A stretch of 64,000 bases of DNA. Source: a virus (lineage: Duplodnaviria; Caudoviricetes). The stretch covers positions 64,001 to 128,000 of the IMG/VR virus record IMGVR_UViG_2974655483_000001; one strand, written 5' to 3'. Below, piece after piece: positions 1 through 64,000 of the stretch. Every line of letters begins with the position of its first letter. The first letter of the stretch is position 1. Below the pieces are notes generated by a model that was not told where the DNA came from, ran no database searches, and worked only from the letters and a program-made list of their open reading frames with translations. The position numbers and the translations under genes were made by a program.

Positions 1-2
1 GT

Positions 3-3000
3 CGTCAACAAGTTCTTACAACATCCTTTGGTGGTGCAGCAACAGCAAATGTTATTACATCGACTTTCCTTGAAGGTGAGCAAGTGTACCAGGGCAGTTC
101 CTTTGAAAACGCTACTGCATTTGGATTTGTCTCCACAAATAATGGTTGGCAAGTTGGACCTAGAATTGTAAAAATTGTCGATTACACTGGAGAGTTTAAC
201 ATTGGAGAAAGTGTAACAGGTGTTATCTCCAAATCTTCTGGTACTATTAGTTCCTTGAATATCGCTACGGGCGTTCTTGATGTTGGATCTATTACAGAAA
301 CCTCTGGTCAGTTTATTGATGATGTTGGCAAACCTTCGGAGATCATCCAAAAGATTCAAGACTCTTATTATTATCAGGACTTCTCTTATGCAGTTAAGTC
401 TGCTGTTTCAATTAATGATTGGAAGGATATTCTTATCAAGAATGTTCACCCTGCATCCTTCAAAGTTTTTGGAGAACTTAATCTAAATGAATATGGATTT
501 GTTCCTAATAAAGAAACATTCTTCCAATTAACAAAATCTGTTGAACTTGCAAGACAAGCAACTGTACCAAACATTCAAAGTTTTGCTTTGGTTGAACCTG
601 TATATACTGCGTTTGATAATACAGAGGTACTATTCCGTCAGAAGAGATTGACTTCTTCGGAGAACATCCTAACATCAGTTGTTCAAAGACTTGATGATAT
701 TTCAAATCTATTTGATGGTGAGAGAATTTCATTCCCACTACAAATTGATGGATCTAACGTTGTTGCCAACGCAAATCAACTGATGATTATTTTGAATGGT
801 GTTGTACAAACTCCAGATACATCATTTGAAGTTCAAAACGATTCTATTGTTTTTGCCGAACCACCTCAACCTCCTGCTAGTGTTAAGTATGTAAATGTCA
901 CTATTCAACCAATTCAGGTCTATAGGTTTACAGTTACTAATAATAGTGGTATTTTCCCAAGCACCAATAATACTGTTCTAGGAACACAATCTGGATCAAG
1001 ACTTACTGTTACTAGTGTTGTTGGTGATGATATCTTCGGTTTCGTTGCAGAAGGTAATGTTGGTATCGTTACGGCACTCGATAATGCCACATTAACTTCT
1101 GGTGCTGGTTATACTGATGGAACTTATACAGAGGTTGCTACTACTTCTAGTGGAGTTGGTACGGGACTTACTGTTAATATCACTGTTGCTGCTGGTGCTG
1201 TAACTCAAGTAAGTATCAATGGTGCTGGCGTTGGGTATGCTTCTTCTGAAGTTATTACAATCGCAGGTGGTACTACATCTGCAACTATTGCAGTCAGTAC
1301 TATTAGTGGATTTAATATTAACGAACTGATAAGTGTTGGTGCAACTGGATTTACAGCAACTCTCACACAAATTACTCCAATAGTTAATCTCAATCTGTTT
1401 AGTTTTAATGAGCAGATTAAAAACTTGACTGGTAAAATTGCTGTAGTTGAAGAGGTTAATCTAGAAACAGGAGATTCTGTTCCTCTTGCCGATTTAAGAT
1501 ACACTGTTGGTGCAGGAACGAGTTCTATTGAACTTATTGATAGTGATGCATTGACAGATACTGCAGTTCCAGCAAGTACCTTTACCGTAGGTGCTAACTA
1601 TCAGTTGGGAGCAGAGATTGTTACAGTTTCTGCTATTACAGTTGGACCTAATTCAACTACACTTACTGTAACAAGAGGGCAATTGGGAACAACTGCAACT
1701 TCCCACCAAGAAGACCTGCCTTTGTATGGTACTGACATTAGTGTTACTAATGAGTTGGCATTGAGTAAGACTGTAGGTACATATCAATCAAAACCTGGAC
1801 TATTCGATATTCAACTTGATGATGTTATTATTGGATCTCAATCGGGTGTTGTTGCTAGAATTACCTCAACATCTGCATACCAAGATCCCACCACAAATGA
1901 ATTTATTGAACAGGTTAATATTTCTGATGGATCGTCTTTCTTCGGTTTACTGTTCAACAGATTGACATCTGCTTCATATCCTAATATTATTCTTGATAAT
2001 ATTGCCGAGTCTCAAGTAAATATTGTTGATTTTACTGATAATACTACAAACTTTGATTCTAAATTCCCTGGAACTGAGTTTATCAGTAATTTAGTTATTC
2101 CTTATGACAATACTACAGGTACATTCCAAGAAAACGAGATTATTCGTAACTACAAACTTGGATATGGTAATGTAACGGGAGTTTTCAATTCTTCCGAGGA
2201 TATGGTTACTAAAAAACTTGCTTTTGATAGCAGAGTCGGGTCTGGATTCTTCCAACTCGGACAAGTTATTAGAACTCAAGATACTAAGGGAGAAGTTATT
2301 GGATACAATCAAGCACTCTCTACAATCTATCTTGGTAAAGTAGGTAGAACTCTTTCTACTGGTGAAGATTATCATAAGGTTACTTTCAATAATAATGCTC
2401 AATTAGATACCGATCAAAGTCATTATGGATTAAGTTCTTTGCTACTTGATGGTACTGGAGATTATCTGTCTATTCCAACTTCTACTGAATTTGGTTTTGG
2501 TACAGGTGCATTCACAATCGAATGTTGGATTCGTCCTTCTAGTGTTACAGGAACACAACAAATCTTCGATTTCAGAACGACTGCTGTTGAAGTTTCTTCC
2601 GAACTACTACTTGTAGGAACAAATCTTAACTATAGAGTTAATAACTCCACTACGATTACTGGAACAGCAACTCTTGCCGTAGATACTTGGTATCATGTTG
2701 CTATCTCAAGAAATGCTTCCACAACAAAGTTATTTGTTAATGGAACACAGGATGGTGGAGATTATTCCGATGGTAGTAACTACGGAACCACTAAACCAAT
2801 CATCATAGGTGCCTCCTATGCCTTTGGAGACGGTTTTGCTGGTCATATCGATGAGTTCAGAGTATCTAACACTTCGCGCTATCAGACGACATTTACTGCC
2901 CCTACAGGAATCTTCCAGGGTGATGCTAATACTAAGTTGCTGCTTCACTTTGAGGGTGACGATACTCAAACATATATTGAGGATTGGTCTGGTGGCGAGT

Positions 3001-6000
3001 CCTTTACAGACAACGAAGATTTCAACAATGATGCAATTCTCAAGAACTGGAATGAAAATTCTACAAACCTTCCTGCTGGATTTGCAGGTAAGTCGCAGCG
3101 ATATTATGATGCTGCTAACTTAATCGAATCCAATAAAAACTTCGTTGCTAAAGAAGCAGTTTACTTACTGACTCAACAGTATCCATCACTCATAATTCCT
3201 GGTGGTAATGTAAATTGTGAAGATGATATTCGTGATATCCTAACTGCTATGATTGAGGATCTCCGTAATGGATGTAATAGTCATATCTGGGATGCTTCGG
3301 CATTGTATGTTGATAGAACTGCTAATCCTATTACAATTAGTCATGTTGATACGGAAGTTACAGAAACTGTCTGGGCTTACGATAAAGTCAAAGATATTCT
3401 TCAATATATCATCAACAATACTCTTTGGTCTGTTTCTGGCAGTCATGGTGTAAGACAAATTACTGATACTACAATTACTGATTCTTCTACATCATCCTTT
3501 ACCACACTTCAACCATCAGCAATTTCATACAACGCTGCTACTGGTGATATGGTCATGACTTCAAATGGTCATGGATTAACAACATCCAATACAATCGCCA
3601 TTGCTGCAGAGTCATTGACATTCACCTGCACAAGTGATGGTAATGAAAGAGAATTGATTCATCCTCGTAAGAGTGATACTAGAGCATATAATCAAGTTCT
3701 TGCAATCACTGCAGCAGACACTAATACATTTACTGTAAATGTTGGTGCATCTCCAGCAGAGCAACAATATGTTCATACATTTGTAAGTGCAACTTCGGGT
3801 GCTGTTACAGTCCTTAATTACACTACAGGTGATTGTGCCGACGTATATTCTACGATTGGCAACCTTTTGGATATCCTCACAGATACACTTGAGCAAGCAA
3901 ATCTAGGCACTCCTGTAGACCACTTAGCAACTATTACTAAAGTAACTACTGAGTATGAGTTTGTTGGTGCTACTGTTAATGCATATCTTGAAGTTCCGTT
4001 TAGTACCACATATCATAGTGCTGCTTCGGATATCTTATACACCAATAGAATTGATGTTGCTGGTCGTGGAAGATTCCGTGATGCTTCAAATCTTATCAAT
4101 GCAAACGCATCAGTTATTGTTGATAAAGCAGCATTTGATATGCTTGCTAGATATCCAGATCTTGCTGTTGATATGCCTAGAAATGCTGATGGTAGTAGCA
4201 CTGATGGAACTCTTCGCTGTAAGACTGACTTAGGTTTAATCTTAGGAGCAATCGCGAAAGATATTTATGATGGAGGAAACTTCTTTACTGTCCAAGCTGC
4301 TAAGTTCTATATTGGTGAAAATGACGAACTCAGACATATCCGTTTGCAAGTATGGCAGTCTGTATATGCTCATGATAGACTTGCATACTATGCTAAGCAA
4401 GCAGTTACAGGTGATCTGACGTATGATAACACCGACAACATTATCGTTGGTGACTGGGGTGTTACTAATGACGCAGGAAACTGTGCAAATGTTCAATCTG
4501 CTATCGATACATTAGTTACTACCATCAATGATATTATTGCTCCAACTAGCGAAGACTTTAATATTGCTGGTGATAGATTATACTTCAACCGCGAATATAT
4601 TGCCGAAGAAATCACTGGTCTTACTGCAGCATATTTGACATATCAGGTTGATAACACAAATCAAGTAGCATATACATATGACGTTGCTAAGTGTGAGCGT
4701 GATATTAAGTTACTAATCACTGCAATTATCTCTGATCTACAAACAGGTGGTAATAATAGTACAGTTGATAATATGAACTTGTACTTAACTGCTAATGGAG
4801 AGCTCAATTATATAGAAGAAGAACTTCTTCCTACAGTATTTGCTTTTGAGCAGATTAGATCTCTTGGCGAAAAAGCAATAAGAAATCTTCTGTATGATTC
4901 AGGTTCAACTGTATCTGGTCAACAATATGCTGCTATTTTCAGTGATAATACTGCATATAGAGATAGTGAAACTCCTACAGATATTGATCAAGCAGTTTGG
5001 AGACTTCGTGATTTAGTTGATATTGTTACTAATGGTCTCGCACCAGCGGGCAATGCAGTTAGAAATGCTGCCAAGAACTTCTACTTCAACCTCAAGTATT
5101 ATAAGGATGAAATTGGAGCACAGATTGATAGTCAGTTTGGTGCTGGTTCTTGGGTATACGATTCATTCCTTGAAGAAACTGCAAATAATATTGCAACAGA
5201 CAGTATCACAACAGATACAAGTTCTTCAAATACGGTTGATGCTTATGAAATCTCACTTTCCAACATTATTGGAGACTTTACGGTAGGAGAGACAGTAACA
5301 TCCAGCAATGGTACTACTGCGACTGTGCTTGAGTTTGATAAGGATAATCAGTCAATGTATGTCGGTACTTTCTCATCTACTGCTTGGGCAGTTTCTAACA
5401 CACTGACAGGTGGAAGTAGTTCAGCAACTGCAACTATTGCGGAACCATATGGATCTGTAGTATTTGATGGGACTGGCGACTATTTACAAACTGCTGCGGG
5501 TATTTCACTTGGAACTGGAAACTTTACTATTGAAGGATGGATTCGTCGTACTGATACAACCAGTAACTTCTATATCTCTGGATCAACTAGTAATAACTTT
5601 GGTTTCTTTGTAGGAGCAGGTTCTTCTAGTATCGGTTTCTACGGTGGAAGTAGTGGTAACTTTGTCAATCTTACCAATACTTCTCTTACTATTTCTGGAG
5701 GTAGATGGTATCATGTTGCTGTCGTAAGAGAAGGAACAGGATCTAACCAAACTTCAATCTATATTGATGGCATTCTTCAAGGTAGTGGAACTATTGCAAC
5801 CAACTATGGTTCTACCACCTTTATTGTAGGTGCAAGCACTAACACCGCAGAATATGCCGATGGAAATATTTCGGACTGGAGATTATCTAGCGTTGCTGTT
5901 TATCCAAAAGGAACTACAGCAATTGGAGAGCAATTATTTGCACTTCCTACAAGACCATTTGTTGCTGCAGACGTTACTGAAACTGAACTTCTGTTGTGTC

Positions 6001-9000
6001 AAGGTGATACCATCCAAGATAACGGTCCTAATACTGTAGCAGTAACTGCTAACGGTGATGCTGCCGTATCTACAATATCACCCTTTGGATATTTCCCTGG
6101 TGTTTCTAACTCCTTTGATTGGTATGTCTATCCTACCAATGTGGAGATTCTTTCTCAAGCAAGAGCAATTAGTTCTCCTGTAACTGGAGAAGTTAGTAGC
6201 GCAAATCTCTGGACTAATCCAGAAAATCTAAATGCAACTAATTATACTTCTAACTTAGTCGCTTATTTCTCTAATGTCACAAGTGCTCCTGATGGAACAG
6301 AAACTGCCGAAAAACTTTATGCTACAGGTACTGGAGTACACTCACTAACTAGAGATTTTAATCTAACTTCGTTTGAAACTTTTGATAATTCAACAGTAAC
6401 ATTTGATAGTGGTACTGAAACATTTGATACTGGATTTGGTGGTATTAGTGAGCAGCAGACATTTACTTTGTCGGCATTCTTTAAGAAAGCAGAACTTGAT
6501 AGTCTCAACTTCAAACTTTCTTTGGATACTCAGTCGAAGAATGTTAACTTCAATGTCAACCTTTCCACAGGTCAGATTGATGCAGGAACATTATTTGTAA
6601 GTCCTGGTATTACTCTTAATGAATCTGGAGTTACTCCAGTTGGTAGTGATTGGTTCCGTGTATACGCAACAATTACCTTCGGTTTTGGTATTGATGATCT
6701 TCAAGCAGATTTTGCTATCTACAACCGTTCAGTTGTTGCTGCTTCAGGAAATCAAGGTTTCTATATCTGGGGTATTAAACTCAACTCTGGTTTCCTTGAT
6801 CCTTATACTGCTGGGTCTGGCAAGGTGTTCTATTCAAATACCGAATATAACATTAAGACATATGCGTTAGATCTTCTAACTGAGTATATGATTGCTTCAC
6901 TTTCTAATGAACTTGTCGTTCCTTCTCCTATTGCTGTTGTAGGTTCGTTCTACCAGGATCCAACATCTGCAAACGCTCTTTCTGACGGAAACTACAACAA
7001 CGAAACTATCAGTAGATTGATTCGTTATGGTACTAGTACGATTAAGAAACAGTTTATTAATGATGCTTACTATACAAACCTCATTCAATATAATGCTGTC
7101 AGTTTCGGTTCTAAAAACTATGGTGTTAGAGATATTCCTACAGGAATTACTGGAGGACTAAATGCCTCTGATTATTTCTATGGATTGAGTTCCGATTCAA
7201 ATGCTGAACTTGCTAATCTCACTACTAATGAAGGTCTGATTGTTAAAGTTTACAGGAGATTCCGCATAGACGGCGATATTACTGATGGTCCATTCACCAT
7301 GAATGAAACTGTCGCTAAGCAGGGTGCTCCTAGCATTACTGGTGTAGTTTACGGATTCTATGAGGACGAAAACTTCAAATATCTTGATGTTGAAGTTACT
7401 GCTGGTCCTTGGGCAGTTACAGACTTTATTGTTGGCGCGACTAACTCAACAACAGCACAAATTAGTGCCATCGAAGATCGTATTCATATCATCGATCTTA
7501 AAGGTAATTTTGTTGAGGATATCGAATTCCTTGGTTATACTTCTGGGGCAATTGCTCAACCTACTTCATTCCTTAAAACCGAGGCATCTGTTACTTCCAA
7601 TTCTGGAGGTCTTCTGACAGTTGATACTGAGAGCTTGGTAGGGACTTTTGAGAAAAACTCAGTAGTCTATCCAGAATCGTCTAGACAGTACATTGATGTG
7701 TCTCAAGTTGGTGGTCTTCAGATATCGGTTGGTGATCGTATCGCATCTGATGGATATATTAGATTAGGTATCTCAGTTATCTCAACTTCCAATACATTCA
7801 TTGTTGGAAATAGAATTTATAAGGTTGTTAACAATCTTCAAGATAACAGTGTATATGGTGTTATCACCGAAGTAGATCTTGATAACAACTACATCTACAT
7901 CACAATGATTCAAGGTGAATTCCAAAATGGTGATTATATTGGAGATTATGGTGTTGATATTTTCCCTCAAGGATTCGCGACAATTAGTACAAAGGTGACA
8001 ACTGCTGGTGCAGCAGCCGCTCGTGTTCAAGACATCAGAACAATAGGATTGTCTAAGAGACTCTATCTTACAGAGATTGCTGGAACATTCTCCAGTAAAG
8101 ATGCGATTATCGGAACTTCTGCATATAAGGCAGTTATCACCGATATTGTAGACCTTAAAGCTCGCGTTAAGAGATCGTCCAAAGGATTTGATGGTACACA
8201 AACTAACTTCTCTCTCACCATTGAAAATGGCACTCAATATCTGCCAGATCCCGAAGGTCACATGCTCATCTTCATTAATGGTATTCTTCAACCTCCTGGA
8301 GCAACTAACGCATACACAGCGTTCTCTGACCAAATTCAGTTCGCTGAGGCACCAGAACTTGGATCTTCGTTTACTGGATTCTATATTGGTAAGTTGAGGC
8401 AGTTGGATGATATCTCGTTCGAGTTTGATTCCTTACGCCAATCATTCAACCTTAAGCGTAATGAAGTGTTCTACTCACTCACGCTAACAGAAGGTGTCCA
8501 ATCTACTGTCATTAGACCTGAAAATAACATTATTGTTTCTCTCAATGGTGTTGTTCAGGAACCTGGAGTTGGTTTTGAGATTGTTGGTTCACGAATCATC
8601 TTCTCTGAAATTCCTCGCGTAGATTCCACATTCGTTGCGTTCTCTTATGTTGGTTCTGAAGCAGACGTTGATGCTGCTGAAGTAGTTCCACCAATCGAAG
8701 CAGGAGACTTCATCGAGATTGAAGGAGAGACTGTAGATCGTGAGGTGGCGGTTATTGAATCGTCAAACTCTCTCATCACATTCGATTACCTTGGATCTGT
8801 ATTTGGTCAAGGTGCCATCGGACAATCTGCACTCACAAGCGGATTTATTAGAAATGTTCAGGTCACTTCTGGAGGTTCTGGTTATACAAGCAGACCTACA
8901 GTTAGAATCGATTCTATCTCTGGTTTCGATGGTAACATCCGTGCATTGATTGGTATCTCTAGTGTTGAAATGAATACTTATGGTTCTGGATATCAAAATC

Positions 9001-9095
9001 CAGTCGTCGTTGTTGAGAGTGAAGTACCTGATGATTGGACCGCACCAAATCTCGCAAATTATGGTGAGGAATTAATTGATCCAGAGATCGCATAA
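3..9095 (+). CDS. Giant virion/baseplate structural protein (gp7 wedge-initiator-like), 5'-truncated; two LamG/ConA-like domains and three phycobiliprotein-like helical domains
   Basis: Frame is open from nt 3, so the GTG at 84 is not the true start. IQDSYYYQDFSY...HPA baseplate-wedge motif; position upstream of gp8; LamG-like segments at about 2433-2957 and 5451-6087 (DGTGDYL...FTIE.W...WYHVA). Confidence 0.75.
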   Translation, partial: RQQVLTTSFGGAATANVITSTFLEGEQVYQGSSFENATAFGFVSTNNGWQVGPRIVKIVDYTGEFNIGESVTGVISKSSGTISSLNIATGVLDVGSITETSGQFIDDVGKPSEIIQKIQDSYYYQDFSYAVKSAVSINDWKDILIKNVHPASFKVFGELNLNEYGFVPNKETFFQLTKSVELARQATVPNIQSFALVEPVYTAFDNTEVLFRQKRLTSSENILTSVVQRLDDISNLFDGERISFPLQIDGSNVVANANQLMIILNGVVQTPDTSFEVQNDSIVFAEPPQPPASVKYVNVTIQPIQVYRFTVTNNSGIFPSTNNTVLGTQSGSRLTVTSVVGDDIFGFVAEGNVGIVTALDNATLTSGAGYTDGTYTEVATTSSGVGTGLTVNITVAAGAVTQVSINGAGVGYASSEVITIAGGTTSATIAVSTISGFNINELISVGATGFTATLTQITPIVNLNLFSFNEQIKNLTGKIAVVEEVNLETGDSVPLADLRYTVGAGTSSIELIDSDALTDTAVPASTFTVGANYQLGAEIVTVSAITVGPNSTTLTVTRGQLGTTATSHQEDLPLYGTDISVTNELALSKTVGTYQSKPGLFDIQLDDVIIGSQSGVVARITSTSAYQDPTTNEFIEQVNISDGSSFFGLLFNRLTSASYPNIILDNIAESQVNIVDFTDNTTNFDSKFPGTEFISNLVIPYDNTTGTFQENEIIRNYKLGYGNVTGVFNSSEDMVTKKLAFDSRVGSGFFQLGQVIRTQDTKGEVIGYNQALSTIYLGKVGRTLSTGEDYHKVTFNNNAQLDTDQSHYGLSSLLLDGTGDYLSIPTSTEFGFGTGAFTIECWIRPSSVTGTQQIFDFRTTAVEVSSELLLVGTNLNYRVNNSTTITGTATLAVDTWYHVAISRNASTTKLFVNGTQDGGDYSDGSNYGTTKPIIIGASYAFGDGFAGHIDEFRVSNTSRYQTTFTAPTGIFQGDANTKLLLHFEGDDTQTYIEDWSGGESFTDNEDFNNDAILKNWNENSTNLPAGFAGKSQRYYDAANLIESNKNFVAKEAVYLLTQQYPSLIIPGGNVNCEDDIRDILTAMIEDLRNGCNSHIWDASALYVDRTANPITISHVDTEVTETVWAYDKVKDILQYIINNTLWSVSGSHGVRQITDTTITDSSTSSFTTLQPSAISYNAATGDMVMTSNGHGLTTSNTIAIAAESLTFTCTSDGNERELIHPRKSDTRAYNQVLAITAADTNTFTVNVGASPAEQQYVHTFVSATSGAVTVLNYTTGDCADVYSTIGNLLDILTDTLEQANLGTPVDHLATITKVTTEYEFVGATVNAYLEVPFSTTYHSAASDILYTNRIDVAGRGRFRDASNLINANASVIVDKAAFDMLARYPDLAVDMPRNADGSSTDGTLRCKTDLGLILGAIAKDIYDGGNFFTVQAAKFYIGENDELRHIRLQVWQSVYAHDRLAYYAKQAVTGDLTYDNTDNIIVGDWGVTNDAGNCANVQSAIDTLVTTINDIIAPTSEDFNIAGDRLYFNREYIAEEITGLTAAYLTYQVDNTNQVAYTYDVAKCERDIKLLITAIISDLQTGGNNSTVDNMNLYLTANGELNYIEEELLPTVFAFEQIRSLGEKAIRNLLYDSGSTVSGQQYAAIFSDNTAYRDSETPTDIDQAVWRLRDLVDIVTNGLAPAGNAVRNAAKNFYFNLKYYKDEIGAQIDSQFGAGSWVYDSFLEETANNIATDSITTDTSSSNTVDAYEISLSNIIGDFTVGETVTSSNGTTATVLEFDKDNQSMYVGTFSSTAWAVSNTLTGGSSSATATIAEPYGSVVFDGTGDYLQTAAGISLGTGNFTIEGWIRRTDTTSNFYISGSTSNNFGFFVGAGSSSIGFYGGSSGNFVNLTNTSLTISGGRWYHVAVVREGTGSNQTSIYIDGILQGSGTIATNYGSTTFIVGASTNTAEYADGNISDWRLSSVAVYPKGTTAIGEQLFALPTRPFVAADVTETELLLCQGDTIQDNGPNTVAVTANGDAAVSTISPFGYFPGVSNSFDWYVYPTNVEILSQARAISSPVTGEVSSANLWTNPENLNATNYTSNLVAYFSNVTSAPDGTETAEKLYATGTGVHSLTRDFNLTSFETFDNSTVTFDSGTETFDTGFGGISEQQTFTLSAFFKKAELDSLNFKLSLDTQSKNVNFNVNLSTGQIDAGTLFVSPGITLNESGVTPVGSDWFRVYATITFGFGIDDLQADFAIYNRSVVAASGNQGFYIWGIKLNSGFLDPYTAGSGKVFYSNTEYNIKTYALDLLTEYMIASLSNELVVPSPIAVVGSFYQDPTSANALSDGNYNNETISRLIRYGTSTIKKQFINDAYYTNLIQYNAVSFGSKNYGVRDIPTGITGGLNASDYFYGLSSDSNAELANLTTNEGLIVKVYRRFRIDGDITDGPFTMNETVAKQGAPSITGVVYGFYEDENFKYLDVEVTAGPWAVTDFIVGATNSTTAQISAIEDRIHIIDLKGNFVEDIEFLGYTSGAIAQPTSFLKTEASVTSNSGGLLTVDTESLVGTFEKNSVVYPESSRQYIDVSQVGGLQISVGDRIASDGYIRLGISVISTSNTFIVGNRIYKVVNNLQDNSVYGVITEVDLDNNYIYITMIQGEFQNGDYIGDYGVDIFPQGFATISTKVTTAGAAAARVQDIRTIGLSKRLYLTEIAGTFSSKDAIIGTSAYKAVITDIVDLKARVKRSSKGFDGTQTNFSLTIENGTQYLPDPEGHMLIFINGILQPPGATNAYTAFSDQIQFAEAPELGSSFTGFYIGKLRQLDDISFEFDSLRQSFNLKRNEVFYSLTLTEGVQSTVIRPENNIIVSLNGVVQEPGVGFEIVGSRIIFSEIPRVDSTFVAFSYVGSEADVDAAEVVPPIEAGDFIEIEGETVDREVAVIESSNSLITFDYLGSVFGQGAIGQSALTSGFIRNVQVTSGGSGYTSRPTVRIDSISGFDGNIRALIGISSVEMNTYGSGYQNPVVVVESEVPDDWTAPNLANYGEELIDPEIA

Positions 9096-9098
9096 ATA
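9092..9098 (+). promoter_or_regulatory. T4-type late promoter (ATAAATA)
   Basis: cATAAATA 20 nt upstream of the ATG at 9118. Confidence 0.7.
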
Positions 9099-9117
9099 AC
9101 TAAAAACGTAGTAAGTA

Positions 9118-10338
9118 ATGGCTAAACAAGCACTAAACCTTGGAGCTTCTGCTAATGATAATACGGGGGACACCCTCCGTATTGGTGGTGATAAAATCAA
9201 TGATAATTTTAACGAACTATATACCGCTTTAGGTAATGGAGTAAGTTTAACTGTTAATACATTGAACCCCGTATCGGGACAAGTTCTTCGTTATAATGGA
9301 TCTACTTTTCTGCCTTCAGATTATAGTAATCTTACATCTGCTTTGGATGTAAACGGAAACTCAATTATTTCCTCTAGTGATGGGAATATTCCTGTTGCTG
9401 CAAATGGCACTGGTGTTATTACATTAGCATCCAATTCAGTCACTTCGACATTTGGTGCTACTGTTGACATTCCTACAAGTGTAAAGTATAAAAACGAATA
9501 TGCATCTTTAGGTGTTGCTCCTGCTGCAGCATCTTATCCTGGTTATTTCTTTACTGTAGATGGTGTTGATGACCCATATGTAAATATTAATATCACTGCT
9601 GATGGTGTTGGTGATGTTAGAGCGAAACTTCTCACCGAATATTCAAGTATTGATACTTTAAGTAATGTTGATGTTACAACAACAGCACCAACAGCAAATC
9701 AAGTTCTTAAGTGGGATGGTTCTAACTGGGTTCCTGGAGATGACCAAGCAGGTGTAAGTGCCATTAATGTTTTCCAGACTGTCACTGCAGATTCTGGAAC
9801 TACTACAGCAAATAGTCAAGCAGACACTCTTACTATTGCTGGTGGTACTAATATTACTACAGCAGTTTCTGGTGATACCGTAACTGTAAACTTTAGTGGT
9901 ACTCTTACTACTACTCTGGCAGCATTAACTGATACTGATACTGCTGGTCTTACCCAGGGCGATATGCTCTATTGGAATGGTTCTAATTGGATTCCAACTC
10001 GCAGTCCAATGCTTTGGTATGAAATTGGAGCACCTCCAGGAAATAATTCCAATTACTATACAATAGCAGGACCTGGATCACCTATCTCTGTTCAAAATCC
10101 TACTATCTATGTTCATAGAGGATTCACATATGCCTTTGATAATAGTGTAGAAGGCGGTGGTCATCCTTTTAGAATTCAATCTACTCAAGGACTGACAGGC
10201 ACTCCATATACCGATGGACAGAGTGGAAGTATAACCAATGTTCTTTATTGGACAATTCCAATGAATGCACCTAATACATTGTATTATCAGTGTACTCTAC
10301 ATTCGTTGATGCAAGGCACCTTTACCGTCGTAAACTGA
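9118..10338 (+). CDS. Baseplate/fibre-associated structural protein with gp9/gp10-like N-terminus and C-terminal cupredoxin-like domain
   Basis: N-terminal MAKQALNLGASANDNTGDTLRIGGDKINDNFNELY motif; repeated QVLKWDGSNW fibre motifs; C-terminal HPF...YYQCTLHSLM. Confidence 0.75.
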   Translation: MAKQALNLGASANDNTGDTLRIGGDKINDNFNELYTALGNGVSLTVNTLNPVSGQVLRYNGSTFLPSDYSNLTSALDVNGNSIISSSDGNIPVAANGTGVITLASNSVTSTFGATVDIPTSVKYKNEYASLGVAPAAASYPGYFFTVDGVDDPYVNINITADGVGDVRAKLLTEYSSIDTLSNVDVTTTAPTANQVLKWDGSNWVPGDDQAGVSAINVFQTVTADSGTTTANSQADTLTIAGGTNITTAVSGDTVTVNFSGTLTTTLAALTDTDTAGLTQGDMLYWNGSNWIPTRSPMLWYEIGAPPGNNSNYYTIAGPGSPISVQNPTIYVHRGFTYAFDNSVEGGGHPFRIQSTQGLTGTPYTDGQSGSITNVLYWTIPMNAPNTLYYQCTLHSLMQGTFTVVN

Positions 10339-10341
10339 TAA

Positions 10342-13300
10342 ATGGCAAGAACAGTACCTGGATCAGGAGCGCAGATTAAACCGATCTTCGATGAAGTTTT
10401 TGGTGTTCGCTCTGTAGAATTAATTAGTGGTGGAACTGGATACGATCCTGCCGACCCTCCAAGATTGACAATCGATGGTTGTGGCACTCCTGCTCAAGAA
10501 GCATTGCTATATCCAATTATTGATGAAGATTCGGGAAGAATTGTTCATGTTCGTGTTCTTCAAAGAGGTAGGGGTTATGATCCCTTAAGACTTAAGATTG
10601 TTCCTACATCTGAAACACCAAATGTTTTAGATTCTTTTGATATCAATAGAATCTGGCAAAATCATCCAAATTCCTTGACAAGAGGAACCTTCCAGACTTC
10701 TGGTACACCTGCTGTTAAAACTGATAGACTTCGTATTGAGTCTGACAATCATCCTAAACCTACTTGGATATTAGCAGAGGCGCAACCTGGAGGTTCTGGA
10801 AATATTGTAGATAGATCTTTTGATCAAGTTTTTGTATATCGTGGTGGTAAAGATGTTCCTTATGTAGGAACTAGAAGTTTTCAAAACAATAAATCTTTAG
10901 GAATTCTGGCAAACGGTGGTTTATTGCATACTCCAGAATGGGGTACTTTTGGAAATGCACCAACAAACTTTTCTATTGATACTGTAAAATATGACTATGT
11001 TAAAGATACTGATGCTAATGATGTAATTGTTGACAGTACAACGCATTATTATCAGACCAGTAAAGTAATTAATGAATTTGATAATCCTAATGGTGTATTT
11101 CAGTGGGGAGCGCAAGAACAGTTTGTTTGGAATATCAAGGTAGAGTTTGATAATATCATGCTTTACGTTGATAACGTAGATGAAACTTTAAATCCGATTG
11201 AAGTTGGTAGAACGATAAACGAGGTGGGGGGAATCGCTTCTGGAGAGATCGCAAAAATTGTCCGAAATGATCAAGACCAGATTATTAGAATTTATTTAAG
11301 AGATGTTGTAGGGACATTTGAAACAACTGATTTTATCTTAGGATCTACTGGATTTACATTTAGAATCAATGGTGACCCAGTTCTATTCCCTAATGGTCTC
11401 TTCTATATTGATTTTGGCGTTGATGCTCAGGAGTTTGGTTCATTTACTCCTGGAAAATATTACCTTGCTCCAGAAAGTATCAAGGTCCAAAGAAACTATC
11501 TGATTATTTGGAATCAATCTGATGCCACAAATCAACCAAGTGCTTTACATGCTCAAGGACATCCAATGCAGTTTAGTACTACCCAGGATGGGGCTCTAAA
11601 CAACGGCACTCTATATTATAGTAGTACAGGTGCATCTGCTGCCCCTGCTTCTGATTATGAGAATGAGTTTAACCCATTGTTCATAATGAATGCGGATGAA
11701 ACTAATCGCATTTACTATTATTGCAAAGTCCATCGCTACATGTCTGGATATGAAGGCGATGAAGGATACATGTATCTCGATCCCGAAATTGAGGAAGAGG
11801 AAGAAGAGAACATAAACACCTACTATGTCGAAGACTTTTTCGGCACAGAGGTAGCAGGAACGAAAGATTTATCTAGACATGTAGACGGTCACTCAAAAGT
11901 TCTTGGTATGTCCTTTGATGGATATCCTATTTACGGACCATTTGGATATGTTACTGGTAGAACTGTCGGTAGAATGACGAGTTCTTTTAGATTAAAAACT
12001 ACTGAAGAACTTTCTGGTACTAGAGAAGAAGTTGTAACTGCAAGTACAATAACTTATACTGTTACTGTTTCAAATTCTAAATTTTATTTTGATGGGCAAG
12101 AAGAACAGTTACTGAATCTTAAAAGAGGAAAAACTTATATCTTCAATCAAGATGATGCTAGCAACACTGGTGATGGCAACTTCTTGATGTTCTCTTTGAC
12201 AGAAGATGGTTGGCATAGTACAGGAAGTTCGCTTAATATTGGAACAACTTCATATCTATATGATGCTGAAGGTTTAGTTGAATATTATTTGGATGGAGTT
12301 TTAACACCATACGCAACATATTTGGGTGGATTTGCTGCTGCGACGACAAGAGAAGTTCGTATCACTATTCCTGTAAATTCACCTCGGGTTGCTTATGCTT
12401 TTTCATATTCAAATCCTGGTTATGGAATTCGTCTTGTTAATGAAGGATACATTCTTGGTGATTTAACTCAGGATTATATCTACGATGCTTCTGTAGGTAT
12501 TCTTGATCAATATAATGGTAAGTATGTTGTTACCCCAGAATATCCGAATGGTACTTATGCATATTTCATGACAGAGGATGGTAGTGGGAATCCAGTTTAT
12601 CCATATGCGATTGGTCCCCAGTACTATGGAACACCTATATTTGAAGGCGATGCTGTTCCCGATCAAGTATCAGTCTTCCCCATTGAAGCAGAAGGTGATA
12701 TTGTCCTTAATACTGATGGGACCGTATCATATATTAAGATGACTAAAAACGGTGATAACTTCTTTGGTGCGGCAAAGGCAGTTATTCTTGGAGGTGAAGG
12801 AACTGGTGCTTTGGCAACTCCTGTTACTCAAACTATTACTGGTTTATCACTGTTAAATGAAGGTAGAAGTTATGCAACACCACCAAACCTTATTTTTGAA
12901 GGTGGTGGTGGACAAGGTGCTGAGGGTGCAGCATCAATTGATACTCTTGGCAAAGTTACGTCGATTAATATTGTTGATGGTGGTGAATTCTATCAGACAG
13001 AACCCTATATTCTTCTGACTGGTGGTGGTGGACTTGGTGCAAAGGCAGAAGCAGTTATTAATCAAGGTGCTATTACTGGTATTAGTATTACTGATCCTGG
13101 CAAAGGATATACCTCTGCACCAAATGTTGTCTTCACCAGACTTGTAAATCTTAAGCGTAAAACAAGAGCTCGTCAGGCATTCAACTCTTCTGATATTTAC
13201 TTAACAGGTCTCACTAAATCACTCGGGTCTAGTGATACTACAGTTTATGTTTCTTCTACAGATGCATATCCAGGATCTGGTTCTCTTATAGTTAATAGGG

Positions 13301-14556
13301 AAACTATTTCATATACTGCTAAGAGTAGGGGTAGATTTACTGGAATTACTAGAGGCGTCAATTTTAAATATGACCAAAGAGTTATATTGGATGATGGACA
13401 AAATGATGCTGATGGAAATTCTAACTATCAGTTTAGTGTTGGTGATAGGGTAATTCGTAGGGTTGAGAGTGCTAATAACAAGATTGCTAAAGTATATGAT
13501 TGGGATCCTAGCACTAGAGAACTTCTAGTTGTATTTGAAGTTGATGAACTTGCATTTATTGATGGTGGTATTCCTTCAACAACTGATGCTATTGTTCAGT
13601 TTGATGCTGGTGTTGCAAATAGTAGTGGAACAGGTGTTCTTCCGCATACAATTATTGCTGCAGTTGGTAGCAGTATATCTACATTAACCGTACCTATTGC
13701 AACAATTGTAGATAGTGCGTTTGAGGATAATGATGAGAATGAAGATCCTTTAAATCCAGGAACATTTTTGGGAGATGGTATTGCAGATTTGATTAACACT
13801 GCTACAGATTATGCAAGTCAGATCAGTCTAGATGGTGGCATATATAATTCATTGTATGGTATTGAAGAGACTCAAGGTGGTCAAAATACTACATTACTTC
13901 AAGTTGGAGATAATATCAAAGACGCAGATATACCTTTCAAATTTGCCACAATTACTTCTGCAGGTGGATTGAGTGATGGCGTCGAACATCCTGTTCTTCT
14001 AACACTTACTTTAGACTCTTCTAATGGTAATGGTCAAAATTATAGTACAAATGAAATTGTAACTGGTGCTATCTCTGGTATTCAAGGAACGGTAGTATCT
14101 TGGGATACTACTACATCAAAATTAGTATTGAAGGATATTGTTCCTTTTAATACAAATAATGTCAATATTGGTGTAAATGGATATCTATATGAGTTCTCAA
14201 GTAACAGTACAGTTGTTGATGTAGTTGTTGTAAATAACGGAACAAACTACACTGCAGTTCCAAGTATTGTTATTGAAAGTACGGGTGATATTCAAGCAAC
14301 TGGTACTGTTGTTATGTCAACATCTGGTGACCGAGTAGATTCTATAACTATTACAAATGGAGGTTATGGAATTCCTCAAACAGTTGACAATAGTTATAAT
14401 CTACACCCTACAATCACATTTACAAATGCAGGTGGTGATTCGACAGGTTCTGGTGCAGCGGCTCAGGCAGTTTTGGGTGGAGAAAATGTGACTGGTAATG
14501 CTGGAGCGAGTTATCGTATCAAATCTATTGAATACTCTACATTAGTTCGTTCGTAA
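10342..14556 (+). CDS. Virion structural protein with YHYH-like domain and cupredoxin-like module
   Basis: [17 protein letters not shown] and [22 protein letters not shown] motifs; HPM...[10 protein letters not shown]; GxGY beta repeats; structural-module context. Confidence 0.7.
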
Positions 14557-14561
14557 CCTTC

Positions 14562-14568
14562 ATAAATA
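14562..14568 (+). promoter_or_regulatory. T4-type late promoter
   Basis: cATAAATA in the intergenic region before gp8. Confidence 0.7.
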
Positions 14569-14595
14569 AACAAGAGGACAATAATCCCTTAGGAA

Positions 14596-16128
14596 ATGGC
14601 AGCTCTATTAACTGATCAATTTAGGATTTTCTCAGCGAGAAAGTTCATTAAGGCATTGGAAGGACCCGATGCCACTCAGAGTGATGATGTAGCAGGTACT
14701 ACGAGAGATCGTTTGTATCTGTTCATTGGTCGTCCTCAAACTTGGGATAATGAAAATTCTCCTCCCCAAGCAATAGATTCCTTTCAGGAATTTTCTAGTT
14801 CTTATGATGACATGATCTCTTTGAAGCGTGTCCTCGCTTCAGATACGGTTCAGGTTGTTCGTCGTATTGATTGGGTTTCTCCAGAGCAAACTACAGGTGG
14901 ACTTGGTTTCACCTATGATATGTATCGTCATGATTACTCTCCTAGTAAGACTGCTTCCTCTGGTGCTACCAAACTGTATGATTCAGATTTTTATGTTGTA
15001 AACTCACAATATCAAGTTTACAAGGTAATCTATAACGGAACATCTCCTTCGGATCCCAACGGCAAACCCTCTACAGTTGAACCTACAGGTTCCTCTACTA
15101 GTATTATTACTACAGGTGATGGGTATCGTTGGAAGTACATGTATACAATTCCTGTCGCCTCGGTTCTTAAGTTTTTCTCTAATGATTATATGCCCGTCTT
15201 TACAAATGACGCGGTAAGAACCAATGCTGTTTCTGGAGAGATTGATACTGTAGTTATTAGTTCTGCAGGTTCTGGATACAATAATGGCACATACGATAAT
15301 GTTGCTATTAACGGTGATGGTACTGGTGGTAGAGTTTCTATTGTTATTGATGGCGGCAGAATTATTTCTGCTACTGTAACCTCTGGTGGTACTGGATATA
15401 CATTTGGTAAAATCAGTATTGATTCTATTACTGGTATTGGTACTGGTGCTAGTGGTATTGTTGATGTTATCATGCCTCCTCCTGGTGGTCATGGTTCTGA
15501 CTCTGTTGTAGAACTTGGTGCATTCCGAGTTATGGTTAACGCTAAACTTTCTTATGATGAAGGTGCTGGTGATTTCCCGATCGATAACGACTACCGTCGT
15601 ATTGGTCTTGTTACCAATCCTCTGAAGTTTGGTACTGAAGAACTCATTTCGGATTTGACAGTTTCTGCTGCTAAAGCAGTTATCTTCTCTCCTACATTCC
15701 AAGGCAACTATGTTCCTGATGAAATTATTACTCAAACAAGAGTTGTTGGTGGTACAAGCATCACCGCTCGTGGTAGAGTAGTTTCATGGAATCCTACTAC
15801 TAAAGTATTGAAGTACTATCAGAACTCAATTGATGGTATTTTCCCTGAAGTTACAGGCACGCAAAATGAACTTGACGGGTCTAATGTTATCAGTGGGGCA
15901 ACTTCTGGTGCTGCTGGGCAACCAGATGTAAACTTCCCTGCTGTTCCCAACTCATCTTCCCGAACAATTAATAATACGGAATATGATTTGGGTATGAAAT
16001 TTAATAATGGTTATGCGAAACCCGAAATCAAATCAAACAGCGGTAATGTTGTTTACATAGATAATAGACGAGCAATCAGTCGTGCAAACGACCAGGTAGA
16101 AGACATCAAAATCGTAATCGAATTCTAA
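14596..16128 (+). CDS. gp8: Baseplate wedge subunit gp8
   Basis: YLFIGRPQTW, DGYRWKYMYTI and C-terminal IDNRRAISRANDQVEDIKIVIEF motifs typical of T4-like gp8. Confidence 0.9.
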   Translation: MAALLTDQFRIFSARKFIKALEGPDATQSDDVAGTTRDRLYLFIGRPQTWDNENSPPQAIDSFQEFSSSYDDMISLKRVLASDTVQVVRRIDWVSPEQTTGGLGFTYDMYRHDYSPSKTASSGATKLYDSDFYVVNSQYQVYKVIYNGTSPSDPNGKPSTVEPTGSSTSIITTGDGYRWKYMYTIPVASVLKFFSNDYMPVFTNDAVRTNAVSGEIDTVVISSAGSGYNNGTYDNVAINGDGTGGRVSIVIDGGRIISATVTSGGTGYTFGKISIDSITGIGTGASGIVDVIMPPPGGHGSDSVVELGAFRVMVNAKLSYDEGAGDFPIDNDYRRIGLVTNPLKFGTEELISDLTVSAAKAVIFSPTFQGNYVPDEIITQTRVVGGTSITARGRVVSWNPTTKVLKYYQNSIDGIFPEVTGTQNELDGSNVISGATSGAAGQPDVNFPAVPNSSSRTINNTEYDLGMKFNNGYAKPEIKSNSGNVVYIDNRRAISRANDQVEDIKIVIEF

Positions 16129-19100
16129 TGGCACAAAATACCAATCTAAACGTTACACCCTATTACGACGATTTCGATAAAGATAAGAATTTTTATCGAG
16201 TTCTATTTCGTCCTGGATTTCCAATTCAGGCGAGAGAACTTACTACAATGCAGAGCATTCTGCAAAACCAGGTTGAGAATGTAGGTTCTCACCTGTTTAA
16301 GGATGGTGCAATGGTCATCCCAGGTCAAGTGGGTTATGACTTGACTGTCGATGCTATCATGCTTCAAGAATCTTTCCTTGGTGCTGATGTTGAGTCTTAT
16401 AGATCTCAATTGGATGGATTAATTATTGAAGGTTTGACAACTGGTGTTAAGGCAAAAGTTTTATATAGTATTTCCTCAACGGAATCTGATAAGGGATATA
16501 TTACATTATATTTAAAGTACATCGAATCTGGCGGTACTAATAATTCTACTGAACTGTTTGCAAGTAATGAACAGTTAGTTACAGATACGGAAATTACTTT
16601 CGGCACAACTCTAATTGAGGTAGGTTCTCCTTTCGCTCAGTTATTGCCTACAGATGCACTACAACAAGGTTCTGTCTCATATGTGCAGCAAGGAGTTTAT
16701 TTCATTAGAGGATTCTTTGTTGATGTAGATTATCAATATATCCTCCTTGATCAATATGGAAGTAACCCCTCCTATCGTATCGGTCTCAACATTCAAGAAT
16801 CGATTGTTACCCCAGAAGACGACCTTAGTCTTAACGATAACGCTGCTGGAACATCTAACTATGCTGCTCCTGGTTCTCATAGATTTAGAATCAAAACAAC
16901 ATTAATCAAGAAACTTTTAACCGATGATGCTGACAAGAACTTCATCGAACTTCTTCGTATCAACAACTCTAAGGTAGAGAAGTTAGTTGATAGAAGTGCG
17001 TTAAATGAACTAGAAAAAGGTCTTGCATTAAGAACTTATGAGGAATCTGGTAATTATGTTGTAAAAGATTTTGAAATTTCCGTCAGAGAAAGTCTTGATG
17101 ATGGATTCAATAATGGTGTATATCCTGCAGGAGCAACAACTTCTAATGGAACTGCTACCTCCGATGCCAAATATGCTGTTGAATTTGGTGCTGGTATTGC
17201 ATATATTAAAGGTTATAGAGTTAAGCGTCTTTCTCCATCGTATGTCGATTTAGACAAACCCCGTGAAACTCTAGATGCACAAAACGTCATTGTCCCATTT
17301 GAAATGGGTAACTTTAGTAATGTTACTAATATTTTTGGATTCCCGAATACATCAGGTTCCACTATTACCAATGCATATCATACTTTAGAATTAAGAGATA
17401 CTGCTAGTTCTTCTGCAGGTTCTGCTGCAGGTGATTTGATTGGATACGCTAGAGTCACATCAATCGAGCACCTTAACGATCCTGACAATACCTTTGGTAA
17501 TGCGGATGACCAGTATAAACTGAACGTCATGGATGTTCAGATGTTCACTGTATTGGAACTTGCTAGTGCTAAAAGTATTGCTCAAGGTTCTTTGGTGATT
17601 GGTGGCACTTCTGGTGCTAGAGCATATATTGTATCTGCTACAACTTCTAGTGATAGAGTTGATGTATATCAAGTAGAAGGAACATTTTTACAAAATGAAA
17701 TGCTTCTTGTTGATGGTGCATTCCTTGATACTATTAATCATATCCATAGTTATCAGTATTCAGATACCCGTCAATTTGTTGCTAGAGATGAGTCAACTTC
17801 TGCTATTGAGTTTACTGCAGATTTAGTTCTTGAAGATGTTCAGTTGGTGGAAGGTAGTACTTTCACTTATAATGCAACTGGTGGATCTGAAACTATCACA
17901 GGTCTACAATCAAACTTTGCCTTAGATCTTCGTCCTGGAGATAGAATCTACTTCAATAGTACTGAATTTGTAACTGTTGATCTTGTCACTCCTGGAGATC
18001 TTGCAACAGGAAGTAGTGCATCTATCTTTGACTATATAAATCAGGTTGTTAATGTAACTCCTCCTGGCAGCAACTTCCCTAGTGCAGGAACTTATAATAC
18101 CCTACTTAGATATAGATCTAAACTATTTGATGTTGCAAATGCAGACCTTCTTAGCGATATGCCTAAGAAGTATATTAAGAGTATTTCTGACGAATCTATG
18201 ATCGTTAGAAGAACTTTTGATGCCCAAACAGTTTCTTCTGATTCAATCTCAATCACACTGCCAGAGAATGAGCAGTTTGAAAGTATTACCGATGAAGCAT
18301 ATACTGTAACTGTATTAGCAGGTACAAATGGCACTCATCCTGTAGGAGATCAAATTACCTTGGACACTGTTACTACTAGTGCTCTTGGTTATACCTCATT
18401 CACATCAGCAGACAGAACTACTCTTCAGATTGAGAATCTTACAAATATCACATCAGTTAAAGTAACTGCCACAGTTTCTAAGAATGTAACTGTCAGAAAA
18501 ACTAAATCTGGCAATGAGATGTTTGTTTTAAAGGTAACAAATACTACTGCTAATTTAGATAAGCAAAATTATAACCTAACATATTCTAACCTTTATGGTA
18601 CTAGAATTGAAGATAAGGAGTTGTCCCTTGGTCTGACAGATAGTTATAGATTACATGCAGTATATGAGTCTAATGATGATGACGATCCTGTCCTTCCATC
18701 AGTAATTTTGGTTGAACCTGTATTCTTTGCTAATGGCACTATTGTAACTGGTAGAACATCTAAATCAAGAGCAAAGGTTGTTGATTTTGCATCGGGTAGT
18801 TTAAAACTTAGTTTAGTTTATATCACTGGTTCGTTCATATCTGGTGAAACCTTGGATGGTTTTGATAGTACTGGGGCAGCGATTTCTGCAATTATTAACG
18901 ACAGCGAAGGTTCTATTGTAGCTGGTTCTAAAGTCGTAACTGATAATTACTTCCTGGAAGTCGCACAAACTGGTTTTATCTATAATATCTCTAGGGTTGT
19001 TCGCAAAAAAGGTACTATTGCCCCTATCAGAAAACTAAAACTTGTTCTCGATTACTATTCACACTCTTCAACGGGTGATTATTTTGGTGGTCAGTCATAT

Positions 19101-22100
19101 CTGAATACTGCTTATACCGATATTCCTTTCTTTGGATTTAAATTCCTTGCAGATTACTTGGATTTCCGTCCAGGTGTAAAGAATTTGTATAGTGGAACTG
19201 GTACTGTAGCATCTCCAGCATATGTAAACTGTTCCACATTCGACTTTAAGTCACGAGTATTTAATATTTCAGGCACTCCAAACGCAACTGTCTTTGATAT
19301 TCCTAAGTTGAACAGCAACTTCCGTTGTGATTTTGATTGGTATTTACCTAGAAAGGATAAAGCATTCGTCACACCTGATGGAGAGTTCCAGATTATTAAG
19401 GGTAAGTCTTCAGATATTCCAGAAGAACCCGATGATTTAAAAGATGGTATGCTTCTGGCAACTATTAGTCACAAACCATATGGTTTTGATCCTGAAAATG
19501 ATACTGTAATTGTCCGTTCTGATAATAGACGATATACGATGCGAGACATCGGTGCTATTGAGCGTCGTTTAGATCAAGTCGAATATTACACATCACTCAA
19601 TCTACTTGAAAGTGATACCTTCAATAGTCAGATTTTGGATTCTAGTGGAAAAAATCGTTTAAAGAATGGATTTATTGTTGATGACTTCAGTGATCATGGC
19701 AAATCAGATACTTCTCATGAAGATTTTTCAGCGGCACTTGATTTTGAGTATGGGGAATGCCGTCCAGCACACTACACAACCAATGTCCCTTTAATTATTA
19801 ACGAAAGTCTCTCAACAAATTATCAGCAGACTGGTCCTCTAATCACATTACCTTACACTGAATTTAAAATTATTGAGCAACCATATGCATCTAGAGTTGA
19901 AAATATCAACCCATTTAATGTCTTCACATATATTGGGCGTATTACATTAACTCCTGGTTCTGATGATTGGTTGGATACTTCTAGAGTTCCTGCAAGAGTC
20001 ACTCAAATTGAAGGAGATTTCCAACAGGTTTCTTCTGAAATGAATGTTGACCAGAATGGTTTTGCTCCTATCCAATGGAGAGCATGGCAAACTAATTGGA
20101 TTGGTGAAAGAGTTCTTGGTTCATCAACTGTAAGAAACACAGGATGGTTAGCAGAAGATAGAGGTAGATCTCCATTGCCTGGTGTCTGGGGTGGTCGTGG
20201 TATGCGTCGTATTAATAGAACGACAACAATTGAAGCGGTAAGCGGACAAACTCGTGAAGGTGTAAGAAGTAGAGTTATTCCTAGAATTGATAGACAATCT
20301 TTAGGTGATAGCATTCTTTCTAGCACAAGTATTCCTTGGATTCGTTCCAGAAATATTGATGTTGATGTTGCTCGCTTAAAGCCAAGAACTCGTTTCTATT
20401 CATTCTTTGATGGAAGATCTACAGTCGATTATCAAGTTCCTAAGATGATTGAAATCATTAAGGATCCATCTATTGATACCAGAACAAACTCCACACCATT
20501 CGTTATTGGTGAAACTGTAACAGGTTTGACTTCTGGTTGTAAGTTCAAAGTTGCTGCGCCAAATGACTTCTATAGGTTTAATCCATATGATGACAGCGCA
20601 CTTCCAGATTCTTATGCATCTACAACAGCATTCCTGAATATTGATACTATTGAATTGTCTAAGCAGGCAACTGGTGACTATTATGGAAACTTCCAAGTTC
20701 AGGAAGTTTTAGTTGGTACTTCTGGTGCAACAGCAGTTGTAAGAGACCGTCGTTTAATTTCAGATCGTTTCGGCAAACTTAGAACTTCATTCTTTATTCC
20801 ATCTCCATCTCTTGATACCAATCCTAGATGGGCAACTGGTACTAGAACATTGAGACTATCTACTTCTGATGTTGACTCACGTCTTGCGGGTGCAGTAGCA
20901 TCTGCCGCTGAAACTAATTATGAAGCATCTGGTACTTTGAACACTATCCAAGAAAATGTTCTTGCTGTTCGTAATGCTGATGTTGTTCGTGATACGGTAA
21001 CTCAGAATAGAACAATTCGTTCTACTAGAACTGAACTTAGACAGATTGGTTGGTATGACCCTCTGGCACAATCATTCATCGTCGATGAAACTGATGGTGT
21101 GTTCTTAACTTCTATTGATGTATATTTCTTTAAGAAAGATGCCAGTATTCCTGTTTCGATGCAAATCAGAACTATGGAAAATGGTTATCCAACAACAACT
21201 ATTCTGCCATTCTCTGATGTAACTCTTGAACCAGACTCGGTTCAGTTGTCAGAATCTGCTGCTGTTGCAACTAAGTTTACATTTGATGCACCAGTATTCA
21301 TCCCTCAGTCAGTTGAGCATTGTTTTGTTCTCTTATCAGACTCCAACTCTTATCAGATTTGGATCTCTAGAATGGGAGAACAAGATATTAGTGGAGACAG
21401 AACAATTTCTGAGCAACCTTATGCTGGTGTTCTATTCAAATCACAGAACGCATCTACATGGACTGCTGACCAGTATGAAGATCTCAAGTTTATTGTCAAC
21501 CGAGCAGAGTTCACCAATACATTAAACAGTAGAGTTGTTGTTAATAATACTGCGTTAGCTAGAGGTAATGGTGGTGAGTTGAATCTTCGCAGAGATGCCA
21601 TTCAGACATTCACTCCTGAGTTGGTATTGACATTAAACTCCACTACATTACCTTATACCGTTGGATCTCGTATCTACCAAAAAACTACTTTGGCAGAAGG
21701 TACTATCTCCGCTGTACAAACTACTGTTGCTGGAGTTCTACTGACAATCAAAGACATTAGTGGCAGTTGGGCAGCAGGTTCTAATACTGGTGGAGTTATT
21801 ACTAACCGCATAGTATCATCTAAGACACTAGCAACTATGGTTGTTAGTACTCCCACAGGAGACTTCACTCCTGGTGAAACTATTACTGGTAATAGTGCTG
21901 ATGCACCAACTGCAGAAGTTGTAACTTGGAACTCGGGAACCAATACATTAACACTCCGTTATGTATCTACCGACTTTACTGCTTCTACAGAAACTATTAC
22001 TGGAGGAACATCTGCTATTACAGCAACAGTTAGTACTGTCAGTTATAGTGGAGACGCTATCGAATCTTCTGCAGTCAGTGATTCATTCGTTAGTGCTACA

Positions 22101-23336
22101 CCTACTTACAGCACTGCACAAAGAAAGGTTCGTGTTTATCACAGTAATCACTGTATGCATAGCACTTCCAACAATGTAATTGTTAGTGGTGCAGTCTCTG
22201 AGGTTAGCGACACTTCATTAACTGCGTCACTTTCGGCATCTGATGTTAGTATTTCGGTATCGGATGCTACGGCATTCCATAAAATCATTAACGGTCTTGC
22301 GATTTCCGTCAGTAATGTTGGATTTATTAAGATTGGTACTGAGGTTATTTCTTATAGTGCAATCAGTGGTGATAACAAAACTATTACTGTATACGAAAGA
22401 GGTGTTGATGGTACGACTGCTATATCTCATGCAGACGAATCAGTTGTTGAGTGCTACAACCTGGATGGTATTCCATTACCCCAAATCAATAAAACTCATA
22501 CAGGAATCTTGAATCCTACTCTTGATTACTATGAATTGAGCACCTCTTCTATTGCAAGATTGGGTATTGTTGGTGGTGGTGCTAACATTACTGCTACACA
22601 AAATGTTCAGTATAATGTTCTCGTTCCTCAGATTGAGAGAATGCTCCTACCTAAGACCGATATTACTGCTCGAATTAATACGATCAGTGGTACATCAATC
22701 AATGATGGAACGTCATTAGCGCAAGCATCATTCGCTAACGATGGAGTATTCAGTGATGTTATCTTAGGAACAGATAACTATCTTGCAAAACCTGCATTGA
22801 TTTGTTCTACTGTCAACGAATCTGCAGAACTAAGTGGCGCTAAGTCATTCAGACTAGACCTAACGATGATTAGTGATAAAACTAACATCAGTCCTGTAAT
22901 TGATACTGATAGATTATCTGCTACATTGGTATCCAATAGGGTTAATAATCCTGCCGATGTCAACAGTGCAAACCTTGCCGTTGGCGATAAGCATGAAGCA
23001 GTTTACATTACAAGAACTGCTGATTTGAAGAATCCTTCGGGTTCTATCAAGTTATATTTTACAGGATACCGTCCTCCCAACACAACAATTAAGGTCCTAT
23101 ATAGAGTACGACCGATTGGTTCTACAACACCCATTGAAGAATTGGGATTCAACTTCTTCCCAACAGCAAATTCTGAAGTACCACCTACATCAGAGACTCA
23201 AATTTTCAGTGAATATGAGTACGAGGTAAGTGGTCTGAACTTTGATCAGTATCAAATTAAGGTTCTGTTTGTATCTCCAAACCAATCCTTAGTTCCTATT
23301 ATCAAAGATTTGAGAGCGATTGCTCTTGCTGTATAA
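16128..23336 (+). CDS. Large VrlC-like (DUF4815-type) virion structural protein
   Basis: MAQNTNLNVTPYYDDFD...FYRVLFRPGFPIQARELT start, DPLAQSF motif, KDLRAIALA end; follows gp8 as in cyanomyoviruses. Confidence 0.8.
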   Translation: MAQNTNLNVTPYYDDFDKDKNFYRVLFRPGFPIQARELTTMQSILQNQVENVGSHLFKDGAMVIPGQVGYDLTVDAIMLQESFLGADVESYRSQLDGLIIEGLTTGVKAKVLYSISSTESDKGYITLYLKYIESGGTNNSTELFASNEQLVTDTEITFGTTLIEVGSPFAQLLPTDALQQGSVSYVQQGVYFIRGFFVDVDYQYILLDQYGSNPSYRIGLNIQESIVTPEDDLSLNDNAAGTSNYAAPGSHRFRIKTTLIKKLLTDDADKNFIELLRINNSKVEKLVDRSALNELEKGLALRTYEESGNYVVKDFEISVRESLDDGFNNGVYPAGATTSNGTATSDAKYAVEFGAGIAYIKGYRVKRLSPSYVDLDKPRETLDAQNVIVPFEMGNFSNVTNIFGFPNTSGSTITNAYHTLELRDTASSSAGSAAGDLIGYARVTSIEHLNDPDNTFGNADDQYKLNVMDVQMFTVLELASAKSIAQGSLVIGGTSGARAYIVSATTSSDRVDVYQVEGTFLQNEMLLVDGAFLDTINHIHSYQYSDTRQFVARDESTSAIEFTADLVLEDVQLVEGSTFTYNATGGSETITGLQSNFALDLRPGDRIYFNSTEFVTVDLVTPGDLATGSSASIFDYINQVVNVTPPGSNFPSAGTYNTLLRYRSKLFDVANADLLSDMPKKYIKSISDESMIVRRTFDAQTVSSDSISITLPENEQFESITDEAYTVTVLAGTNGTHPVGDQITLDTVTTSALGYTSFTSADRTTLQIENLTNITSVKVTATVSKNVTVRKTKSGNEMFVLKVTNTTANLDKQNYNLTYSNLYGTRIEDKELSLGLTDSYRLHAVYESNDDDDPVLPSVILVEPVFFANGTIVTGRTSKSRAKVVDFASGSLKLSLVYITGSFISGETLDGFDSTGAAISAIINDSEGSIVAGSKVVTDNYFLEVAQTGFIYNISRVVRKKGTIAPIRKLKLVLDYYSHSSTGDYFGGQSYLNTAYTDIPFFGFKFLADYLDFRPGVKNLYSGTGTVASPAYVNCSTFDFKSRVFNISGTPNATVFDIPKLNSNFRCDFDWYLPRKDKAFVTPDGEFQIIKGKSSDIPEEPDDLKDGMLLATISHKPYGFDPENDTVIVRSDNRRYTMRDIGAIERRLDQVEYYTSLNLLESDTFNSQILDSSGKNRLKNGFIVDDFSDHGKSDTSHEDFSAALDFEYGECRPAHYTTNVPLIINESLSTNYQQTGPLITLPYTEFKIIEQPYASRVENINPFNVFTYIGRITLTPGSDDWLDTSRVPARVTQIEGDFQQVSSEMNVDQNGFAPIQWRAWQTNWIGERVLGSSTVRNTGWLAEDRGRSPLPGVWGGRGMRRINRTTTIEAVSGQTREGVRSRVIPRIDRQSLGDSILSSTSIPWIRSRNIDVDVARLKPRTRFYSFFDGRSTVDYQVPKMIEIIKDPSIDTRTNSTPFVIGETVTGLTSGCKFKVAAPNDFYRFNPYDDSALPDSYASTTAFLNIDTIELSKQATGDYYGNFQVQEVLVGTSGATAVVRDRRLISDRFGKLRTSFFIPSPSLDTNPRWATGTRTLRLSTSDVDSRLAGAVASAAETNYEASGTLNTIQENVLAVRNADVVRDTVTQNRTIRSTRTELRQIGWYDPLAQSFIVDETDGVFLTSIDVYFFKKDASIPVSMQIRTMENGYPTTTILPFSDVTLEPDSVQLSESAAVATKFTFDAPVFIPQSVEHCFVLLSDSNSYQIWISRMGEQDISGDRTISEQPYAGVLFKSQNASTWTADQYEDLKFIVNRAEFTNTLNSRVVVNNTALARGNGGELNLRRDAIQTFTPELVLTLNSTTLPYTVGSRIYQKTTLAEGTISAVQTTVAGVLLTIKDISGSWAAGSNTGGVITNRIVSSKTLATMVVSTPTGDFTPGETITGNSADAPTAEVVTWNSGTNTLTLRYVSTDFTASTETITGGTSAITATVSTVSYSGDAIESSAVSDSFVSATPTYSTAQRKVRVYHSNHCMHSTSNNVIVSGAVSEVSDTSLTASLSASDVSISVSDATAFHKIINGLAISVSNVGFIKIGTEVISYSAISGDNKTITVYERGVDGTTAISHADESVVECYNLDGIPLPQINKTHTGILNPTLDYYELSTSSIARLGIVGGGANITATQNVQYNVLVPQIERMLLPKTDITARINTISGTSINDGTSLAQASFANDGVFSDVILGTDNYLAKPALICSTVNESAELSGAKSFRLDLTMISDKTNISPVIDTDRLSATLVSNRVNNPADVNSANLAVGDKHEAVYITRTADLKNPSGSIKLYFTGYRPPNTTIKVLYRVRPIGSTTPIEELGFNFFPTANSEVPPTSETQIFSEYEYEVSGLNFDQYQIKVLFVSPNQSLVPIIKDLRAIALAV

Positions 23337-23572
23337 TGTCACACATTCCTGTAAAAAATAAAGATAATTGGTACAGAAACTCGGAAACGGGTTCTGTACT
23401 GTGTTCTGATTCTGATACATATCAGAAATATATGACTGCGTATAAAGCAGATAAACAGAAAGAGGAGGACTTTACCACTTTACAAAATGAAGTTTCTGAG
23501 TTAAAATCGGATCTAGGTGATATCAAATCACTTTTACTAACGTTAGTCCAAAGTAAAGAGAACAAATTATGA
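23336..23572 (+). CDS. Small conserved hypothetical protein with C-terminal coiled coil
   Basis: 78-aa ORF translationally coupled to the upstream gene (TAATG). Confidence 0.7.
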   Translation: MSHIPVKNKDNWYRNSETGSVLCSDSDTYQKYMTAYKADKQKEEDFTTLQNEVSELKSDLGDIKSLLLTLVQSKENKL

Positions 23573-23787
23573 CGATTGAACAAGTTCCTCAAACTGACAT
23601 GATTGCTCAATTCAAAGAGCGTCTTCAGCAGATCATTACTGAGAACCAGCAACTTGCTGCAAAAATTAAAGAAAATGAAACAACGGGACTGAAACTTCAG
23701 GGTGCTATTGAAGCACTTGAATATTATAATCCTCAGGAGGAAGAGACCGCTTCCCAACCTCCAGAAGAAGAAGAAACTGAAGAGTGA
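23569..23787 (+). CDS. Small coiled-coil hypothetical protein with acidic tail
   Basis: 72-aa ORF, ATGA overlap, followed by a terminator. Confidence 0.7.
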   Translation: MTIEQVPQTDMIAQFKERLQQIITENQQLAAKIKENETTGLKLQGAIEALEYYNPQEEETASQPPEEEETEE

Positions 23788-23794
23788 TAGGATT

Positions 23795-23817
23795 AGGGGC
23801 AGAAATGCCCCTTTTCT
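23795..23817 (+). terminator. Rho-independent terminator
   Basis: AGGGGCA-GAAA-TGCCCCT hairpin followed by a T-rich tail. Confidence 0.8.
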
Positions 23818-23824
23818 ATTACGC

Positions 23825-23831
23825 ATAAATA
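23825..23831 (+). promoter_or_regulatory. T4-type late promoter
   Basis: cATAAATA just after the terminator, upstream of the fibre gene. Confidence 0.7.
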
Positions 23832-23868
23832 ACTTGGAAGCATAATCACTATCGAGTTGTCGTAAAAA

Positions 23869-26800
23869 ATGGCAAATAGAATACAGTTAAGACGCGGTGG
23901 TGCTCAGGAATGGGCAAACGCGAATCCAACTCTTGCACAGGGTGAACTTGGAATTGAACTTGATACTGGTCGGTTCAAAATCGGTGATGGTGCAACGGCA
24001 TGGAACACGCTGAGATATGAGCGTCCTGTAGAGTCCAACACTAATACTCCAAACAGTCTTGTACAGAGAGACGCAGATGGAAGTTTTTCTGCAGGTACTA
24101 TTACATCAACTCTTATTGGTAATGCTTCAACATCAACTAGACTTGAACAGACTAGACAGATTCAGTTATCTAATGATGTAACAGCGACTGGTAACTTTGA
24201 TGGTTCCCAAAACTTAAATTTAAGTACTGCTTTATCACTGATCAATACTCTTCCCCATTACTTGGAAGGTGGTGTAAGTAGTACTACTAGAACTTTTACT
24301 GAGGTTACTGTTGACCAGAAGGGTAGAGTTGTAAATGCTAGAACTCCTTCTCAACTAAATCTTACTGATTATGGTCTTGATGGTTCTGCAACTAGTGACA
24401 CAACTTTAGCACAACCTTGGAATGCAAACTTAGAAGCAATTTCAGACGAAACTGGTACTGGTTTATATTCAAAAACTGCAGCGGGTGTTGTTGAGACCAG
24501 ACTTATTACTGGTGCTGCTGGTCAAATTGTTATCACTGACGGTGGTGGTATTAGTGGCAATCCTCTTGTCTCATTGTCGATTCAAGCAAACGTTGTTCCT
24601 GGAGACTATAATACAGAATCTCTCACTTCAGTATCTCAAGCTGGTAGTGGTGGAGAACCTTTTGGTACAGAGACTGTTAATGCTTCTAAGTTCTCTGTTG
24701 ACGATAAAGGACGTTTAACAACCGTAACGAATGTACCTATTGCTACTGCTACCGAGGGTAGTAAGTATGCGGCATATGCAGCAGGTACAACATATGTTAG
24801 ATATGATATCATTGAAGATAGTAGTAGAGTATATCAAGCAATTACAGGAATTGCTGCAGGTGGTGGCGCTCCAACTCATACTGATGGTTCAGATGCTGGT
24901 GGGTGGAGATATCTTGCTGCTGCAGCAGTAGAGCAGAAAGGACTTGCTTCTTTCGCACAAGAAGATTTTGATGTTGATGCCAACGGACATGTAACTATTG
25001 CTGCTGTTGGTGTAGATAATACACAACTCCAAAACAATCGTATTGGTTTCGCTGACGGTAATACCGTAGAAAATTTTGAACTGGATCAAGAACTTACTGC
25101 AACCACTGGATACCGAGGATTCAATTATCTTAACTATCTTAAAGTTAATGATACGAGCGGTAATCTACTCGTTGGCGCTAATAATACGGGGGACAGCGGA
25201 GCTGGCGAACTTGATGTTAATGTACGGTCGTACTTCTCTGACCCTGATATTACTCTTGATGGCGATGTTAATCAGACACTGGATAAAACTGGGGATGGTG
25301 AGCTTACCTTCCAGTTAACTCAGAATACTGCTACGAATAGAAACTTTAATATTCTGACAACTAATGCTGGGTCTGGATCCAGCAACATTATTATTACCGC
25401 TGAAGATACTGTACAGATTAGTGCATCGGAAGCAACTGGTAAGGTCCATGTAGAGGATGCAAAATTCCAAGATAATTACATCGCCACAACCAATGCGACG
25501 ATGAACCTCGACCCTGGTGATGACCGTGCAGTCACTGGTTTAGTTCGTGTCTGGGGTAACCTTCAGATTGATGGCACAACAACTACAATTAATTCCACAC
25601 AATTGACTGTAGATGATGTCACCATTCTACTTGGTGGTGATACTGTTCCTACAACTGATGATAATCTGGATCGTGGTATTGAATTCAACTATTATGACAC
25701 TGAAGCACGCTTAGGTTTCTACGGTTGGGATACCAATTATTCCGATTTAGGTGGTCATGCAGGCGGATATCGTTTCCTTCATGCTGCTACAAATACCAAC
25801 GAAGTCTTTACGGGTACTGATTCTGGTATTATTGCAGGTAATGTAAAACTGACAACTGGTACTAACTCAACCTCTAATACAACTGGTGACCTTGTAGTTG
25901 CTGGTGGTGTTGGTATTACTCAGGATGTAAATATCGGCGGTCTTCTAGATGTTGATAGTACATTGCGTGTTACTAGCACCTCTCGTTTCGACGATAATGT
26001 AGTTCTGCAGGGTGCTTCTAAGACTTTACAACTGAATAATGGTAGTGGTACAACCAAGATTGAATTCCAATCTACAACTGGTAACGGTTCTCTTGCTGGT
26101 ATTCTGGATGTAACTGGAAACTTCAATATTAATACTGATAAGTTTAATGTTGTTGCTACTTCTGGCAATACCTCCATTGCTGGCACATTGGGTGTTACAA
26201 ACATTGCAACATTCTCTAACGACATTGATGCTAACGCCAACATGACATTGGCTGGTGACCTCCACATGGAGAGCACTAATGACATTACGGTTGCTAAGAA
26301 TGTTGGCACTGGTGTTTGGGAGATTCAATCTAACGACTATGGTGCTCTCCGTCTTGATGGGGGCGCATATGTTGCTGGTGATGCACTGATTGATGGCACC
26401 CTACACGTTAACGGTGCTATTGAAGTTCAAGATAGTGCAACAGAGACTGAATCTAGACTGAACTGGTTGAGAGTTAGGTATAGAGGTCGTTTCGGTGACA
26501 CTTATCAGGCAACTCCTTCCTATGCATCTCACAATACTACAACTATCAGAGCACATGGTGGTGCTGGTATTGAAAGAACTCTACATGTTGGTGGCACAGG
26601 ATCTGGTGAAGGTCTGTTTGTTGGTAAGAGATACTCTGGTGATACTGTTAAGTTCTCTGTTCTTGGTGCATCTGGTAACACTGACATTCAAGGCACATTC
26701 GATGTTGCTGGTAACTCCGAGTTCAATGGCACAGTTGATGTTGATGCAGACTTTGCTGTAAGAAATGGCACAACGGATAAATTCTTTGTTGATAATGTAA

Positions 26801-29592
26801 CTGGCAACACCGATATCCAAGGCACTCTGGATGTCAATGGTGCAACTGAGATTACAAATACTCTGGATGTTAGCAACGCTGTTACATTCGACCAGACACT
26901 GTTAGTCCAAGGCAACTCTGAGTTTAACGGTACTGTTGATGTTGATGCTAACTTCGCTGTAAGAAGTGGTAGCACGGATAAGATGACCGTTGCTTCTTCT
27001 TCAGGTAACATTGCAACTGACGGCACACTGGTTGTCCAAGGTCAAACAACCATTAACGATTCACTGATTGTTGATGCTGCTAATGAAGTCTTCTCTGTCA
27101 GAAACGGATCTGCTGTTGAGAAGTTTGGTGTTGATGCTGATAACGGTAATACAAATATCATCGGCACACTGACCGTTGGTGATGCAACTCAGATTAATGA
27201 CACCTTCGGTGCATCTGGTATTGTCACACTTACCAATAACACTGAGCAAACTCTGACAGGTAGTTATGGTGCTGATGGTGCTCTAAGACTTACTGGTGGT
27301 GCTGCTGTCCAAAGAAACCTCGCTGTTGGTGGTGCTGCAAGAGTCTACGGCAACACTGAACTGACTGGTACTCTCGACCTTAACAATAGTGCAGACATCT
27401 CTGGTGCTTTAGTAACACATGATAATGTTACGATTACTGCAGACAATAAGACATTTGCAATTCAGAATGCATCTGCTGCTAATAAATTTACGGTAGATAC
27501 TGATAATGGAAACACTGATCTTCGTGGCACCTTAGACATCGGTGGTGATGTAACTGCTGAGTCCAATCTTACTGTTACTGGAAATCTTACTATCAATGGA
27601 ACGACAACTACTGTCAACTCTACGGTCACAACTATCGATGACCCTATTATTACTGTGGGTGGTGACACAGCACCAGCGTCTAACGACGGTAAGGATCGTG
27701 GTGTTGAGTTCCGTTATTACGACAGCTCTGCGAAAATTGGTTTCTTCGGATACGATAGATCCGCCAACCAATTCGCATTCGTAGTAGACGCAACTAATTC
27801 ATCAGAAGTTCTTTCTGGTACTGACGGTAACCTTCGTGCTGGTAGTCTCAATCTTACTGGTGCTGGCACTGCACTCGATGTTGATGCAAATGCAAATATT
27901 GATGGCACTCTGACTGTAGATGGTCAAATCATCTCTCAGGTTTCTTCTGGTGCTGCTCTAGTCATTCCTAACACAACCAAGATTAACAACCTCAATGCTG
28001 ACCTTCTGGACAGCATGACAACTGCTTCTGCAGCAACTGCAACTACTGTTGTTGCTCGTGACTCTAGTGGAGACTTTGCTGCAAATATCATTACGGTTGC
28101 TTCTGGTGTAGGTGCCGCTGCTGGTATTCAAGGTAATGCTCTTACTGCAGATACACTTAAAACGGCAAGAAACATCACAGTTGCTGGTGTTGTTTCTGGA
28201 GATGCTGAGTTTAATGGTTCTGGTGATATTACAATCACTACAACATATGTTGATGCAGACATCACTGCACTTGCTGCAATGGCAGGAACTGGTTTTGTTT
28301 CCAGAACTGCTGCCAATACATATGCTCAACGCACACTCGCTGTCACAGCATCTTCTGGTATTACACTGACAAATGCTGATGGTGTTTCTGGCAATCCAAC
28401 CATTAATGTCGCTTCTACAGCAAGTAACTCAGCAAACAACCTCGTCCTTCGTGATGCATCTGGTGACTTTGCTGCTGGGACTATTACTGCAGCATTAGTT
28501 GGTAATGTTACTGGTCAAACATCTGATATTAGTAATCACGATACTGGAGACCTTTCTGAGGGATCCAATCTATACTTTACTAATGAGCGTGTTGATGACA
28601 GAATTGACGCACTGTTTGTTGCTAGCACAGGCATTACTAAGGTATATGATGACACTGCAGGCACCTATACGCTCTCTGTAACGCAGGCAGACGTTAATAC
28701 TGACAATGTAACCGAAGGTTCCACAAACCTCTTTACAACCGCTGCTAGGACCCGCACACACTTCACATACGGCACAGGCGTAGAACTTAGTGGTGCAGGT
28801 GCTCTGAGTGTCACTCAGGCAGACATTGATACTGATAATGTAACTGAAGGTTCTACTAATATCTTCTACACTGAGGCACGCTTTAATACAAGTCTTGCAA
28901 CTAAAGATACTGATAATGTGAGTGAAGGTTCTTCCAATCTATACTTCACTAATACTCGTGCAGATACCCGTGCTGATTTGAGAGTTGCAGCAGCAACTGG
29001 TGCAAACCTAGATCTTTCTAGTAAGTCTACCACCAATCTTTCTGAGGGTACAAATCAGTACTACACTGAAGCAAGAGTTCAAGATAAACTCGATAATGCG
29101 TTTGCTCAACTTAGTGCAATGCTCAATAATCTTGCAACCGCCACTACTTTGGTATTAAATCTATCTGGTGATCCTACACCTGGTGACGTAACTGCTTTTA
29201 ATAATGGCACATTATCTGGTGGTACATTGTATAACACTGGAACTGCAGTTGCTACCACCTCTAGCGGTAGTGGCACTGGATTAACAGTAGATATCACCGC
29301 ATCTGGTGGTGCTATCACTGCAGTTGCTATCAACGCAGCAGGTTCTGGTTATGTAGTTGGTGAGACAATTACAATCTCTACTGGTGGTGGAGATGCCACA
29401 ATAAATGTCTCTGCTGTTACTGAAATGGCAATTGGTGATACTGTCACAGGCAGTACATCAGGCACCACAGGTGTTATCACTGCTGTTGGTGCAACTTCAG
29501 TTACTGTTGACACTGTTAATGGATTCTTTAAGAAGACTGAGACAGTATCTGCTGGAGATGTTTCTACATTAACAATCACTTCATTCGCCTGA
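23869..29592 (+). CDS. Long tail-fibre-like protein
   Basis: N-terminal IQLRRG...NPTLAQGELGIELDTGRFKIGDG fibre-anchor motif; G/T/D/V-rich beta repeats; duplicated DRG(I/V)EF.YYD domain. Confidence 0.8.
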   Translation: MANRIQLRRGGAQEWANANPTLAQGELGIELDTGRFKIGDGATAWNTLRYERPVESNTNTPNSLVQRDADGSFSAGTITSTLIGNASTSTRLEQTRQIQLSNDVTATGNFDGSQNLNLSTALSLINTLPHYLEGGVSSTTRTFTEVTVDQKGRVVNARTPSQLNLTDYGLDGSATSDTTLAQPWNANLEAISDETGTGLYSKTAAGVVETRLITGAAGQIVITDGGGISGNPLVSLSIQANVVPGDYNTESLTSVSQAGSGGEPFGTETVNASKFSVDDKGRLTTVTNVPIATATEGSKYAAYAAGTTYVRYDIIEDSSRVYQAITGIAAGGGAPTHTDGSDAGGWRYLAAAAVEQKGLASFAQEDFDVDANGHVTIAAVGVDNTQLQNNRIGFADGNTVENFELDQELTATTGYRGFNYLNYLKVNDTSGNLLVGANNTGDSGAGELDVNVRSYFSDPDITLDGDVNQTLDKTGDGELTFQLTQNTATNRNFNILTTNAGSGSSNIIITAEDTVQISASEATGKVHVEDAKFQDNYIATTNATMNLDPGDDRAVTGLVRVWGNLQIDGTTTTINSTQLTVDDVTILLGGDTVPTTDDNLDRGIEFNYYDTEARLGFYGWDTNYSDLGGHAGGYRFLHAATNTNEVFTGTDSGIIAGNVKLTTGTNSTSNTTGDLVVAGGVGITQDVNIGGLLDVDSTLRVTSTSRFDDNVVLQGASKTLQLNNGSGTTKIEFQSTTGNGSLAGILDVTGNFNINTDKFNVVATSGNTSIAGTLGVTNIATFSNDIDANANMTLAGDLHMESTNDITVAKNVGTGVWEIQSNDYGALRLDGGAYVAGDALIDGTLHVNGAIEVQDSATETESRLNWLRVRYRGRFGDTYQATPSYASHNTTTIRAHGGAGIERTLHVGGTGSGEGLFVGKRYSGDTVKFSVLGASGNTDIQGTFDVAGNSEFNGTVDVDADFAVRNGTTDKFFVDNVTGNTDIQGTLDVNGATEITNTLDVSNAVTFDQTLLVQGNSEFNGTVDVDANFAVRSGSTDKMTVASSSGNIATDGTLVVQGQTTINDSLIVDAANEVFSVRNGSAVEKFGVDADNGNTNIIGTLTVGDATQINDTFGASGIVTLTNNTEQTLTGSYGADGALRLTGGAAVQRNLAVGGAARVYGNTELTGTLDLNNSADISGALVTHDNVTITADNKTFAIQNASAANKFTVDTDNGNTDLRGTLDIGGDVTAESNLTVTGNLTINGTTTTVNSTVTTIDDPIITVGGDTAPASNDGKDRGVEFRYYDSSAKIGFFGYDRSANQFAFVVDATNSSEVLSGTDGNLRAGSLNLTGAGTALDVDANANIDGTLTVDGQIISQVSSGAALVIPNTTKINNLNADLLDSMTTASAATATTVVARDSSGDFAANIITVASGVGAAAGIQGNALTADTLKTARNITVAGVVSGDAEFNGSGDITITTTYVDADITALAAMAGTGFVSRTAANTYAQRTLAVTASSGITLTNADGVSGNPTINVASTASNSANNLVLRDASGDFAAGTITAALVGNVTGQTSDISNHDTGDLSEGSNLYFTNERVDDRIDALFVASTGITKVYDDTAGTYTLSVTQADVNTDNVTEGSTNLFTTAARTRTHFTYGTGVELSGAGALSVTQADIDTDNVTEGSTNIFYTEARFNTSLATKDTDNVSEGSSNLYFTNTRADTRADLRVAAATGANLDLSSKSTTNLSEGTNQYYTEARVQDKLDNAFAQLSAMLNNLATATTLVLNLSGDPTPGDVTAFNNGTLSGGTLYNTGTAVATTSSGSGTGLTVDITASGGAITAVAINAAGSGYVVGETITISTGGGDATINVSAVTEMAIGDTVTGSTSGTTGVITAVGATSVTVDTVNGFFKKTETVSAGDVSTLTITSFA
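28540..29070 (+). repeat. Five intragenic xTD(N/D)(V/L)xEGSxNL(Y/F)(F/Y)T peptide repeats in the fibre
   Basis: DTGDLSEGSNLYFT, NTDNVTEGSTNLFTT, DTDNVTEGSTNIFYT, DTDNVSEGSSNLYFT, STTNLSEGTNQYYT. Confidence 0.8.
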
Positions 29593-29598
29593 TAACAA

Positions 29599-30405
29599 AT
29601 GTCCGCTACAAGACCCGCTTCTAAAACAGAGTTAAAAAACTACGCTCTTCGTAGATTAGGTTTTCCTGCTATTGATATCAATGTATGTGATGAGCAGTTG
29701 GATGACCTAATCGAAGAAGCAGTAGATTACTTTCAAGAGTTTGCATATAACGGTAGTTATAAAGCATTCATCAAGATTGAAGTAACTGATGCTATCAAAA
29801 CTGCTGCCAAAACTGGCAGTGCTTTAGGTGCTACCGATTGGACAGAGGGGAATGAATATGTATCACTTCCTCCTGGAGTCTTGGCGGTCAATCATGTTTA
29901 TAGTCAGATCGGTGCTTCTAGTGTAACTCCTGGTAATATTTTTAATATTAAATATCAAATTTTCTTGAATGATATCTATGCAATGACGCATGGACATATT
30001 CTTCATTACTTTATGACTTCTCAATATCTTGAGACTCTTGATTGGGTTACAAACTCAGATAGAAATCGTAGAGTCCGATTTAATGAATATCAAGGAAAAC
30101 TTTATCTTGACTTTGATTGGGCAAATTTGCAGACTGGTAATCAAATTGTAGTAGAAGTTTTGATGCGTCAAGACCCTGATACTTACACCGCAATGTATAA
30201 TGATGCTTGGTTGAAGGATTATGTTGAGGCATTATTCCAACAGCAATGGGGTCGCAATCTCAGTAAGTATGATGGCATTCAAATGCTTGGTGGTGTAACT
30301 TTGAATGGTCGTCAAATTCTTGAGGATGGAAGCAAATTTAAAACAGACCTTGAAGCAGATATTCGCAAGACTTATGAACTCCCCCCAATGGATTTAATCG
30401 GTTGA
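29599..30405 (+). CDS. gp13: Neck protein gp13
   Basis: ELKNYALRRLGFPAIDINV, WLKDY...QQWGRNLSKY, GGVTLNG motifs. Confidence 0.92.
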   Translation: MSATRPASKTELKNYALRRLGFPAIDINVCDEQLDDLIEEAVDYFQEFAYNGSYKAFIKIEVTDAIKTAAKTGSALGATDWTEGNEYVSLPPGVLAVNHVYSQIGASSVTPGNIFNIKYQIFLNDIYAMTHGHILHYFMTSQYLETLDWVTNSDRNRRVRFNEYQGKLYLDFDWANLQTGNQIVVEVLMRQDPDTYTAMYNDAWLKDYVEALFQQQWGRNLSKYDGIQMLGGVTLNGRQILEDGSKFKTDLEADIRKTYELPPMDLIG

Positions 30406-30406
30406 T

Positions 30407-31579
30407 ATGACTTACAGAAACGATCCCCCAGAAAATTGTATTCAGTCAGACTACACTAGTAGTTGCCGACTAAATCTAAATGGTTCTTCCCAGGAACAAA
30501 TGTTTATGGGTAATCTGATCATTGAGAGTATTGAACTCTATGGTCAGGATATCTATTATCTACCCAGAACATATGTCAATAGAGACACAATCTTTCAAGA
30601 AGTAGAAAGTAGTAATTTTACACAGGCACTTGCTATTAGAGCATATGTTAATAATGTGGAAGGATGGGAAGGTCAAGGAGAACTGCTAAGTAAGTTTGGA
30701 GTTCGTATTGAAGATAAGACTACCTTCATCTTTTCTAGAAGTAAATTTACCGAGAAGGTAGATGATAATGCAGTATTGAATGTAGAAGGTCGTCCTAATG
30801 AAGGTGACCTTATTTGGTTCCCAACAACAAAACATTTATTTGAGATTAAGTTTGTAGAAGCAGAAAGACCTTTCTATCAGTTAGGTAAGGGTTATGTTTG
30901 GGAATGTCAGTGCGAACTCTTTGAGTACAGTGACGAACAACTTGATACTGGTGTCGCAGCAATTGATGCTATCGAAACTGCATTTGCGAATTCTATCAAG
31001 TTGGTTATGGATGCTGGCGGTTCGGGAGACTTTACAGTTGGTGAGGAGATCGTTGGAGATCTATATCTTGCTACAGCAACAGCAGCGATTACTGGTGATG
31101 CAGTAAGTTCGTTTACTATCACTGATGGTGGTGAGCATTATAAAACAGCATTGCCACCTACAGTTACTATTACAGGAGGCGGTGGAAGTGGAGCGACAGG
31201 AACAGCGGTGGTTTCGGCTACAGGCATTGTTAGCAGTATCACTGTTTCAAGTGGTGGTACTGGCTACACTAGTGCCCCATCTGTTACAATTGACTACTCT
31301 CCAAAAGACTCTAGAGCAGAAGTCAAGTCCTGGAACAGTGGGACAAGGGAACTCCAAGTCATTAATAGAACAGGAACCTTCAATACTTCAGAAACTGTTA
31401 AAGGATTAACATCAGGTGCTCTTTGGAGTCCTGAATCTTATAACACTCTAAATAATACTAATACCGCTGATAGCATTGACCAGAACTATAGTTTTGAAAC
31501 TGCTGATGACGATATTCTAGATTTCACTGAAGGCAATCCCTTTGGTTCTATTGGGTCCACCACTGATACTACAATCTGA
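30407..31579 (+). CDS. gp14: Neck protein gp14 with Gly/Thr-rich insert
   Basis: YGQDIYYLPR, LSKFG, RPNEGDLIWFP, FYQLGKGYVW, DFTEGNPFG motifs. Confidence 0.9.
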   Translation: MTYRNDPPENCIQSDYTSSCRLNLNGSSQEQMFMGNLIIESIELYGQDIYYLPRTYVNRDTIFQEVESSNFTQALAIRAYVNNVEGWEGQGELLSKFGVRIEDKTTFIFSRSKFTEKVDDNAVLNVEGRPNEGDLIWFPTTKHLFEIKFVEAERPFYQLGKGYVWECQCELFEYSDEQLDTGVAAIDAIETAFANSIKLVMDAGGSGDFTVGEEIVGDLYLATATAAITGDAVSSFTITDGGEHYKTALPPTVTITGGGGSGATGTAVVSATGIVSSITVSSGGTGYTSAPSVTIDYSPKDSRAEVKSWNSGTRELQVINRTGTFNTSETVKGLTSGALWSPESYNTLNNTNTADSIDQNYSFETADDDILDFTEGNPFGSIGSTTDTTI

Positions 31580-32364
31580 TGTTAGGCACGTATTCATATA
31601 ACGAAATTTTTAGAAAAACTATTGTAGCGTTTGGAACGCTGTTCAATAACATCGAACTTCGTCGTTCGACTGAAGTGATGAAAGTGCCTCTGGCATATGG
31701 TCCGAAGCAGAAGTTTCTAGCGCGTCTTGATCAAAATCCAGACCCTACAAACAAGAGAGTTCAGATTACTCTTCCTAGAATCTCATTTGAGATTAATGGA
31801 ATCACATATGATTCTTCTAGGAAAGTTTCTCCCACACAAAAAATTAAATTTGCAAAAGATACTGACGAAAATAAGAACGTGTTTATGCCCGTTCCTTACA
31901 ATCTATCATTTGAGTTAGCAATTATCTCCAAAAATCAAGAGGATGGATTGCAGATTTTGGAGCAAATTTTACCATTCTTTCAACCTCATTATAATTTATC
32001 AGTAAAATTACTTCCAGATGTTGGAGAAACTAAGGATGTACCTGTTACATTAACTAGTGTTGATTATGAAGATACTTATGAGGGTGACTTTTCTGCTCGT
32101 AGAGCGATTATTTACACTTTACAGTTTACAGTGAAAACATATCTATACGGTCCTATTACAGATAGCAAGACTATCAAGAAAGTTATCACTGATATGTACA
32201 CTGATGTCAATACTTCTTCTGCACCTAGAGAAGTTCGATATACAATTCAACCAGATCCTCTCACGGCAGATGCTGATGATGACTTTGGATTTGGTGTTGT
32301 TGATGAAGACTTCACCGACAATAAGAAACGTAATCCTGTAAGTGGCGCTGACGAGGCAATCTAA
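31579..32364 (+). CDS. gp15: Tail sheath stabiliser/terminator gp15
   Basis: IVAFGTLFNNI, KVPLAYGPKQKFLARL, LPRISFE, QILEQILPFFQP motifs. Confidence 0.92.
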   Translation: MLGTYSYNEIFRKTIVAFGTLFNNIELRRSTEVMKVPLAYGPKQKFLARLDQNPDPTNKRVQITLPRISFEINGITYDSSRKVSPTQKIKFAKDTDENKNVFMPVPYNLSFELAIISKNQEDGLQILEQILPFFQPHYNLSVKLLPDVGETKDVPVTLTSVDYEDTYEGDFSARRAIIYTLQFTVKTYLYGPITDSKTIKKVITDMYTDVNTSSAPREVRYTIQPDPLTADADDDFGFGVVDEDFTDNKKRNPVSGADEAI

Positions 32365-32795
32365 TGACAACTCCTTTTAATGGACTAAATGATGCTTTTG
32401 GAGCAGAACCTTCTGAACTCCAGAAGCATGTTGAGAAAGTGAAACCTACTTTGAAAAAGACGGATAGTCCTGATATTAAACAGGACTATGAGACTACTCG
32501 TGCTGCATTACATATGTTAGTAATGAAAGGTCAAGAGGCAGTAGATGGAATACTTGATGTGGCACGAGCGTCAGATCATCCTCGTGCTTATGAAGTTGCT
32601 GCAACAACAATTAAAAGCGTAGCAGATACTGCTGATAAGTTGATTGACTTGCAAAAGAAAATGAAGGAGTTAGATGCTGATGAGAAAAAGTCAAGCCCGT
32701 CTACTGTTAATAACACGATGTTTATTGGCAGTACTGCGGACCTCCAAAAAATGCTAAAGAAGCAAAAGGAGATAAATAATACTGACTCGAAATAA
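32364..32795 (+). CDS. gp16: Terminase small subunit gp16
   Basis: DYETTR...HPRAYEV...NNTMFIGSTADLQKML motifs. Confidence 0.9.
   Translation: MTTPFNGLNDAFGAEPSELQKHVEKVKPTLKKTDSPDIKQDYETTRAALHMLVMKGQEAVDGILDVARASDHPRAYEVAATTIKSVADTADKLIDLQKKMKELDADEKKSSPSTVNNTMFIGSTADLQKMLKKQKEINNTDSK
32772..32778 (+). promoter_or_regulatory. T4-type late promoter
   Basis: ATAAATA within the gp16 3' end, 24 nt upstream of the next ORF. Confidence 0.55.
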
Positions 32796-32801
32796 CACGA
32801 C

Positions 32802-33338
32802 ATGACAGTATTAAATGTTTTAAGCACTAACGCAGTTGCTGCTGGAGCTACAGAGTATCAAGTTGTTGAAACTGGATACTATCGTGTAGTTGCAACTGCA
32901 GGCGATGCTACCATCGCATTCAATGATGGTCCTGCAATCACTATTGTTCAAGACCAAGCACTTTTGCTGAAAGGTGGAAAACCTGGTCAAGCAAGAGTTG
33001 TAAAAGCAACAGATTCTGCAACTACAGTATATACACTCGGTACAAATCTTGGAGAGACCAGTAACACTCATCCATTCTCAGTAGGAGACTTTATTGCTGT
33101 TGTCGATACTGCAACTTCCCCTGCTATTGGCAGTGAATTCTTATCTGCTGGCACCGCTGGGAAAACGATCACAGCAGCTACTGGTAGCACGATTACAACT
33201 AATGTGGACTCTTCTGCTGCTGCTGCAGATTACACATATGCTTATAGTGGACCACAAGCAATCGTCAAACGATGCATAAAGGTTGCAGTAACTGGTAATG
33301 CAGTTGCTCTAGAAGAAGTACAAGTAGTCGGAGGTTGA
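32802..33338 (+). CDS. Hypothetical Ala/Thr-rich protein, probably structural
   Basis: 178-aa ORF with late promoter and phage-like codon usage. Confidence 0.7.
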   Translation: MTVLNVLSTNAVAAGATEYQVVETGYYRVVATAGDATIAFNDGPAITIVQDQALLLKGGKPGQARVVKATDSATTVYTLGTNLGETSNTHPFSVGDFIAVVDTATSPAIGSEFLSAGTAGKTITAATGSTITTNVDSSAAAADYTYAYSGPQAIVKRCIKVAVTGNAVALEEVQVVGG

Positions 33339-33339
33339 T

Positions 33340-34704
33340 ATGGCGCAAGGTTTTGCATCAGATATTCCACCTGCCGTTAATGGCACCGCTAAGAAATATA
33401 TTAGGGGTATGATGAAGGGTAAGAATAGGTGGAATAAACTCTATGGAAATCGTTCCAAAGAGGTAATGCATAAAACTGCAAACAAGATGGCTATGGGAGA
33501 GATGTCTAAAATGCCACCAACATATACAGATGTATTCGGAGAAGCAAACAAGTCTGGAGATAATTCTCTTCGTGACTGGTTTGGTAAGAGTAAATCATCT
33601 GATGGCACTAAAGGGTGGGTCCAACTTGGTGGTAAGTATGCAGGAAAACCTTGTGCAAAGCAACCTGGTCAGACCACTAAACCCAAATGCGGGTCTAGTA
33701 AGATGAAGAGAAACCTAAATAAAGGCGAAGAGGAAGCAGCATTCCGTCGCAAAAATGCTGAAGACCCAAATCCAGATAGAAAAGGGAAGGCGAAAAACGT
33801 GAGGACAGAAGCAACTATCAACGAAAGAGGCGATTTCTGGCATCCCGATCCTGAGAAAGATCGTAAGTTGGGTGGTCCTGGTGCTAATGTTCGTGCTCGT
33901 GAAGATCGTGCTGCTGCATCTAAACCCAAGTCAGACCCTAAGAAACTAAGAGATGGTGAGTCTTACATGGATTACGCCAAGCGTCAGAAAGCAAGTAGGA
34001 TGAAGAAAGAAGAAGTACAAGTAGAAGGTATGGGTGATGTTGCTATCAAGGCAATCAGAAAAACCCAAGGGGAGAAACCTGCATATCTTAGTAAGCGTTC
34101 TTCTATGATCCGTGCAATCAAGCAGAAGCAACTCGATTCATATCTCAAAAAGAGAGATACTAAGAAGAAAGAACGAGTAACCAATGTTGGTGTTGGTGAA
34201 GAATTTGTCAATGAGAAAGCAGGCGAGAAAGATGCTTGCTATAAGAAAGTAAAAGCAAGTGCAAAGGTATGGCCTTCTGCATATGCTAGTGGTAGATTAG
34301 TCCAGTGCCGTAAGAAAGGTGCTGCTAACTATGGTAATAAGTCTGAAGGAATGACACTCCAAGACTTTCAAGAGAAGTGCTGGAAAGGATATAAGCGAGT
34401 TGGGATGAAGAAGAAGGGTAATAAGATGGTTCCTAATTGCGTTCCAGAAGGTGTAACAAATGAAGGAGCAGCATGGACAAAAAAATCAGGAAAGAACTCC
34501 GAAGGAGGACTCAACGAAAAAGGACGCAAATCTTATGAGAGAGAAAACCCTGGAAGCGATCTTAAAGCACCTTCCAAAAAAGTAGGGAATCCTCGTCGTG
34601 CTTCTTTCTGTGCGAGAATGAAGGGTATGCGTAAGAGACAGAAACCTTCCAACAACACAGGCGATGACCGTCTGTCCAAGTCCCTTAGAGCGTGGAACTG
34701 CTGA
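33340..34704 (+). CDS. Highly basic multi-module protein, possibly an internal head polyprotein
   Basis: K/R-rich Cys-pair modules (KPCAKQPGQTTKPKC; KDACYKKVK...VQCRKK; KCWKGYKRVGMK...VPNCVP; GGLNEKGRKSY...RRASFCARM...WNC) separated by Glu-ending linkers. Confidence 0.75.
   Translation: MAQGFASDIPPAVNGTAKKYIRGMMKGKNRWNKLYGNRSKEVMHKTANKMAMGEMSKMPPTYTDVFGEANKSGDNSLRDWFGKSKSSDGTKGWVQLGGKYAGKPCAKQPGQTTKPKCGSSKMKRNLNKGEEEAAFRRKNAEDPNPDRKGKAKNVRTEATINERGDFWHPDPEKDRKLGGPGANVRAREDRAAASKPKSDPKKLRDGESYMDYAKRQKASRMKKEEVQVEGMGDVAIKAIRKTQGEKPAYLSKRSSMIRAIKQKQLDSYLKKRDTKKKERVTNVGVGEEFVNEKAGEKDACYKKVKASAKVWPSAYASGRLVQCRKKGAANYGNKSEGMTLQDFQEKCWKGYKRVGMKKKGNKMVPNCVPEGVTNEGAAWTKKSGKNSEGGLNEKGRKSYERENPGSDLKAPSKKVGNPRRASFCARMKGMRKRQKPSNNTGDDRLSKSLRAWNC
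34669..34704 (+). repeat. Copy 1 of a 36-bp imperfect direct repeat (3' end of the 454-aa gene)
   Basis: CGTCTGTCCAAGTCCCTTAGAGCGTGGAACTGCTGA; 30/36 identical to 36381-36416. Confidence 0.85.
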
Positions 34705-35030
34705 TGAAATCTTACAACGAATTTATATCCGAGTCTGTAAACATCTCGGGAGATTTAAACGGAAATCTCTATATCAACTCGCAACCTGAAGAACCTCAGC
34801 AGGTAGGGGAAACCTATACTGCCGATGTGCTCTATAAAGGCGAGTTGTACAACATTGAGTTTGTCTCGGAAGGTTCTCCTACCAAGAATGAGTTGGTAGA
34901 AATGCTTCAGGGAGAATATCCTGGTGCAATGGTACAGGGTATCTATCCTGTAGAAAAGAGCAAACTGAATATCACCAAGTCAAACAAAGTTACGATTGAT
35001 GGCGAGGGTCATAAGTACGGAGCATTTTAA
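34704..35030 (+). CDS. Hypothetical protein with T4 internal-protein-like capsid-targeting N-terminus
   Basis: Likely start is the ATG at 34704 (TGATG coupling), giving MKSYNEFISE. Confidence 0.7.
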   Translation: MKSYNEFISESVNISGDLNGNLYINSQPEEPQQVGETYTADVLYKGELYNIEFVSEGSPTKNELVEMLQGEYPGAMVQGIYPVEKSKLNITKSNKVTIDGEGHKYGAF

Positions 35031-35033
35031 GTC

Positions 35034-36359
35034 ATGGCACAGTGGAATAAGAACACACAAGATTTCTTAAATCAAGAAAGGTCTCTGTTTGAGACTATCA
35101 ATATAGCAACCAAAGATGGTGAGCAGGTATCTACGGACAATCCATTACCAGTATCTGGAACAATTGCGACTACAGCACCAACAGGAACTACAGATGCTTT
35201 CGGTCGCACAAGAATATCTCAACCACTCACTCTATTTGATAGTTCCCACAGATACAGAGATAATAACCTGTGGTCAACTGCTACTACTGGGACTGCTTCT
35301 ACTACCTTTAGTGCTACTGAAGGTCTGGTAAATCTAACAGTTGATGATGCTTCTGGAGCACAGATTATTCGTGAGACCACAAAAGTATTCGCATACCAAC
35401 CAGGCAAATCTTTGCTCATTATGAGCACATTTGTTCCTGCCACACCAAAAGCAAACTTGAGACAGAGAGTTGGATATTTTGGTGCTGATAATGGAATGTA
35501 TTTTGAGATCAACGGCACCACACCTTATTTTGTAGAAAGAAGTTTATCCACTGGAACTCAAACAGAAGTAGCACAAGCAAATTGGAATATTGATAAGTTA
35601 GATGGCACTGGTGTTTCTGGTATTACATTAGATACAACTAAAGCACAAATTCTTTGGATGGATATTGAGTGGTTGGGTCTTGGCACAGTCAGAATGGGAT
35701 TTGTAATAAACGGACAGTTTATCCTCTGCCATTCATTCCATCACGCAAATATAATTACATCAACTTATATCACAACAGCCTCATTACCTTTGAGGTATGA
35801 GATTACTAATACTGGTGCTACAAGTGGTAGTAGCACGATGAAGCAAGTTTGCTCTACCGTAATTTCTGAAGGTGGTTATGAACTTCGTGGAATACAACAA
35901 GCAGTTGGAACACCGATTACGGATACATACAACCTTGCCACAGCAGGAACATATTATCCAATTGTAAGTATTCGTTTGAAATCTACTAGATTTGATGCGA
36001 TTGTTATTCTTACAGCACTTTCTATTCTCCCAACAGAAAATGGTGATTTTAATTGGCGAGTAGTTGCTGGAGGCTCAACAACAGCAGGCAGTTGGGTATC
36101 TGCTGGTGCTGATTCCTCTGTTGAATACAATCTTACTGGCACAGGAACTTCAGGTGGCAGAGTTTTAGCAAGTGGTTTTGTTAAATCTACAAATACTGCT
36201 GGTTCTGGCGTTGATATTTTGAAAGAAGCACTATTCAAATTTCAACTTGAAAGAAACACATTTACATCTACAGCAGAAGAACTTTCATTGGTTATGGCCA
36301 GTAATGGTAATAATGATGAAGTTTACGGTTCAATGGACTGGGAAGAAGTTAGTAGGTAA
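35034..36359 (+). CDS. Virion-associated beta-rich protein (DAFGR.R.S.P.TLFDS family)
   Basis: TDAFGRTRISQPLTLFDS, YQPGKS and IEWLGLGTVRMGF motifs recalled from other marine phage proteins. Confidence 0.65.
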   Translation: MAQWNKNTQDFLNQERSLFETINIATKDGEQVSTDNPLPVSGTIATTAPTGTTDAFGRTRISQPLTLFDSSHRYRDNNLWSTATTGTASTTFSATEGLVNLTVDDASGAQIIRETTKVFAYQPGKSLLIMSTFVPATPKANLRQRVGYFGADNGMYFEINGTTPYFVERSLSTGTQTEVAQANWNIDKLDGTGVSGITLDTTKAQILWMDIEWLGLGTVRMGFVINGQFILCHSFHHANIITSTYITTASLPLRYEITNTGATSGSSTMKQVCSTVISEGGYELRGIQQAVGTPITDTYNLATAGTYYPIVSIRLKSTRFDAIVILTALSILPTENGDFNWRVVAGGSTTAGSWVSAGADSSVEYNLTGTGTSGGRVLASGFVKSTNTAGSGVDILKEALFKFQLERNTFTSTAEELSLVMASNGNNDEVYGSMDWEEVSR

Positions 36360-36380
36360 GTGCTAAACCACTTTCTGAAT

Positions 36381-36416
36381 CGTCTGTCGAAGTCATTAAG
36401 AGTTTGGAACTGCTGA
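36381..36416 (+). pseudogene. Orphan remnant of the 454-aa gene 3' end (RLSKSLRVWNC*), copy 2 of the direct repeat
   Basis: CGTCTGTCGAAGTCATTAAGAGTTTGGAACTGCTGA; 10/11 aa identical to the upstream gene terminus, with mostly synonymous differences. Confidence 0.8.
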
Positions 36417-36420
36417 TATA

Positions 36421-36453
36421 TTGACAAATTGTAGCAAGATGCTACAATAAATA
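36421..36453 (+). promoter_or_regulatory. Sigma70-type promoter overlapped by a palindrome and a late promoter
   Basis: TTGACA-16-TACAAT with TG extension; ATTGTAGCA-aga-TGCTACAAT inverted repeat; ATAAATA at 36447-36453. Confidence 0.65.
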
Positions 36454-36485
36454 CTTAAAATAATTATAGAAGGATACTGCATTTT

Positions 36486-36779
36486 ATGACTGATCCAAAA
36501 GAAGTATCATCCTTTTCTATGGAACGGAAAGAGTGTGAGAAGTGTGGTGCCGTTTGGTTGAACGGACAGCATATGTGGACTGGCACTGGAAAAAAAGGCA
36601 ATGAATTAGATCTAGCTGGACTCGTTTGCAATAACATTTCAAAAGAAAATCCAGACTATACGAAGTGCATAAACGATAGTCGTGGAAAGATAGGTGGTCA
36701 AACTTGGGAGTATAGAAGAGGGTATGTTGAGGGTCAATTGGATGCTACGATGAAGTCGTCAGCGATGCCTGACACATAA
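36486..36779 (+). CDS. Conserved cyanophage hypothetical protein (CxxC)
   Basis: KECEKCGAVWLNGQHMWTGTGK...DLAGLVCN...CIN. Confidence 0.7.
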   Translation: MTDPKEVSSFSMERKECEKCGAVWLNGQHMWTGTGKKGNELDLAGLVCNNISKENPDYTKCINDSRGKIGGQTWEYRRGYVEGQLDATMKSSAMPDT

Positions 36780-36830
36780 AGGACATACACTAAAAGTCTA
36801 GTCATAGATAGTGCAGTTGAATAGACTATT

Positions 36831-37172
36831 ATGAATTTTATTCGCGCAATTATTATTGCAACTTTAGCCGCAATGGTTTTTTTCTTACCTAAAACTGCAT
36901 ACGCTTTAGATGTAACAATGGGTGCTGGTGGTAACCTAGTATTTGAACCTAACGAGATCACAATCTCAGCAGGAGACACAGTTCACTTTATTAACGAAGC
37001 ACTACCCCCTCACAATATTATTGTAGAAGGTCGTGCAGATCTTTCCAGAGAAGCACTACTGTTTGCTCCTGGAGAAACACAGGATGTTGTATTTGCTGAT
37101 GTAGGGGACTATAATTTCTTCTGTGGTCCTCATCAAGGAGCAGGTATGACTGGCGTTGTTCACGTAAATTGA
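36831..37172 (+). CDS. petE: Plastocyanin (auxiliary metabolic gene)
   Basis: Signal peptide ending TAYA; LVFEP; PPHNI; YNFFCGPHQGAGMTG copper-ligand loop. Confidence 0.95.
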   Translation: MNFIRAIIIATLAAMVFFLPKTAYALDVTMGAGGNLVFEPNEITISAGDTVHFINEALPPHNIIVEGRADLSREALLFAPGETQDVVFADVGDYNFFCGPHQGAGMTGVVHVN

Positions 37173-37181
37173 GAGACTACA

Positions 37182-37385
37182 ATGAATTGGTCTCCCGAAT
37201 TAAAAAAACGATATAACTTTGCGTTATCAGCATTTTCAAGAATGTATGGTACAAGTCATATCACCATGGAAATGATGCACTTTAGTTATAAGTGGGCAGA
37301 TTCTGATCATGACCATCCCGAAGGAACATTAACTACTATCGATTTTTATTTTAGAGACTTATGGACAAACGCAAAAACGATATGA
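37182..37385 (+). CDS. Hypothetical protein
   Basis: 67-aa ORF with GAGA RBS, in operon after petE. Confidence 0.6.
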   Translation: MNWSPELKKRYNFALSAFSRMYGTSHITMEMMHFSYKWADSDHDHPEGTLTTIDFYFRDLWTNAKTI

Positions 37386-37465
37386 AAGTAATACCATCAT
37401 TAATAATCTTAGGTGGTGTTGCTTTTTTTGTTATCTGGGGAGTCAATAACGCTTATCCGCTATGA
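37382..37465 (+). CDS. 27-aa hydrophobic microprotein MKVIPSLIILGGVAFFVIWGVNNAYPL
   Basis: ATGA overlaps at both ends; one TM-like stretch; below the ORF-track cutoff. Confidence 0.6.
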   Translation: MKVIPSLIILGGVAFFVIWGVNNAYPL

Positions 37466-37614
37466 TGTTACAGTTTGCTAGATTTTGTGGAACAGTATTG
37501 AATAATCCATATGGTATTGGCATCATGGCATGGTGCCTAGTCTTTGTTCCTATCATAGGTATGTGGGCAGTTCATAAATATGGATGGCAACATTGGGAGC
37601 CATTTCATAAATGA
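37462..37614 (+). CDS. 50-aa membrane microprotein (MMLQFARFCG...GWQHWEPFHK)
   Basis: ATGA overlaps at both ends; hydrophobic core GIGIMAWCLVFVPIIGMWAV. Confidence 0.65.
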   Translation: MMLQFARFCGTVLNNPYGIGIMAWCLVFVPIIGMWAVHKYGWQHWEPFHK

Positions 37615-37820
37615 ATTTATTATTGAGACCTCTTGATAATCCAGGTGATCCTGTATGGTCAGTGATCTTTATGGTATTCCTTGCTGTCGCAGGAGCATTC
37701 TATTGTATCGTATACATACTAAGAGAAGCATTTGCAGAGTTAGAAAATGGGAGCAATGAAACCACCGAGCAGGAAGAGCTGCTACAACTTCCGAGTGACG
37801 GAGATCAATCGTGTCCTTGA
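37611..37820 (+). CDS. 69-aa single-TM protein
   Basis: ATGA coupling; PVWSVIFMVFLAVAGAFYCIVYIL; overlaps the next gene by 74 nt. Confidence 0.6.
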   Translation: MNLLLRPLDNPGDPVWSVIFMVFLAVAGAFYCIVYILREAFAELENGSNETTEQEELLQLPSDGDQSCP

Positions 37821-38208
37821 TGGTGATACTATTGATGTCACTATTGACCTCGGGTTTGATTTATACAAGAAAGAAAGAGTTAGAGTTGCAGGAGTTGATA
37901 CGCCAGAGAAGAGGACCAAAAACTTAGAGGAGAAGGCACTTGGAATCGACGCAACCAACTGGCTCAAAGAAAAACTCGAAGGCACGTTGGCTGGTGATGA
38001 TGAGTTGTCTGTTAGGACTGAACTTGTTGGTGGCACTGGGAAATACGGGCGTCTTCTGGGTTGGCTTTACATTGGGGACGACAATGTGTCCCTCAACGAG
38101 CAAATGATTGAAGAAGGATATGCTCACGCATATGATGGCGGAACCAAGGATATGAACCTTGAAGCACTAAGAGAAATTCGTAGACAGCATGGGACACTAG
38201 TAGAATGA
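37747..38208 (+). CDS. Staphylococcal-nuclease (thermonuclease)-family nuclease
   Basis: VLDGDTIDV, RVAGVDTPE, KYGRLLG, LNEQMIEEGYA motifs. Confidence 0.85.
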   Translation: MGAMKPPSRKSCYNFRVTEINRVLDGDTIDVTIDLGFDLYKKERVRVAGVDTPEKRTKNLEEKALGIDATNWLKEKLEGTLAGDDELSVRTELVGGTGKYGRLLGWLYIGDDNVSLNEQMIEEGYAHAYDGGTKDMNLEALREIRRQHGTLVE

Positions 38209-38291
38209 TGAGTGGAATTTTTGTATTTGGATTTATGATATTGATTACAATAGGAATGGAAATGACTTGGCCTGTGAAAAATAATAAGTAA
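38205..38291 (+). CDS. 28-aa hydrophobic microprotein MMSGIFVFGFMILITIGMEMTWPVKNNK
   Basis: ATGA overlap with the nuclease stop; TM-like stretch. Confidence 0.55.
   Translation: MMSGIFVFGFMILITIGMEMTWPVKNNK
38256..38287 (+). repeat. Copy 1 of a direct repeat flanking the Gly-rich gene
   Basis: 28-bp exact core AAATGACTTGGCCTGTGAAAAATAATAA (38260-38287); 31/32 identical to 39418-39449. Confidence 0.9.
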
Positions 38292-38302
38292 AAGAGTAGT
38301 GA

Positions 38303-38310
38303 TATAAATA
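38303..38310 (+). promoter_or_regulatory. T4-type late promoter
   Basis: TATAAATA upstream of the ATG at 38338. Confidence 0.75.
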
Positions 38311-38337
38311 ATTTAGAGAAGTCCCAGGTTTATTTGC

Positions 38338-39399
38338 ATGTCGGAATTAAATGTAGGAACAATTACTGCTACTAATGTCAACACTTCTAATGTAAGTGCT
38401 ACAAGTGATGTAGATGTTGATGGGAACTTTACTATTCCCAATAAAACTAATAGTACTCGTCCATCATCACCTCCTGCAGGTACAGTTATTCATAACACCG
38501 AAGAGGATAAGCAGCAAGTTTATAATGGTACTGAATGGAAAACTATTGGTGGAGACATAGTTGCTACCCAATATAAGATTCAGTGCTGGGGTGCTGGTGG
38601 TGGCGGTGGAACTAGTGGTGGATGGAGTTATGGTGCCGAAGGTGGTGGAGGTGGATATATTGAGGCAGATATAACAGGACTAACACCAGGAAACACTCTT
38701 TATATTCGTGTTGGTGAAGGTGGATTAGTTAATGGCACACGCATGTCATATGGTGGTGGCGGTGAAGCAAACCGCGCTGGTAATGATAATAGGTATGGTT
38801 CTAATGGTGGTGGTGCAACTGGTGTATTCCTTGGATCTGTATCTCATGCTAATACAATAATCATCGCTGGCGGCGGCGGCGGAGGTGGATCATCTAGAAA
38901 CCAAGAAGGCAACTTTGGTGGTGCAGGTGGTGGTCCTACTGGTCAAGATGGTTCTTCTCCTTATGAATATAAAACTCAATATCGTGGCAGAGGTGGTGGA
39001 GCATCTGAAGGTGGTAGAAACAACCAGCAGGGAGCTTCGTATGCGGCCCAAGCATTAGAGGGCGGATCTGCTGCATCTAATGGTTATGGTGGTGCAGGTG
39101 GTGGAGGATATTATGGCGGCAGTGCGGGAGGTTACTCTGAATCTAACACAATGGCAGGTGGTGGAGGTGGATCTGGATTTGCAAATCCTACATATTGCAA
39201 AGCTATTAGGAATCTGCGTGGGGAATATCGTATGCCAGCAGGTGCTGGTGAATTAGGATATCCTGGTGGTAGTCTTTCATTTGGCGGTAATGCTAATGCA
39301 ACTGCTGGTGGTCATGGATACTGTAGAATTACAGATGCTAATGGGACAGTAACGACTTATACATATACAGGTTCGGATGTAACTATAACAGTACCATGA
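38338..39399 (+). CDS. Glycine-rich (polyglycine-II type) fibre/receptor-binding-like protein
   Basis: N-terminal fibre-like segment (RPSSPPAGTVIHNT...QVYNGTEW), then WGAGGGGG and GGGGGGYYGG repeats. Confidence 0.7.
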   Translation: MSELNVGTITATNVNTSNVSATSDVDVDGNFTIPNKTNSTRPSSPPAGTVIHNTEEDKQQVYNGTEWKTIGGDIVATQYKIQCWGAGGGGGTSGGWSYGAEGGGGGYIEADITGLTPGNTLYIRVGEGGLVNGTRMSYGGGGEANRAGNDNRYGSNGGGATGVFLGSVSHANTIIIAGGGGGGGSSRNQEGNFGGAGGGPTGQDGSSPYEYKTQYRGRGGGASEGGRNNQQGASYAAQALEGGSAASNGYGGAGGGGYYGGSAGGYSESNTMAGGGGGSGFANPTYCKAIRNLRGEYRMPAGAGELGYPGGSLSFGGNANATAGGHGYCRITDANGTVTTYTYTGSDVTITVP

Positions 39400-39417
39400 T
39401 AAGTTGAATTTGTGTAT

Positions 39418-39449
39418 ATGAAAATGACTTGGCCTGTGAAAAATAATAA
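39418..39449 (+). repeat. Copy 2 of the direct repeat, abutting the gp17 start codon
   Basis: Same 28-bp exact core at 39422-39449. Confidence 0.9.
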
Positions 39450-41099
39450 ATGAGTACGACTGAAGTATATCTTGGTAATCCCAATCTAAAGAAAGCAAAT
39501 ATTGCTCAGGAGTTTTCCCCTGAGGAAGTACAAGAGTATCTAAAATGTGCTGATGATCCAGTACATTTTATTCTTAATTACATTAAGATTGTTTCCCTAG
39601 ATGAAGGTGTTATACCTTTTACTATGTACGACTTTCAAGTCGATATGGTAAAGAGTTTTCATGACAATAGATTCAATATTGCCAAGTTACCTCGTCAGTC
39701 AGGTAAGTCTACTATCGTTACAGCATATCTTCTTTGGTATGTTCTATTCAACCCCAATGTCAATGTAGCAATCCTTGCAAACAAAGCAGCGACTGCCCGT
39801 GAAATGTTAGGTCGCTTACAACTTAGTTATGAAAATCTTCCCAAATGGCTCCAGCAAGGAATCCTCCAATGGAACAGGGGATCATTGGAACTTGAGAATG
39901 GCAGTAAAATTTTGGCTGCATCTACTTCCGCTAGTGCCGTCAGGGGCATGTCTTTTAATGTCATATTTCTGGACGAGTTCGCGTTTGTTCCGAACCATAT
40001 TGCTGACCAGTTCTTTTCATCTGTGTATCCTACTGTATCTTCTGGTAAGTCTACAAAGGTAATCATCATCTCCACGCCACATGGGATGAATATGTTCTAT
40101 AAACTGTGGCATGATGCTGAACAAGGGAAGAATGAATACCTCCCAACTGAGGTACATTGGTCACAAGTTCCTGGTAGAGATGCTGCATGGAAAGAACAGA
40201 CTATCAAGAACACTTCAGAGCAACAGTTCAAGGTTGAGTTTGAGTGCGAGTTCCTTGGATCTGTCGATACATTGATTAGTCCCAGTAAGTTGAGGACTAT
40301 GCCGTATGTTGAACCTATTGCACAAAATAAAGGTCTTTCTATCTACGACAGAGTAGAGGCAGAGCATAATTATATTATTACGGTTGACGTATCTCGTGGA
40401 ATAGGAAATGATTACAGTGCATTTGTTGTGGTAGATACGACAACTATGCCATACAAAGTAGTTGCAAGGTATAGAAATAATGAAATTAAACCTATCATTT
40501 TTCCCAACATCATTATTGATGTTGCAAGAAATTATAATAATGCGTATATACTTTGCGAAGTGAATGATATCGGTGGACAAGTAGCAGATATTATTCAGTT
40601 TGATTTGGAGTACGAAAATCTATTGATGGCAGCAATGCGGGGTCGTGCTGGTCAACAATTAGGTCAAGGGTTCTCTGGTAAGAAAACTCAACTAGGTGTC
40701 AAGATGTCCAGTGCCGTAAAGCAGGTTGGATGTTCTAACCTCAAAGCATTAATTGAAGAAGATAAACTTATCATTCCTGATTATGAAACTATTGCAGAAC
40801 TAACTACATTTATTGTCAAAGGGCAGTCTTTTGCTGCAGAAGATGGTTGTAATGATGACCTCGCTATGTGTCTTGTCATTTTCGGATGGATGGCAATGCA
40901 GGAGTATTTCAAACAAATGCATGATAATGATGTAAGACAAAGAATATACGACGACCAGAGAGAATCAATCGAACAGGATATGTCACCCTTTGGATTTATT
41001 AGTGATGGTATGGAAGATGAATACTTTGCGGATGCTCAGGGAGATGTTTGGCAGGTTGCGGAATATGGGGATAAGTCTTATATGTGGGAGTTTAGGTAA
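39450..41099 (+). CDS. gp17: Terminase large subunit gp17
   Basis: YLGNPNLKK; Walker A PRQSGKST; Walker B IFLDEFAF; nuclease DVSRG...DYS...DDLAM. Confidence 0.97.
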   Translation: MSTTEVYLGNPNLKKANIAQEFSPEEVQEYLKCADDPVHFILNYIKIVSLDEGVIPFTMYDFQVDMVKSFHDNRFNIAKLPRQSGKSTIVTAYLLWYVLFNPNVNVAILANKAATAREMLGRLQLSYENLPKWLQQGILQWNRGSLELENGSKILAASTSASAVRGMSFNVIFLDEFAFVPNHIADQFFSSVYPTVSSGKSTKVIIISTPHGMNMFYKLWHDAEQGKNEYLPTEVHWSQVPGRDAAWKEQTIKNTSEQQFKVEFECEFLGSVDTLISPSKLRTMPYVEPIAQNKGLSIYDRVEAEHNYIITVDVSRGIGNDYSAFVVVDTTTMPYKVVARYRNNEIKPIIFPNIIIDVARNYNNAYILCEVNDIGGQVADIIQFDLEYENLLMAAMRGRAGQQLGQGFSGKKTQLGVKMSSAVKQVGCSNLKALIEEDKLIIPDYETIAELTTFIVKGQSFAAEDGCNDDLAMCLVIFGWMAMQEYFKQMHDNDVRQRIYDDQRESIEQDMSPFGFISDGMEDEYFADAQGDVWQVAEYGDKSYMWEFR

Positions 41100-41110
41100 G
41101 GATCCAAAAA

Positions 41111-41118
41111 TATAAATA
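41111..41118 (+). promoter_or_regulatory. T4-type late promoter
   Basis: TATAAATA upstream of gp18 (AGGAG RBS). Confidence 0.8.
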
Positions 41119-41163
41119 ATCTTAGACAACCGATGTTGGAATTAAACCTAGGAGACTTAAACA

Positions 41164-43416
41164 ATGGCAGTCAATCAATCCTCGCCAGGGGTAGTCGTTC
41201 AGGAAAGAGACCTGACGACTATTACTTCACTATCAACCGCAAATGTTGGAGTTCTTGCAGCACCATTTGAACTTGGTCCAGTAGAAGAGATCGTTAATAT
41301 CTCCACCGAAAGAGAATTAGTTGAGCAATTTGGTAAGCCAAATGACTACAACTATGAGTACTGGTATACTGCTGCTCAGTATTTGAACTATGGTGGTGTA
41401 CTTAAGACAGTTCGTGTCAATTCTACTGCGCTGAAGAATGCAGTTGATACTGGTGCTGCTCCTCTGATTAAAAATCTTACGGATTATGAAACCACTATCG
41501 AAAGTGCAAACAACACTTGGTCTTGGGCAGCAAAAACTGCAGGCACTAAAGGAAATTCTATCGGTGTCTTCGTAACTGATGCTGGTGCTGACCAGATTGC
41601 AGTTATCCCTGCTCCAGGTTCAGGTAATGAATTTGAGTTTGTCAATGACGCTGCAGTAAGTGCTGCTTCTGGAGCTGCTGGTAAAGTCTTCAAGTATAGC
41701 ATTGTATTAACTGTCACAACTATTGTTGGTGACTTCACTCCTGGTGCAAGTACAACTATTGCTATTTCTGGTTCTAACGAAACTGTCGATGTTCTTGCGT
41801 GGGATCCTGCTAACAAAAAACTTGAAATCGGTCTTCCTGCTGGTGGTGTAACTGGTATTGTTGTTGATGCACAGACCATTACTCAGGGTACTAACACTGC
41901 TGTAATTGCTACTGCTGGTATTGAACGCAAATTGTATATTGCTAAGAATAAGGACAGTGTAGATTTTGCTGCTGCAGATAGTATTGAAGATACAAACACC
42001 AACGCTGCTGCTATTACTTCTGTTCGTGGTGAGTATGATGAGCGTGAGTATCTGCCTGGTGTAAAATGGGTAAACACTGCTCCTCGTCCTGGCACTTCAC
42101 AGTGGTCAACTACTGCTGGTGGATTCCGTGATGAACTGCATGTCTTAGTTATTGATGTTGATGGTGCTATCACAGGAACTGCTGGTGCTCTTCTTGAGCG
42201 TTTCATTGGTGTTTCTAAAGCATCTGATGCCAAAACTTCTGTTGGTGAGACCAACTATTATGCCGAAGTTATCAAGCAGCGTTCAGCATATATCTATTGG
42301 GGTGAGCACGAGACTACATTGTTCAATGCAACTGCAACCCCTGCCGATGGTAACTGGGGTTTAACCGCAACTGCTCGCCAGTTTAATCTTCTTCGTTCTA
42401 CTGCTGGTACAGTAGACTATCCTGCAGGACGCACAACAGTTGGTTCTGCTAGCAATGCCACTTACTACTACCGTCTCGCCAATGGTGCCGACTATACATT
42501 ATCTGGTGGTACATATTCAGTATCCAACAGCGATGTTTCTACATCGTATGAGTTAGTCGAAGATCCAGAATCGCAAACTGTTGACTTTATCTTGACAGGT
42601 CCTTCTGGTCCTGATGATGCATCCGCTATCGCTAAAATTACTTCATTGGTTAATATCGTTGAAGAACGCCGTGACTGTATGGTATTTGCTTCTCCTCGTA
42701 GAGCAAATGTAATCGGAATTTCTAACTCCACTGCAGCAACAAATAATATCATCGATTTCTTTGATCAACTGCCTTCTTCATCTTACGCAGTATATGATTC
42801 TGGTTACAAGTACATCTACGATAAGTACAATGATGTATATCGTTATGTCCCTTGTAACGGTGATGTTGCTGGTCTTTGCCTGCAAACAACTGAAGTCGCA
42901 GAACCTTGGTTCTCTCCTGCTGGTTTCCAGCGTGGTAACTTGAGAAATGCAATCAAACTTGCATATACTCCCAACAAGACTCAACGCGACCGTTTGTATT
43001 CTGCTCGTGTCAATCCAATCGTTTCTTTCCCTGGTCAGGGCGTAGTTCTTTACGGTGATAAGACTGCACAAGGTTTCGCCTCTGCATTCGATCGTATCAA
43101 TGTTCGTCGCTTGTTCCTTACGATTGAGCGCGTAATCAGCGGTGCTGCTAAGGCACAACTGTTTGAACAGAATGATGAGTCACAACGCGCATTGTTCCTG
43201 AACATTGTCGAACCTTATCTTCGCGATGTTCAAGGTCGTCGTGGTGTAACTGACTTCTTGGTCAAGTGTGATACTCAGAACAATCCTCCCGAATCCGTTG
43301 ACCGTGGAGAGTTCTATGCTGAGATCTTCGTTAAGCCTACACGCACAATTAACTACATCACACTAACATTCGTAGCAACCAGAACTGGTGTTGCATTCAA
43401 CGAAGTTGCTTCCTGA
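41164..43416 (+). CDS. gp18: Tail sheath protein gp18
   Basis: SPGVVVQERDLT, PWFSPAGFQRG, FDRINVRRLF motifs. Confidence 0.96.
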   Translation: MAVNQSSPGVVVQERDLTTITSLSTANVGVLAAPFELGPVEEIVNISTERELVEQFGKPNDYNYEYWYTAAQYLNYGGVLKTVRVNSTALKNAVDTGAAPLIKNLTDYETTIESANNTWSWAAKTAGTKGNSIGVFVTDAGADQIAVIPAPGSGNEFEFVNDAAVSAASGAAGKVFKYSIVLTVTTIVGDFTPGASTTIAISGSNETVDVLAWDPANKKLEIGLPAGGVTGIVVDAQTITQGTNTAVIATAGIERKLYIAKNKDSVDFAAADSIEDTNTNAAAITSVRGEYDEREYLPGVKWVNTAPRPGTSQWSTTAGGFRDELHVLVIDVDGAITGTAGALLERFIGVSKASDAKTSVGETNYYAEVIKQRSAYIYWGEHETTLFNATATPADGNWGLTATARQFNLLRSTAGTVDYPAGRTTVGSASNATYYYRLANGADYTLSGGTYSVSNSDVSTSYELVEDPESQTVDFILTGPSGPDDASAIAKITSLVNIVEERRDCMVFASPRRANVIGISNSTAATNNIIDFFDQLPSSSYAVYDSGYKYIYDKYNDVYRYVPCNGDVAGLCLQTTEVAEPWFSPAGFQRGNLRNAIKLAYTPNKTQRDRLYSARVNPIVSFPGQGVVLYGDKTAQGFASAFDRINVRRLFLTIERVISGAAKAQLFEQNDESQRALFLNIVEPYLRDVQGRRGVTDFLVKCDTQNNPPESVDRGEFYAEIFVKPTRTINYITLTFVATRTGVAFNEVAS

Positions 43417-43433
43417 TAATAGTTAACATAACT

Positions 43434-43460
43434 AAGAGACCTTACGGGGTCTCTTTTTTT
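43434..43460 (+). terminator. Rho-independent terminator
   Basis: AAGAGACCT-TACG-GGGTCTCTT hairpin with poly-T. Confidence 0.85.
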
Positions 43461-43480
43461 GTCTGAAAATATGATTTGTA

Positions 43481-43487
43481 ATAAATA
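43481..43487 (+). promoter_or_regulatory. T4-type late promoter
   Basis: ATAAATA upstream of gp19. Confidence 0.7.
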
Positions 43488-43518
43488 CTAAGGACAGAGA
43501 CACCTGAGCAAAAAAACA

Positions 43519-44097
43519 ATGGCAAAAAGAGGAACTATTGACGACTTTAAAGCAAATGTCGCTTCGGACTTTGCGCGTCCTAATCTATTCCAAGTAGATT
43601 TAAATTTCCCACAAGGAATCATTAACAATTCTAGTCTGATTGAACTTGGTAAGTTCACTGTTCGTGCAGCAAATCTTCCCTCTTCTCAGATTGGTGTTAT
43701 TGAAGTTCCTTTCCGAGGAAGAGTCCTGAAGATTGCAGGTGACAGAACGTTTGAACCTTGGACCATCACTGTTCAGAATGACAGCAACTTTGTTCTGCGT
43801 GATGCATTTGAACTTTGGGCATCCAGCATTCAGGCATACAACGAGAACTTCACTCAAGCAGGTGGTCTTGGAGATGCTGATGATGCTACTGGATACTTCG
43901 CTGACATGACTGTTCATCAGTTAGCACGCGATATCAAAGATGGCAATTCACCTAAGATTCTCAAGTCTTATAGGTTCTATAATGTATTCCCAAGTGCAAT
44001 CGCTGCTATCGATCTCGACTTCGGTAACAATGATGCTATTGAAGAGTTTACTGTTGAACTTCAGACTCAGTACTGGACTCCTGTAGTTGCTAACTGA
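43519..44097 (+). CDS. gp19: Tail tube protein gp19
   Basis: ARPNLFQV, VPFRGRVLKIAGDRTFEPWTITV, IEEFTVE motifs. Confidence 0.95.
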   Translation: MAKRGTIDDFKANVASDFARPNLFQVDLNFPQGIINNSSLIELGKFTVRAANLPSSQIGVIEVPFRGRVLKIAGDRTFEPWTITVQNDSNFVLRDAFELWASSIQAYNENFTQAGGLGDADDATGYFADMTVHQLARDIKDGNSPKILKSYRFYNVFPSAIAAIDLDFGNNDAIEEFTVELQTQYWTPVVAN

Positions 44098-44105
44098 GAT
44101 ACTTG

Positions 44106-44112
44106 ATAAATA
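44106..44112 (+). promoter_or_regulatory. T4-type late promoter
   Basis: ATAAATA upstream of gp20. Confidence 0.7.
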
Positions 44113-44139
44113 GAACAGGACCAGTTACTTAGAAATATA

Positions 44140-45744
44140 ATGTCTCAGCTCTTCGGTTTTTCACTGGAAAGAGCAAAGAAGGTCCCCAAGGGGCCTTCTT
44201 TTGTTCAAAAAGATAGTATGGATGGTTCGCAACCTATTGTAGGTGGCGGATATTATGGATATTCCGTTGATTTTGATGGTGCTGTTCGTAATGATTATGA
44301 ACTCATTTCTCGTTATAGAGAGATGGTAATGCAACCAGAATGTGATAGTGCGGTTGATGATATCGTCAATGAAACTATTTGTGGTAATTTTGATGATGTA
44401 CCAGTAGAGGTTGAACTCTCTAATCTCAAGGCGTCGGATAAAATTAAAAAACTTATCAGAGAAGAGTTTGAAACTGTTCTCAGATTATTAGACTTTGAAA
44501 ATCGTTCCTATGAAATTTTTCGTAGGTGGTATGTAGATGGAAGACTATTTTATCATAAAGTAATTGACCCCAAAAATCCTGCTGGTGGTCTTGCAGAACT
44601 GCGATATATTGATCCTCGCAAGATTCGTAAGGTTACTGAATATGAGCAGAAGAAACCCGATCAAATGCGTGGGGTTGATTTAAACCAACAATTAACACAA
44701 AAAGCAGCAGAGTATTTCTTATACAATCCAAAGGGATTAAAGAATTCTACGAATCAGGGTATGAAAATTACCACGGATTCTGTTACTTATTGCCACTCTG
44801 GCATTCAAGATTTGAACAAGAACATGACTCTTAGTCACCTGCATAAGGCGATTAAAGCAGTCAACCAACTGAGAATGATTGAAGATTCTCTGGTTATCTA
44901 TCGTTTAAGTAGAGCACCTGAGCGTCGTATCTTTTACATTGACGTTGGTAATCTTCCCAAAAACAAAGCAGAACAATATCTGCGTGAAGTTATGGGTCGC
45001 TATCGTAACAAGATGGTTTATGATTCCAACACTGGTGAGATTAAAGACGATAAGAAGTTCATGTCCATGATGGAAGACTTCTGGTTACCTCGTCGTGAAG
45101 GTGGTCGTGGTACAGAAATCTCTACACTTCCTGGTGGTCAGAATCTTGGAGAACTTGAGGATGTAAAGTATTTCCAGAAGAAACTTTATAAGGCACTCAA
45201 TGTTCCTTCGTCCCGTTTAGAAACAGAAACGACTTTTAATATCGGTCGTGCTGCTGAGATTACTAGGGACGAAGTTAAGTTCCAGAAGTTTATTGCTAGA
45301 CTGCGTAAGCGTTTCTCGGAACTCTTTACAGATCTTTTAAAAACACAACTCATTCTTAAGGGAGTCATGTCTCTTGAAGAGTGGGAAGACATGAAGAATC
45401 ACATTCAGTTTGACTTCATTGCTGATAACTACTTCACCGAACTGAAAGAGATTGAAATCCGCAACGAAAGAATGAATCAAGTTGCAGCGATGGATCCTTA
45501 TGTTGGCAAATATTTCTCCGTAGATTATATGCGTCGTCAGGTTCTGAAGCAAACCGAAATCGAGATTAAAGAAATTGACAAGCAAATTGCCTCTGAGATG
45601 GAAGCAGGTATTATTGCTGATCCTATGGCGGAAATGGATCCTGCTATGGCTGCTGGCGGTGAAGGTGCCCCTGCAGCAGAAGTAGATCCAAACGCACAGG
45701 AATCTTCAGTTGATCCTGGTGATGTCCGCAGAGGAGAATTTTAA
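44140..45744 (+). CDS. gp20: Portal protein gp20
   Basis: FRRWYVDGR, YRLSRAPERRIFYIDVGNLPK, EDFWLPRREGGRGTEI motifs. Confidence 0.97.
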   Translation: MSQLFGFSLERAKKVPKGPSFVQKDSMDGSQPIVGGGYYGYSVDFDGAVRNDYELISRYREMVMQPECDSAVDDIVNETICGNFDDVPVEVELSNLKASDKIKKLIREEFETVLRLLDFENRSYEIFRRWYVDGRLFYHKVIDPKNPAGGLAELRYIDPRKIRKVTEYEQKKPDQMRGVDLNQQLTQKAAEYFLYNPKGLKNSTNQGMKITTDSVTYCHSGIQDLNKNMTLSHLHKAIKAVNQLRMIEDSLVIYRLSRAPERRIFYIDVGNLPKNKAEQYLREVMGRYRNKMVYDSNTGEIKDDKKFMSMMEDFWLPRREGGRGTEISTLPGGQNLGELEDVKYFQKKLYKALNVPSSRLETETTFNIGRAAEITRDEVKFQKFIARLRKRFSELFTDLLKTQLILKGVMSLEEWEDMKNHIQFDFIADNYFTELKEIEIRNERMNQVAAMDPYVGKYFSVDYMRRQVLKQTEIEIKEIDKQIASEMEAGIIADPMAEMDPAMAAGGEGAPAAEVDPNAQESSVDPGDVRRGEF

Positions 45745-45777
45745 TTAACTAAATAATACTAATAATGGATACTTATT

Positions 45778-46101
45778 ATGCCTAGTGATATTGCAAAACA
45801 AATAGTTCAGCAAGTTTTTAGTGATGAAAAAGCAAAAGCGATTGACTCCATTAATGATGCATTAGCATCTTCAACTTACGATGCTATTCAAGCACAAAAA
45901 GTTCAGTATGCGAAGAGTATTGGTTTTGAGTTAGATCAGACCGCGCAAGATTCGGCAGATGAAATTGCTGATAGTTTGCCAGACGGTTCTGAAAATGCTC
46001 AAGATGTTGAAGTTGATGGGCGTATGCCACATGAACCTCCTACTGATGAATTAGAACAACCTGTAGAAACCCCCGAAGAAGAAAATGAAACTGATAGCTG
46101 A
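45778..46101 (+). CDS. Acidic prohead-core protein (gp67-like position)
   Basis: Acidic 107-aa ORF between gp20 and gp21; CTAAATA late-promoter variant at 45749. Confidence 0.6.
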   Translation: MPSDIAKQIVQQVFSDEKAKAIDSINDALASSTYDAIQAQKVQYAKSIGFELDQTAQDSADEIADSLPDGSENAQDVEVDGRMPHEPPTDELEQPVETPEEENETDS

Positions 46102-46729
46102 AGAAATTACTCAAGTAGATTTTCTCTGTGAAGAGAAAGAAGGCAAGAAAAATTACTTCATTGAAGGTATCTTCTTGCAGGCAGAACTACAGAACCGCAA
46201 TGGTCGCATGTATAAGTTACCAACTTTACAGCGCGAAGTTGCTAAATACAGCGAGAACTACATTCAAAAAGGGCGTGCCCTTGGAGAGTTAGGTCATCCC
46301 GATGGTCCTTCTATCAATCTTGATAGGGTGTCACATAAGATTGAATCTCTCAAAGAAGATGGAAACAACTTCATTGGTAGAGCAAAAATCCTTGACACTC
46401 CCATGGGTAATATTGCAAAGAACCTTCTTTCTGAAGGCGTCAGTCTTGGCGTTTCTTCTAGAGGTATGGGTTCTTTGGTTAAAAGAGAAGGTTGTAATGT
46501 CGTCGCAGATGACTTTATGCTTGCAACTGCTGCTGATATTGTAGCAGATCCTTCTGCTCCTGATGCTTTTGTTGATGGAATCATGGAAGGAAAGGAATGG
46601 GTTTGGGATAATGGCATCCTCAAAGAGTCTGCTATTGCTCAAATCAAGACTGAAATTGATGAAGCAACTATTATTAATCTGCAGGAGCGTAAAATCTCCG
46701 CGTTTGCAGCATTTTTAAAGAGTTTGTGA
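46085..46729 (+). CDS. gp21: Prohead protease gp21
   Basis: ALGELGHP, GVSSRGMGSL, DIVADPSAPDAFV motifs. Confidence 0.95.
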   Translation: MKLIAEEITQVDFLCEEKEGKKNYFIEGIFLQAELQNRNGRMYKLPTLQREVAKYSENYIQKGRALGELGHPDGPSINLDRVSHKIESLKEDGNNFIGRAKILDTPMGNIAKNLLSEGVSLGVSSRGMGSLVKREGCNVVADDFMLATAADIVADPSAPDAFVDGIMEGKEWVWDNGILKESAIAQIKTEIDEATIINLQERKISAFAAFLKSL

Positions 46730-46731
46730 TT

Positions 46732-46739
46732 TATAAATA
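46732..46739 (+). promoter_or_regulatory. T4-type late promoter
   Basis: TATAAATA upstream of gp22. Confidence 0.8.
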
Positions 46740-46778
46740 ATAAAAGATAACGCTACTATGCATAACGGAGAATATCAA

Positions 46779-47798
46779 ATGTCTGAGACCCTCGACAAAA
46801 ACTTAGATAATATGGAGTCTGTGACCGAAGGTTCCAACGCAGTTACCAAAGACGCCAAGCCTGGCGAAAAAATTGACACCTCTAAGGGTGGAGCATCTAA
46901 GGTAATTGATGTTACTTCTGATTCAGAAGAAGGTGCTAAAGGAACTAAGAATGCAGGCAAATCTGCAGCAGCACCTGTAGGTAAGGCACCTGTTCCAAGT
47001 ACCAAGCCAAGTGACGCATCTGCTAAAATGGAGGAAACGGAAGATGGCGAAGAAGAAGTCCTCGCTGAAACCGACCTCGACTTTACTGAAGATGTTGACG
47101 CTCTTGTCGCTGGTGAAGACCTCTCAGAAGAGTTCCGTTTAAAAGCAGCAACAATCTTTGAAGCCGCTGTAACCAGTCGTGTTAACAAAGAAGCAGCAGC
47201 GTTGCAAGAAGCGTATGAATCTACGCTGACTGAAGAAGTCGAAAAGATCCAAACAGAATTGGCCGAGAAGGTTGACAACTACCTGACTTATGCCGCTGAA
47301 TCCTGGATGAAGGAAAATGCTCTCCAGGTTGAGCACGGTATTAAGACTGAAATGGCAGAGTCATTCTTCAACGGTCTAAAAGGTCTTTTCCTTGAGCATA
47401 ACTTTAGCGTGCCCGAGGAAAAATTCAACATGCTTGACGGCATGGTTGGAGAAATTGATGAAATGGAAGCTAAACTCAACGAGCAAATCGACGCTAATGT
47501 TGCTTTAAATAAGCGTATTGGCGAGTTTGTCAAAATGGAAATTGTGAACGAAGTCGCTGCAGGTCTCGCTGAGACTCAGAAGGAGAAGCTTGCTTCTCTG
47601 GCAGAGGGTGTTGAGTTTGAAACTGAAGAAGACTTTCGAAAGAAAGTCGAAACGATTAAGGAATCCTACTTTACCCGTAAGGCTGAAGTTGCTTCTGCAA
47701 CCGACCCCACCGAAGAAGTTTCGGAACCCCTTGTCGAAGAAAACCTAGGCGGAACAATGTCGAAATACGTTGATGCAATCGCCCGTTGGTCTAAATAA
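46779..47798 (+). CDS. gp22: Prohead scaffold protein gp22
   Basis: LSEEFRLKAATIFEAAV, VDNYLTY...W motifs; start chosen after the GGAG RBS. Confidence 0.92.
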   Translation: MSETLDKNLDNMESVTEGSNAVTKDAKPGEKIDTSKGGASKVIDVTSDSEEGAKGTKNAGKSAAAPVGKAPVPSTKPSDASAKMEETEDGEEEVLAETDLDFTEDVDALVAGEDLSEEFRLKAATIFEAAVTSRVNKEAAALQEAYESTLTEEVEKIQTELAEKVDNYLTYAAESWMKENALQVEHGIKTEMAESFFNGLKGLFLEHNFSVPEEKFNMLDGMVGEIDEMEAKLNEQIDANVALNKRIGEFVKMEIVNEVAAGLAETQKEKLASLAEGVEFETEEDFRKKVETIKESYFTRKAEVASATDPTEEVSEPLVEENLGGTMSKYVDAIARWSK

Positions 47799-47836
47799 TT
47801 AATTAACTTTATCTACTTTTTAACTCGGAGATACAA

Positions 47837-49213
47837 ATGTCTTTACGTCAACTCCAGGAGAAGTGGGCACCCGTTCTGAATCACGATGCTCTTCCAGAGA
47901 TTCAAGATTCCCATAAGCGTGGCGTCATCGCTCAACTCCTCGAAAACCAAGAAAAAGCACAAGTCGAAGAAGGACAAATCCTTAACGAGACTCTTCAAAC
48001 AACTGGCTACACTGGTGCCAGCACAGCGACAGGTCCTGTTGCAGGTTTCGACCCTGTACTGATCAGCCTCATCCGTCGCTCCATGCCTCAGCTTATCGCT
48101 TATGATATTGCTGGCGTTCAACCGATGACTGGTCCTACTGGACTTATCTTCGCAATGCGTACGAACTACGGTTCTGAGCGCGATCCTAATGCCTCTGGTT
48201 ACGACGAAGCATTCTTCAACGAGCCTAACGCTGGTTTCTCTGGTGGTCCTGGTGCATACGATCCTGGTGCATCAAGTTCTACTGACAACGATGCAGAAGG
48301 AAACAACCCTGGACTTCTCAATGATTCCCCCGCTGGAACCTATGAGTTGACTGGCGATGCTCAGGGCATGTCAACAGGAACTGCTGAAGCTCTCGATGAC
48401 TCTGCATCTAACACGGCATTCCGTGAGATGGGTTTCTCGATCGAGAAAGTCACTGTAACCGCCAAGGCACGCGCCCTGAAGGCTGAGTACAGCATCGAGA
48501 TGGCACAAGACCTGAAGGCGATTCACGGTCTGGATGCTGAAACTGAACTGGCTAACATCCTCAGCACAGAGATTCTTGCTGAAATCAACCGCGAAGTCGT
48601 TCGTACTATCGTAGTTAACGCTGTTGCTGGTGCTCAGAACAATACCGCTACTGCTGGTATCTTTGACCTCGATGTTGATTCCAACGGTCGCTGGTCTGTT
48701 GAGAAGTTCAAAGGACTTCTTTTCCAAATCGAAAGAGATGCTAACGCTATCGGTCAGCAAACTCGTCGTGGCAAAGGCAACATCCTGATCTGTTCTGCCG
48801 ACGTTGCTTCTGCACTGGGTATGGCTGGTGTTCTTGACTACACCCCTGCTCTTGCTGGTAACAACGGTCTTACAGGCGTTGATGACACCTCCAGCACACT
48901 GGTTGGTACACTCAACGGTCGTATCAAGGTCTATGTTGATCCTTACTCAGCAAACGTTGCTGATAAGCACTTCTATGTTTCTGGTTATAAGGGTACTTCA
49001 CCTTATGACGCTGGTCTGTTCTATTGCCCATATGTTCCTCTTCAGCAGGTTCGTGCAATTAACCCTAACACCTTCCAACCAAAAATCGGTTTCAAGACTC
49101 GCTACGGCATGGTCTCGAACCCCTTCTCTGGTGGTCTTACCCAAGGCAGCGGTGCTCTTACCGCCAACGCCAACAAGTACTACCGTCGTGTACAGGTTGC
49201 AAACTTGATGTGA
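47837..49213 (+). CDS. gp23: Major capsid protein gp23
   Basis: KWAPVL, GVQPMTGPTGLIFAMR, RALKAEYS, FQPKIGFKTRYG motifs; CTAAATA at 47791. Confidence 0.98.
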   Translation: MSLRQLQEKWAPVLNHDALPEIQDSHKRGVIAQLLENQEKAQVEEGQILNETLQTTGYTGASTATGPVAGFDPVLISLIRRSMPQLIAYDIAGVQPMTGPTGLIFAMRTNYGSERDPNASGYDEAFFNEPNAGFSGGPGAYDPGASSSTDNDAEGNNPGLLNDSPAGTYELTGDAQGMSTGTAEALDDSASNTAFREMGFSIEKVTVTAKARALKAEYSIEMAQDLKAIHGLDAETELANILSTEILAEINREVVRTIVVNAVAGAQNNTATAGIFDLDVDSNGRWSVEKFKGLLFQIERDANAIGQQTRRGKGNILICSADVASALGMAGVLDYTPALAGNNGLTGVDDTSSTLVGTLNGRIKVYVDPYSANVADKHFYVSGYKGTSPYDAGLFYCPYVPLQQVRAINPNTFQPKIGFKTRYGMVSNPFSGGLTQGSGALTANANKYYRRVQVANLM

Positions 49214-49241
49214 TATCAGCCTTTGGGCATATCATTCTTCG

Positions 49242-49267
49242 GACCCCTCTTAGAGGGGTCTTTTTTT
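49242..49267 (+). terminator. Rho-independent terminator after gp23
   Basis: GACCCCTC-TTA-GAGGGGTC followed by T7. Confidence 0.85.
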
Positions 49268-49274
49268 ATAAATA
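49267..49274 (+). promoter_or_regulatory. T4-type late promoter
   Basis: TATAAATA fused to the terminator T-tract. Confidence 0.75.
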
Positions 49275-49298
49275 AAGTTACCAACGCAATGGTAACCC

Positions 49299-49607
49299 AT
49301 GAGATCAAATCTGGAAGAACGAAGAGAATATCAAAGACGCCGTAGAGATAAACGGAAAGATATGCTGGTAGAAAAGTTTGGTGATAAATGTCATGACTGT
49401 GGTGATACATTTCACAAGTGCATGTATGATTTCCATCATGTCAATCCCTTAGAGAAAAAGTTTGAGATTGCACCAGCATTAGATAGAAACTGGGATACAA
49501 TCTTAGAGGAGATTGAAAAGTGTGTAATGCTCTGCTCAAACTGTCACAGACTCAGACATTACAACGAAGATAGAGGTTCTACAGTATTTGCCAGTAATCT
49601 TGTCTAG
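49299..49607 (+). CDS. Small HNH endonuclease with Zn-finger
   Basis: KCHDCG...YDFHHVNP...KCVMLCSNCHRLRH. Confidence 0.85.
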   Translation: MRSNLEERREYQRRRRDKRKDMLVEKFGDKCHDCGDTFHKCMYDFHHVNPLEKKFEIAPALDRNWDTILEEIEKCVMLCSNCHRLRHYNEDRGSTVFASNLV

Positions 49608-49697
49608 GTATAAATTAGTAGGCAATAATATTCGTTGCATAAAGTTAGTATTTCCTGACAAATCAGCCTAGATAGTATAGAATTATGAGGTGACCAA

Positions 49698-49739
49698 ATG
49701 AACCCAAACTTTAATTATATTATGAGTCACATTTCCTGA
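49698..49739 (+). CDS. Possible 13-aa leader peptide MNPNFNYIMSHIS
   Basis: Strong SD GAGGTGA at 49687-49693 ahead of the ATG; very short. Confidence 0.3.
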   Translation: MNPNFNYIMSHIS

Positions 49740-49750
49740 TAGTAAAACCA

Positions 49751-49909
49751 ATGAATAACATCACTTCTAGAAATCAATTATATGAATGGTCTCATTTTGA
49801 AGATTCTGCAGAACTAGAAAAAATTAACGATTACTACGAATGTTTAATTGAATGTACCGATACACATCAAGCATCATGTAAAAGAATCTGTAAAGAGGTG
49901 CTTATGTAA
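49751..49909 (+). CDS. 52-aa twin-CX3C microprotein (DYYECLIECTDTHQASCKRICKEVLM)
   Basis: Manually translated ORF below the track cutoff; C-x3-C-x7-C-x3-C; followed by a terminator. Confidence 0.7.
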   Translation: MNNITSRNQLYEWSHFEDSAELEKINDYYECLIECTDTHQASCKRICKEVLM

Positions 49910-49945
49910 GTCGTATACATATTGTACCGTGTGAAGGAAGTGAAG

Positions 49946-49972
49946 GAGGTCTCAATAGAGACCTCTTTTTTT
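49946..49972 (+). terminator. Rho-independent terminator
   Basis: GAGGTCTC-AATA-GAGACCTC followed by T7, then a CTAAATA late-promoter variant at 49977-49983. Confidence 0.85.
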
Positions 49973-50005
49973 ATACCTAAATATCTCTAGATAGAATGAT
50001 TTATT

Positions 50006-50596
50006 ATGATTACTGATAGTAAATTTGAGGATTTTATTGGCATCTTTGATACTGATTATGATACTTCAGATCTTATTGAGTATTTTGAGTATCAAAATAA
50101 ATGTGGTGCCACCTTTGGAAGAAAGGGATTATTTGGTAAGGAGCGAAAGGCACATGCAAGAATTGATAACAGTTTAGTTACTGAAGAGTTTATGCTCGAT
50201 CACTCCTGCGGTTATCCATACATGAGATCATATAATGAAGTTGTCAGTTCCTGTTTGGCGAGATATATTGATAAGTATGAACAACTTCTACATTATAGAT
50301 ATCAACAAGTTTATTTAAATGTGCAGAAAACTTTGCCTCAGCAAGGTTATCATGCTTGGCATGACGAGAAAGGATCAATGGGATGTAATCGAAGGGTTGC
50401 AGCAACTATGATGTATCTCAATGATGTTGATGACGGTGGAGAAACTGAGTTTTTATATCAATCTAAAAGATATAAACCAGTAAGAGGAAGAGTTCTTATT
50501 TGGCCAGCAGGTTACACTCATGTCCATAGAGGAAATCCTCCTCTATCAGGCGAAAAATATATCGCCACTTCTTGGTTAGAAAACATAAACGCATAA
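50006..50596 (+). CDS. 2OG-Fe(II) oxygenase
   Basis: WHDE...MYLNDVDDGGETEF...THVHRG...KYIATSW. Confidence 0.9.
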   Translation: MITDSKFEDFIGIFDTDYDTSDLIEYFEYQNKCGATFGRKGLFGKERKAHARIDNSLVTEEFMLDHSCGYPYMRSYNEVVSSCLARYIDKYEQLLHYRYQQVYLNVQKTLPQQGYHAWHDEKGSMGCNRRVAATMMYLNDVDDGGETEFLYQSKRYKPVRGRVLIWPAGYTHVHRGNPPLSGEKYIATSWLENINA

Positions 50597-50597
50597 A

Positions 50598-51146
50598 ATG
50601 GCAAACTGGTATAACGATCAATTAACAAACAGAAACTTTTTGTCTCCTATCGGATTTATATTCGTTTTGGATAAGGCAAACAAGGTATCATTTCTGTGTC
50701 AAAAAGCAGAGATCCCTCCCATCACATTAGGAGATGTTCAGATTCCAACTAGAGGATTAGTTCCAATTCCTGTTGAAGGAAACATGCGTTACAACGATTT
50801 CACTATAGATTTTATCGTAGATGAGGACTTAGAGAACTATATGCAGATTCATAACTGGATGCGTGCATTAGGTACTCCTCAAGAGTTGAAAGAAAGAAAA
50901 CTTTGGAATGATAAGTATCGGAATGATTCTACAAGAGATGCAAGATTTTCTGATGCCACTCTTCAAGTTTTAAATAATAACAACATTGCAAATTTCGATG
51001 TTGTATTTAAAGATATGTTCCCCACAGATTTATCTACACTTGCATTCGATGTTACTGGTTCTGATAATGATTATTTCATAGCAACAGCATCATTCAAATA
51101 CACTTTATATGAGATTAGAAATGTTAACAGTCAGACTAGACGATGA
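50598..51146 (+). CDS. gp3: Tail completion/sheath stabiliser gp3
   Basis: NRNFLSPIGF, FIVDEDLENY..IHNW, SDATL, FKDMFPTDLS motifs. Confidence 0.88.
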   Translation: MANWYNDQLTNRNFLSPIGFIFVLDKANKVSFLCQKAEIPPITLGDVQIPTRGLVPIPVEGNMRYNDFTIDFIVDEDLENYMQIHNWMRALGTPQELKERKLWNDKYRNDSTRDARFSDATLQVLNNNNIANFDVVFKDMFPTDLSTLAFDVTGSDNDYFIATASFKYTLYEIRNVNSQTRR

Positions 51147-51310
51147 GTAATTGGAAACACCACGCTCTAGATGACCCCAATTTAAAATACAAACACGCTC
51201 GAATTATTATTAATGGCCCAAAGTCCTTGTCTCAGGCATGGATATTACAAGCAATGAAATTGAAGTATAGTTATGAATCTCGAATCGCTACAAGAAATGT
51301 GGAAGACTGA
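51143..51310 (+). CDS. 55-aa hypothetical protein (MSNWKHHALDDPNL...GPKSLSQAW...)
   Basis: ATGA overlap with the gp3 stop; fills the gap to uvsY. Confidence 0.5.
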   Translation: MSNWKHHALDDPNLKYKHARIIINGPKSLSQAWILQAMKLKYSYESRIATRNVED

Positions 51311-51701
51311 TTCCGTATTGGATGATGATCTACATGATAATGACTCTTTGAAAATTCCTCAACTCCATGCAAAATATATGGAGTATTACAATACTTTCTC
51401 ACTTATGAAGAGTGAGAGAGAGATTGAGTTGAATCGAATTACTAGAGAGAAATGGTTATATTACAAGGGAAAGGCACCAGCAGCAATCTACAAGGAAATG
51501 CCTTTTGATTTAAAACTTACAACTAAAGAAGAGATATCAATGTTCATCGCTGCTGATGAGGACATTGGAAAAATTCAATACAAGATAGGATATATAACTC
51601 AAGTTCTATGTTTCCTTGATGGCGTGCTACGACAAATTAACAATCGTAGTTTTCATATTAAAAACGCCATTGAATGGAAAAGATTTCAGTCTGGTATGTG
51701 A
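51273..51701 (+). CDS. uvsY: Recombination mediator UvsY
   Basis: SLKIPQLHAKY, WLYYKGKA, FHIKNAIEWKRFQSG motifs. Confidence 0.9.
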   Translation: MNLESLQEMWKTDSVLDDDLHDNDSLKIPQLHAKYMEYYNTFSLMKSEREIELNRITREKWLYYKGKAPAAIYKEMPFDLKLTTKEEISMFIAADEDIGKIQYKIGYITQVLCFLDGVLRQINNRSFHIKNAIEWKRFQSGM

Positions 51702-52252
51702 TGCATTACGGTTTATATTATAAACAAGTTTCTTTTAATCGCCAGTCGATGCAAGTAGTCAATACTGCATTATCTGGCAATTCTTTTAAGTGGCACGATG
51801 GTCAGTTGCATGATCAAAAAAATGAAACAAAACGAAAATCTAAAATAGCATGGGTGAGAGATGATCAGTTATACATCCTGTTACTTAAGATGGTAAAGCA
51901 TGTGAATAGGGATGCTGGATGGAACTTTAATATTACTGGAGTTGAACCAATTCAATATGGTTTATATGAACCAGGGGGTACATACAATTGGCATGTAGAC
52001 CAGCATCCAAAACCTGTTCGGGGTTGTGTAAGAAAGATTAGTATGTCTCTTTTTTTAAATGATGACTATGAAGGAGGGGAGTTTGATTTGGAGATATATA
52101 GTCCAGGGGTAGAACCTAGGTATAAATCTTTCAAAACAACACCAGGAACTGCCGTTTTCTTCCAAGGTGATCAATGGCACAGGGTTAGACCTGTAACATC
52201 AGGATTGCGTAAATCTCTTGTAGCATGGTTTTATGGACCTCCGTATTCGTAA
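51701..52252 (+). CDS. 2OG-Fe(II) oxygenase (prolyl-hydroxylase-like)
   Basis: YNWHVD...RKISMSLFLNDDYEGGEF...WHRVRPVTSGLRKSLVAW; start chosen at the TGATG coupling. Confidence 0.88.
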   Translation: MHYGLYYKQVSFNRQSMQVVNTALSGNSFKWHDGQLHDQKNETKRKSKIAWVRDDQLYILLLKMVKHVNRDAGWNFNITGVEPIQYGLYEPGGTYNWHVDQHPKPVRGCVRKISMSLFLNDDYEGGEFDLEIYSPGVEPRYKSFKTTPGTAVFFQGDQWHRVRPVTSGLRKSLVAWFYGPPYS

Positions 52253-53699
52253 AAAGAATGAAGTTTATCTTAAGATTGAGGCAGAACCTCATATTAATTA
52301 TGAACTAGCAGATTATTTTTGTTTTGAAGTTGAGTCTGCTAAGTATATGCAGAAGCAACGTCGTTGGAAAGGATGGGACGGAAAGATCCGTTTGTACTCA
52401 CCAGCAACAGGAGAAATTTATTGTGGTCTCTTAGACTATCTTTTGGAGTGGGCAGACGAGAAGAAGTATCAATATAAGTTTGAAGAGTGTAAGTTCTTTG
52501 GTCATCCTCTAGCACAGAATGAGTTCATCACTCCTGAGGGTGTTGTAGGTTTTGTAAAGTCTCTTCGCTTACCGTATCCCGTTCGGGATTATCAGTATAA
52601 AGCAATATACGAGGCATTAAAATATAATAGAAGACTTTTATTATCACCAACAGCTTCTGGAAAGTCTCTGATGATTTATGCATTGGTACGCTTCCATGTA
52701 AATGCAAATAGAAATATATTAATTGTTGTCCCAACTACATCTCTAGTTGAGCAGATGTATAAAGACTTTGAGGAATACGGATGGGTGTGTGCCGAAAACT
52801 GCCACAAGATATATGCGGGGCAGGAAAAATACACGAACCATCAGGTGGTAATTACCACTTGGCAATCTATCTATAAGGAACCTCGTAAGTGGTTTGACAG
52901 GTTTGATGTGGTCATCGGTGACGAGGCACACCTTTTCAAAGCTAAATCTCTTACGTCTCTTATGGGTAAGTTGCATGAATGTAAGTATCGTATTGGATTT
53001 ACAGGAACTCTTGATGGTGCAAATGTCAATCAATTAGTTCTGGAAGGTGTATTTGGTAGGTGCTCACAGGTTACAAGAACTGCACAACTAATGCAAGAAG
53101 GACATGTTGCTAAGTTGAAAGTAAAAATTGTTCTAGTAAAACATGAAGAGAAACTGTTTGAAGGTTATCAAGATGAGATCGGATACCTTGTGGAGCATGA
53201 AAGTAGGAACAAATTTATTCGCAATCTTGCTTGTGACTTGAAAGGAAATACTCTAGTGTTATTCAACTATGTAGAGCGTCATGGGGTGCCTCTTTATGAG
53301 ATGATAAATAGTTACACCGAAAGACCAGTACATTTTGTACACGGTGGTGTAGATGTTAGTGACCGTGAAGACATTAGACTACTAACTGAAAAGTCTGACA
53401 ATGCAATCATTGTTGCTTCTTATGGTACTTTTTCTACAGGCATCAACATTAAAAACCTACACAACGTTATCTTCGCAAGTCCTTCAAAGTCCAGAGTTCG
53501 CAACCTACAATCTATTGGTCGTGTTCTAAGGAAAGGCGAAAATAAATCTCAAGCAACATTATATGATATTGCTGATGATATCTCTACCGATAGAGGTAAC
53601 AACTATACACTCAACCATTTAATGGAAAGAGTTAAAGTATACAATCAAGAAAAATTTAATTATGAAATCATAGATGTCAACTTAAAAACTTATGATTAA
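52233..53699 (+). CDS. uvsW: UvsW helicase
   Basis: WDGKIRL, SPTASGKS, DEAH, LQSIGRVLR motifs. Confidence 0.95.
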   Translation: MDLRIRKKNEVYLKIEAEPHINYELADYFCFEVESAKYMQKQRRWKGWDGKIRLYSPATGEIYCGLLDYLLEWADEKKYQYKFEECKFFGHPLAQNEFITPEGVVGFVKSLRLPYPVRDYQYKAIYEALKYNRRLLLSPTASGKSLMIYALVRFHVNANRNILIVVPTTSLVEQMYKDFEEYGWVCAENCHKIYAGQEKYTNHQVVITTWQSIYKEPRKWFDRFDVVIGDEAHLFKAKSLTSLMGKLHECKYRIGFTGTLDGANVNQLVLEGVFGRCSQVTRTAQLMQEGHVAKLKVKIVLVKHEEKLFEGYQDEIGYLVEHESRNKFIRNLACDLKGNTLVLFNYVERHGVPLYEMINSYTERPVHFVHGGVDVSDREDIRLLTEKSDNAIIVASYGTFSTGINIKNLHNVIFASPSKSRVRNLQSIGRVLRKGENKSQATLYDIADDISTDRGNNYTLNHLMERVKVYNQEKFNYEIIDVNLKTYD

Positions 53700-54111
53700 T
53701 TACGCAAGACATGATGAAGAATTCTACGGAGTTTTCAAACTTCTTAATGGTGAGGAAGTTTTAGGTAAAGCAGTGCTTACAGAAGATGAGGGTGAAACCT
53801 TAGTTTTTCTCCAAGATCCTGTTTGCACCCAAGTCATTCATAAAGAACTTGAAGAAGGGAAAATGATTCGTGGAGTGGGATTTTCAAAATGGATGCAATT
53901 TTCTAATGAGGACTTCTTCATTTTACGCGAGAAGGATATCCTTACTGTTACCTCAATGAGTAAAGAAGTTTCATACTTATACGAAGCTTTTATTCTTAGT
54001 GAAGATGACGAGAAGTCATCCAAAACCAAAGTAGAACTAGAACCCGAGATGGGTTATCTAGGTAAAATTGATGAAGCAAGAAAACTCTTAGAGAAGATTT
54101 ATAGAAGCTAG
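53692..54111 (+). CDS. Conserved hypothetical protein downstream of uvsW
   Basis: FKLLNGEEVLGK...MGYLGKIDEARKLLEKIY; usual position before gp55. Confidence 0.75.
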   Translation: MINYARHDEEFYGVFKLLNGEEVLGKAVLTEDEGETLVFLQDPVCTQVIHKELEEGKMIRGVGFSKWMQFSNEDFFILREKDILTVTSMSKEVSYLYEAFILSEDDEKSSKTKVELEPEMGYLGKIDEARKLLEKIYRS

Positions 54112-54136
54112 TAGTTCTCTGAACCTCCACAAGGTT

Positions 54137-54165
54137 ATTATACAGAGACTTGACGATTCTGTCAA
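54137..54165 (-). promoter_or_regulatory. Perfect sigma70 promoter on the minus strand (antisense to upstream genes)
   Basis: Reverse complement reads TTGACA-17 nt-TATAAT. Confidence 0.7.
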
Positions 54166-54177
54166 GTATGTTATAAT
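54150..54177 (+). promoter_or_regulatory. Sigma70-type early/middle promoter for gp55
   Basis: TTGACG-16 nt-TATAAT with extended -10 TG. Confidence 0.75.
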
Positions 54178-54197
54178 ATTAACAAAGCAGATACCAT

Positions 54198-54734
54198 ATG
54201 AAAACGCCTGTTAAAAAACAAAAACAACATTACGTTGATAATCAAGAGTTTCTTGCTGCAATAATTGTATATAAAAAGAAACTTCTTTCTGTAGCAGAGC
54301 AAGAGATTCCTGGATTTCTAGATCTTCCTCATAACAAACAGGTGCAAGCTCTTAAGAAGTGGGATAGTCCTAAGAAACCCAGAGTGAATAATTACATTGG
54401 TGGATGCTTTCTGAAGATTGCAACTCACCTTTCATATCGTCCTAACTTTATTAACTACATGTATAAGGAAGATATGATTTGTGATGGTATTGAAAATTGT
54501 ATTCAATATATTAACAATTTTGATCCTGAAAAATCCAAGAATCCGTTTGCATACTTTACACAGATTGTATACTATGCATTCTTGAGAAGAATTCAAAAAG
54601 AAAAAAGACAGATGGAAATTAAAGATAAGATTCTAGAGAAATCTGGTTATGAACATGTCTTTAGTATTGACGGAGATGTTGATTCGGGGTATAATCAGAT
54701 CAAGTCCCGTGTGGAGATGAACTCGAAACGATGA
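54198..54734 (+). CDS. gp55: Late-transcription sigma factor gp55
   Basis: HYVDNQEF, LSYRPNFINYMY, NFDPEKSKNPFAYFTQI motifs. Confidence 0.95.
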   Translation: MKTPVKKQKQHYVDNQEFLAAIIVYKKKLLSVAEQEIPGFLDLPHNKQVQALKKWDSPKKPRVNNYIGGCFLKIATHLSYRPNFINYMYKEDMICDGIENCIQYINNFDPEKSKNPFAYFTQIVYYAFLRRIQKEKRQMEIKDKILEKSGYEHVFSIDGDVDSGYNQIKSRVEMNSKR

Positions 54735-55762
54735 AGATCTTATTGATTACGGACCAGCACTTTGGTGTTCGTAACGACAATCAGTATTTTATTGAGAGTT
54801 ATAGAAAATTTTATACCAATGTAGTTGTACCATACATAGACGCACATAATATTAAAAATGTTATTTGTCTGGGTGATACCTTTGATAAGAGACGTTCCAT
54901 CAACTTTATGTCGCTGGAAGCAGCAAAAGAGATGTGGTTTACACCTCTTCAAGAGATGGGTGTTACGATGGATATGCTTGTAGGAAACCATGATATTTAT
55001 TACAAGAATACTTTACGAGTTAACGCCCCAAGTGAGTTACTTGGAGAATACAACAACATCAGAGTACATACCAAACCTACCACTGCTGTTTTCGGTGGTC
55101 TTTCTATACTCCTTCTCCCTTGGATTTGCGATGAAAATCGTGCAGAAGTTCTGGAAGAAGTAGGAAGTACTGAAGCAAAAGTATGCATGGGTCATCTAGA
55201 ACTCAATGGTTTTGAAGCACATCCTGGTCATGTAATGCAACATGGTATGGACAAGAATACATTCTCAAAATTTAAGAAAGTATTTTCTGGACACTACCAC
55301 ATGAAATCCAATAAAGGTAATGTGTATTACTTGGGTAATCCTTATCAGTTGTATTGGAATGACTATGGATGTAAAAGAGGGTTTCATGTATTTGATACCG
55401 ATACTCTGAAGACAACTTTTATTAGAAATCCATTTGACACTTTCTATAAAGTGTATTATAATAATGGAGTAAGTTTGCCAGACTCTAGCGAACTACAAGG
55501 AGCATACGTCAAACTAATCGTAGAAGAGAAGGGAGACTATGCAAAGTTTGATTACACGGTCAATCAACTTCAAGGAATGTCTCTTGGTGATTTAAAAATC
55601 ATCGAAGATCTTAATGCAGAAGTATCTAGTGATTCGGTGTTGGAAACCGAAGATACTATGACTCTTCTAGATAACTACATAGATGAAATAGATCTTAAGG
55701 TTAGTAAATCTAATATTAAGAATCTAATGAGATCTCTATACATGGAAGCATCTGAAATCTAA
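54731..55762 (+). CDS. gp47: Recombination endonuclease subunit gp47 (Mre11/SbcD-like)
   Basis: TDQHFG, LGDTFD, GNHD, SGHYH phosphoesterase motifs. Confidence 0.95.
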   Translation: MKILLITDQHFGVRNDNQYFIESYRKFYTNVVVPYIDAHNIKNVICLGDTFDKRRSINFMSLEAAKEMWFTPLQEMGVTMDMLVGNHDIYYKNTLRVNAPSELLGEYNNIRVHTKPTTAVFGGLSILLLPWICDENRAEVLEEVGSTEAKVCMGHLELNGFEAHPGHVMQHGMDKNTFSKFKKVFSGHYHMKSNKGNVYYLGNPYQLYWNDYGCKRGFHVFDTDTLKTTFIRNPFDTFYKVYYNNGVSLPDSSELQGAYVKLIVEEKGDYAKFDYTVNQLQGMSLGDLKIIEDLNAEVSSDSVLETEDTMTLLDNYIDEIDLKVSKSNIKNLMRSLYMEASEI

Positions 55763-56010
55763 TGTTCGTTTTAACAGACATAAACTCAGGCGGTATCTAT
55801 GCTGTAACTAGCAAAGATTCAATCAAAACTGTCACTGTGTTTGAAGATCGAGACGACGCAGAACGGTATGTACAACTACTACTTGCCGATGATTATGAAG
55901 ATGAACTAGAAATTTTTGAAGTTGACAAAGACGTTGTTGCTATCAACTGTAACACATACGGATATAGTTATTCCGTTATTGAAAAAGATGATCTGATTAT
56001 CCCCCCGTAA
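55762..56010 (+). CDS. Conserved acidic hypothetical protein
   Basis: FEDRDDAERY motif; coupled between gp47 and gp46. Confidence 0.7.
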   Translation: MFVLTDINSGGIYAVTSKDSIKTVTVFEDRDDAERYVQLLLADDYEDELEIFEVDKDVVAINCNTYGYSYSVIEKDDLIIPP

Positions 56011-57731
56011 TGATTACATTTGAAACTATCCGCTGGAAAAACTTTCTTTCAACAGGAGATCAGTGGACTGAGATTGACTTTTGTGAGTCATCCTCAACTC
56101 TTATTGTAGGTTCTAATGGCGCAGGGAAGTCCACTATGTTGGATGCCCTGTGTTTTGCTTTGTTTGGAAAGGCATTCCGTAAGATAAACAAACCTCAACT
56201 AGTCAATAGCATCAACGAGAAAGATGCTAAAGTGGAAGTTACCTTTAGTATTGGTAAGGAAGAGTATCGTGTGTTCAGAGGCATTAAACCAAATGCGTTT
56301 GAACTTTACAAGAATAATAAACTGGTTGATCAGGATGCTGCTACCAAGGACACACAAAAATATCTTGAACAATCTGTACTCAAACTTAACTATAAGTCAT
56401 TTACTCAAGTAGTCATTCTTGGGTCTAGTACATTTGTCCCCTTCATGCAACTTGCTGCTTCTCACAGGAGAGAGGTGATTGAAGACTTGCTTGATATTAA
56501 TATTTTCTCGAATATGAATGGTCTTTTGAAAGATCGTATTCGTGCATCACAGGGTCAAAGTAAAGATTGTTCTCACATGTTGACTCTTGCTGAAGGCAAA
56601 GTCCATGCTCAGAAAAAACTAATCAACTCTCTTGAAGAAGTTAATCAGAATCGTCAAGAAGAGAAACAGAAAAAGTATGATGAGAATCTTTCTTTCATGA
56701 AGAAGGTACATGAAGATAAGTATATTGTAGAGAAAGATATTAAAGATACAGAAAGTAAAATCGGTGACTATGATGCTGCAGCAAAAACTTTATCATCTTT
56801 GCGTCAAGGTCAGTCGGATAGAAAATCTCAACTAAAAATTATTTCCAAAGATCTGAAATTTTTTAAGGGGCATGATGTATGTCCTACATGTACACAAGAC
56901 ATTAGTGGCACTTTTAAAGATGACCAAATTACTACATTAACACATTCAGGCAAACTAGTTGCAGAAGAAATTGTGCAATTTAATGTAGATGTTGCTGATG
57001 CATCTCAGATTATATCTGAGATTTCTGAGCAGTCTATGAAACTTAAAGAACTTTCTAGTAATCTTTCTGCACTTGATCGTGATTATGTTAGACTAGAGTT
57101 TGAGAATCTTCGCATTAAAGATGAACTTGTAAAGTTACAGGAACATACTCCCAACATTGATAAAGAGAGGGAACATTTACAAAATGTCCAAGATGAGTAT
57201 GCAAAAACAGAATCCGATTGTGCAGCAGTTAGCCAACAATTAGATGAGTTTCAAGTCATTGCTTCCTTACTCAAAGATTCTGGAATTAAGAGTAGGATCA
57301 TCAAAAAATATATTCCTATCTTCAATCAACTAATTAACAAGTATCTTCAATCGATGGACTTCTTTGTTAACTTTACTCTTGATGAAGAGTTTAATGAAGT
57401 TATTAAGAGTCGTTTCAGAGATGAGTTTTCTTACGCATCGTTCTCTGAAGGTGAGAAGCAAAAGATTGATTTGGCATTATTGTTCACATGGCGTGAAGTT
57501 GCTCGTATGAAAAATAGTGTTGCTACTAACTTACTTATTCTTGATGAAGTATTTGATAGTTCATTAGATGCTTCTGGTACTGGAGAACTTCTTCAGATTC
57601 TTCGTGGTCTTGGAAAGGATACTAATGTCTTTGTTATCTCACATAAAGGAGACATTTTAGTCGATAAGTTCTTGCGAACACTGAAGTTTGAAAAGATTAA
57701 TGATTTTTCAAAGATGTCTGATGAGTCCTAA
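56010..57731 (+). CDS. gp46: Recombination endonuclease subunit gp46 (Rad50/SbcC-like)
   Basis: GSNGAGKST, CPTC zinc hook, FSEGEK, LILDEVFD motifs. Confidence 0.96.
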   Translation: MITFETIRWKNFLSTGDQWTEIDFCESSSTLIVGSNGAGKSTMLDALCFALFGKAFRKINKPQLVNSINEKDAKVEVTFSIGKEEYRVFRGIKPNAFELYKNNKLVDQDAATKDTQKYLEQSVLKLNYKSFTQVVILGSSTFVPFMQLAASHRREVIEDLLDINIFSNMNGLLKDRIRASQGQSKDCSHMLTLAEGKVHAQKKLINSLEEVNQNRQEEKQKKYDENLSFMKKVHEDKYIVEKDIKDTESKIGDYDAAAKTLSSLRQGQSDRKSQLKIISKDLKFFKGHDVCPTCTQDISGTFKDDQITTLTHSGKLVAEEIVQFNVDVADASQIISEISEQSMKLKELSSNLSALDRDYVRLEFENLRIKDELVKLQEHTPNIDKEREHLQNVQDEYAKTESDCAAVSQQLDEFQVIASLLKDSGIKSRIIKKYIPIFNQLINKYLQSMDFFVNFTLDEEFNEVIKSRFRDEFSYASFSEGEKQKIDLALLFTWREVARMKNSVATNLLILDEVFDSSLDASGTGELLQILRGLGKDTNVFVISHKGDILVDKFLRTLKFEKINDFSKMSDES

Positions 57732-57737
57732 ATAAAC

Positions 57738-58070
57738 TTGGTTGGGGAAAAACTTTTGCTTTCTACACAGTACAGACTACGACTGGAATTTATTTGTAAA
57801 TGTATTGCTAATGGCGAAGAAGTAAAATTGTCTGATATGATTTGGGCAAACAAACTTGCTAAAGCAAATACAACTGCTAATGAAATGTTGAAGATGGCAC
57901 GTCGCCAAATCACACAACAGATTGAAGAAGGAAGCACAGATGATTTTCTGAATAGGATGGGGTTAGGTGATCCCGACCCATCCAATCATAAAACGGGATT
58001 CGATAGTGCTGATGATATCAAAGACTGGTTTCAACAGGACCGCAGTGAAGATTGGAGACAGCGAGACTAA
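57738..58070 (+). CDS. Conserved cyanophage hypothetical protein
   Basis: LSTQYRLRLEFIC...WRQRD; CTAAATA at 57728-57734 upstream; true start may be a TTG a few codons downstream. Confidence 0.7.
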   Translation: MVGEKLLLSTQYRLRLEFICKCIANGEEVKLSDMIWANKLAKANTTANEMLKMARRQITQQIEEGSTDDFLNRMGLGDPDPSNHKTGFDSADDIKDWFQQDRSEDWRQRD

Positions 58071-58258
58071 TGCCACATGAATTTGATTATGTCGAAGCAC
58101 CTGCTGAAGGTGAAGTTGACAAATGGGGATTTACGATAAAACCCACTATCACAGATACTGAGTGTATTTTGCGATGTTTGCGAAATGCTCCTGAGGGAAC
58201 TGATAGGAAACAAGTTGCAAGATTAATTAAACAATATCATGACCAAGAAACAATATAA
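58070..58258 (+). CDS. Hypothetical protein
   Basis: TAATG-coupled start MPHEFDYVEAP. Confidence 0.6.
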   Translation: MPHEFDYVEAPAEGEVDKWGFTIKPTITDTECILRCLRNAPEGTDRKQVARLIKQYHDQETI

Positions 58259-58343
58259 ACAACTGCTGCTCGATCACTTCACAGAGCAGTTGGATAAATT
58301 GACAGCAAAGGAACTGAAGGAACTTGCTGCGAGACACACATGA
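58239..58343 (+). CDS. 34-aa hypothetical protein (MTKKQYKQLLLDHF...)
   Basis: Manually translated; overlaps both neighbours. Confidence 0.5.
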   Translation: MTKKQYKQLLLDHFTEQLDKLTAKELKELAARHT

Positions 58344-58471
58344 AGGATTATGTCTGTATCCCCATGTGGGATCCTATTTTCGAGATGATGCGCTATCATT
58401 GGGTTCACAAGTCAGAAAGGGATCCTGAGCAATTCGTGAAAAATCTTAATCCAGAGCAAGAAGTGCTATGA
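58340..58471 (+). CDS. 43-aa hypothetical protein (MKDYVCIPMWDPIFEMMRYHWVHK...)
   Basis: ATGA overlaps at both ends. Confidence 0.55.
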   Translation: MKDYVCIPMWDPIFEMMRYHWVHKSERDPEQFVKNLNPEQEVL

Positions 58472-58767
58472 GTAGTAAGATGCTATTCCTAGTTGCTAAT
58501 GGTGATAACAAATGTATCACTCATGATGGATACATTCAACTTGGTAGTTTCTCCCATAGTGTGGAGAAGCATCTAGAGTTAAATCCTGAACAAGATTGGC
58601 AGGTAACATACTGGATGCCTGATCCATTTAGTATCAGATACCCAAGACCTAATTATCAGCATACAATGAAGGCGAATGAAGGTTCTCCTAAAACTGATAA
58701 TTCTACTGATAGTAGACCAAGAGATTTCCCTGACCAAGCAACAAATAGATTGGAGAGAACATTATGA
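58468..58767 (+). CDS. Hypothetical protein
   Basis: 99-aa ORF, ATGA-coupled. Confidence 0.65.
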   Translation: MSSKMLFLVANGDNKCITHDGYIQLGSFSHSVEKHLELNPEQDWQVTYWMPDPFSIRYPRPNYQHTMKANEGSPKTDNSTDSRPRDFPDQATNRLERTL

Positions 58768-58913
58768 AGATGTGGGAGACTGAGTGTGTTGGGTGTGGTA
58801 AACTGACACCAGCAAATCAATGTCCTCAGGTAGGATGCTATGTTCCGTCCGAGAATAAATATAAAAATTCACTATGCAAACCCTGTTGGTTAAAAAGCAA
58901 ATGCAAGCAGTAA
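58764..58913 (+). CDS. 49-aa Cys-rich putative Zn-finger microprotein
   Basis: ECVGCG...CPQVGC...LCKPCW; ATGA-coupled. Confidence 0.55.
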   Translation: MKMWETECVGCGKLTPANQCPQVGCYVPSENKYKNSLCKPCWLKSKCKQ

Positions 58914-59143
58914 TCTATTCAAATGGAAGTCAAGAGTGTCAGCGTATGGCAGCACTATTAGAGTCTCTTGGTGGAGAGTTTTTAGAATATAAACTCAATA
59001 ATCACTTTACTCAAAGATCATTTGAAAATGAATTTGGCGAAGGGGCGACTTATCCCCAAGTATCTTTGGATTATAAGCATGTTGGTAACATGCATGACAC
59101 ATTACATTTCCTGCAAGAGAAGGGAATGCTTGTAGGACAGTGA
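58901..59143 (+). CDS. Glutaredoxin-like protein with SxxC site
   Basis: AVIYSNGSQECQR...FGEGATYPQV...HVG glutaredoxin pattern. Confidence 0.7.
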   Translation: MQAVIYSNGSQECQRMAALLESLGGEFLEYKLNNHFTQRSFENEFGEGATYPQVSLDYKHVGNMHDTLHFLQEKGMLVGQ

Positions 59144-59190
59144 CGAAAGTGTCTCATTGGTTGTCCAACGGTAGGAATCTCTGCTATAAT
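59136..59190 (+). promoter_or_regulatory. Early sigma70-type promoter with upstream imperfect palindrome
   Basis: GACAGT-N6-AGTGTC, then TTGTCC-18-TATAAT with TG extension. Confidence 0.7.
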
Positions 59191-59213
59191 TACAGGGTAA
59201 CCAAGAGAGACGG

Positions 59214-61325
59214 ATGAACACTCAGGAAGTCAAAGGCACTCTTGCCAAACTACTTGCTACAGAGAACCTGACGGTAGAGCATCGCAAGGTTAGCACTGCG
59301 TGCTTCGATGTTGATAAACGTCTCCTCATCCTTCCCATCTGGAAAACTGCATCTAACACTGTCTATGACCTTCTGGTAGGTCATGAGGTAGGTCATGCTC
59401 TATATACACCTAACGAGGACTTTGGTAGCGTCTCAAAGGCATTTGTGAATGTCTTAGAGGACGCTCGTATTGAGAAGATGATGAAGGTCACTTATCCTGG
59501 TCTTCGCAAATCCTTCTTTGAAGGTTACCGAGAACTTTGGGAGAGAGATTTCTTTGGTGTTAAGAATGAAGAGGTATCAGATTTATCTTTGATTGATCGT
59601 ATCAACTTATACTTCAAAGGTAAACCTGATATGGTTTTCTCTGATGATGAAAGAACTTGGGTTGACCGTGCTGATAATACCAAATCATTTCAAGAGGTTC
59701 TCCAACTTGCACGAGAACTCTGGGAATATGTCAACCAGAAGAAAGATGAAACTGAGACTCCAATTCAACCCAAGTCGGAGAATGGTCAGCAGTCTGCAGA
59801 TACAGAAGAGGAAATAAATTTTGAAGATCAAGACGAGCAAGGAGAAGATGAAGACGGTGAGTATGAAGATACTTCTGAATTAGAAATTCCTACATACGAG
59901 AGTGGTGGAGAAATTGATGAGACTCAATCTATAACAGATGAGGCACTGTCTCAAGCACTAGAAACTTTGGTTGATGATGATGCTAAGGAATGGGTATACT
60001 TAAGTTTACCTAAGATTGATCTTGATGATTATGTTGTTCCTTATAATGTCGTTCAAGAAAATTTGAATGCCCATTATTATGGATATGATTTTGGTGATGA
60101 CCAGGAGTCCAAAGAATACTATGATCGGAATCTTTCATATGCTGTAGATCATTACAACAGTTTCAAAAAAGATACTCAGAAAACAGTCAACTACTTATGT
60201 AAGCAATTTGAAATGAGGAAGTCTGCTGATGAATACAAACGTGTAGCAACTTCTAAGACAGGGATTCTTGATACAAACAAACTGCATACTTATAAATTCA
60301 ATGATGATATTTTTAAGAAAGTTGCTATCATCCCTGAGGGTAAGAACCATGGTCTAGTAATGCATCTTGACTGGTCTGGTTCTATGCAGAGTCAACTTCT
60401 AGATACTATGAAGCAACTTTATAATCTAGTATGGTTCTGCAAAAAATGCGGTATTCCTTTTCGAGTGTATGCTTTCCAATCTGGATTTGTCACTAACCGA
60501 CAACAGTTACCAGAAGACTTGAAGCAGAGTGAGAATGAACTTGCACTGACTAATGATTTTAGATTGTTGGAGATGTTCTCTTCCAGGCAAAATGCAAAAT
60601 CATTAGAGAAGTCTATGCATCTAATGTATGTTCAGGCGTTTTCTATTGGAGGATATCGCATACAACACTACTCTGAGTATACTCTTGGTGGTACTCCTCT
60701 TGCAGAAGCAGTGTATTGTACTCGTGAGATTGTTGCTCAATTGAAAAGAGTTGAGCGTGTCAGTAAAGTAAATGTTATTTGTCTGACTGATGGTGAGTCC
60801 AATCCAATGGGATACATTAAACGAATTCCTGATGAATACCAATATGCCAACAAAGAGTTTGCTCACTCATATCTCTGCCATCAACGCAATAAAATCTTCT
60901 TCCTTCGCGATTCTCAAACTGGATATACTCGCAGAATAAATCCAATTCCTTATAATACTACAAATGAGATTGTATCTTTTTATAGAGAGATTACTGATTA
61001 CAACTGGATTGGTATTCGTATTTGTAGTAAGTCGGAATTGACACGTCTTGTGCGAGAGAGTATAGATATAGATAGGAATGAATATGAATCCATTGACAAA
61101 CAATGGAAGAAGGAACGCTTCGTTTCTATCAAAGGCAAAGCAGGATTTACTGAATCTTTTTATATGCCAAATCAAGGTTCTGGCATGGGTAGTCAGGATC
61201 TTGAGGTTAAAAATAAAAAAGAAGTCGCTACTCGCGCTGAATTGACTAGAGCATTTAAGAAACATATGGGTTCTAAAATGACAAACAAGACCATCCTTAA
61301 CGCATTTATTGAGCAAATCGCATGA
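59214..61325 (+). CDS. HExxH metallopeptidase-like plus vWA (CobT-like) protein
   Basis: HEVGH and NVLEDARIE; acidic linker; MIDAS DWSGS, GGTPL, LTDGES. Confidence 0.85.
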   Translation: MNTQEVKGTLAKLLATENLTVEHRKVSTACFDVDKRLLILPIWKTASNTVYDLLVGHEVGHALYTPNEDFGSVSKAFVNVLEDARIEKMMKVTYPGLRKSFFEGYRELWERDFFGVKNEEVSDLSLIDRINLYFKGKPDMVFSDDERTWVDRADNTKSFQEVLQLARELWEYVNQKKDETETPIQPKSENGQQSADTEEEINFEDQDEQGEDEDGEYEDTSELEIPTYESGGEIDETQSITDEALSQALETLVDDDAKEWVYLSLPKIDLDDYVVPYNVVQENLNAHYYGYDFGDDQESKEYYDRNLSYAVDHYNSFKKDTQKTVNYLCKQFEMRKSADEYKRVATSKTGILDTNKLHTYKFNDDIFKKVAIIPEGKNHGLVMHLDWSGSMQSQLLDTMKQLYNLVWFCKKCGIPFRVYAFQSGFVTNRQQLPEDLKQSENELALTNDFRLLEMFSSRQNAKSLEKSMHLMYVQAFSIGGYRIQHYSEYTLGGTPLAEAVYCTREIVAQLKRVERVSKVNVICLTDGESNPMGYIKRIPDEYQYANKEFAHSYLCHQRNKIFFLRDSQTGYTRRINPIPYNTTNEIVSFYREITDYNWIGIRICSKSELTRLVRESIDIDRNEYESIDKQWKKERFVSIKGKAGFTESFYMPNQGSGMGSQDLEVKNKKEVATRAELTRAFKKHMGSKMTNKTILNAFIEQIA

Positions 61326-61465
61326 AGTGTAAAGTACAACTATTCAAAGCAGGAACAATTTTTGATGAGATTGTTATTGCTACAGACTATGACGATGCTA
61401 AGAAAGTTGCCTTGGCACGAAACCCTGGAGCAACTATCATGGGAGTAACGGCAGTATTTGAATGA
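61322..61465 (+). CDS. 47-aa conserved hypothetical protein (MKCKVQLFKAG...ALARNPGA)
   Basis: ATGA overlaps at both ends. Confidence 0.65.
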   Translation: MKCKVQLFKAGTIFDEIVIATDYDDAKKVALARNPGATIMGVTAVFE

Positions 61466-61974
61466 ACATCTTTGTCACTGACGAGTCACCTTACAAGTCT
61501 GCACGGGTTCTACCAGACAAGCACATTGTCAAGATGCCCCTGGAGACCTGTCAGATGCTCGCTATAGTCGCCTCAGACAAGTGGGGGCATGGTTATGGTA
61601 CTTTGCCTAAGGCAGACGGTACACCCTATGCCACAGAGAAGGGAGCGTTTCGTAATCACCCCTGTACTAAGTGGGCAAACGAGACTGTGGCAAACTCTCG
61701 CTGGTTGCTGCAGCATGGGTTTGCTTTATGTGAGGAGTATGCAGCACGATATGGTAAAGTCCATACTTGCTTCAAGACTCTCCTTGCTGCTGACGAAATC
61801 ATCCCCAAAGTATCCTTGGATGATCATACTCCTTTTGTCTTTGCAGGACCTGACGAGTATAAGTATGACACCAGCATTGACATCTTCACTGCTTATAAGA
61901 TGTACATTGCATCTAAGCCATGGGTGGCATCCAACTATCTGCGTGTGCCACATCACAAACCGTCTTGGGTTTGA
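61462..61974 (+). CDS. Pyrimidine-dimer DNA glycosylase (DenV-like family)
   Basis: MNIFVTD, DKHIVKMPLETCQML, HPCTKW, EY..RYGKVH motifs. Confidence 0.75.
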   Translation: MNIFVTDESPYKSARVLPDKHIVKMPLETCQMLAIVASDKWGHGYGTLPKADGTPYATEKGAFRNHPCTKWANETVANSRWLLQHGFALCEEYAARYGKVHTCFKTLLAADEIIPKVSLDDHTPFVFAGPDEYKYDTSIDIFTAYKMYIASKPWVASNYLRVPHHKPSWV

Positions 61975-61993
61975 CCCAAATCGATCCAAGACC

Positions 61994-62002
61994 TGCTATA
62001 AT
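61994..62002 (+). promoter_or_regulatory. Extended -10 promoter for the AAA+ ATPase gene
   Basis: TGcTATAAT followed by an AAGGAG RBS; TTGACC lies 20 nt upstream (non-optimal spacing). Confidence 0.6.
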
Positions 62003-62026
62003 TAAAACATAAACAAAGGAGACACG

Positions 62027-63097
62027 ATGTCCCGCAAGTCTGAAATCACTACGGCACAACTTGTAGAGAATCTTACTAGCAATTTTGGCACGGAAGTTAG
62101 TACTGTACAAGTTCGTGATGCAGCAAATGCTCTAGGTGTATCATATCCTACGGCATGTAAACGTCTTGACTCGTACAAGTCTGGTCGTGGCAAGTGGAAC
62201 TTGACTGCTCAAGAGATTGAGCAAGCATATGAAGCACCTTCAGCCAAACCTTCTGTCGATTATATTCCTGAGAAAGATGATGCCTATGTCCAGTTTGGTA
62301 ATTTTCAGTCTGTACGCAAGGTTATCCAGTCCCGTAAGTTTTATCCTGTTTTTATCACGGGTCTTTCTGGTAACGGTAAAACACTTTCCGTTGAGCAAGC
62401 ATGTTCTATCACAAAGAGAGAGTTAATTCGTGTCAACATCACGATCGAAACAGATGAAGACGATCTTATTGGTGGTTTTCGCCTTGTCAATGGTGACACT
62501 GTTTGGCATAATGGTCCAGTCATCGAAGCTCTGGAACGGGGAGCTGTACTTCTTCTAGATGAGATTGACCTAGCATCTAACAAGATTCTTTGTCTGCAGT
62601 CTGTTCTTGAAGGTAAGGGTATTTTCCTCAAGAAAATTGGTAAGTATGTAACCCCTAAGGCAGGATTCAATGTTATTGCAACTGCAAATACTAAAGGTAA
62701 AGGCAGCGATGACGGTCGTTTTGTTGGAACTAATATTCTCAATGAAGCATTCCTCGAACGTTTCCCGATTACCTTTGAGCAAGATTATCCATCTGCATCG
62801 GTAGAAGAAAAGATTCTACGAAATGTTGGTTGTGATACTATCTTTGCAGAGAATCTTGTTAAGTGGGCAGGTGTAATTCGTAAGACTTTCTTTGATGGTG
62901 GTGTTGATGAAGTGATCACAACCCGTCGTTTGGTTCATATTGCACAAGCAATGGAAATCTTCAATGATCGTTTTACTGCTATTACTATGTGTGTCAATCG
63001 TTTTGATGACGATACTAAGCAATCTTTCTTAGACCTCTATACTAAGGTTGACGCTGGAGAAGATTCCGAATATAATGAAGAGGATGAAACCATTTAA
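62027..63097 (+). CDS. cobS: CobS/MoxR-like AAA+ ATPase
   Basis: GLSGNGKT Walker A, LLLDEID Walker B, ATANTKGKG, NEAFLERF. Confidence 0.88.
   Translation: MSRKSEITTAQLVENLTSNFGTEVSTVQVRDAANALGVSYPTACKRLDSYKSGRGKWNLTAQEIEQAYEAPSAKPSVDYIPEKDDAYVQFGNFQSVRKVIQSRKFYPVFITGLSGNGKTLSVEQACSITKRELIRVNITIETDEDDLIGGFRLVNGDTVWHNGPVIEALERGAVLLLDEIDLASNKILCLQSVLEGKGIFLKKIGKYVTPKAGFNVIATANTKGKGSDDGRFVGTNILNEAFLERFPITFEQDYPSASVEEKILRNVGCDTIFAENLVKWAGVIRKTFFDGGVDEVITTRRLVHIAQAMEIFNDRFTAITMCVNRFDDDTKQSFLDLYTKVDAGEDSEYNEEDETI
63048..63076 (+). promoter_or_regulatory. Sigma70-type promoter inside the cobS 3' end
   Basis: TTGACG-17 nt-TATAAT upstream of the 93-aa ORF and gp45. Confidence 0.7.
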
Positions 63098-63099
63098 TT

Positions 63100-63381
63100 A
63101 TGAAGTACAATGAAGACGCGCTTCTCAAGGAGTTGCGCGATTACATTTCGGGAACCTATGGTCAGCATTATTCTGCTGGTAATGACAAGATTCAGACATT
63201 AGACCTTATTGAATCTTGTGGCGATGCTGAAGCATTCTGTCGCAGCAACATACTAAAGTATGCTTCACGCTACGATCGTAAGGGTACTGCCCGTCGCGAT
63301 ATTATTAAAATCTTACACTACGGACTACTTCTCCTCCACTTCTCCGACAAATCTCAAATCACTGAAACCTATCCTCAATGA
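63100..63381 (+). CDS. Conserved phage protein (DUF3310-like)
   Basis: TYGQHYS...FCRSNILKYASRYDRKG...DIIKILHY. Confidence 0.7.
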   Translation: MKYNEDALLKELRDYISGTYGQHYSAGNDKIQTLDLIESCGDAEAFCRSNILKYASRYDRKGTARRDIIKILHYGLLLLHFSDKSQITETYPQ

Positions 63382-64000
63382 CAGTAATTTCACGTCCAAC
63401 AATTGAAGTCCTTAAGAACTTCTGTTCTATTAACAAATCCATTGTCATCAAACCTGGTAATACTCTTTCCACGCTGAGCATCAATAAGAACATTCTTGCT
63501 ATTGCAGATGTTCAGGAACAGTTTGATTCTCAGATTAGTATTTACGATTTGAGTGTATTCCTTGGAGGTCTATCTCTTTTCAATGCACCAAAGGTTGATA
63601 CTTCTCATCCTAACTTTGTCACAGTAAGTGACGAAAGAGGTAAGTCTAAGACTAGATTCTTCTATGCAGACCCTGATATCATTACACAACCACCAGAAAA
63701 AGAGATCACTCTTCCATCTGTTGACTGTGATTTTGCTTTGAGTGCTGAAGTTCTTCAACAACTTCTTAAAGCTGCTTCTGTTTATCAGTTGCCTGACCTG
63801 TGTCTTTTTGGGCATGAAGGTGCTGTTCAAATTATGGTAACTGATAAGAAGAACGATACCTCTAACAGTTACTCTGTTGATCTTCCTGATGCTGTGATTG
63901 GAGACGAAGAGTTTTGTTTCTGCTTTAAAGTGGAGAACCTGAGACTTCTTCCTGGTGCTTATCATGTTATGATTAGCAAGCAAAACGTTGCCGAATTCCG
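63378..64000 (+). CDS. gp45: Sliding clamp gp45, 3'-truncated
   Basis: Manual translation MTVISRPTIEVLKNFCSINKSIVIKPGN...IYDLSVFL...FFYADP...FKVENLRLLPG; open to the window end. Confidence 0.9.
   Translation, partial: MTVISRPTIEVLKNFCSINKSIVIKPGNTLSTLSINKNILAIADVQEQFDSQISIYDLSVFLGGLSLFNAPKVDTSHPNFVTVSDERGKSKTRFFYADPDIITQPPEKEITLPSVDCDFALSAEVLQQLLKAASVYQLPDLCLFGHEGAVQIMVTDKKNDTSNSYSVDLPDAVIGDEEFCFCFKVENLRLLPGAYHVMISKQNVAEF

What the first reader, a model, noticed from the sequence alone, without database searches (positions are those of the whole stretch)
3099..5043. Three tandem phycobiliprotein-like (globin-core) domains with bilin-attachment cysteines inside the giant baseplate protein
Seen: three helical repeats, each with C-x-x-D (Cys codons at 3216, 4218, 4692). 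Manual alignment to C-phycocyanin beta as I recall it ([34 protein letters not shown]...ACLRDMEIIL...G...QKMKD...I.N...TPGDCSALMSEI...D) gives the following. Repeat 1, DAANLIESNKNFVAKEAVYLLTQQYPSLIIPGGN, matches ungapped at 15/34 positions including PGGN (the methyl-Asn72 site), then CEDDIRDIL, DKVKD...IINN and TTGDCADVYSTI...D (second Cys at 3834, beta-153-like). Repeat 2, DASNLINANASVIVDKAAFDMLARYPDL, matches 14/28, then CKTDL and AGNCANVQSAI (Cys at 4482). Repeat 3, KCERDI-x10-LQTGG, has the spacing of alpha-subunit KCARDI-x10-LxxGG. The N-terminal oligomerisation helices are absent. Known background: Cys82/84 and beta-Cys153 bind bilins and the following Asp contacts the pyrrole nitrogens; many cyanomyoviruses encode bilin enzymes (Ho1, PcyA/PebS) and a CpeT-like lyase; light-dependent adsorption is reported for some cyanomyoviruses. 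None of those bilin genes is in this window. Inference: the virion baseplate may be a phage-encoded biliprotein acting as a light sensor for adsorption or tail triggering, in photoprotection, or as a phycobilisome mimic, and could be a substrate of phage lyases. I know of no prior description but cannot check the literature.
Basis: partly seen in the sequence, partly recalled or inferred. Interest (0 to 1): 0.93.

Follow-up and report, generated by a model that had tools for sequence, protein, structure and literature searches.

The report
Phycobiliprotein-fold domains in cyanophage baseplate protein
A giant tail/baseplate protein of a marine cyanobacterial virus contains three domains that are true relatives of its host's light-harvesting pigment proteins and keep the pigment-attachment cysteine, so it can now be tested whether the virus particle carries pigment and senses light; pigment binding itself has not been shown.

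Summary
Window 3096-5042 encodes three mutually homologous helical domains inside a 6,376-aa virion protein of an S-RIM12/Syn33-like cyanomyovirus. AlphaFold models match phycobiliprotein beta subunits (Z 18.7 and 15.1; all top hits). A profile of 80 copies hits only phycobiliproteins in the PDB (E 1e-5) and places the conserved Cys exactly on alpha-Cys84 of the C-x-R-D bilin site.

Across 791 copies in 117 phage proteins, Cys is kept in 96%, Arg in 80% and Asp in 98%. 87% of cores have a single Cys. Copies that lose Cys also lose Arg.

Among isolates the domain occurs only in cyanophages. In 16 reference cyanomyoviruses it co-occurs perfectly with the lyase-like gene cpeT (13/13 against 0/3). 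In three genera cpeT lies just upstream of a domain-bearing fibre gene.

Phages reported not to adsorb in the dark (P-HM1, P-HM2, S-PM2) carry the domain. Dark-adsorbers (P-SSM2, P-SSP7, P-GSP1) lack it.

Homology is secure. Chromophore attachment and light sensing are inferred, not shown. Here only repeat 3 has the full C-x-R-D.

This scan has noted the same thing on several other genomes. I found no published description.

The parts
3..9095 (+). C-terminal 3,030 aa of a 6,376-aa virion structural / baseplate-wedge-type protein. The ORF starts outside the window, at G000 53965.
   Evidence: ORF list, six-frame ORF in the genome. PHROG 701 'virion structural protein' and PHROG 2885 'baseplate wedge subunit'. 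Pfam Baseplate_wedge PF23786 at 27.3 bits in the N-terminal half. RefSeq annotation of the 99.8% identical S-RIM12 record.
2448..2879 (+). Laminin_G_3 (concanavalin-A-like lectin) domain just upstream of the repeats.
   Evidence: Pfam PF13385, E 9.8e-40, residues 816-959.
3096..3413 (+). Repeat 1, helices A, B, E, F and G of a phycobiliprotein fold. Cys1072 (nt 3216-3218) sits in C-E-D-D, preceded by P-G-G-N.
   Evidence: AF2 model m51932fa4d239. VIA Z 15.1, rmsd 2.7 A over 150 residues to phycoerythrin beta 7ap5. PF00502 match to profile positions 25-68. Cys invariant in 20 orthologues.
3414..3824 (+). Beta-rich insertion of about 135 aa in the G-H loop of repeat 1. It contains the nearly invariant Cys1209.
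   Evidence: DSSP strands at model residues 143-247. The structural alignment spans model 1-273 against chain 2-184, so the fold closes after the insert. Orthologue alignment.
3825..3896 (+). Repeat 1 helix H. The second conserved Cys1278 (nt 3834-3836) sits in D-C-A-D-V at its N-terminus.
   Evidence: Model helix 251-274. Cys invariant in 20 orthologues. The H-helix module has this Cys in 110 of 132 copies.
4056..4541 (+). Repeat 2, a complete A-B-E-F-G-H phycobiliprotein fold. Cys1406 (nt 4218-4220) is in C-K-T-D; the second Cys1494 (nt 4482-4484) is in N-C-A-N-V.
   Evidence: AF2 model m5881d17d240d, pLDDT 84.7. Foldseek top ~50 hits are all phycobiliprotein beta chains. VIA Z 18.7, rmsd 2.7 A over 158 residues. 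The orthologue profile aligns the Cys on the bilin Cys of smURFP. Conservation 42/43 and 39/43.
4551..5042 (+). Repeat 3, same helix order plus a beta hairpin. Cys1564 (nt 4692-4694) is in the canonical K-C-E-R-D, followed by L-Q-T-G-G-N. There is no second Cys.
   Evidence: Secondary structure of model residues 172-334. phmmer E about 1e-10 to repeats 1 and 2. The family profile aligns C-x-R-D and G-G ungapped on phycocyanin alpha Cys84/Arg86/Asp87/Gly102-103. This repeat had no structural match of its own listed.
9118..10338 (+). Baseplate wedge / tail-fibre connector gene immediately downstream.
   Evidence: PHROG 677, E 3.8e-198.
10342..14556 (+). Baseplate wedge subunit gene (1,404 aa).
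   Evidence: PHROG 708, full length.
14596..16128 (+). Baseplate wedge subunit gene (510 aa).
   Evidence: PHROG 438, E 1e-232.

Best explanation
The three repeats are phycobiliprotein-fold (globin-like) domains embedded in a giant baseplate-wedge/fibre protein of a T4-like cyanophage.

Shown: they share fold and ancestry with light-harvesting phycobiliproteins. They lack the X/Y oligomerisation helices. They keep the attachment Cys and the pyrrole-contacting Asp at the canonical site, and repeat 3 also keeps the Arg.

Inferred: during late infection the protein folds in a cytoplasm rich in host bilins. One bilin is attached by thioether to the C-x-(R)-D cysteine of each domain, and possibly a second to the D-C-x-D-V cysteine of repeats 1 and 2. 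Attachment would be either autocatalytic, as reported for BBAG globins (PMC10151467), or helped by the phage's own CpeT-like protein (G000 13641-14096, outside the window).

The released virion would then carry a few bilins on its distal tail apparatus. The most likely use is to couple light to the conformation of the fibre or baseplate, and so to adsorption. A purely stabilising cofactor role is the fallback.
For: Fold:
- VIA Z 18.7 (158 aa, 2.7 A) and Z 15.1 (150 aa, 2.7 A). Every one of the top 50 entries is a phycobiliprotein (Foldseek).

Sequence:
- PF00502 scores above its cut-off on the three-repeat segment.
- 15 of 80 copies hit PF00502 singly.
- The family profile against the PDB reaches E 1.3e-5, and the top 60 are all phycobiliproteins. 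Cys, Arg, Asp and Gly-Gly are aligned ungapped on the alpha-84 site.

Selection on the site, over 791 copies:
- C 96%, R 80%, D 98%; the triad is C-x-R-D in 636 copies.
- Of the 25 copies without Cys, none keeps Arg and only 12 keep Asp.
- In repeat-3 orthologues, the 17 of 43 without Cys have lost Arg and Asp too.
- 686 of 791 cores contain exactly one Cys, so there is no intradomain disulfide partner.

Distribution:
- 350 matching records among 50,697 isolate phages; 349 are named Synechococcus, Prochlorococcus or cyanophage and 1 'Marine'.

Link to the lyase-like gene:
- This genome has cpeT.
- In 16 reference cyanomyoviruses, 13/13 with the domain have a CpeT-like ORF and 0/3 without it do.
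- In S-PM2, Syn1 and S-RSM4, cpeT lies about 0.7-1.5 kb upstream, on the same strand, of a giant domain-bearing fibre gene.
- One metagenomic locus has heme oxygenase and CpeT genes about 5 kb upstream.

Phenotype:
- P-HM1 and P-HM2 do not adsorb in the dark. S-PM2 adsorption is light-dependent and independent of host photosynthesis (PMC6628666). All three carry the domain.
- P-SSM2, P-SSP7 and P-GSP1 adsorb in the dark and have no match even at E <= 1.
Against: - No chromophore has been observed, and nothing here can show one.
- In this phage the Arg is replaced in repeats 1 and 2 (C-E-D-D, C-K-T-D).
- Many orthologues have lost the whole triad in repeat 3, so a complete C-x-R-D is not required for the protein to work.
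- The family has its own strongly conserved positions that phycobiliproteins lack (Asp at +14, Asn at +20, a Tyr, a Thr). These could mark a different, non-bilin function.
- This genome has no heme oxygenase or bilin reductase. Across genomes those genes do not track the domain: P-SSM2 and S-SSM7 have both but lack the domain.
- The co-occurrence and phenotype tables are small and not corrected for phylogeny. P-HM1 and P-HM2 are near-identical, and two of the dark-adsorbers are podoviruses.
- P-SSM2 adsorption is still enhanced by light although it lacks the domain.
- From my own knowledge, coloured cyanophage preparations have not been reported.
Confidence: 0.5

Rival explanations
1. The domains are apo-protein modules. 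A phycobiliprotein-derived helical bundle was recruited as a rigid spacer or receptor-binding scaffold in tail proteins and binds no bilin. The conserved Cys, Arg and Asp serve folding, an inter-domain or inter-subunit disulfide in the oxidising sea, or a metal or other ligand.
For: - Arg is replaced in 20% of copies, including two of the three here.
- The whole triad is dispensable in repeat 3 of many orthologues.
- The family has its own conserved residues that phycobiliproteins lack.
- Minimal units of 108 aa are too short to hold helix H.
- The domains sit among lectin-like and beta-rich adhesin-type domains.
- There are no bilin synthesis genes in this genome.
Against: - A scaffold role does not explain 96-98% retention of exactly the two residues that bind bilin in relatives, at about 25% overall identity, nor their joint loss.
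- Most cores have one lone Cys.
- It does not explain the perfect co-occurrence with cpeT or the cpeT-fibre gene adjacency.
Confidence: 0.35
2. The domains bind a non-bilin ligand, or use the Cys for another covalent chemistry (for example a different tetrapyrrole, or a thioester-type attachment to the host surface). Only the fold is inherited from phycobiliproteins.
For: A lone, highly conserved Cys in an extracellular protein. Family-specific conserved polar residues near the motif.
Against: No conserved His for heme among the conserved columns. The retained Asp and Arg are the bilin-specific contacts, aligned ungapped to the alpha-84 site. The link to cpeT points to bilins.
Confidence: 0.08
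3. The domains mimic host phycobiliproteins in order to engage host factors such as phycobilisome linkers, NblA or lyases, inside the cell.
For: Homology to host antenna proteins.
Against: The protein is a virion tail component, by annotation and synteny, and acts outside the cell. The X/Y helices needed for alpha-beta and trimer assembly are absent. The domains are buried in a 6,376-aa multidomain protein.
Confidence: 0.04
4. The resemblance is chance or convergence of an unrelated helical bundle.
For: Single-sequence E-values are weak (0.007 for repeat 1 against the PDB). Helical bundles can give Z up to about 13-14 by chance, according to the tool's own note.
Against: Z 18.7 over a whole domain. 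All top hits come from one family in three independent searches. Pfam scores above its curated cut-off. The functional motif aligns ungapped.
Confidence: 0.02

Closest known systems
Light-harvesting phycobiliprotein subunits (Pfam PF00502: CpcA/B, CpeA/B, ApcA/B)
   Same: Globin-like A-B-E-F-G-H fold (Z 15-19). The attachment Cys lies in C-x-R-D on helix E, aligned ungapped to alpha-Cys84. A second Cys sits at the G-H loop/helix H junction in repeats 1 and 2, where beta subunits carry Cys153/155. Repeat 1 has a P-G-G-N loop motif, as in beta subunits.
   Different: No X/Y helices, so no alpha-beta monomer or trimer assembly is expected. The domains are not stand-alone 160-180-aa proteins but are embedded in a 6,376-aa virion protein, up to 37 copies per protein in relatives. 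Repeat 1 has a 135-aa beta insertion in the G-H loop. Arg is replaced in repeats 1 and 2. Sequence identity is 15-24%. No chromophore has been demonstrated.
BBAGs, bilin biosynthesis-associated globins of heterotrophic bacteria and some cyanobacteria (Rockwell et al. 2023, PMC10151467)
   Same: Phycobiliprotein paralogues outside the antenna. Some have C-x-R-D. They were shown to bind bilins without lyases, and their function is unknown. They are the best functional analogy for self-attachment.
   Different: BBAGs are small cellular proteins clustered with HO and FDBR genes. The phage domains are parts of tail proteins, and in this genome no HO or FDBR is present. The phylogenetic position relative to BBAGs was not determined here.
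smURFP and other engineered allophycocyanin-alpha-derived fluorescent proteins
   Same: A phycobiliprotein core without X/Y helices that attaches bilin autocatalytically (function from my own knowledge). The repeat-2 orthologue profile has smURFP as its best PDB sequence hit, with the Cys aligned (E 1.5e-4).
   Different: These are engineered, stand-alone dimeric proteins.
Phage CpeT (T-type phycobiliprotein lyase homologue; Gasper et al. 2017, reference seen in PMC10452541, paper itself not held)
   Same: The only bilin-handling gene in this genome. T-type lyases serve the beta-Cys153/155 site (PMC10452541), the site that the second Cys of repeats 1 and 2 resembles topologically.
   Different: It is a possible partner enzyme, not a relative of the domain.

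Membership tests
Phycobiliprotein superfamily (PF00502, globin-like clan) | Globin-like helical fold with helices A, B, E, F, G, H | tested here: met
   AF2 models with pLDDT 84.7 and 77.8. VIA Z 18.7 (158 aa, 2.7 A) for repeat 2 and Z 15.1 (150 aa, 2.7 A) for repeat 1. All top 50 entries are phycobiliproteins. Repeat 3 is inferred from its helix order and its homology to repeats 1 and 2.
Phycobiliprotein superfamily (PF00502, globin-like clan) | Significant profile similarity to the family | tested here: met
   PF00502 scores 27.9 bits against a cut-off of 22.2 on residues 1023-1700. 15 of 80 copies hit singly, best E 5.7e-7. Family profile against PDB: E 1.3e-5, top 60 all phycobiliproteins. 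The match covers mainly helices A/B to E.
Phycobiliprotein superfamily (PF00502, globin-like clan) | Attachment Cys82/84 within C-x-R-D | tested here: met
   Repeat 3 has C-E-R-D, aligned ungapped on alpha-Cys84/Arg86/Asp87. Repeats 1 and 2 keep Cys and Asp but not Arg (C-E-D-D, C-K-T-D). Family-wide: 636 of 791 copies are C-x-R-D.
Light-harvesting phycobiliproteins proper | N-terminal X and Y helices that form the alpha-beta monomer and (alpha-beta)3 discs | tested here: not met
   Structural alignments start at chain residue about 30. The domain begins with helix A directly after a linker.
Light-harvesting phycobiliproteins proper | Stand-alone subunit of about 160-185 aa encoded in antenna operons | tested here: not met
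   The domains lie within a 6,376-aa ORF. Only 12 hits of 58-228 aa were found, mostly on short contigs. The top 150 representatives are 844-6,982 aa.
Light-harvesting phycobiliproteins proper | Covalently bound bilin | not testable with these tools
   Needs expression, spectroscopy or mass spectrometry.
Beta-type phycobiliprotein | Second attachment Cys (beta-153/155) in the G-H loop | tested here: inconclusive
   A conserved Cys sits at the N-cap of helix H in repeats 1 and 2. It is invariant in 20 orthologues, present in 39 of 43, and present in 110 of 132 H-helix modules. Equivalence to beta-153 is only topological; no residue-level structural alignment was available.
BBAG (bilin biosynthesis-associated globin) | Gene neighbourhood with heme oxygenase and ferredoxin-dependent bilin reductase | tested here: not met
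   No PF01126 or PF05996 match in the whole 174,670-bp genome. Across 16 genomes those genes do not track the domain.
T4-type baseplate wedge protein (host protein of the domains) | Similarity to baseplate wedge families and position in the baseplate gene block | tested here: met
   Pfam PF23786 Baseplate_wedge at 27.3 bits (cut-off 27) in the N-terminal half. PHROG 2885, E 9e-145. Three baseplate wedge genes lie directly downstream. Presence in virions rests on database annotation only.

The most novel reading that the evidence does not exclude
Most marine T4-like cyanophages build virions whose baseplate or fibres carry covalently bound bilins on phycobiliprotein-derived domains. The bilins are loaded with the help of the phage's own CpeT, and they act as a virion-borne photoreceptor that gates adsorption. 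This would explain both the long-unexplained phage cpeT gene and light-dependent adsorption.
Probability: 0.25. Interest if true: 0.97.

Novelty: new variant of a known kind. Interest (0 to 1): 0.86.

Why it matters
Two open questions in cyanophage biology become directly testable.

First, why do cyanomyoviruses carry cpeT and bilin genes? This holds even for those infecting Prochlorococcus, which lacks standard phycobilisomes; the benefit is called 'unclear' in PMC2984593.

Second, what makes adsorption of some cyanomyoviruses light-dependent yet independent of host photosynthesis? [quoted passage not shown]

A virion structural protein that is itself a bilin-binding globin would give both questions a concrete molecular candidate. 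As far as I know it would be the first pigment-bearing, light-sensing virus particle.

Even if the domains turn out to be apo-proteins, they are a new, large branch of the phycobiliprotein/BBAG superfamily. It comprises about 1,700 clusters at 50% identity, with up to 37 copies per protein, and bears on how that fold evolved and spread.

Tried and rejected
Thirteen IMG/VR contigs of that family (23-45% complete) held no HO, FDBR, CpeT or psbA. They are fragments, so this is uninformative. The long ENA contigs could not be searched.
- An alignment-based locus search with the ten L084 copies failed for lack of a conserved stretch. A single copy was used instead.
- Phylogenetic placement relative to phycobiliproteins and BBAGs was not attempted. 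No cellular sequences were at hand by reference, and about 100 aligned columns at 15-20% identity would resolve little.
- A residue-level check of the bilin pocket and of the distance between the two Cys of repeats 1 and 2 was not possible, because model coordinates are not given. Three orthologues keep the first Cys without the second, so the two are not an obligate pair.
- '8u0f Bacterial fluorescent protein' among the structural hits is R-phycoerythrin from a T-cell-receptor study, not a new bacterial family.
- Literature searches for any description of phycobiliprotein-like domains in phage virion proteins found none. Subscription journals are largely not covered. Gasper et al. 2017 on phage CpeT is not held.
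- BFVD structural neighbours are cyanophage 'structural', 'tail' or 'tail fiber' proteins, and none is named as phycobiliprotein-like.
Full report
WHAT IS THERE

The window is bases 64001-128000 of a 174,670-bp cyanomyovirus genome. It is 99.8% identical over the finding to Cyanophage S-RIM12 and 99.1% to Syn33. The finding lies in a single ORF that runs off the 5' end of the window (window 3-9095). In the whole genome this ORF is 6,376 aa. RefSeq calls it 'virion structural protein'.

Three baseplate wedge genes lie directly downstream (PHROGs 677, 708, 438). The N-terminal half, outside the window, has a marginal Pfam Baseplate_wedge match (27.3 bits, cut-off 27) and a YHYH domain, and matches PHROG 2885 'baseplate wedge subunit'. 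A Laminin_G_3 lectin-like domain precedes the repeats. That the protein sits in the baseplate or fibre apparatus therefore rests on synteny, family names and annotation, not on an experiment seen here.

CHECK OF THE OBSERVATION

The three repeats are homologous to one another (E 1e-8 to 1e-10).

- Pfam PF00502 (Phycobilisome) matches the three-repeat segment at 27.9 bits, E 2.6e-6, cut-off 22.2.
- A plain phmmer of the segment against all PDB sequences returns phycobiliprotein chains in 24 of its 26 rows.
- In that ungapped alignment the repeat-1 Cys falls at position 75, not 82. It reaches the canonical position only when the shorter B-E loop is allowed for.

THE DOMAIN FAMILY

An HMM iterated from the three repeats finds 791 copies in 117 related giant proteins, 1 to 19 per protein. 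The minimal spacing is 108 aa. This genome has only the three copies.

Against 1.84 billion representative proteins, a profile of 80 diverse copies (A3) finds 1,671 proteins at E <= 0.001. The best have up to 37 matched stretches, and the top 150 are 844-6,982 aa long. Stand-alone forms are essentially absent: 12 hits of 58-228 aa, mostly on short contigs.

Column statistics over the 791 copies give a core consensus of K-C-x-R-D-x-G, with C at 96%, R at 80% and D at 98%. A further Asp is at 92%, a G-G-N follows, then a Tyr at 95% and a Thr at 80%.

HOMOLOGY TO PHYCOBILIPROTEINS

- Sequence. The A3 profile searched against PDB sequences gives only phycobiliproteins in its top 60, best phycocyanin alpha at E 1.3e-5. 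The alignment is ungapped from the Cys through the G-G. It puts the family's Cys, Arg and Asp on alpha-Cys84, Arg86 and Asp87.
- Sequence, single copies. Fifteen of the 80 copies hit PF00502 individually, and only one copy matched any other family, weakly (Linker_histone, E 0.006).
- Sequence, repeat 2. The repeat-2 orthologue profile hits smURFP, with the Cys aligned.
- Structure, repeats 2+3. The AlphaFold model of residues 1346-1700 (43 orthologues, pLDDT 84.7) has phycobiliprotein beta chains in all top ~50 Foldseek rows. VIA-align gives Z 18.7, rmsd 2.7 A over 158 residues for repeat 2. The listed matches cover only repeat 2 (model residues 1-168).
- Structure, repeat 1. The model of residues 1025-1345 (pLDDT 77.8) gives Z 15.1 over 150 residues. 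The alignment runs across a beta-rich insertion of about 135 aa in the G-H loop and closes with helix H after it.
- Missing helices.
- '8u0f Bacterial fluorescent protein' in these lists is simply R-phycoerythrin.

Homology at the superfamily level is, in my judgement, secure.

IS THE BILIN SITE UNDER SELECTION AS A SITE?

Four observations bear on this.

1. At about 25% pairwise identity between copies, Cys and Asp are nearly invariant. All ten copies within one divergent protein (L084, 18-36% identical to one another) keep Y, C, R, D, D and Y.
2. The residues are lost together. Of 25 copies without Cys, none keeps Arg (83% do among Cys-bearing copies), and only 12 keep Asp against 764 of 766. 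Among 43 orthologues of repeat 3, 26 have C-x-R-D, and the 17 without Cys have lost Arg and Asp as well. These counts are not phylogenetically independent.
3. 686 of 791 cores have exactly one Cys. The conserved Cys therefore has no intradomain disulfide partner, which is unusual for an extracellular protein.
4. Repeats 1 and 2 have a second Cys at the N-cap of helix H, in [DN]-C-x-[DN]-V. It is invariant in 20 repeat-1 orthologues and present in 39 of 43 repeat-2 orthologues and in 110 of 132 such helix modules. Topologically this is where beta subunits carry Cys153/155. I could not verify residue equivalence.

Against these points: in this phage Arg is replaced by Asp in repeat 1 and by Thr in repeat 2. 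The loss of the whole triad in many repeat-3 orthologues shows that a complete site is dispensable there.

DISTRIBUTION AND GENOMIC LINKS

- tblastn of repeat 3 against 50,697 isolate phage genomes finds 350 records. Of these, 349 are named Synechococcus, Prochlorococcus or cyanophage and 1 'Marine'.
- This genome encodes a CpeT-like protein (G000 13641-14096). It has no heme oxygenase and no ferredoxin-dependent bilin reductase, so any bilin would have to come from the Synechococcus host.
- In 16 reference cyanomyovirus genomes, the A3 profile matches 13 and misses P-SSM2, S-SSM7 and S-SM2.
- CpeT is found in 11 of the 13 at E <= 0.001. In the other two (P-SSM7, S-ShM2) it appears as divergent ORFs of 145 and 149 aa whose summed scores pass the Pfam cut-off. 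In the three domain-less genomes there is no match even at E <= 5.
- That is 13/13 against 0/3. From these counts I calculate a one-sided Fisher p of 1/560, about 0.002; this figure is my own arithmetic, not a tool output, and it has no phylogenetic correction.
- HO and FDBR do not follow the domain. P-SSM2 and S-SSM7 have both.
- In S-PM2, Syn1 and S-RSM4 (three genera), cpeT lies about 0.7-1.5 kb upstream, on the same strand, of a giant 'short tail fiber protein' that carries the domains, followed by gp12.
- A metagenomic 12-copy protein has heme oxygenase and CpeT genes about 5 kb upstream.
- In the present phage, cpeT is about 40 kb from the giant gene.

LINK TO A PHENOTYPE (FROM THE LITERATURE)

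Liu et al. 2019 (PMC6628666) report the following:
- P-HM2 and P-HM1 do not adsorb in the dark.
- P-SSM2 adsorbs in the dark, though less than in light.
- The podoviruses P-SSP7 and P-GSP1 adsorb in the dark.
- Citing Jia et al. 2010, light-dependent adsorption of S-PM2 does not depend on host photosynthesis. [quoted passage not shown]

In my searches P-HM1, P-HM2 and S-PM2 have 6, 6 and 13 domain matches. P-SSM2, P-SSP7 and P-GSP1 have none at E <= 1. This is a three-against-three split. It is suggestive only: the phages are related in pairs, the sample is tiny, and light still enhances P-SSM2 adsorption.

MOST LIKELY MECHANISM

Shown: these are phycobiliprotein-fold domains with the attachment Cys/Asp (and Arg in repeat 3), in a tail-apparatus protein of a phage that also encodes a T-type lyase homologue.

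Inferred:
- Bilin from the host pool is attached in the infected cell, autocatalytically as in BBAGs (PMC10151467) or with CpeT.
- The virion then carries bilins.
- Light absorbed by them influences fibre or baseplate conformation and adsorption.

My odds are about 0.95 for homology, about 0.5 for bilin attachment in virions, and about 0.25 for a light-gating role.

The main rival is an apo scaffold that kept the motif for other reasons (0.35). Mimicry of phycobilisome parts is unlikely for an extracellular part that lacks the assembly helices. Chance resemblance is excluded for practical purposes.

COMPARISON WITH WHAT IS KNOWN

The domains belong to the phycobiliprotein/BBAG globin superfamily. 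They fail two defining features of light-harvesting phycobiliproteins proper: they lack the X/Y helices, and they are not stand-alone subunits that assemble into discs. They also fail the gene-neighbourhood criterion of BBAGs. They are best described as a new, phage-borne branch of the superfamily in a new structural context.

I found no paper describing this. BFVD/UniProt names for the structural neighbours are only 'structural protein', 'tail protein' or 'tail fiber'. Reviews still give the role of phage cpeT and bilin genes as unclear or as support of host antennae.

EARLIER NOTES OF THIS SCAN

Several first-stage and follow-up notes on other genomes describe the same kind of domains and reach the same partial verdict. 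Two of them state that the domains occur only with cpeT. I tested that here on 16 genomes and it held.

One note states that an uncultured 11-copy fibre family sits in phages with HO and FDBR. I could not confirm or refute that, because the contigs I could search are fragments.

- the joint-loss pattern of the triad;
- the lone-Cys statistic;
- the cpeT-fibre gene adjacency in three genera;
- the match to published dark-adsorption phenotypes.

Noticed in passing
L183 (S-PM2 163952-177267), L184 (Syn1 19938-33236), L185 (S-RSM4 162121-177047): A conserved gene string lies next to the baseplate hub genes: small ORF (T4-GC 730), cpeT, tRNAs or small ORFs, giant domain-bearing 'short tail fiber protein', gp12. 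S-PM2 and Syn1 also have a 2OG-Fe(II) oxygenase (T4-GC 104) between cpeT and the fibre gene; S-RSM4 has an HNH endonuclease there instead. The oxygenase next to the fibre gene might modify it.
   Followed up: partly
window 3414-3824: The G-H loop of repeat 1 holds a beta-rich domain of about 135 aa with its own nearly invariant Cys1209 (nt 3627) and a recurring Q-Y-x-H-T-F-V-S motif. In some orthologues (L054-L060) copies of that motif replace helices A/B of repeat 1.
   Followed up: partly
L083 12-11438; P0136 (6,382 aa): Uncultured relatives carry head-to-tail arrays of a 108-aa minimal unit, apparently without helix H. There are 19 copies in a 3,808-aa protein and up to 37 matched stretches in a 6,382-aa protein. 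Each core has exactly one Cys.
   Followed up: partly
L084 and L166 (uncultured 11-copy fibre family): The 11-copy proteins sit in a tail-fibre block with DUF4815 and Peptidase_S74 genes (a GP38 gene too in L084). Thirteen related IMG/VR fragments (51-100 kb) have no psbA, CpeT, HO or FDBR in the part held. These phages may not be cyanophages, but the host is unresolved.
   Followed up: partly
16 reference genomes: Among the 16 reference cyanomyoviruses, FDBR genes were found in six Prochlorococcus-host phages and in one Synechococcus phage (S-SSM7). HO was found only in P-SSM2, P-HM1, P-HM2 and S-SSM7. Neither tracks the phycobiliprotein-like domain.
   Followed up: yes
G000 53965-64002 (L193), upstream of the window: The N-terminal half of the giant protein has a YHYH domain (PF14240, E 2.4e-31) and a marginal Baseplate_wedge match. 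The window part has two Laminin_G_3 stretches. The protein is a mosaic of adhesin-type modules.
   Followed up: partly
L183 (NC_006820 165928-177267): The RefSeq record of S-PM2 lists 16 tRNA features inside the coordinates of the giant fibre CDS, and the CDS bears a tRNA-style locus tag (S-PM2t009). This looks like an annotation or coordinate artefact.
   Followed up: no
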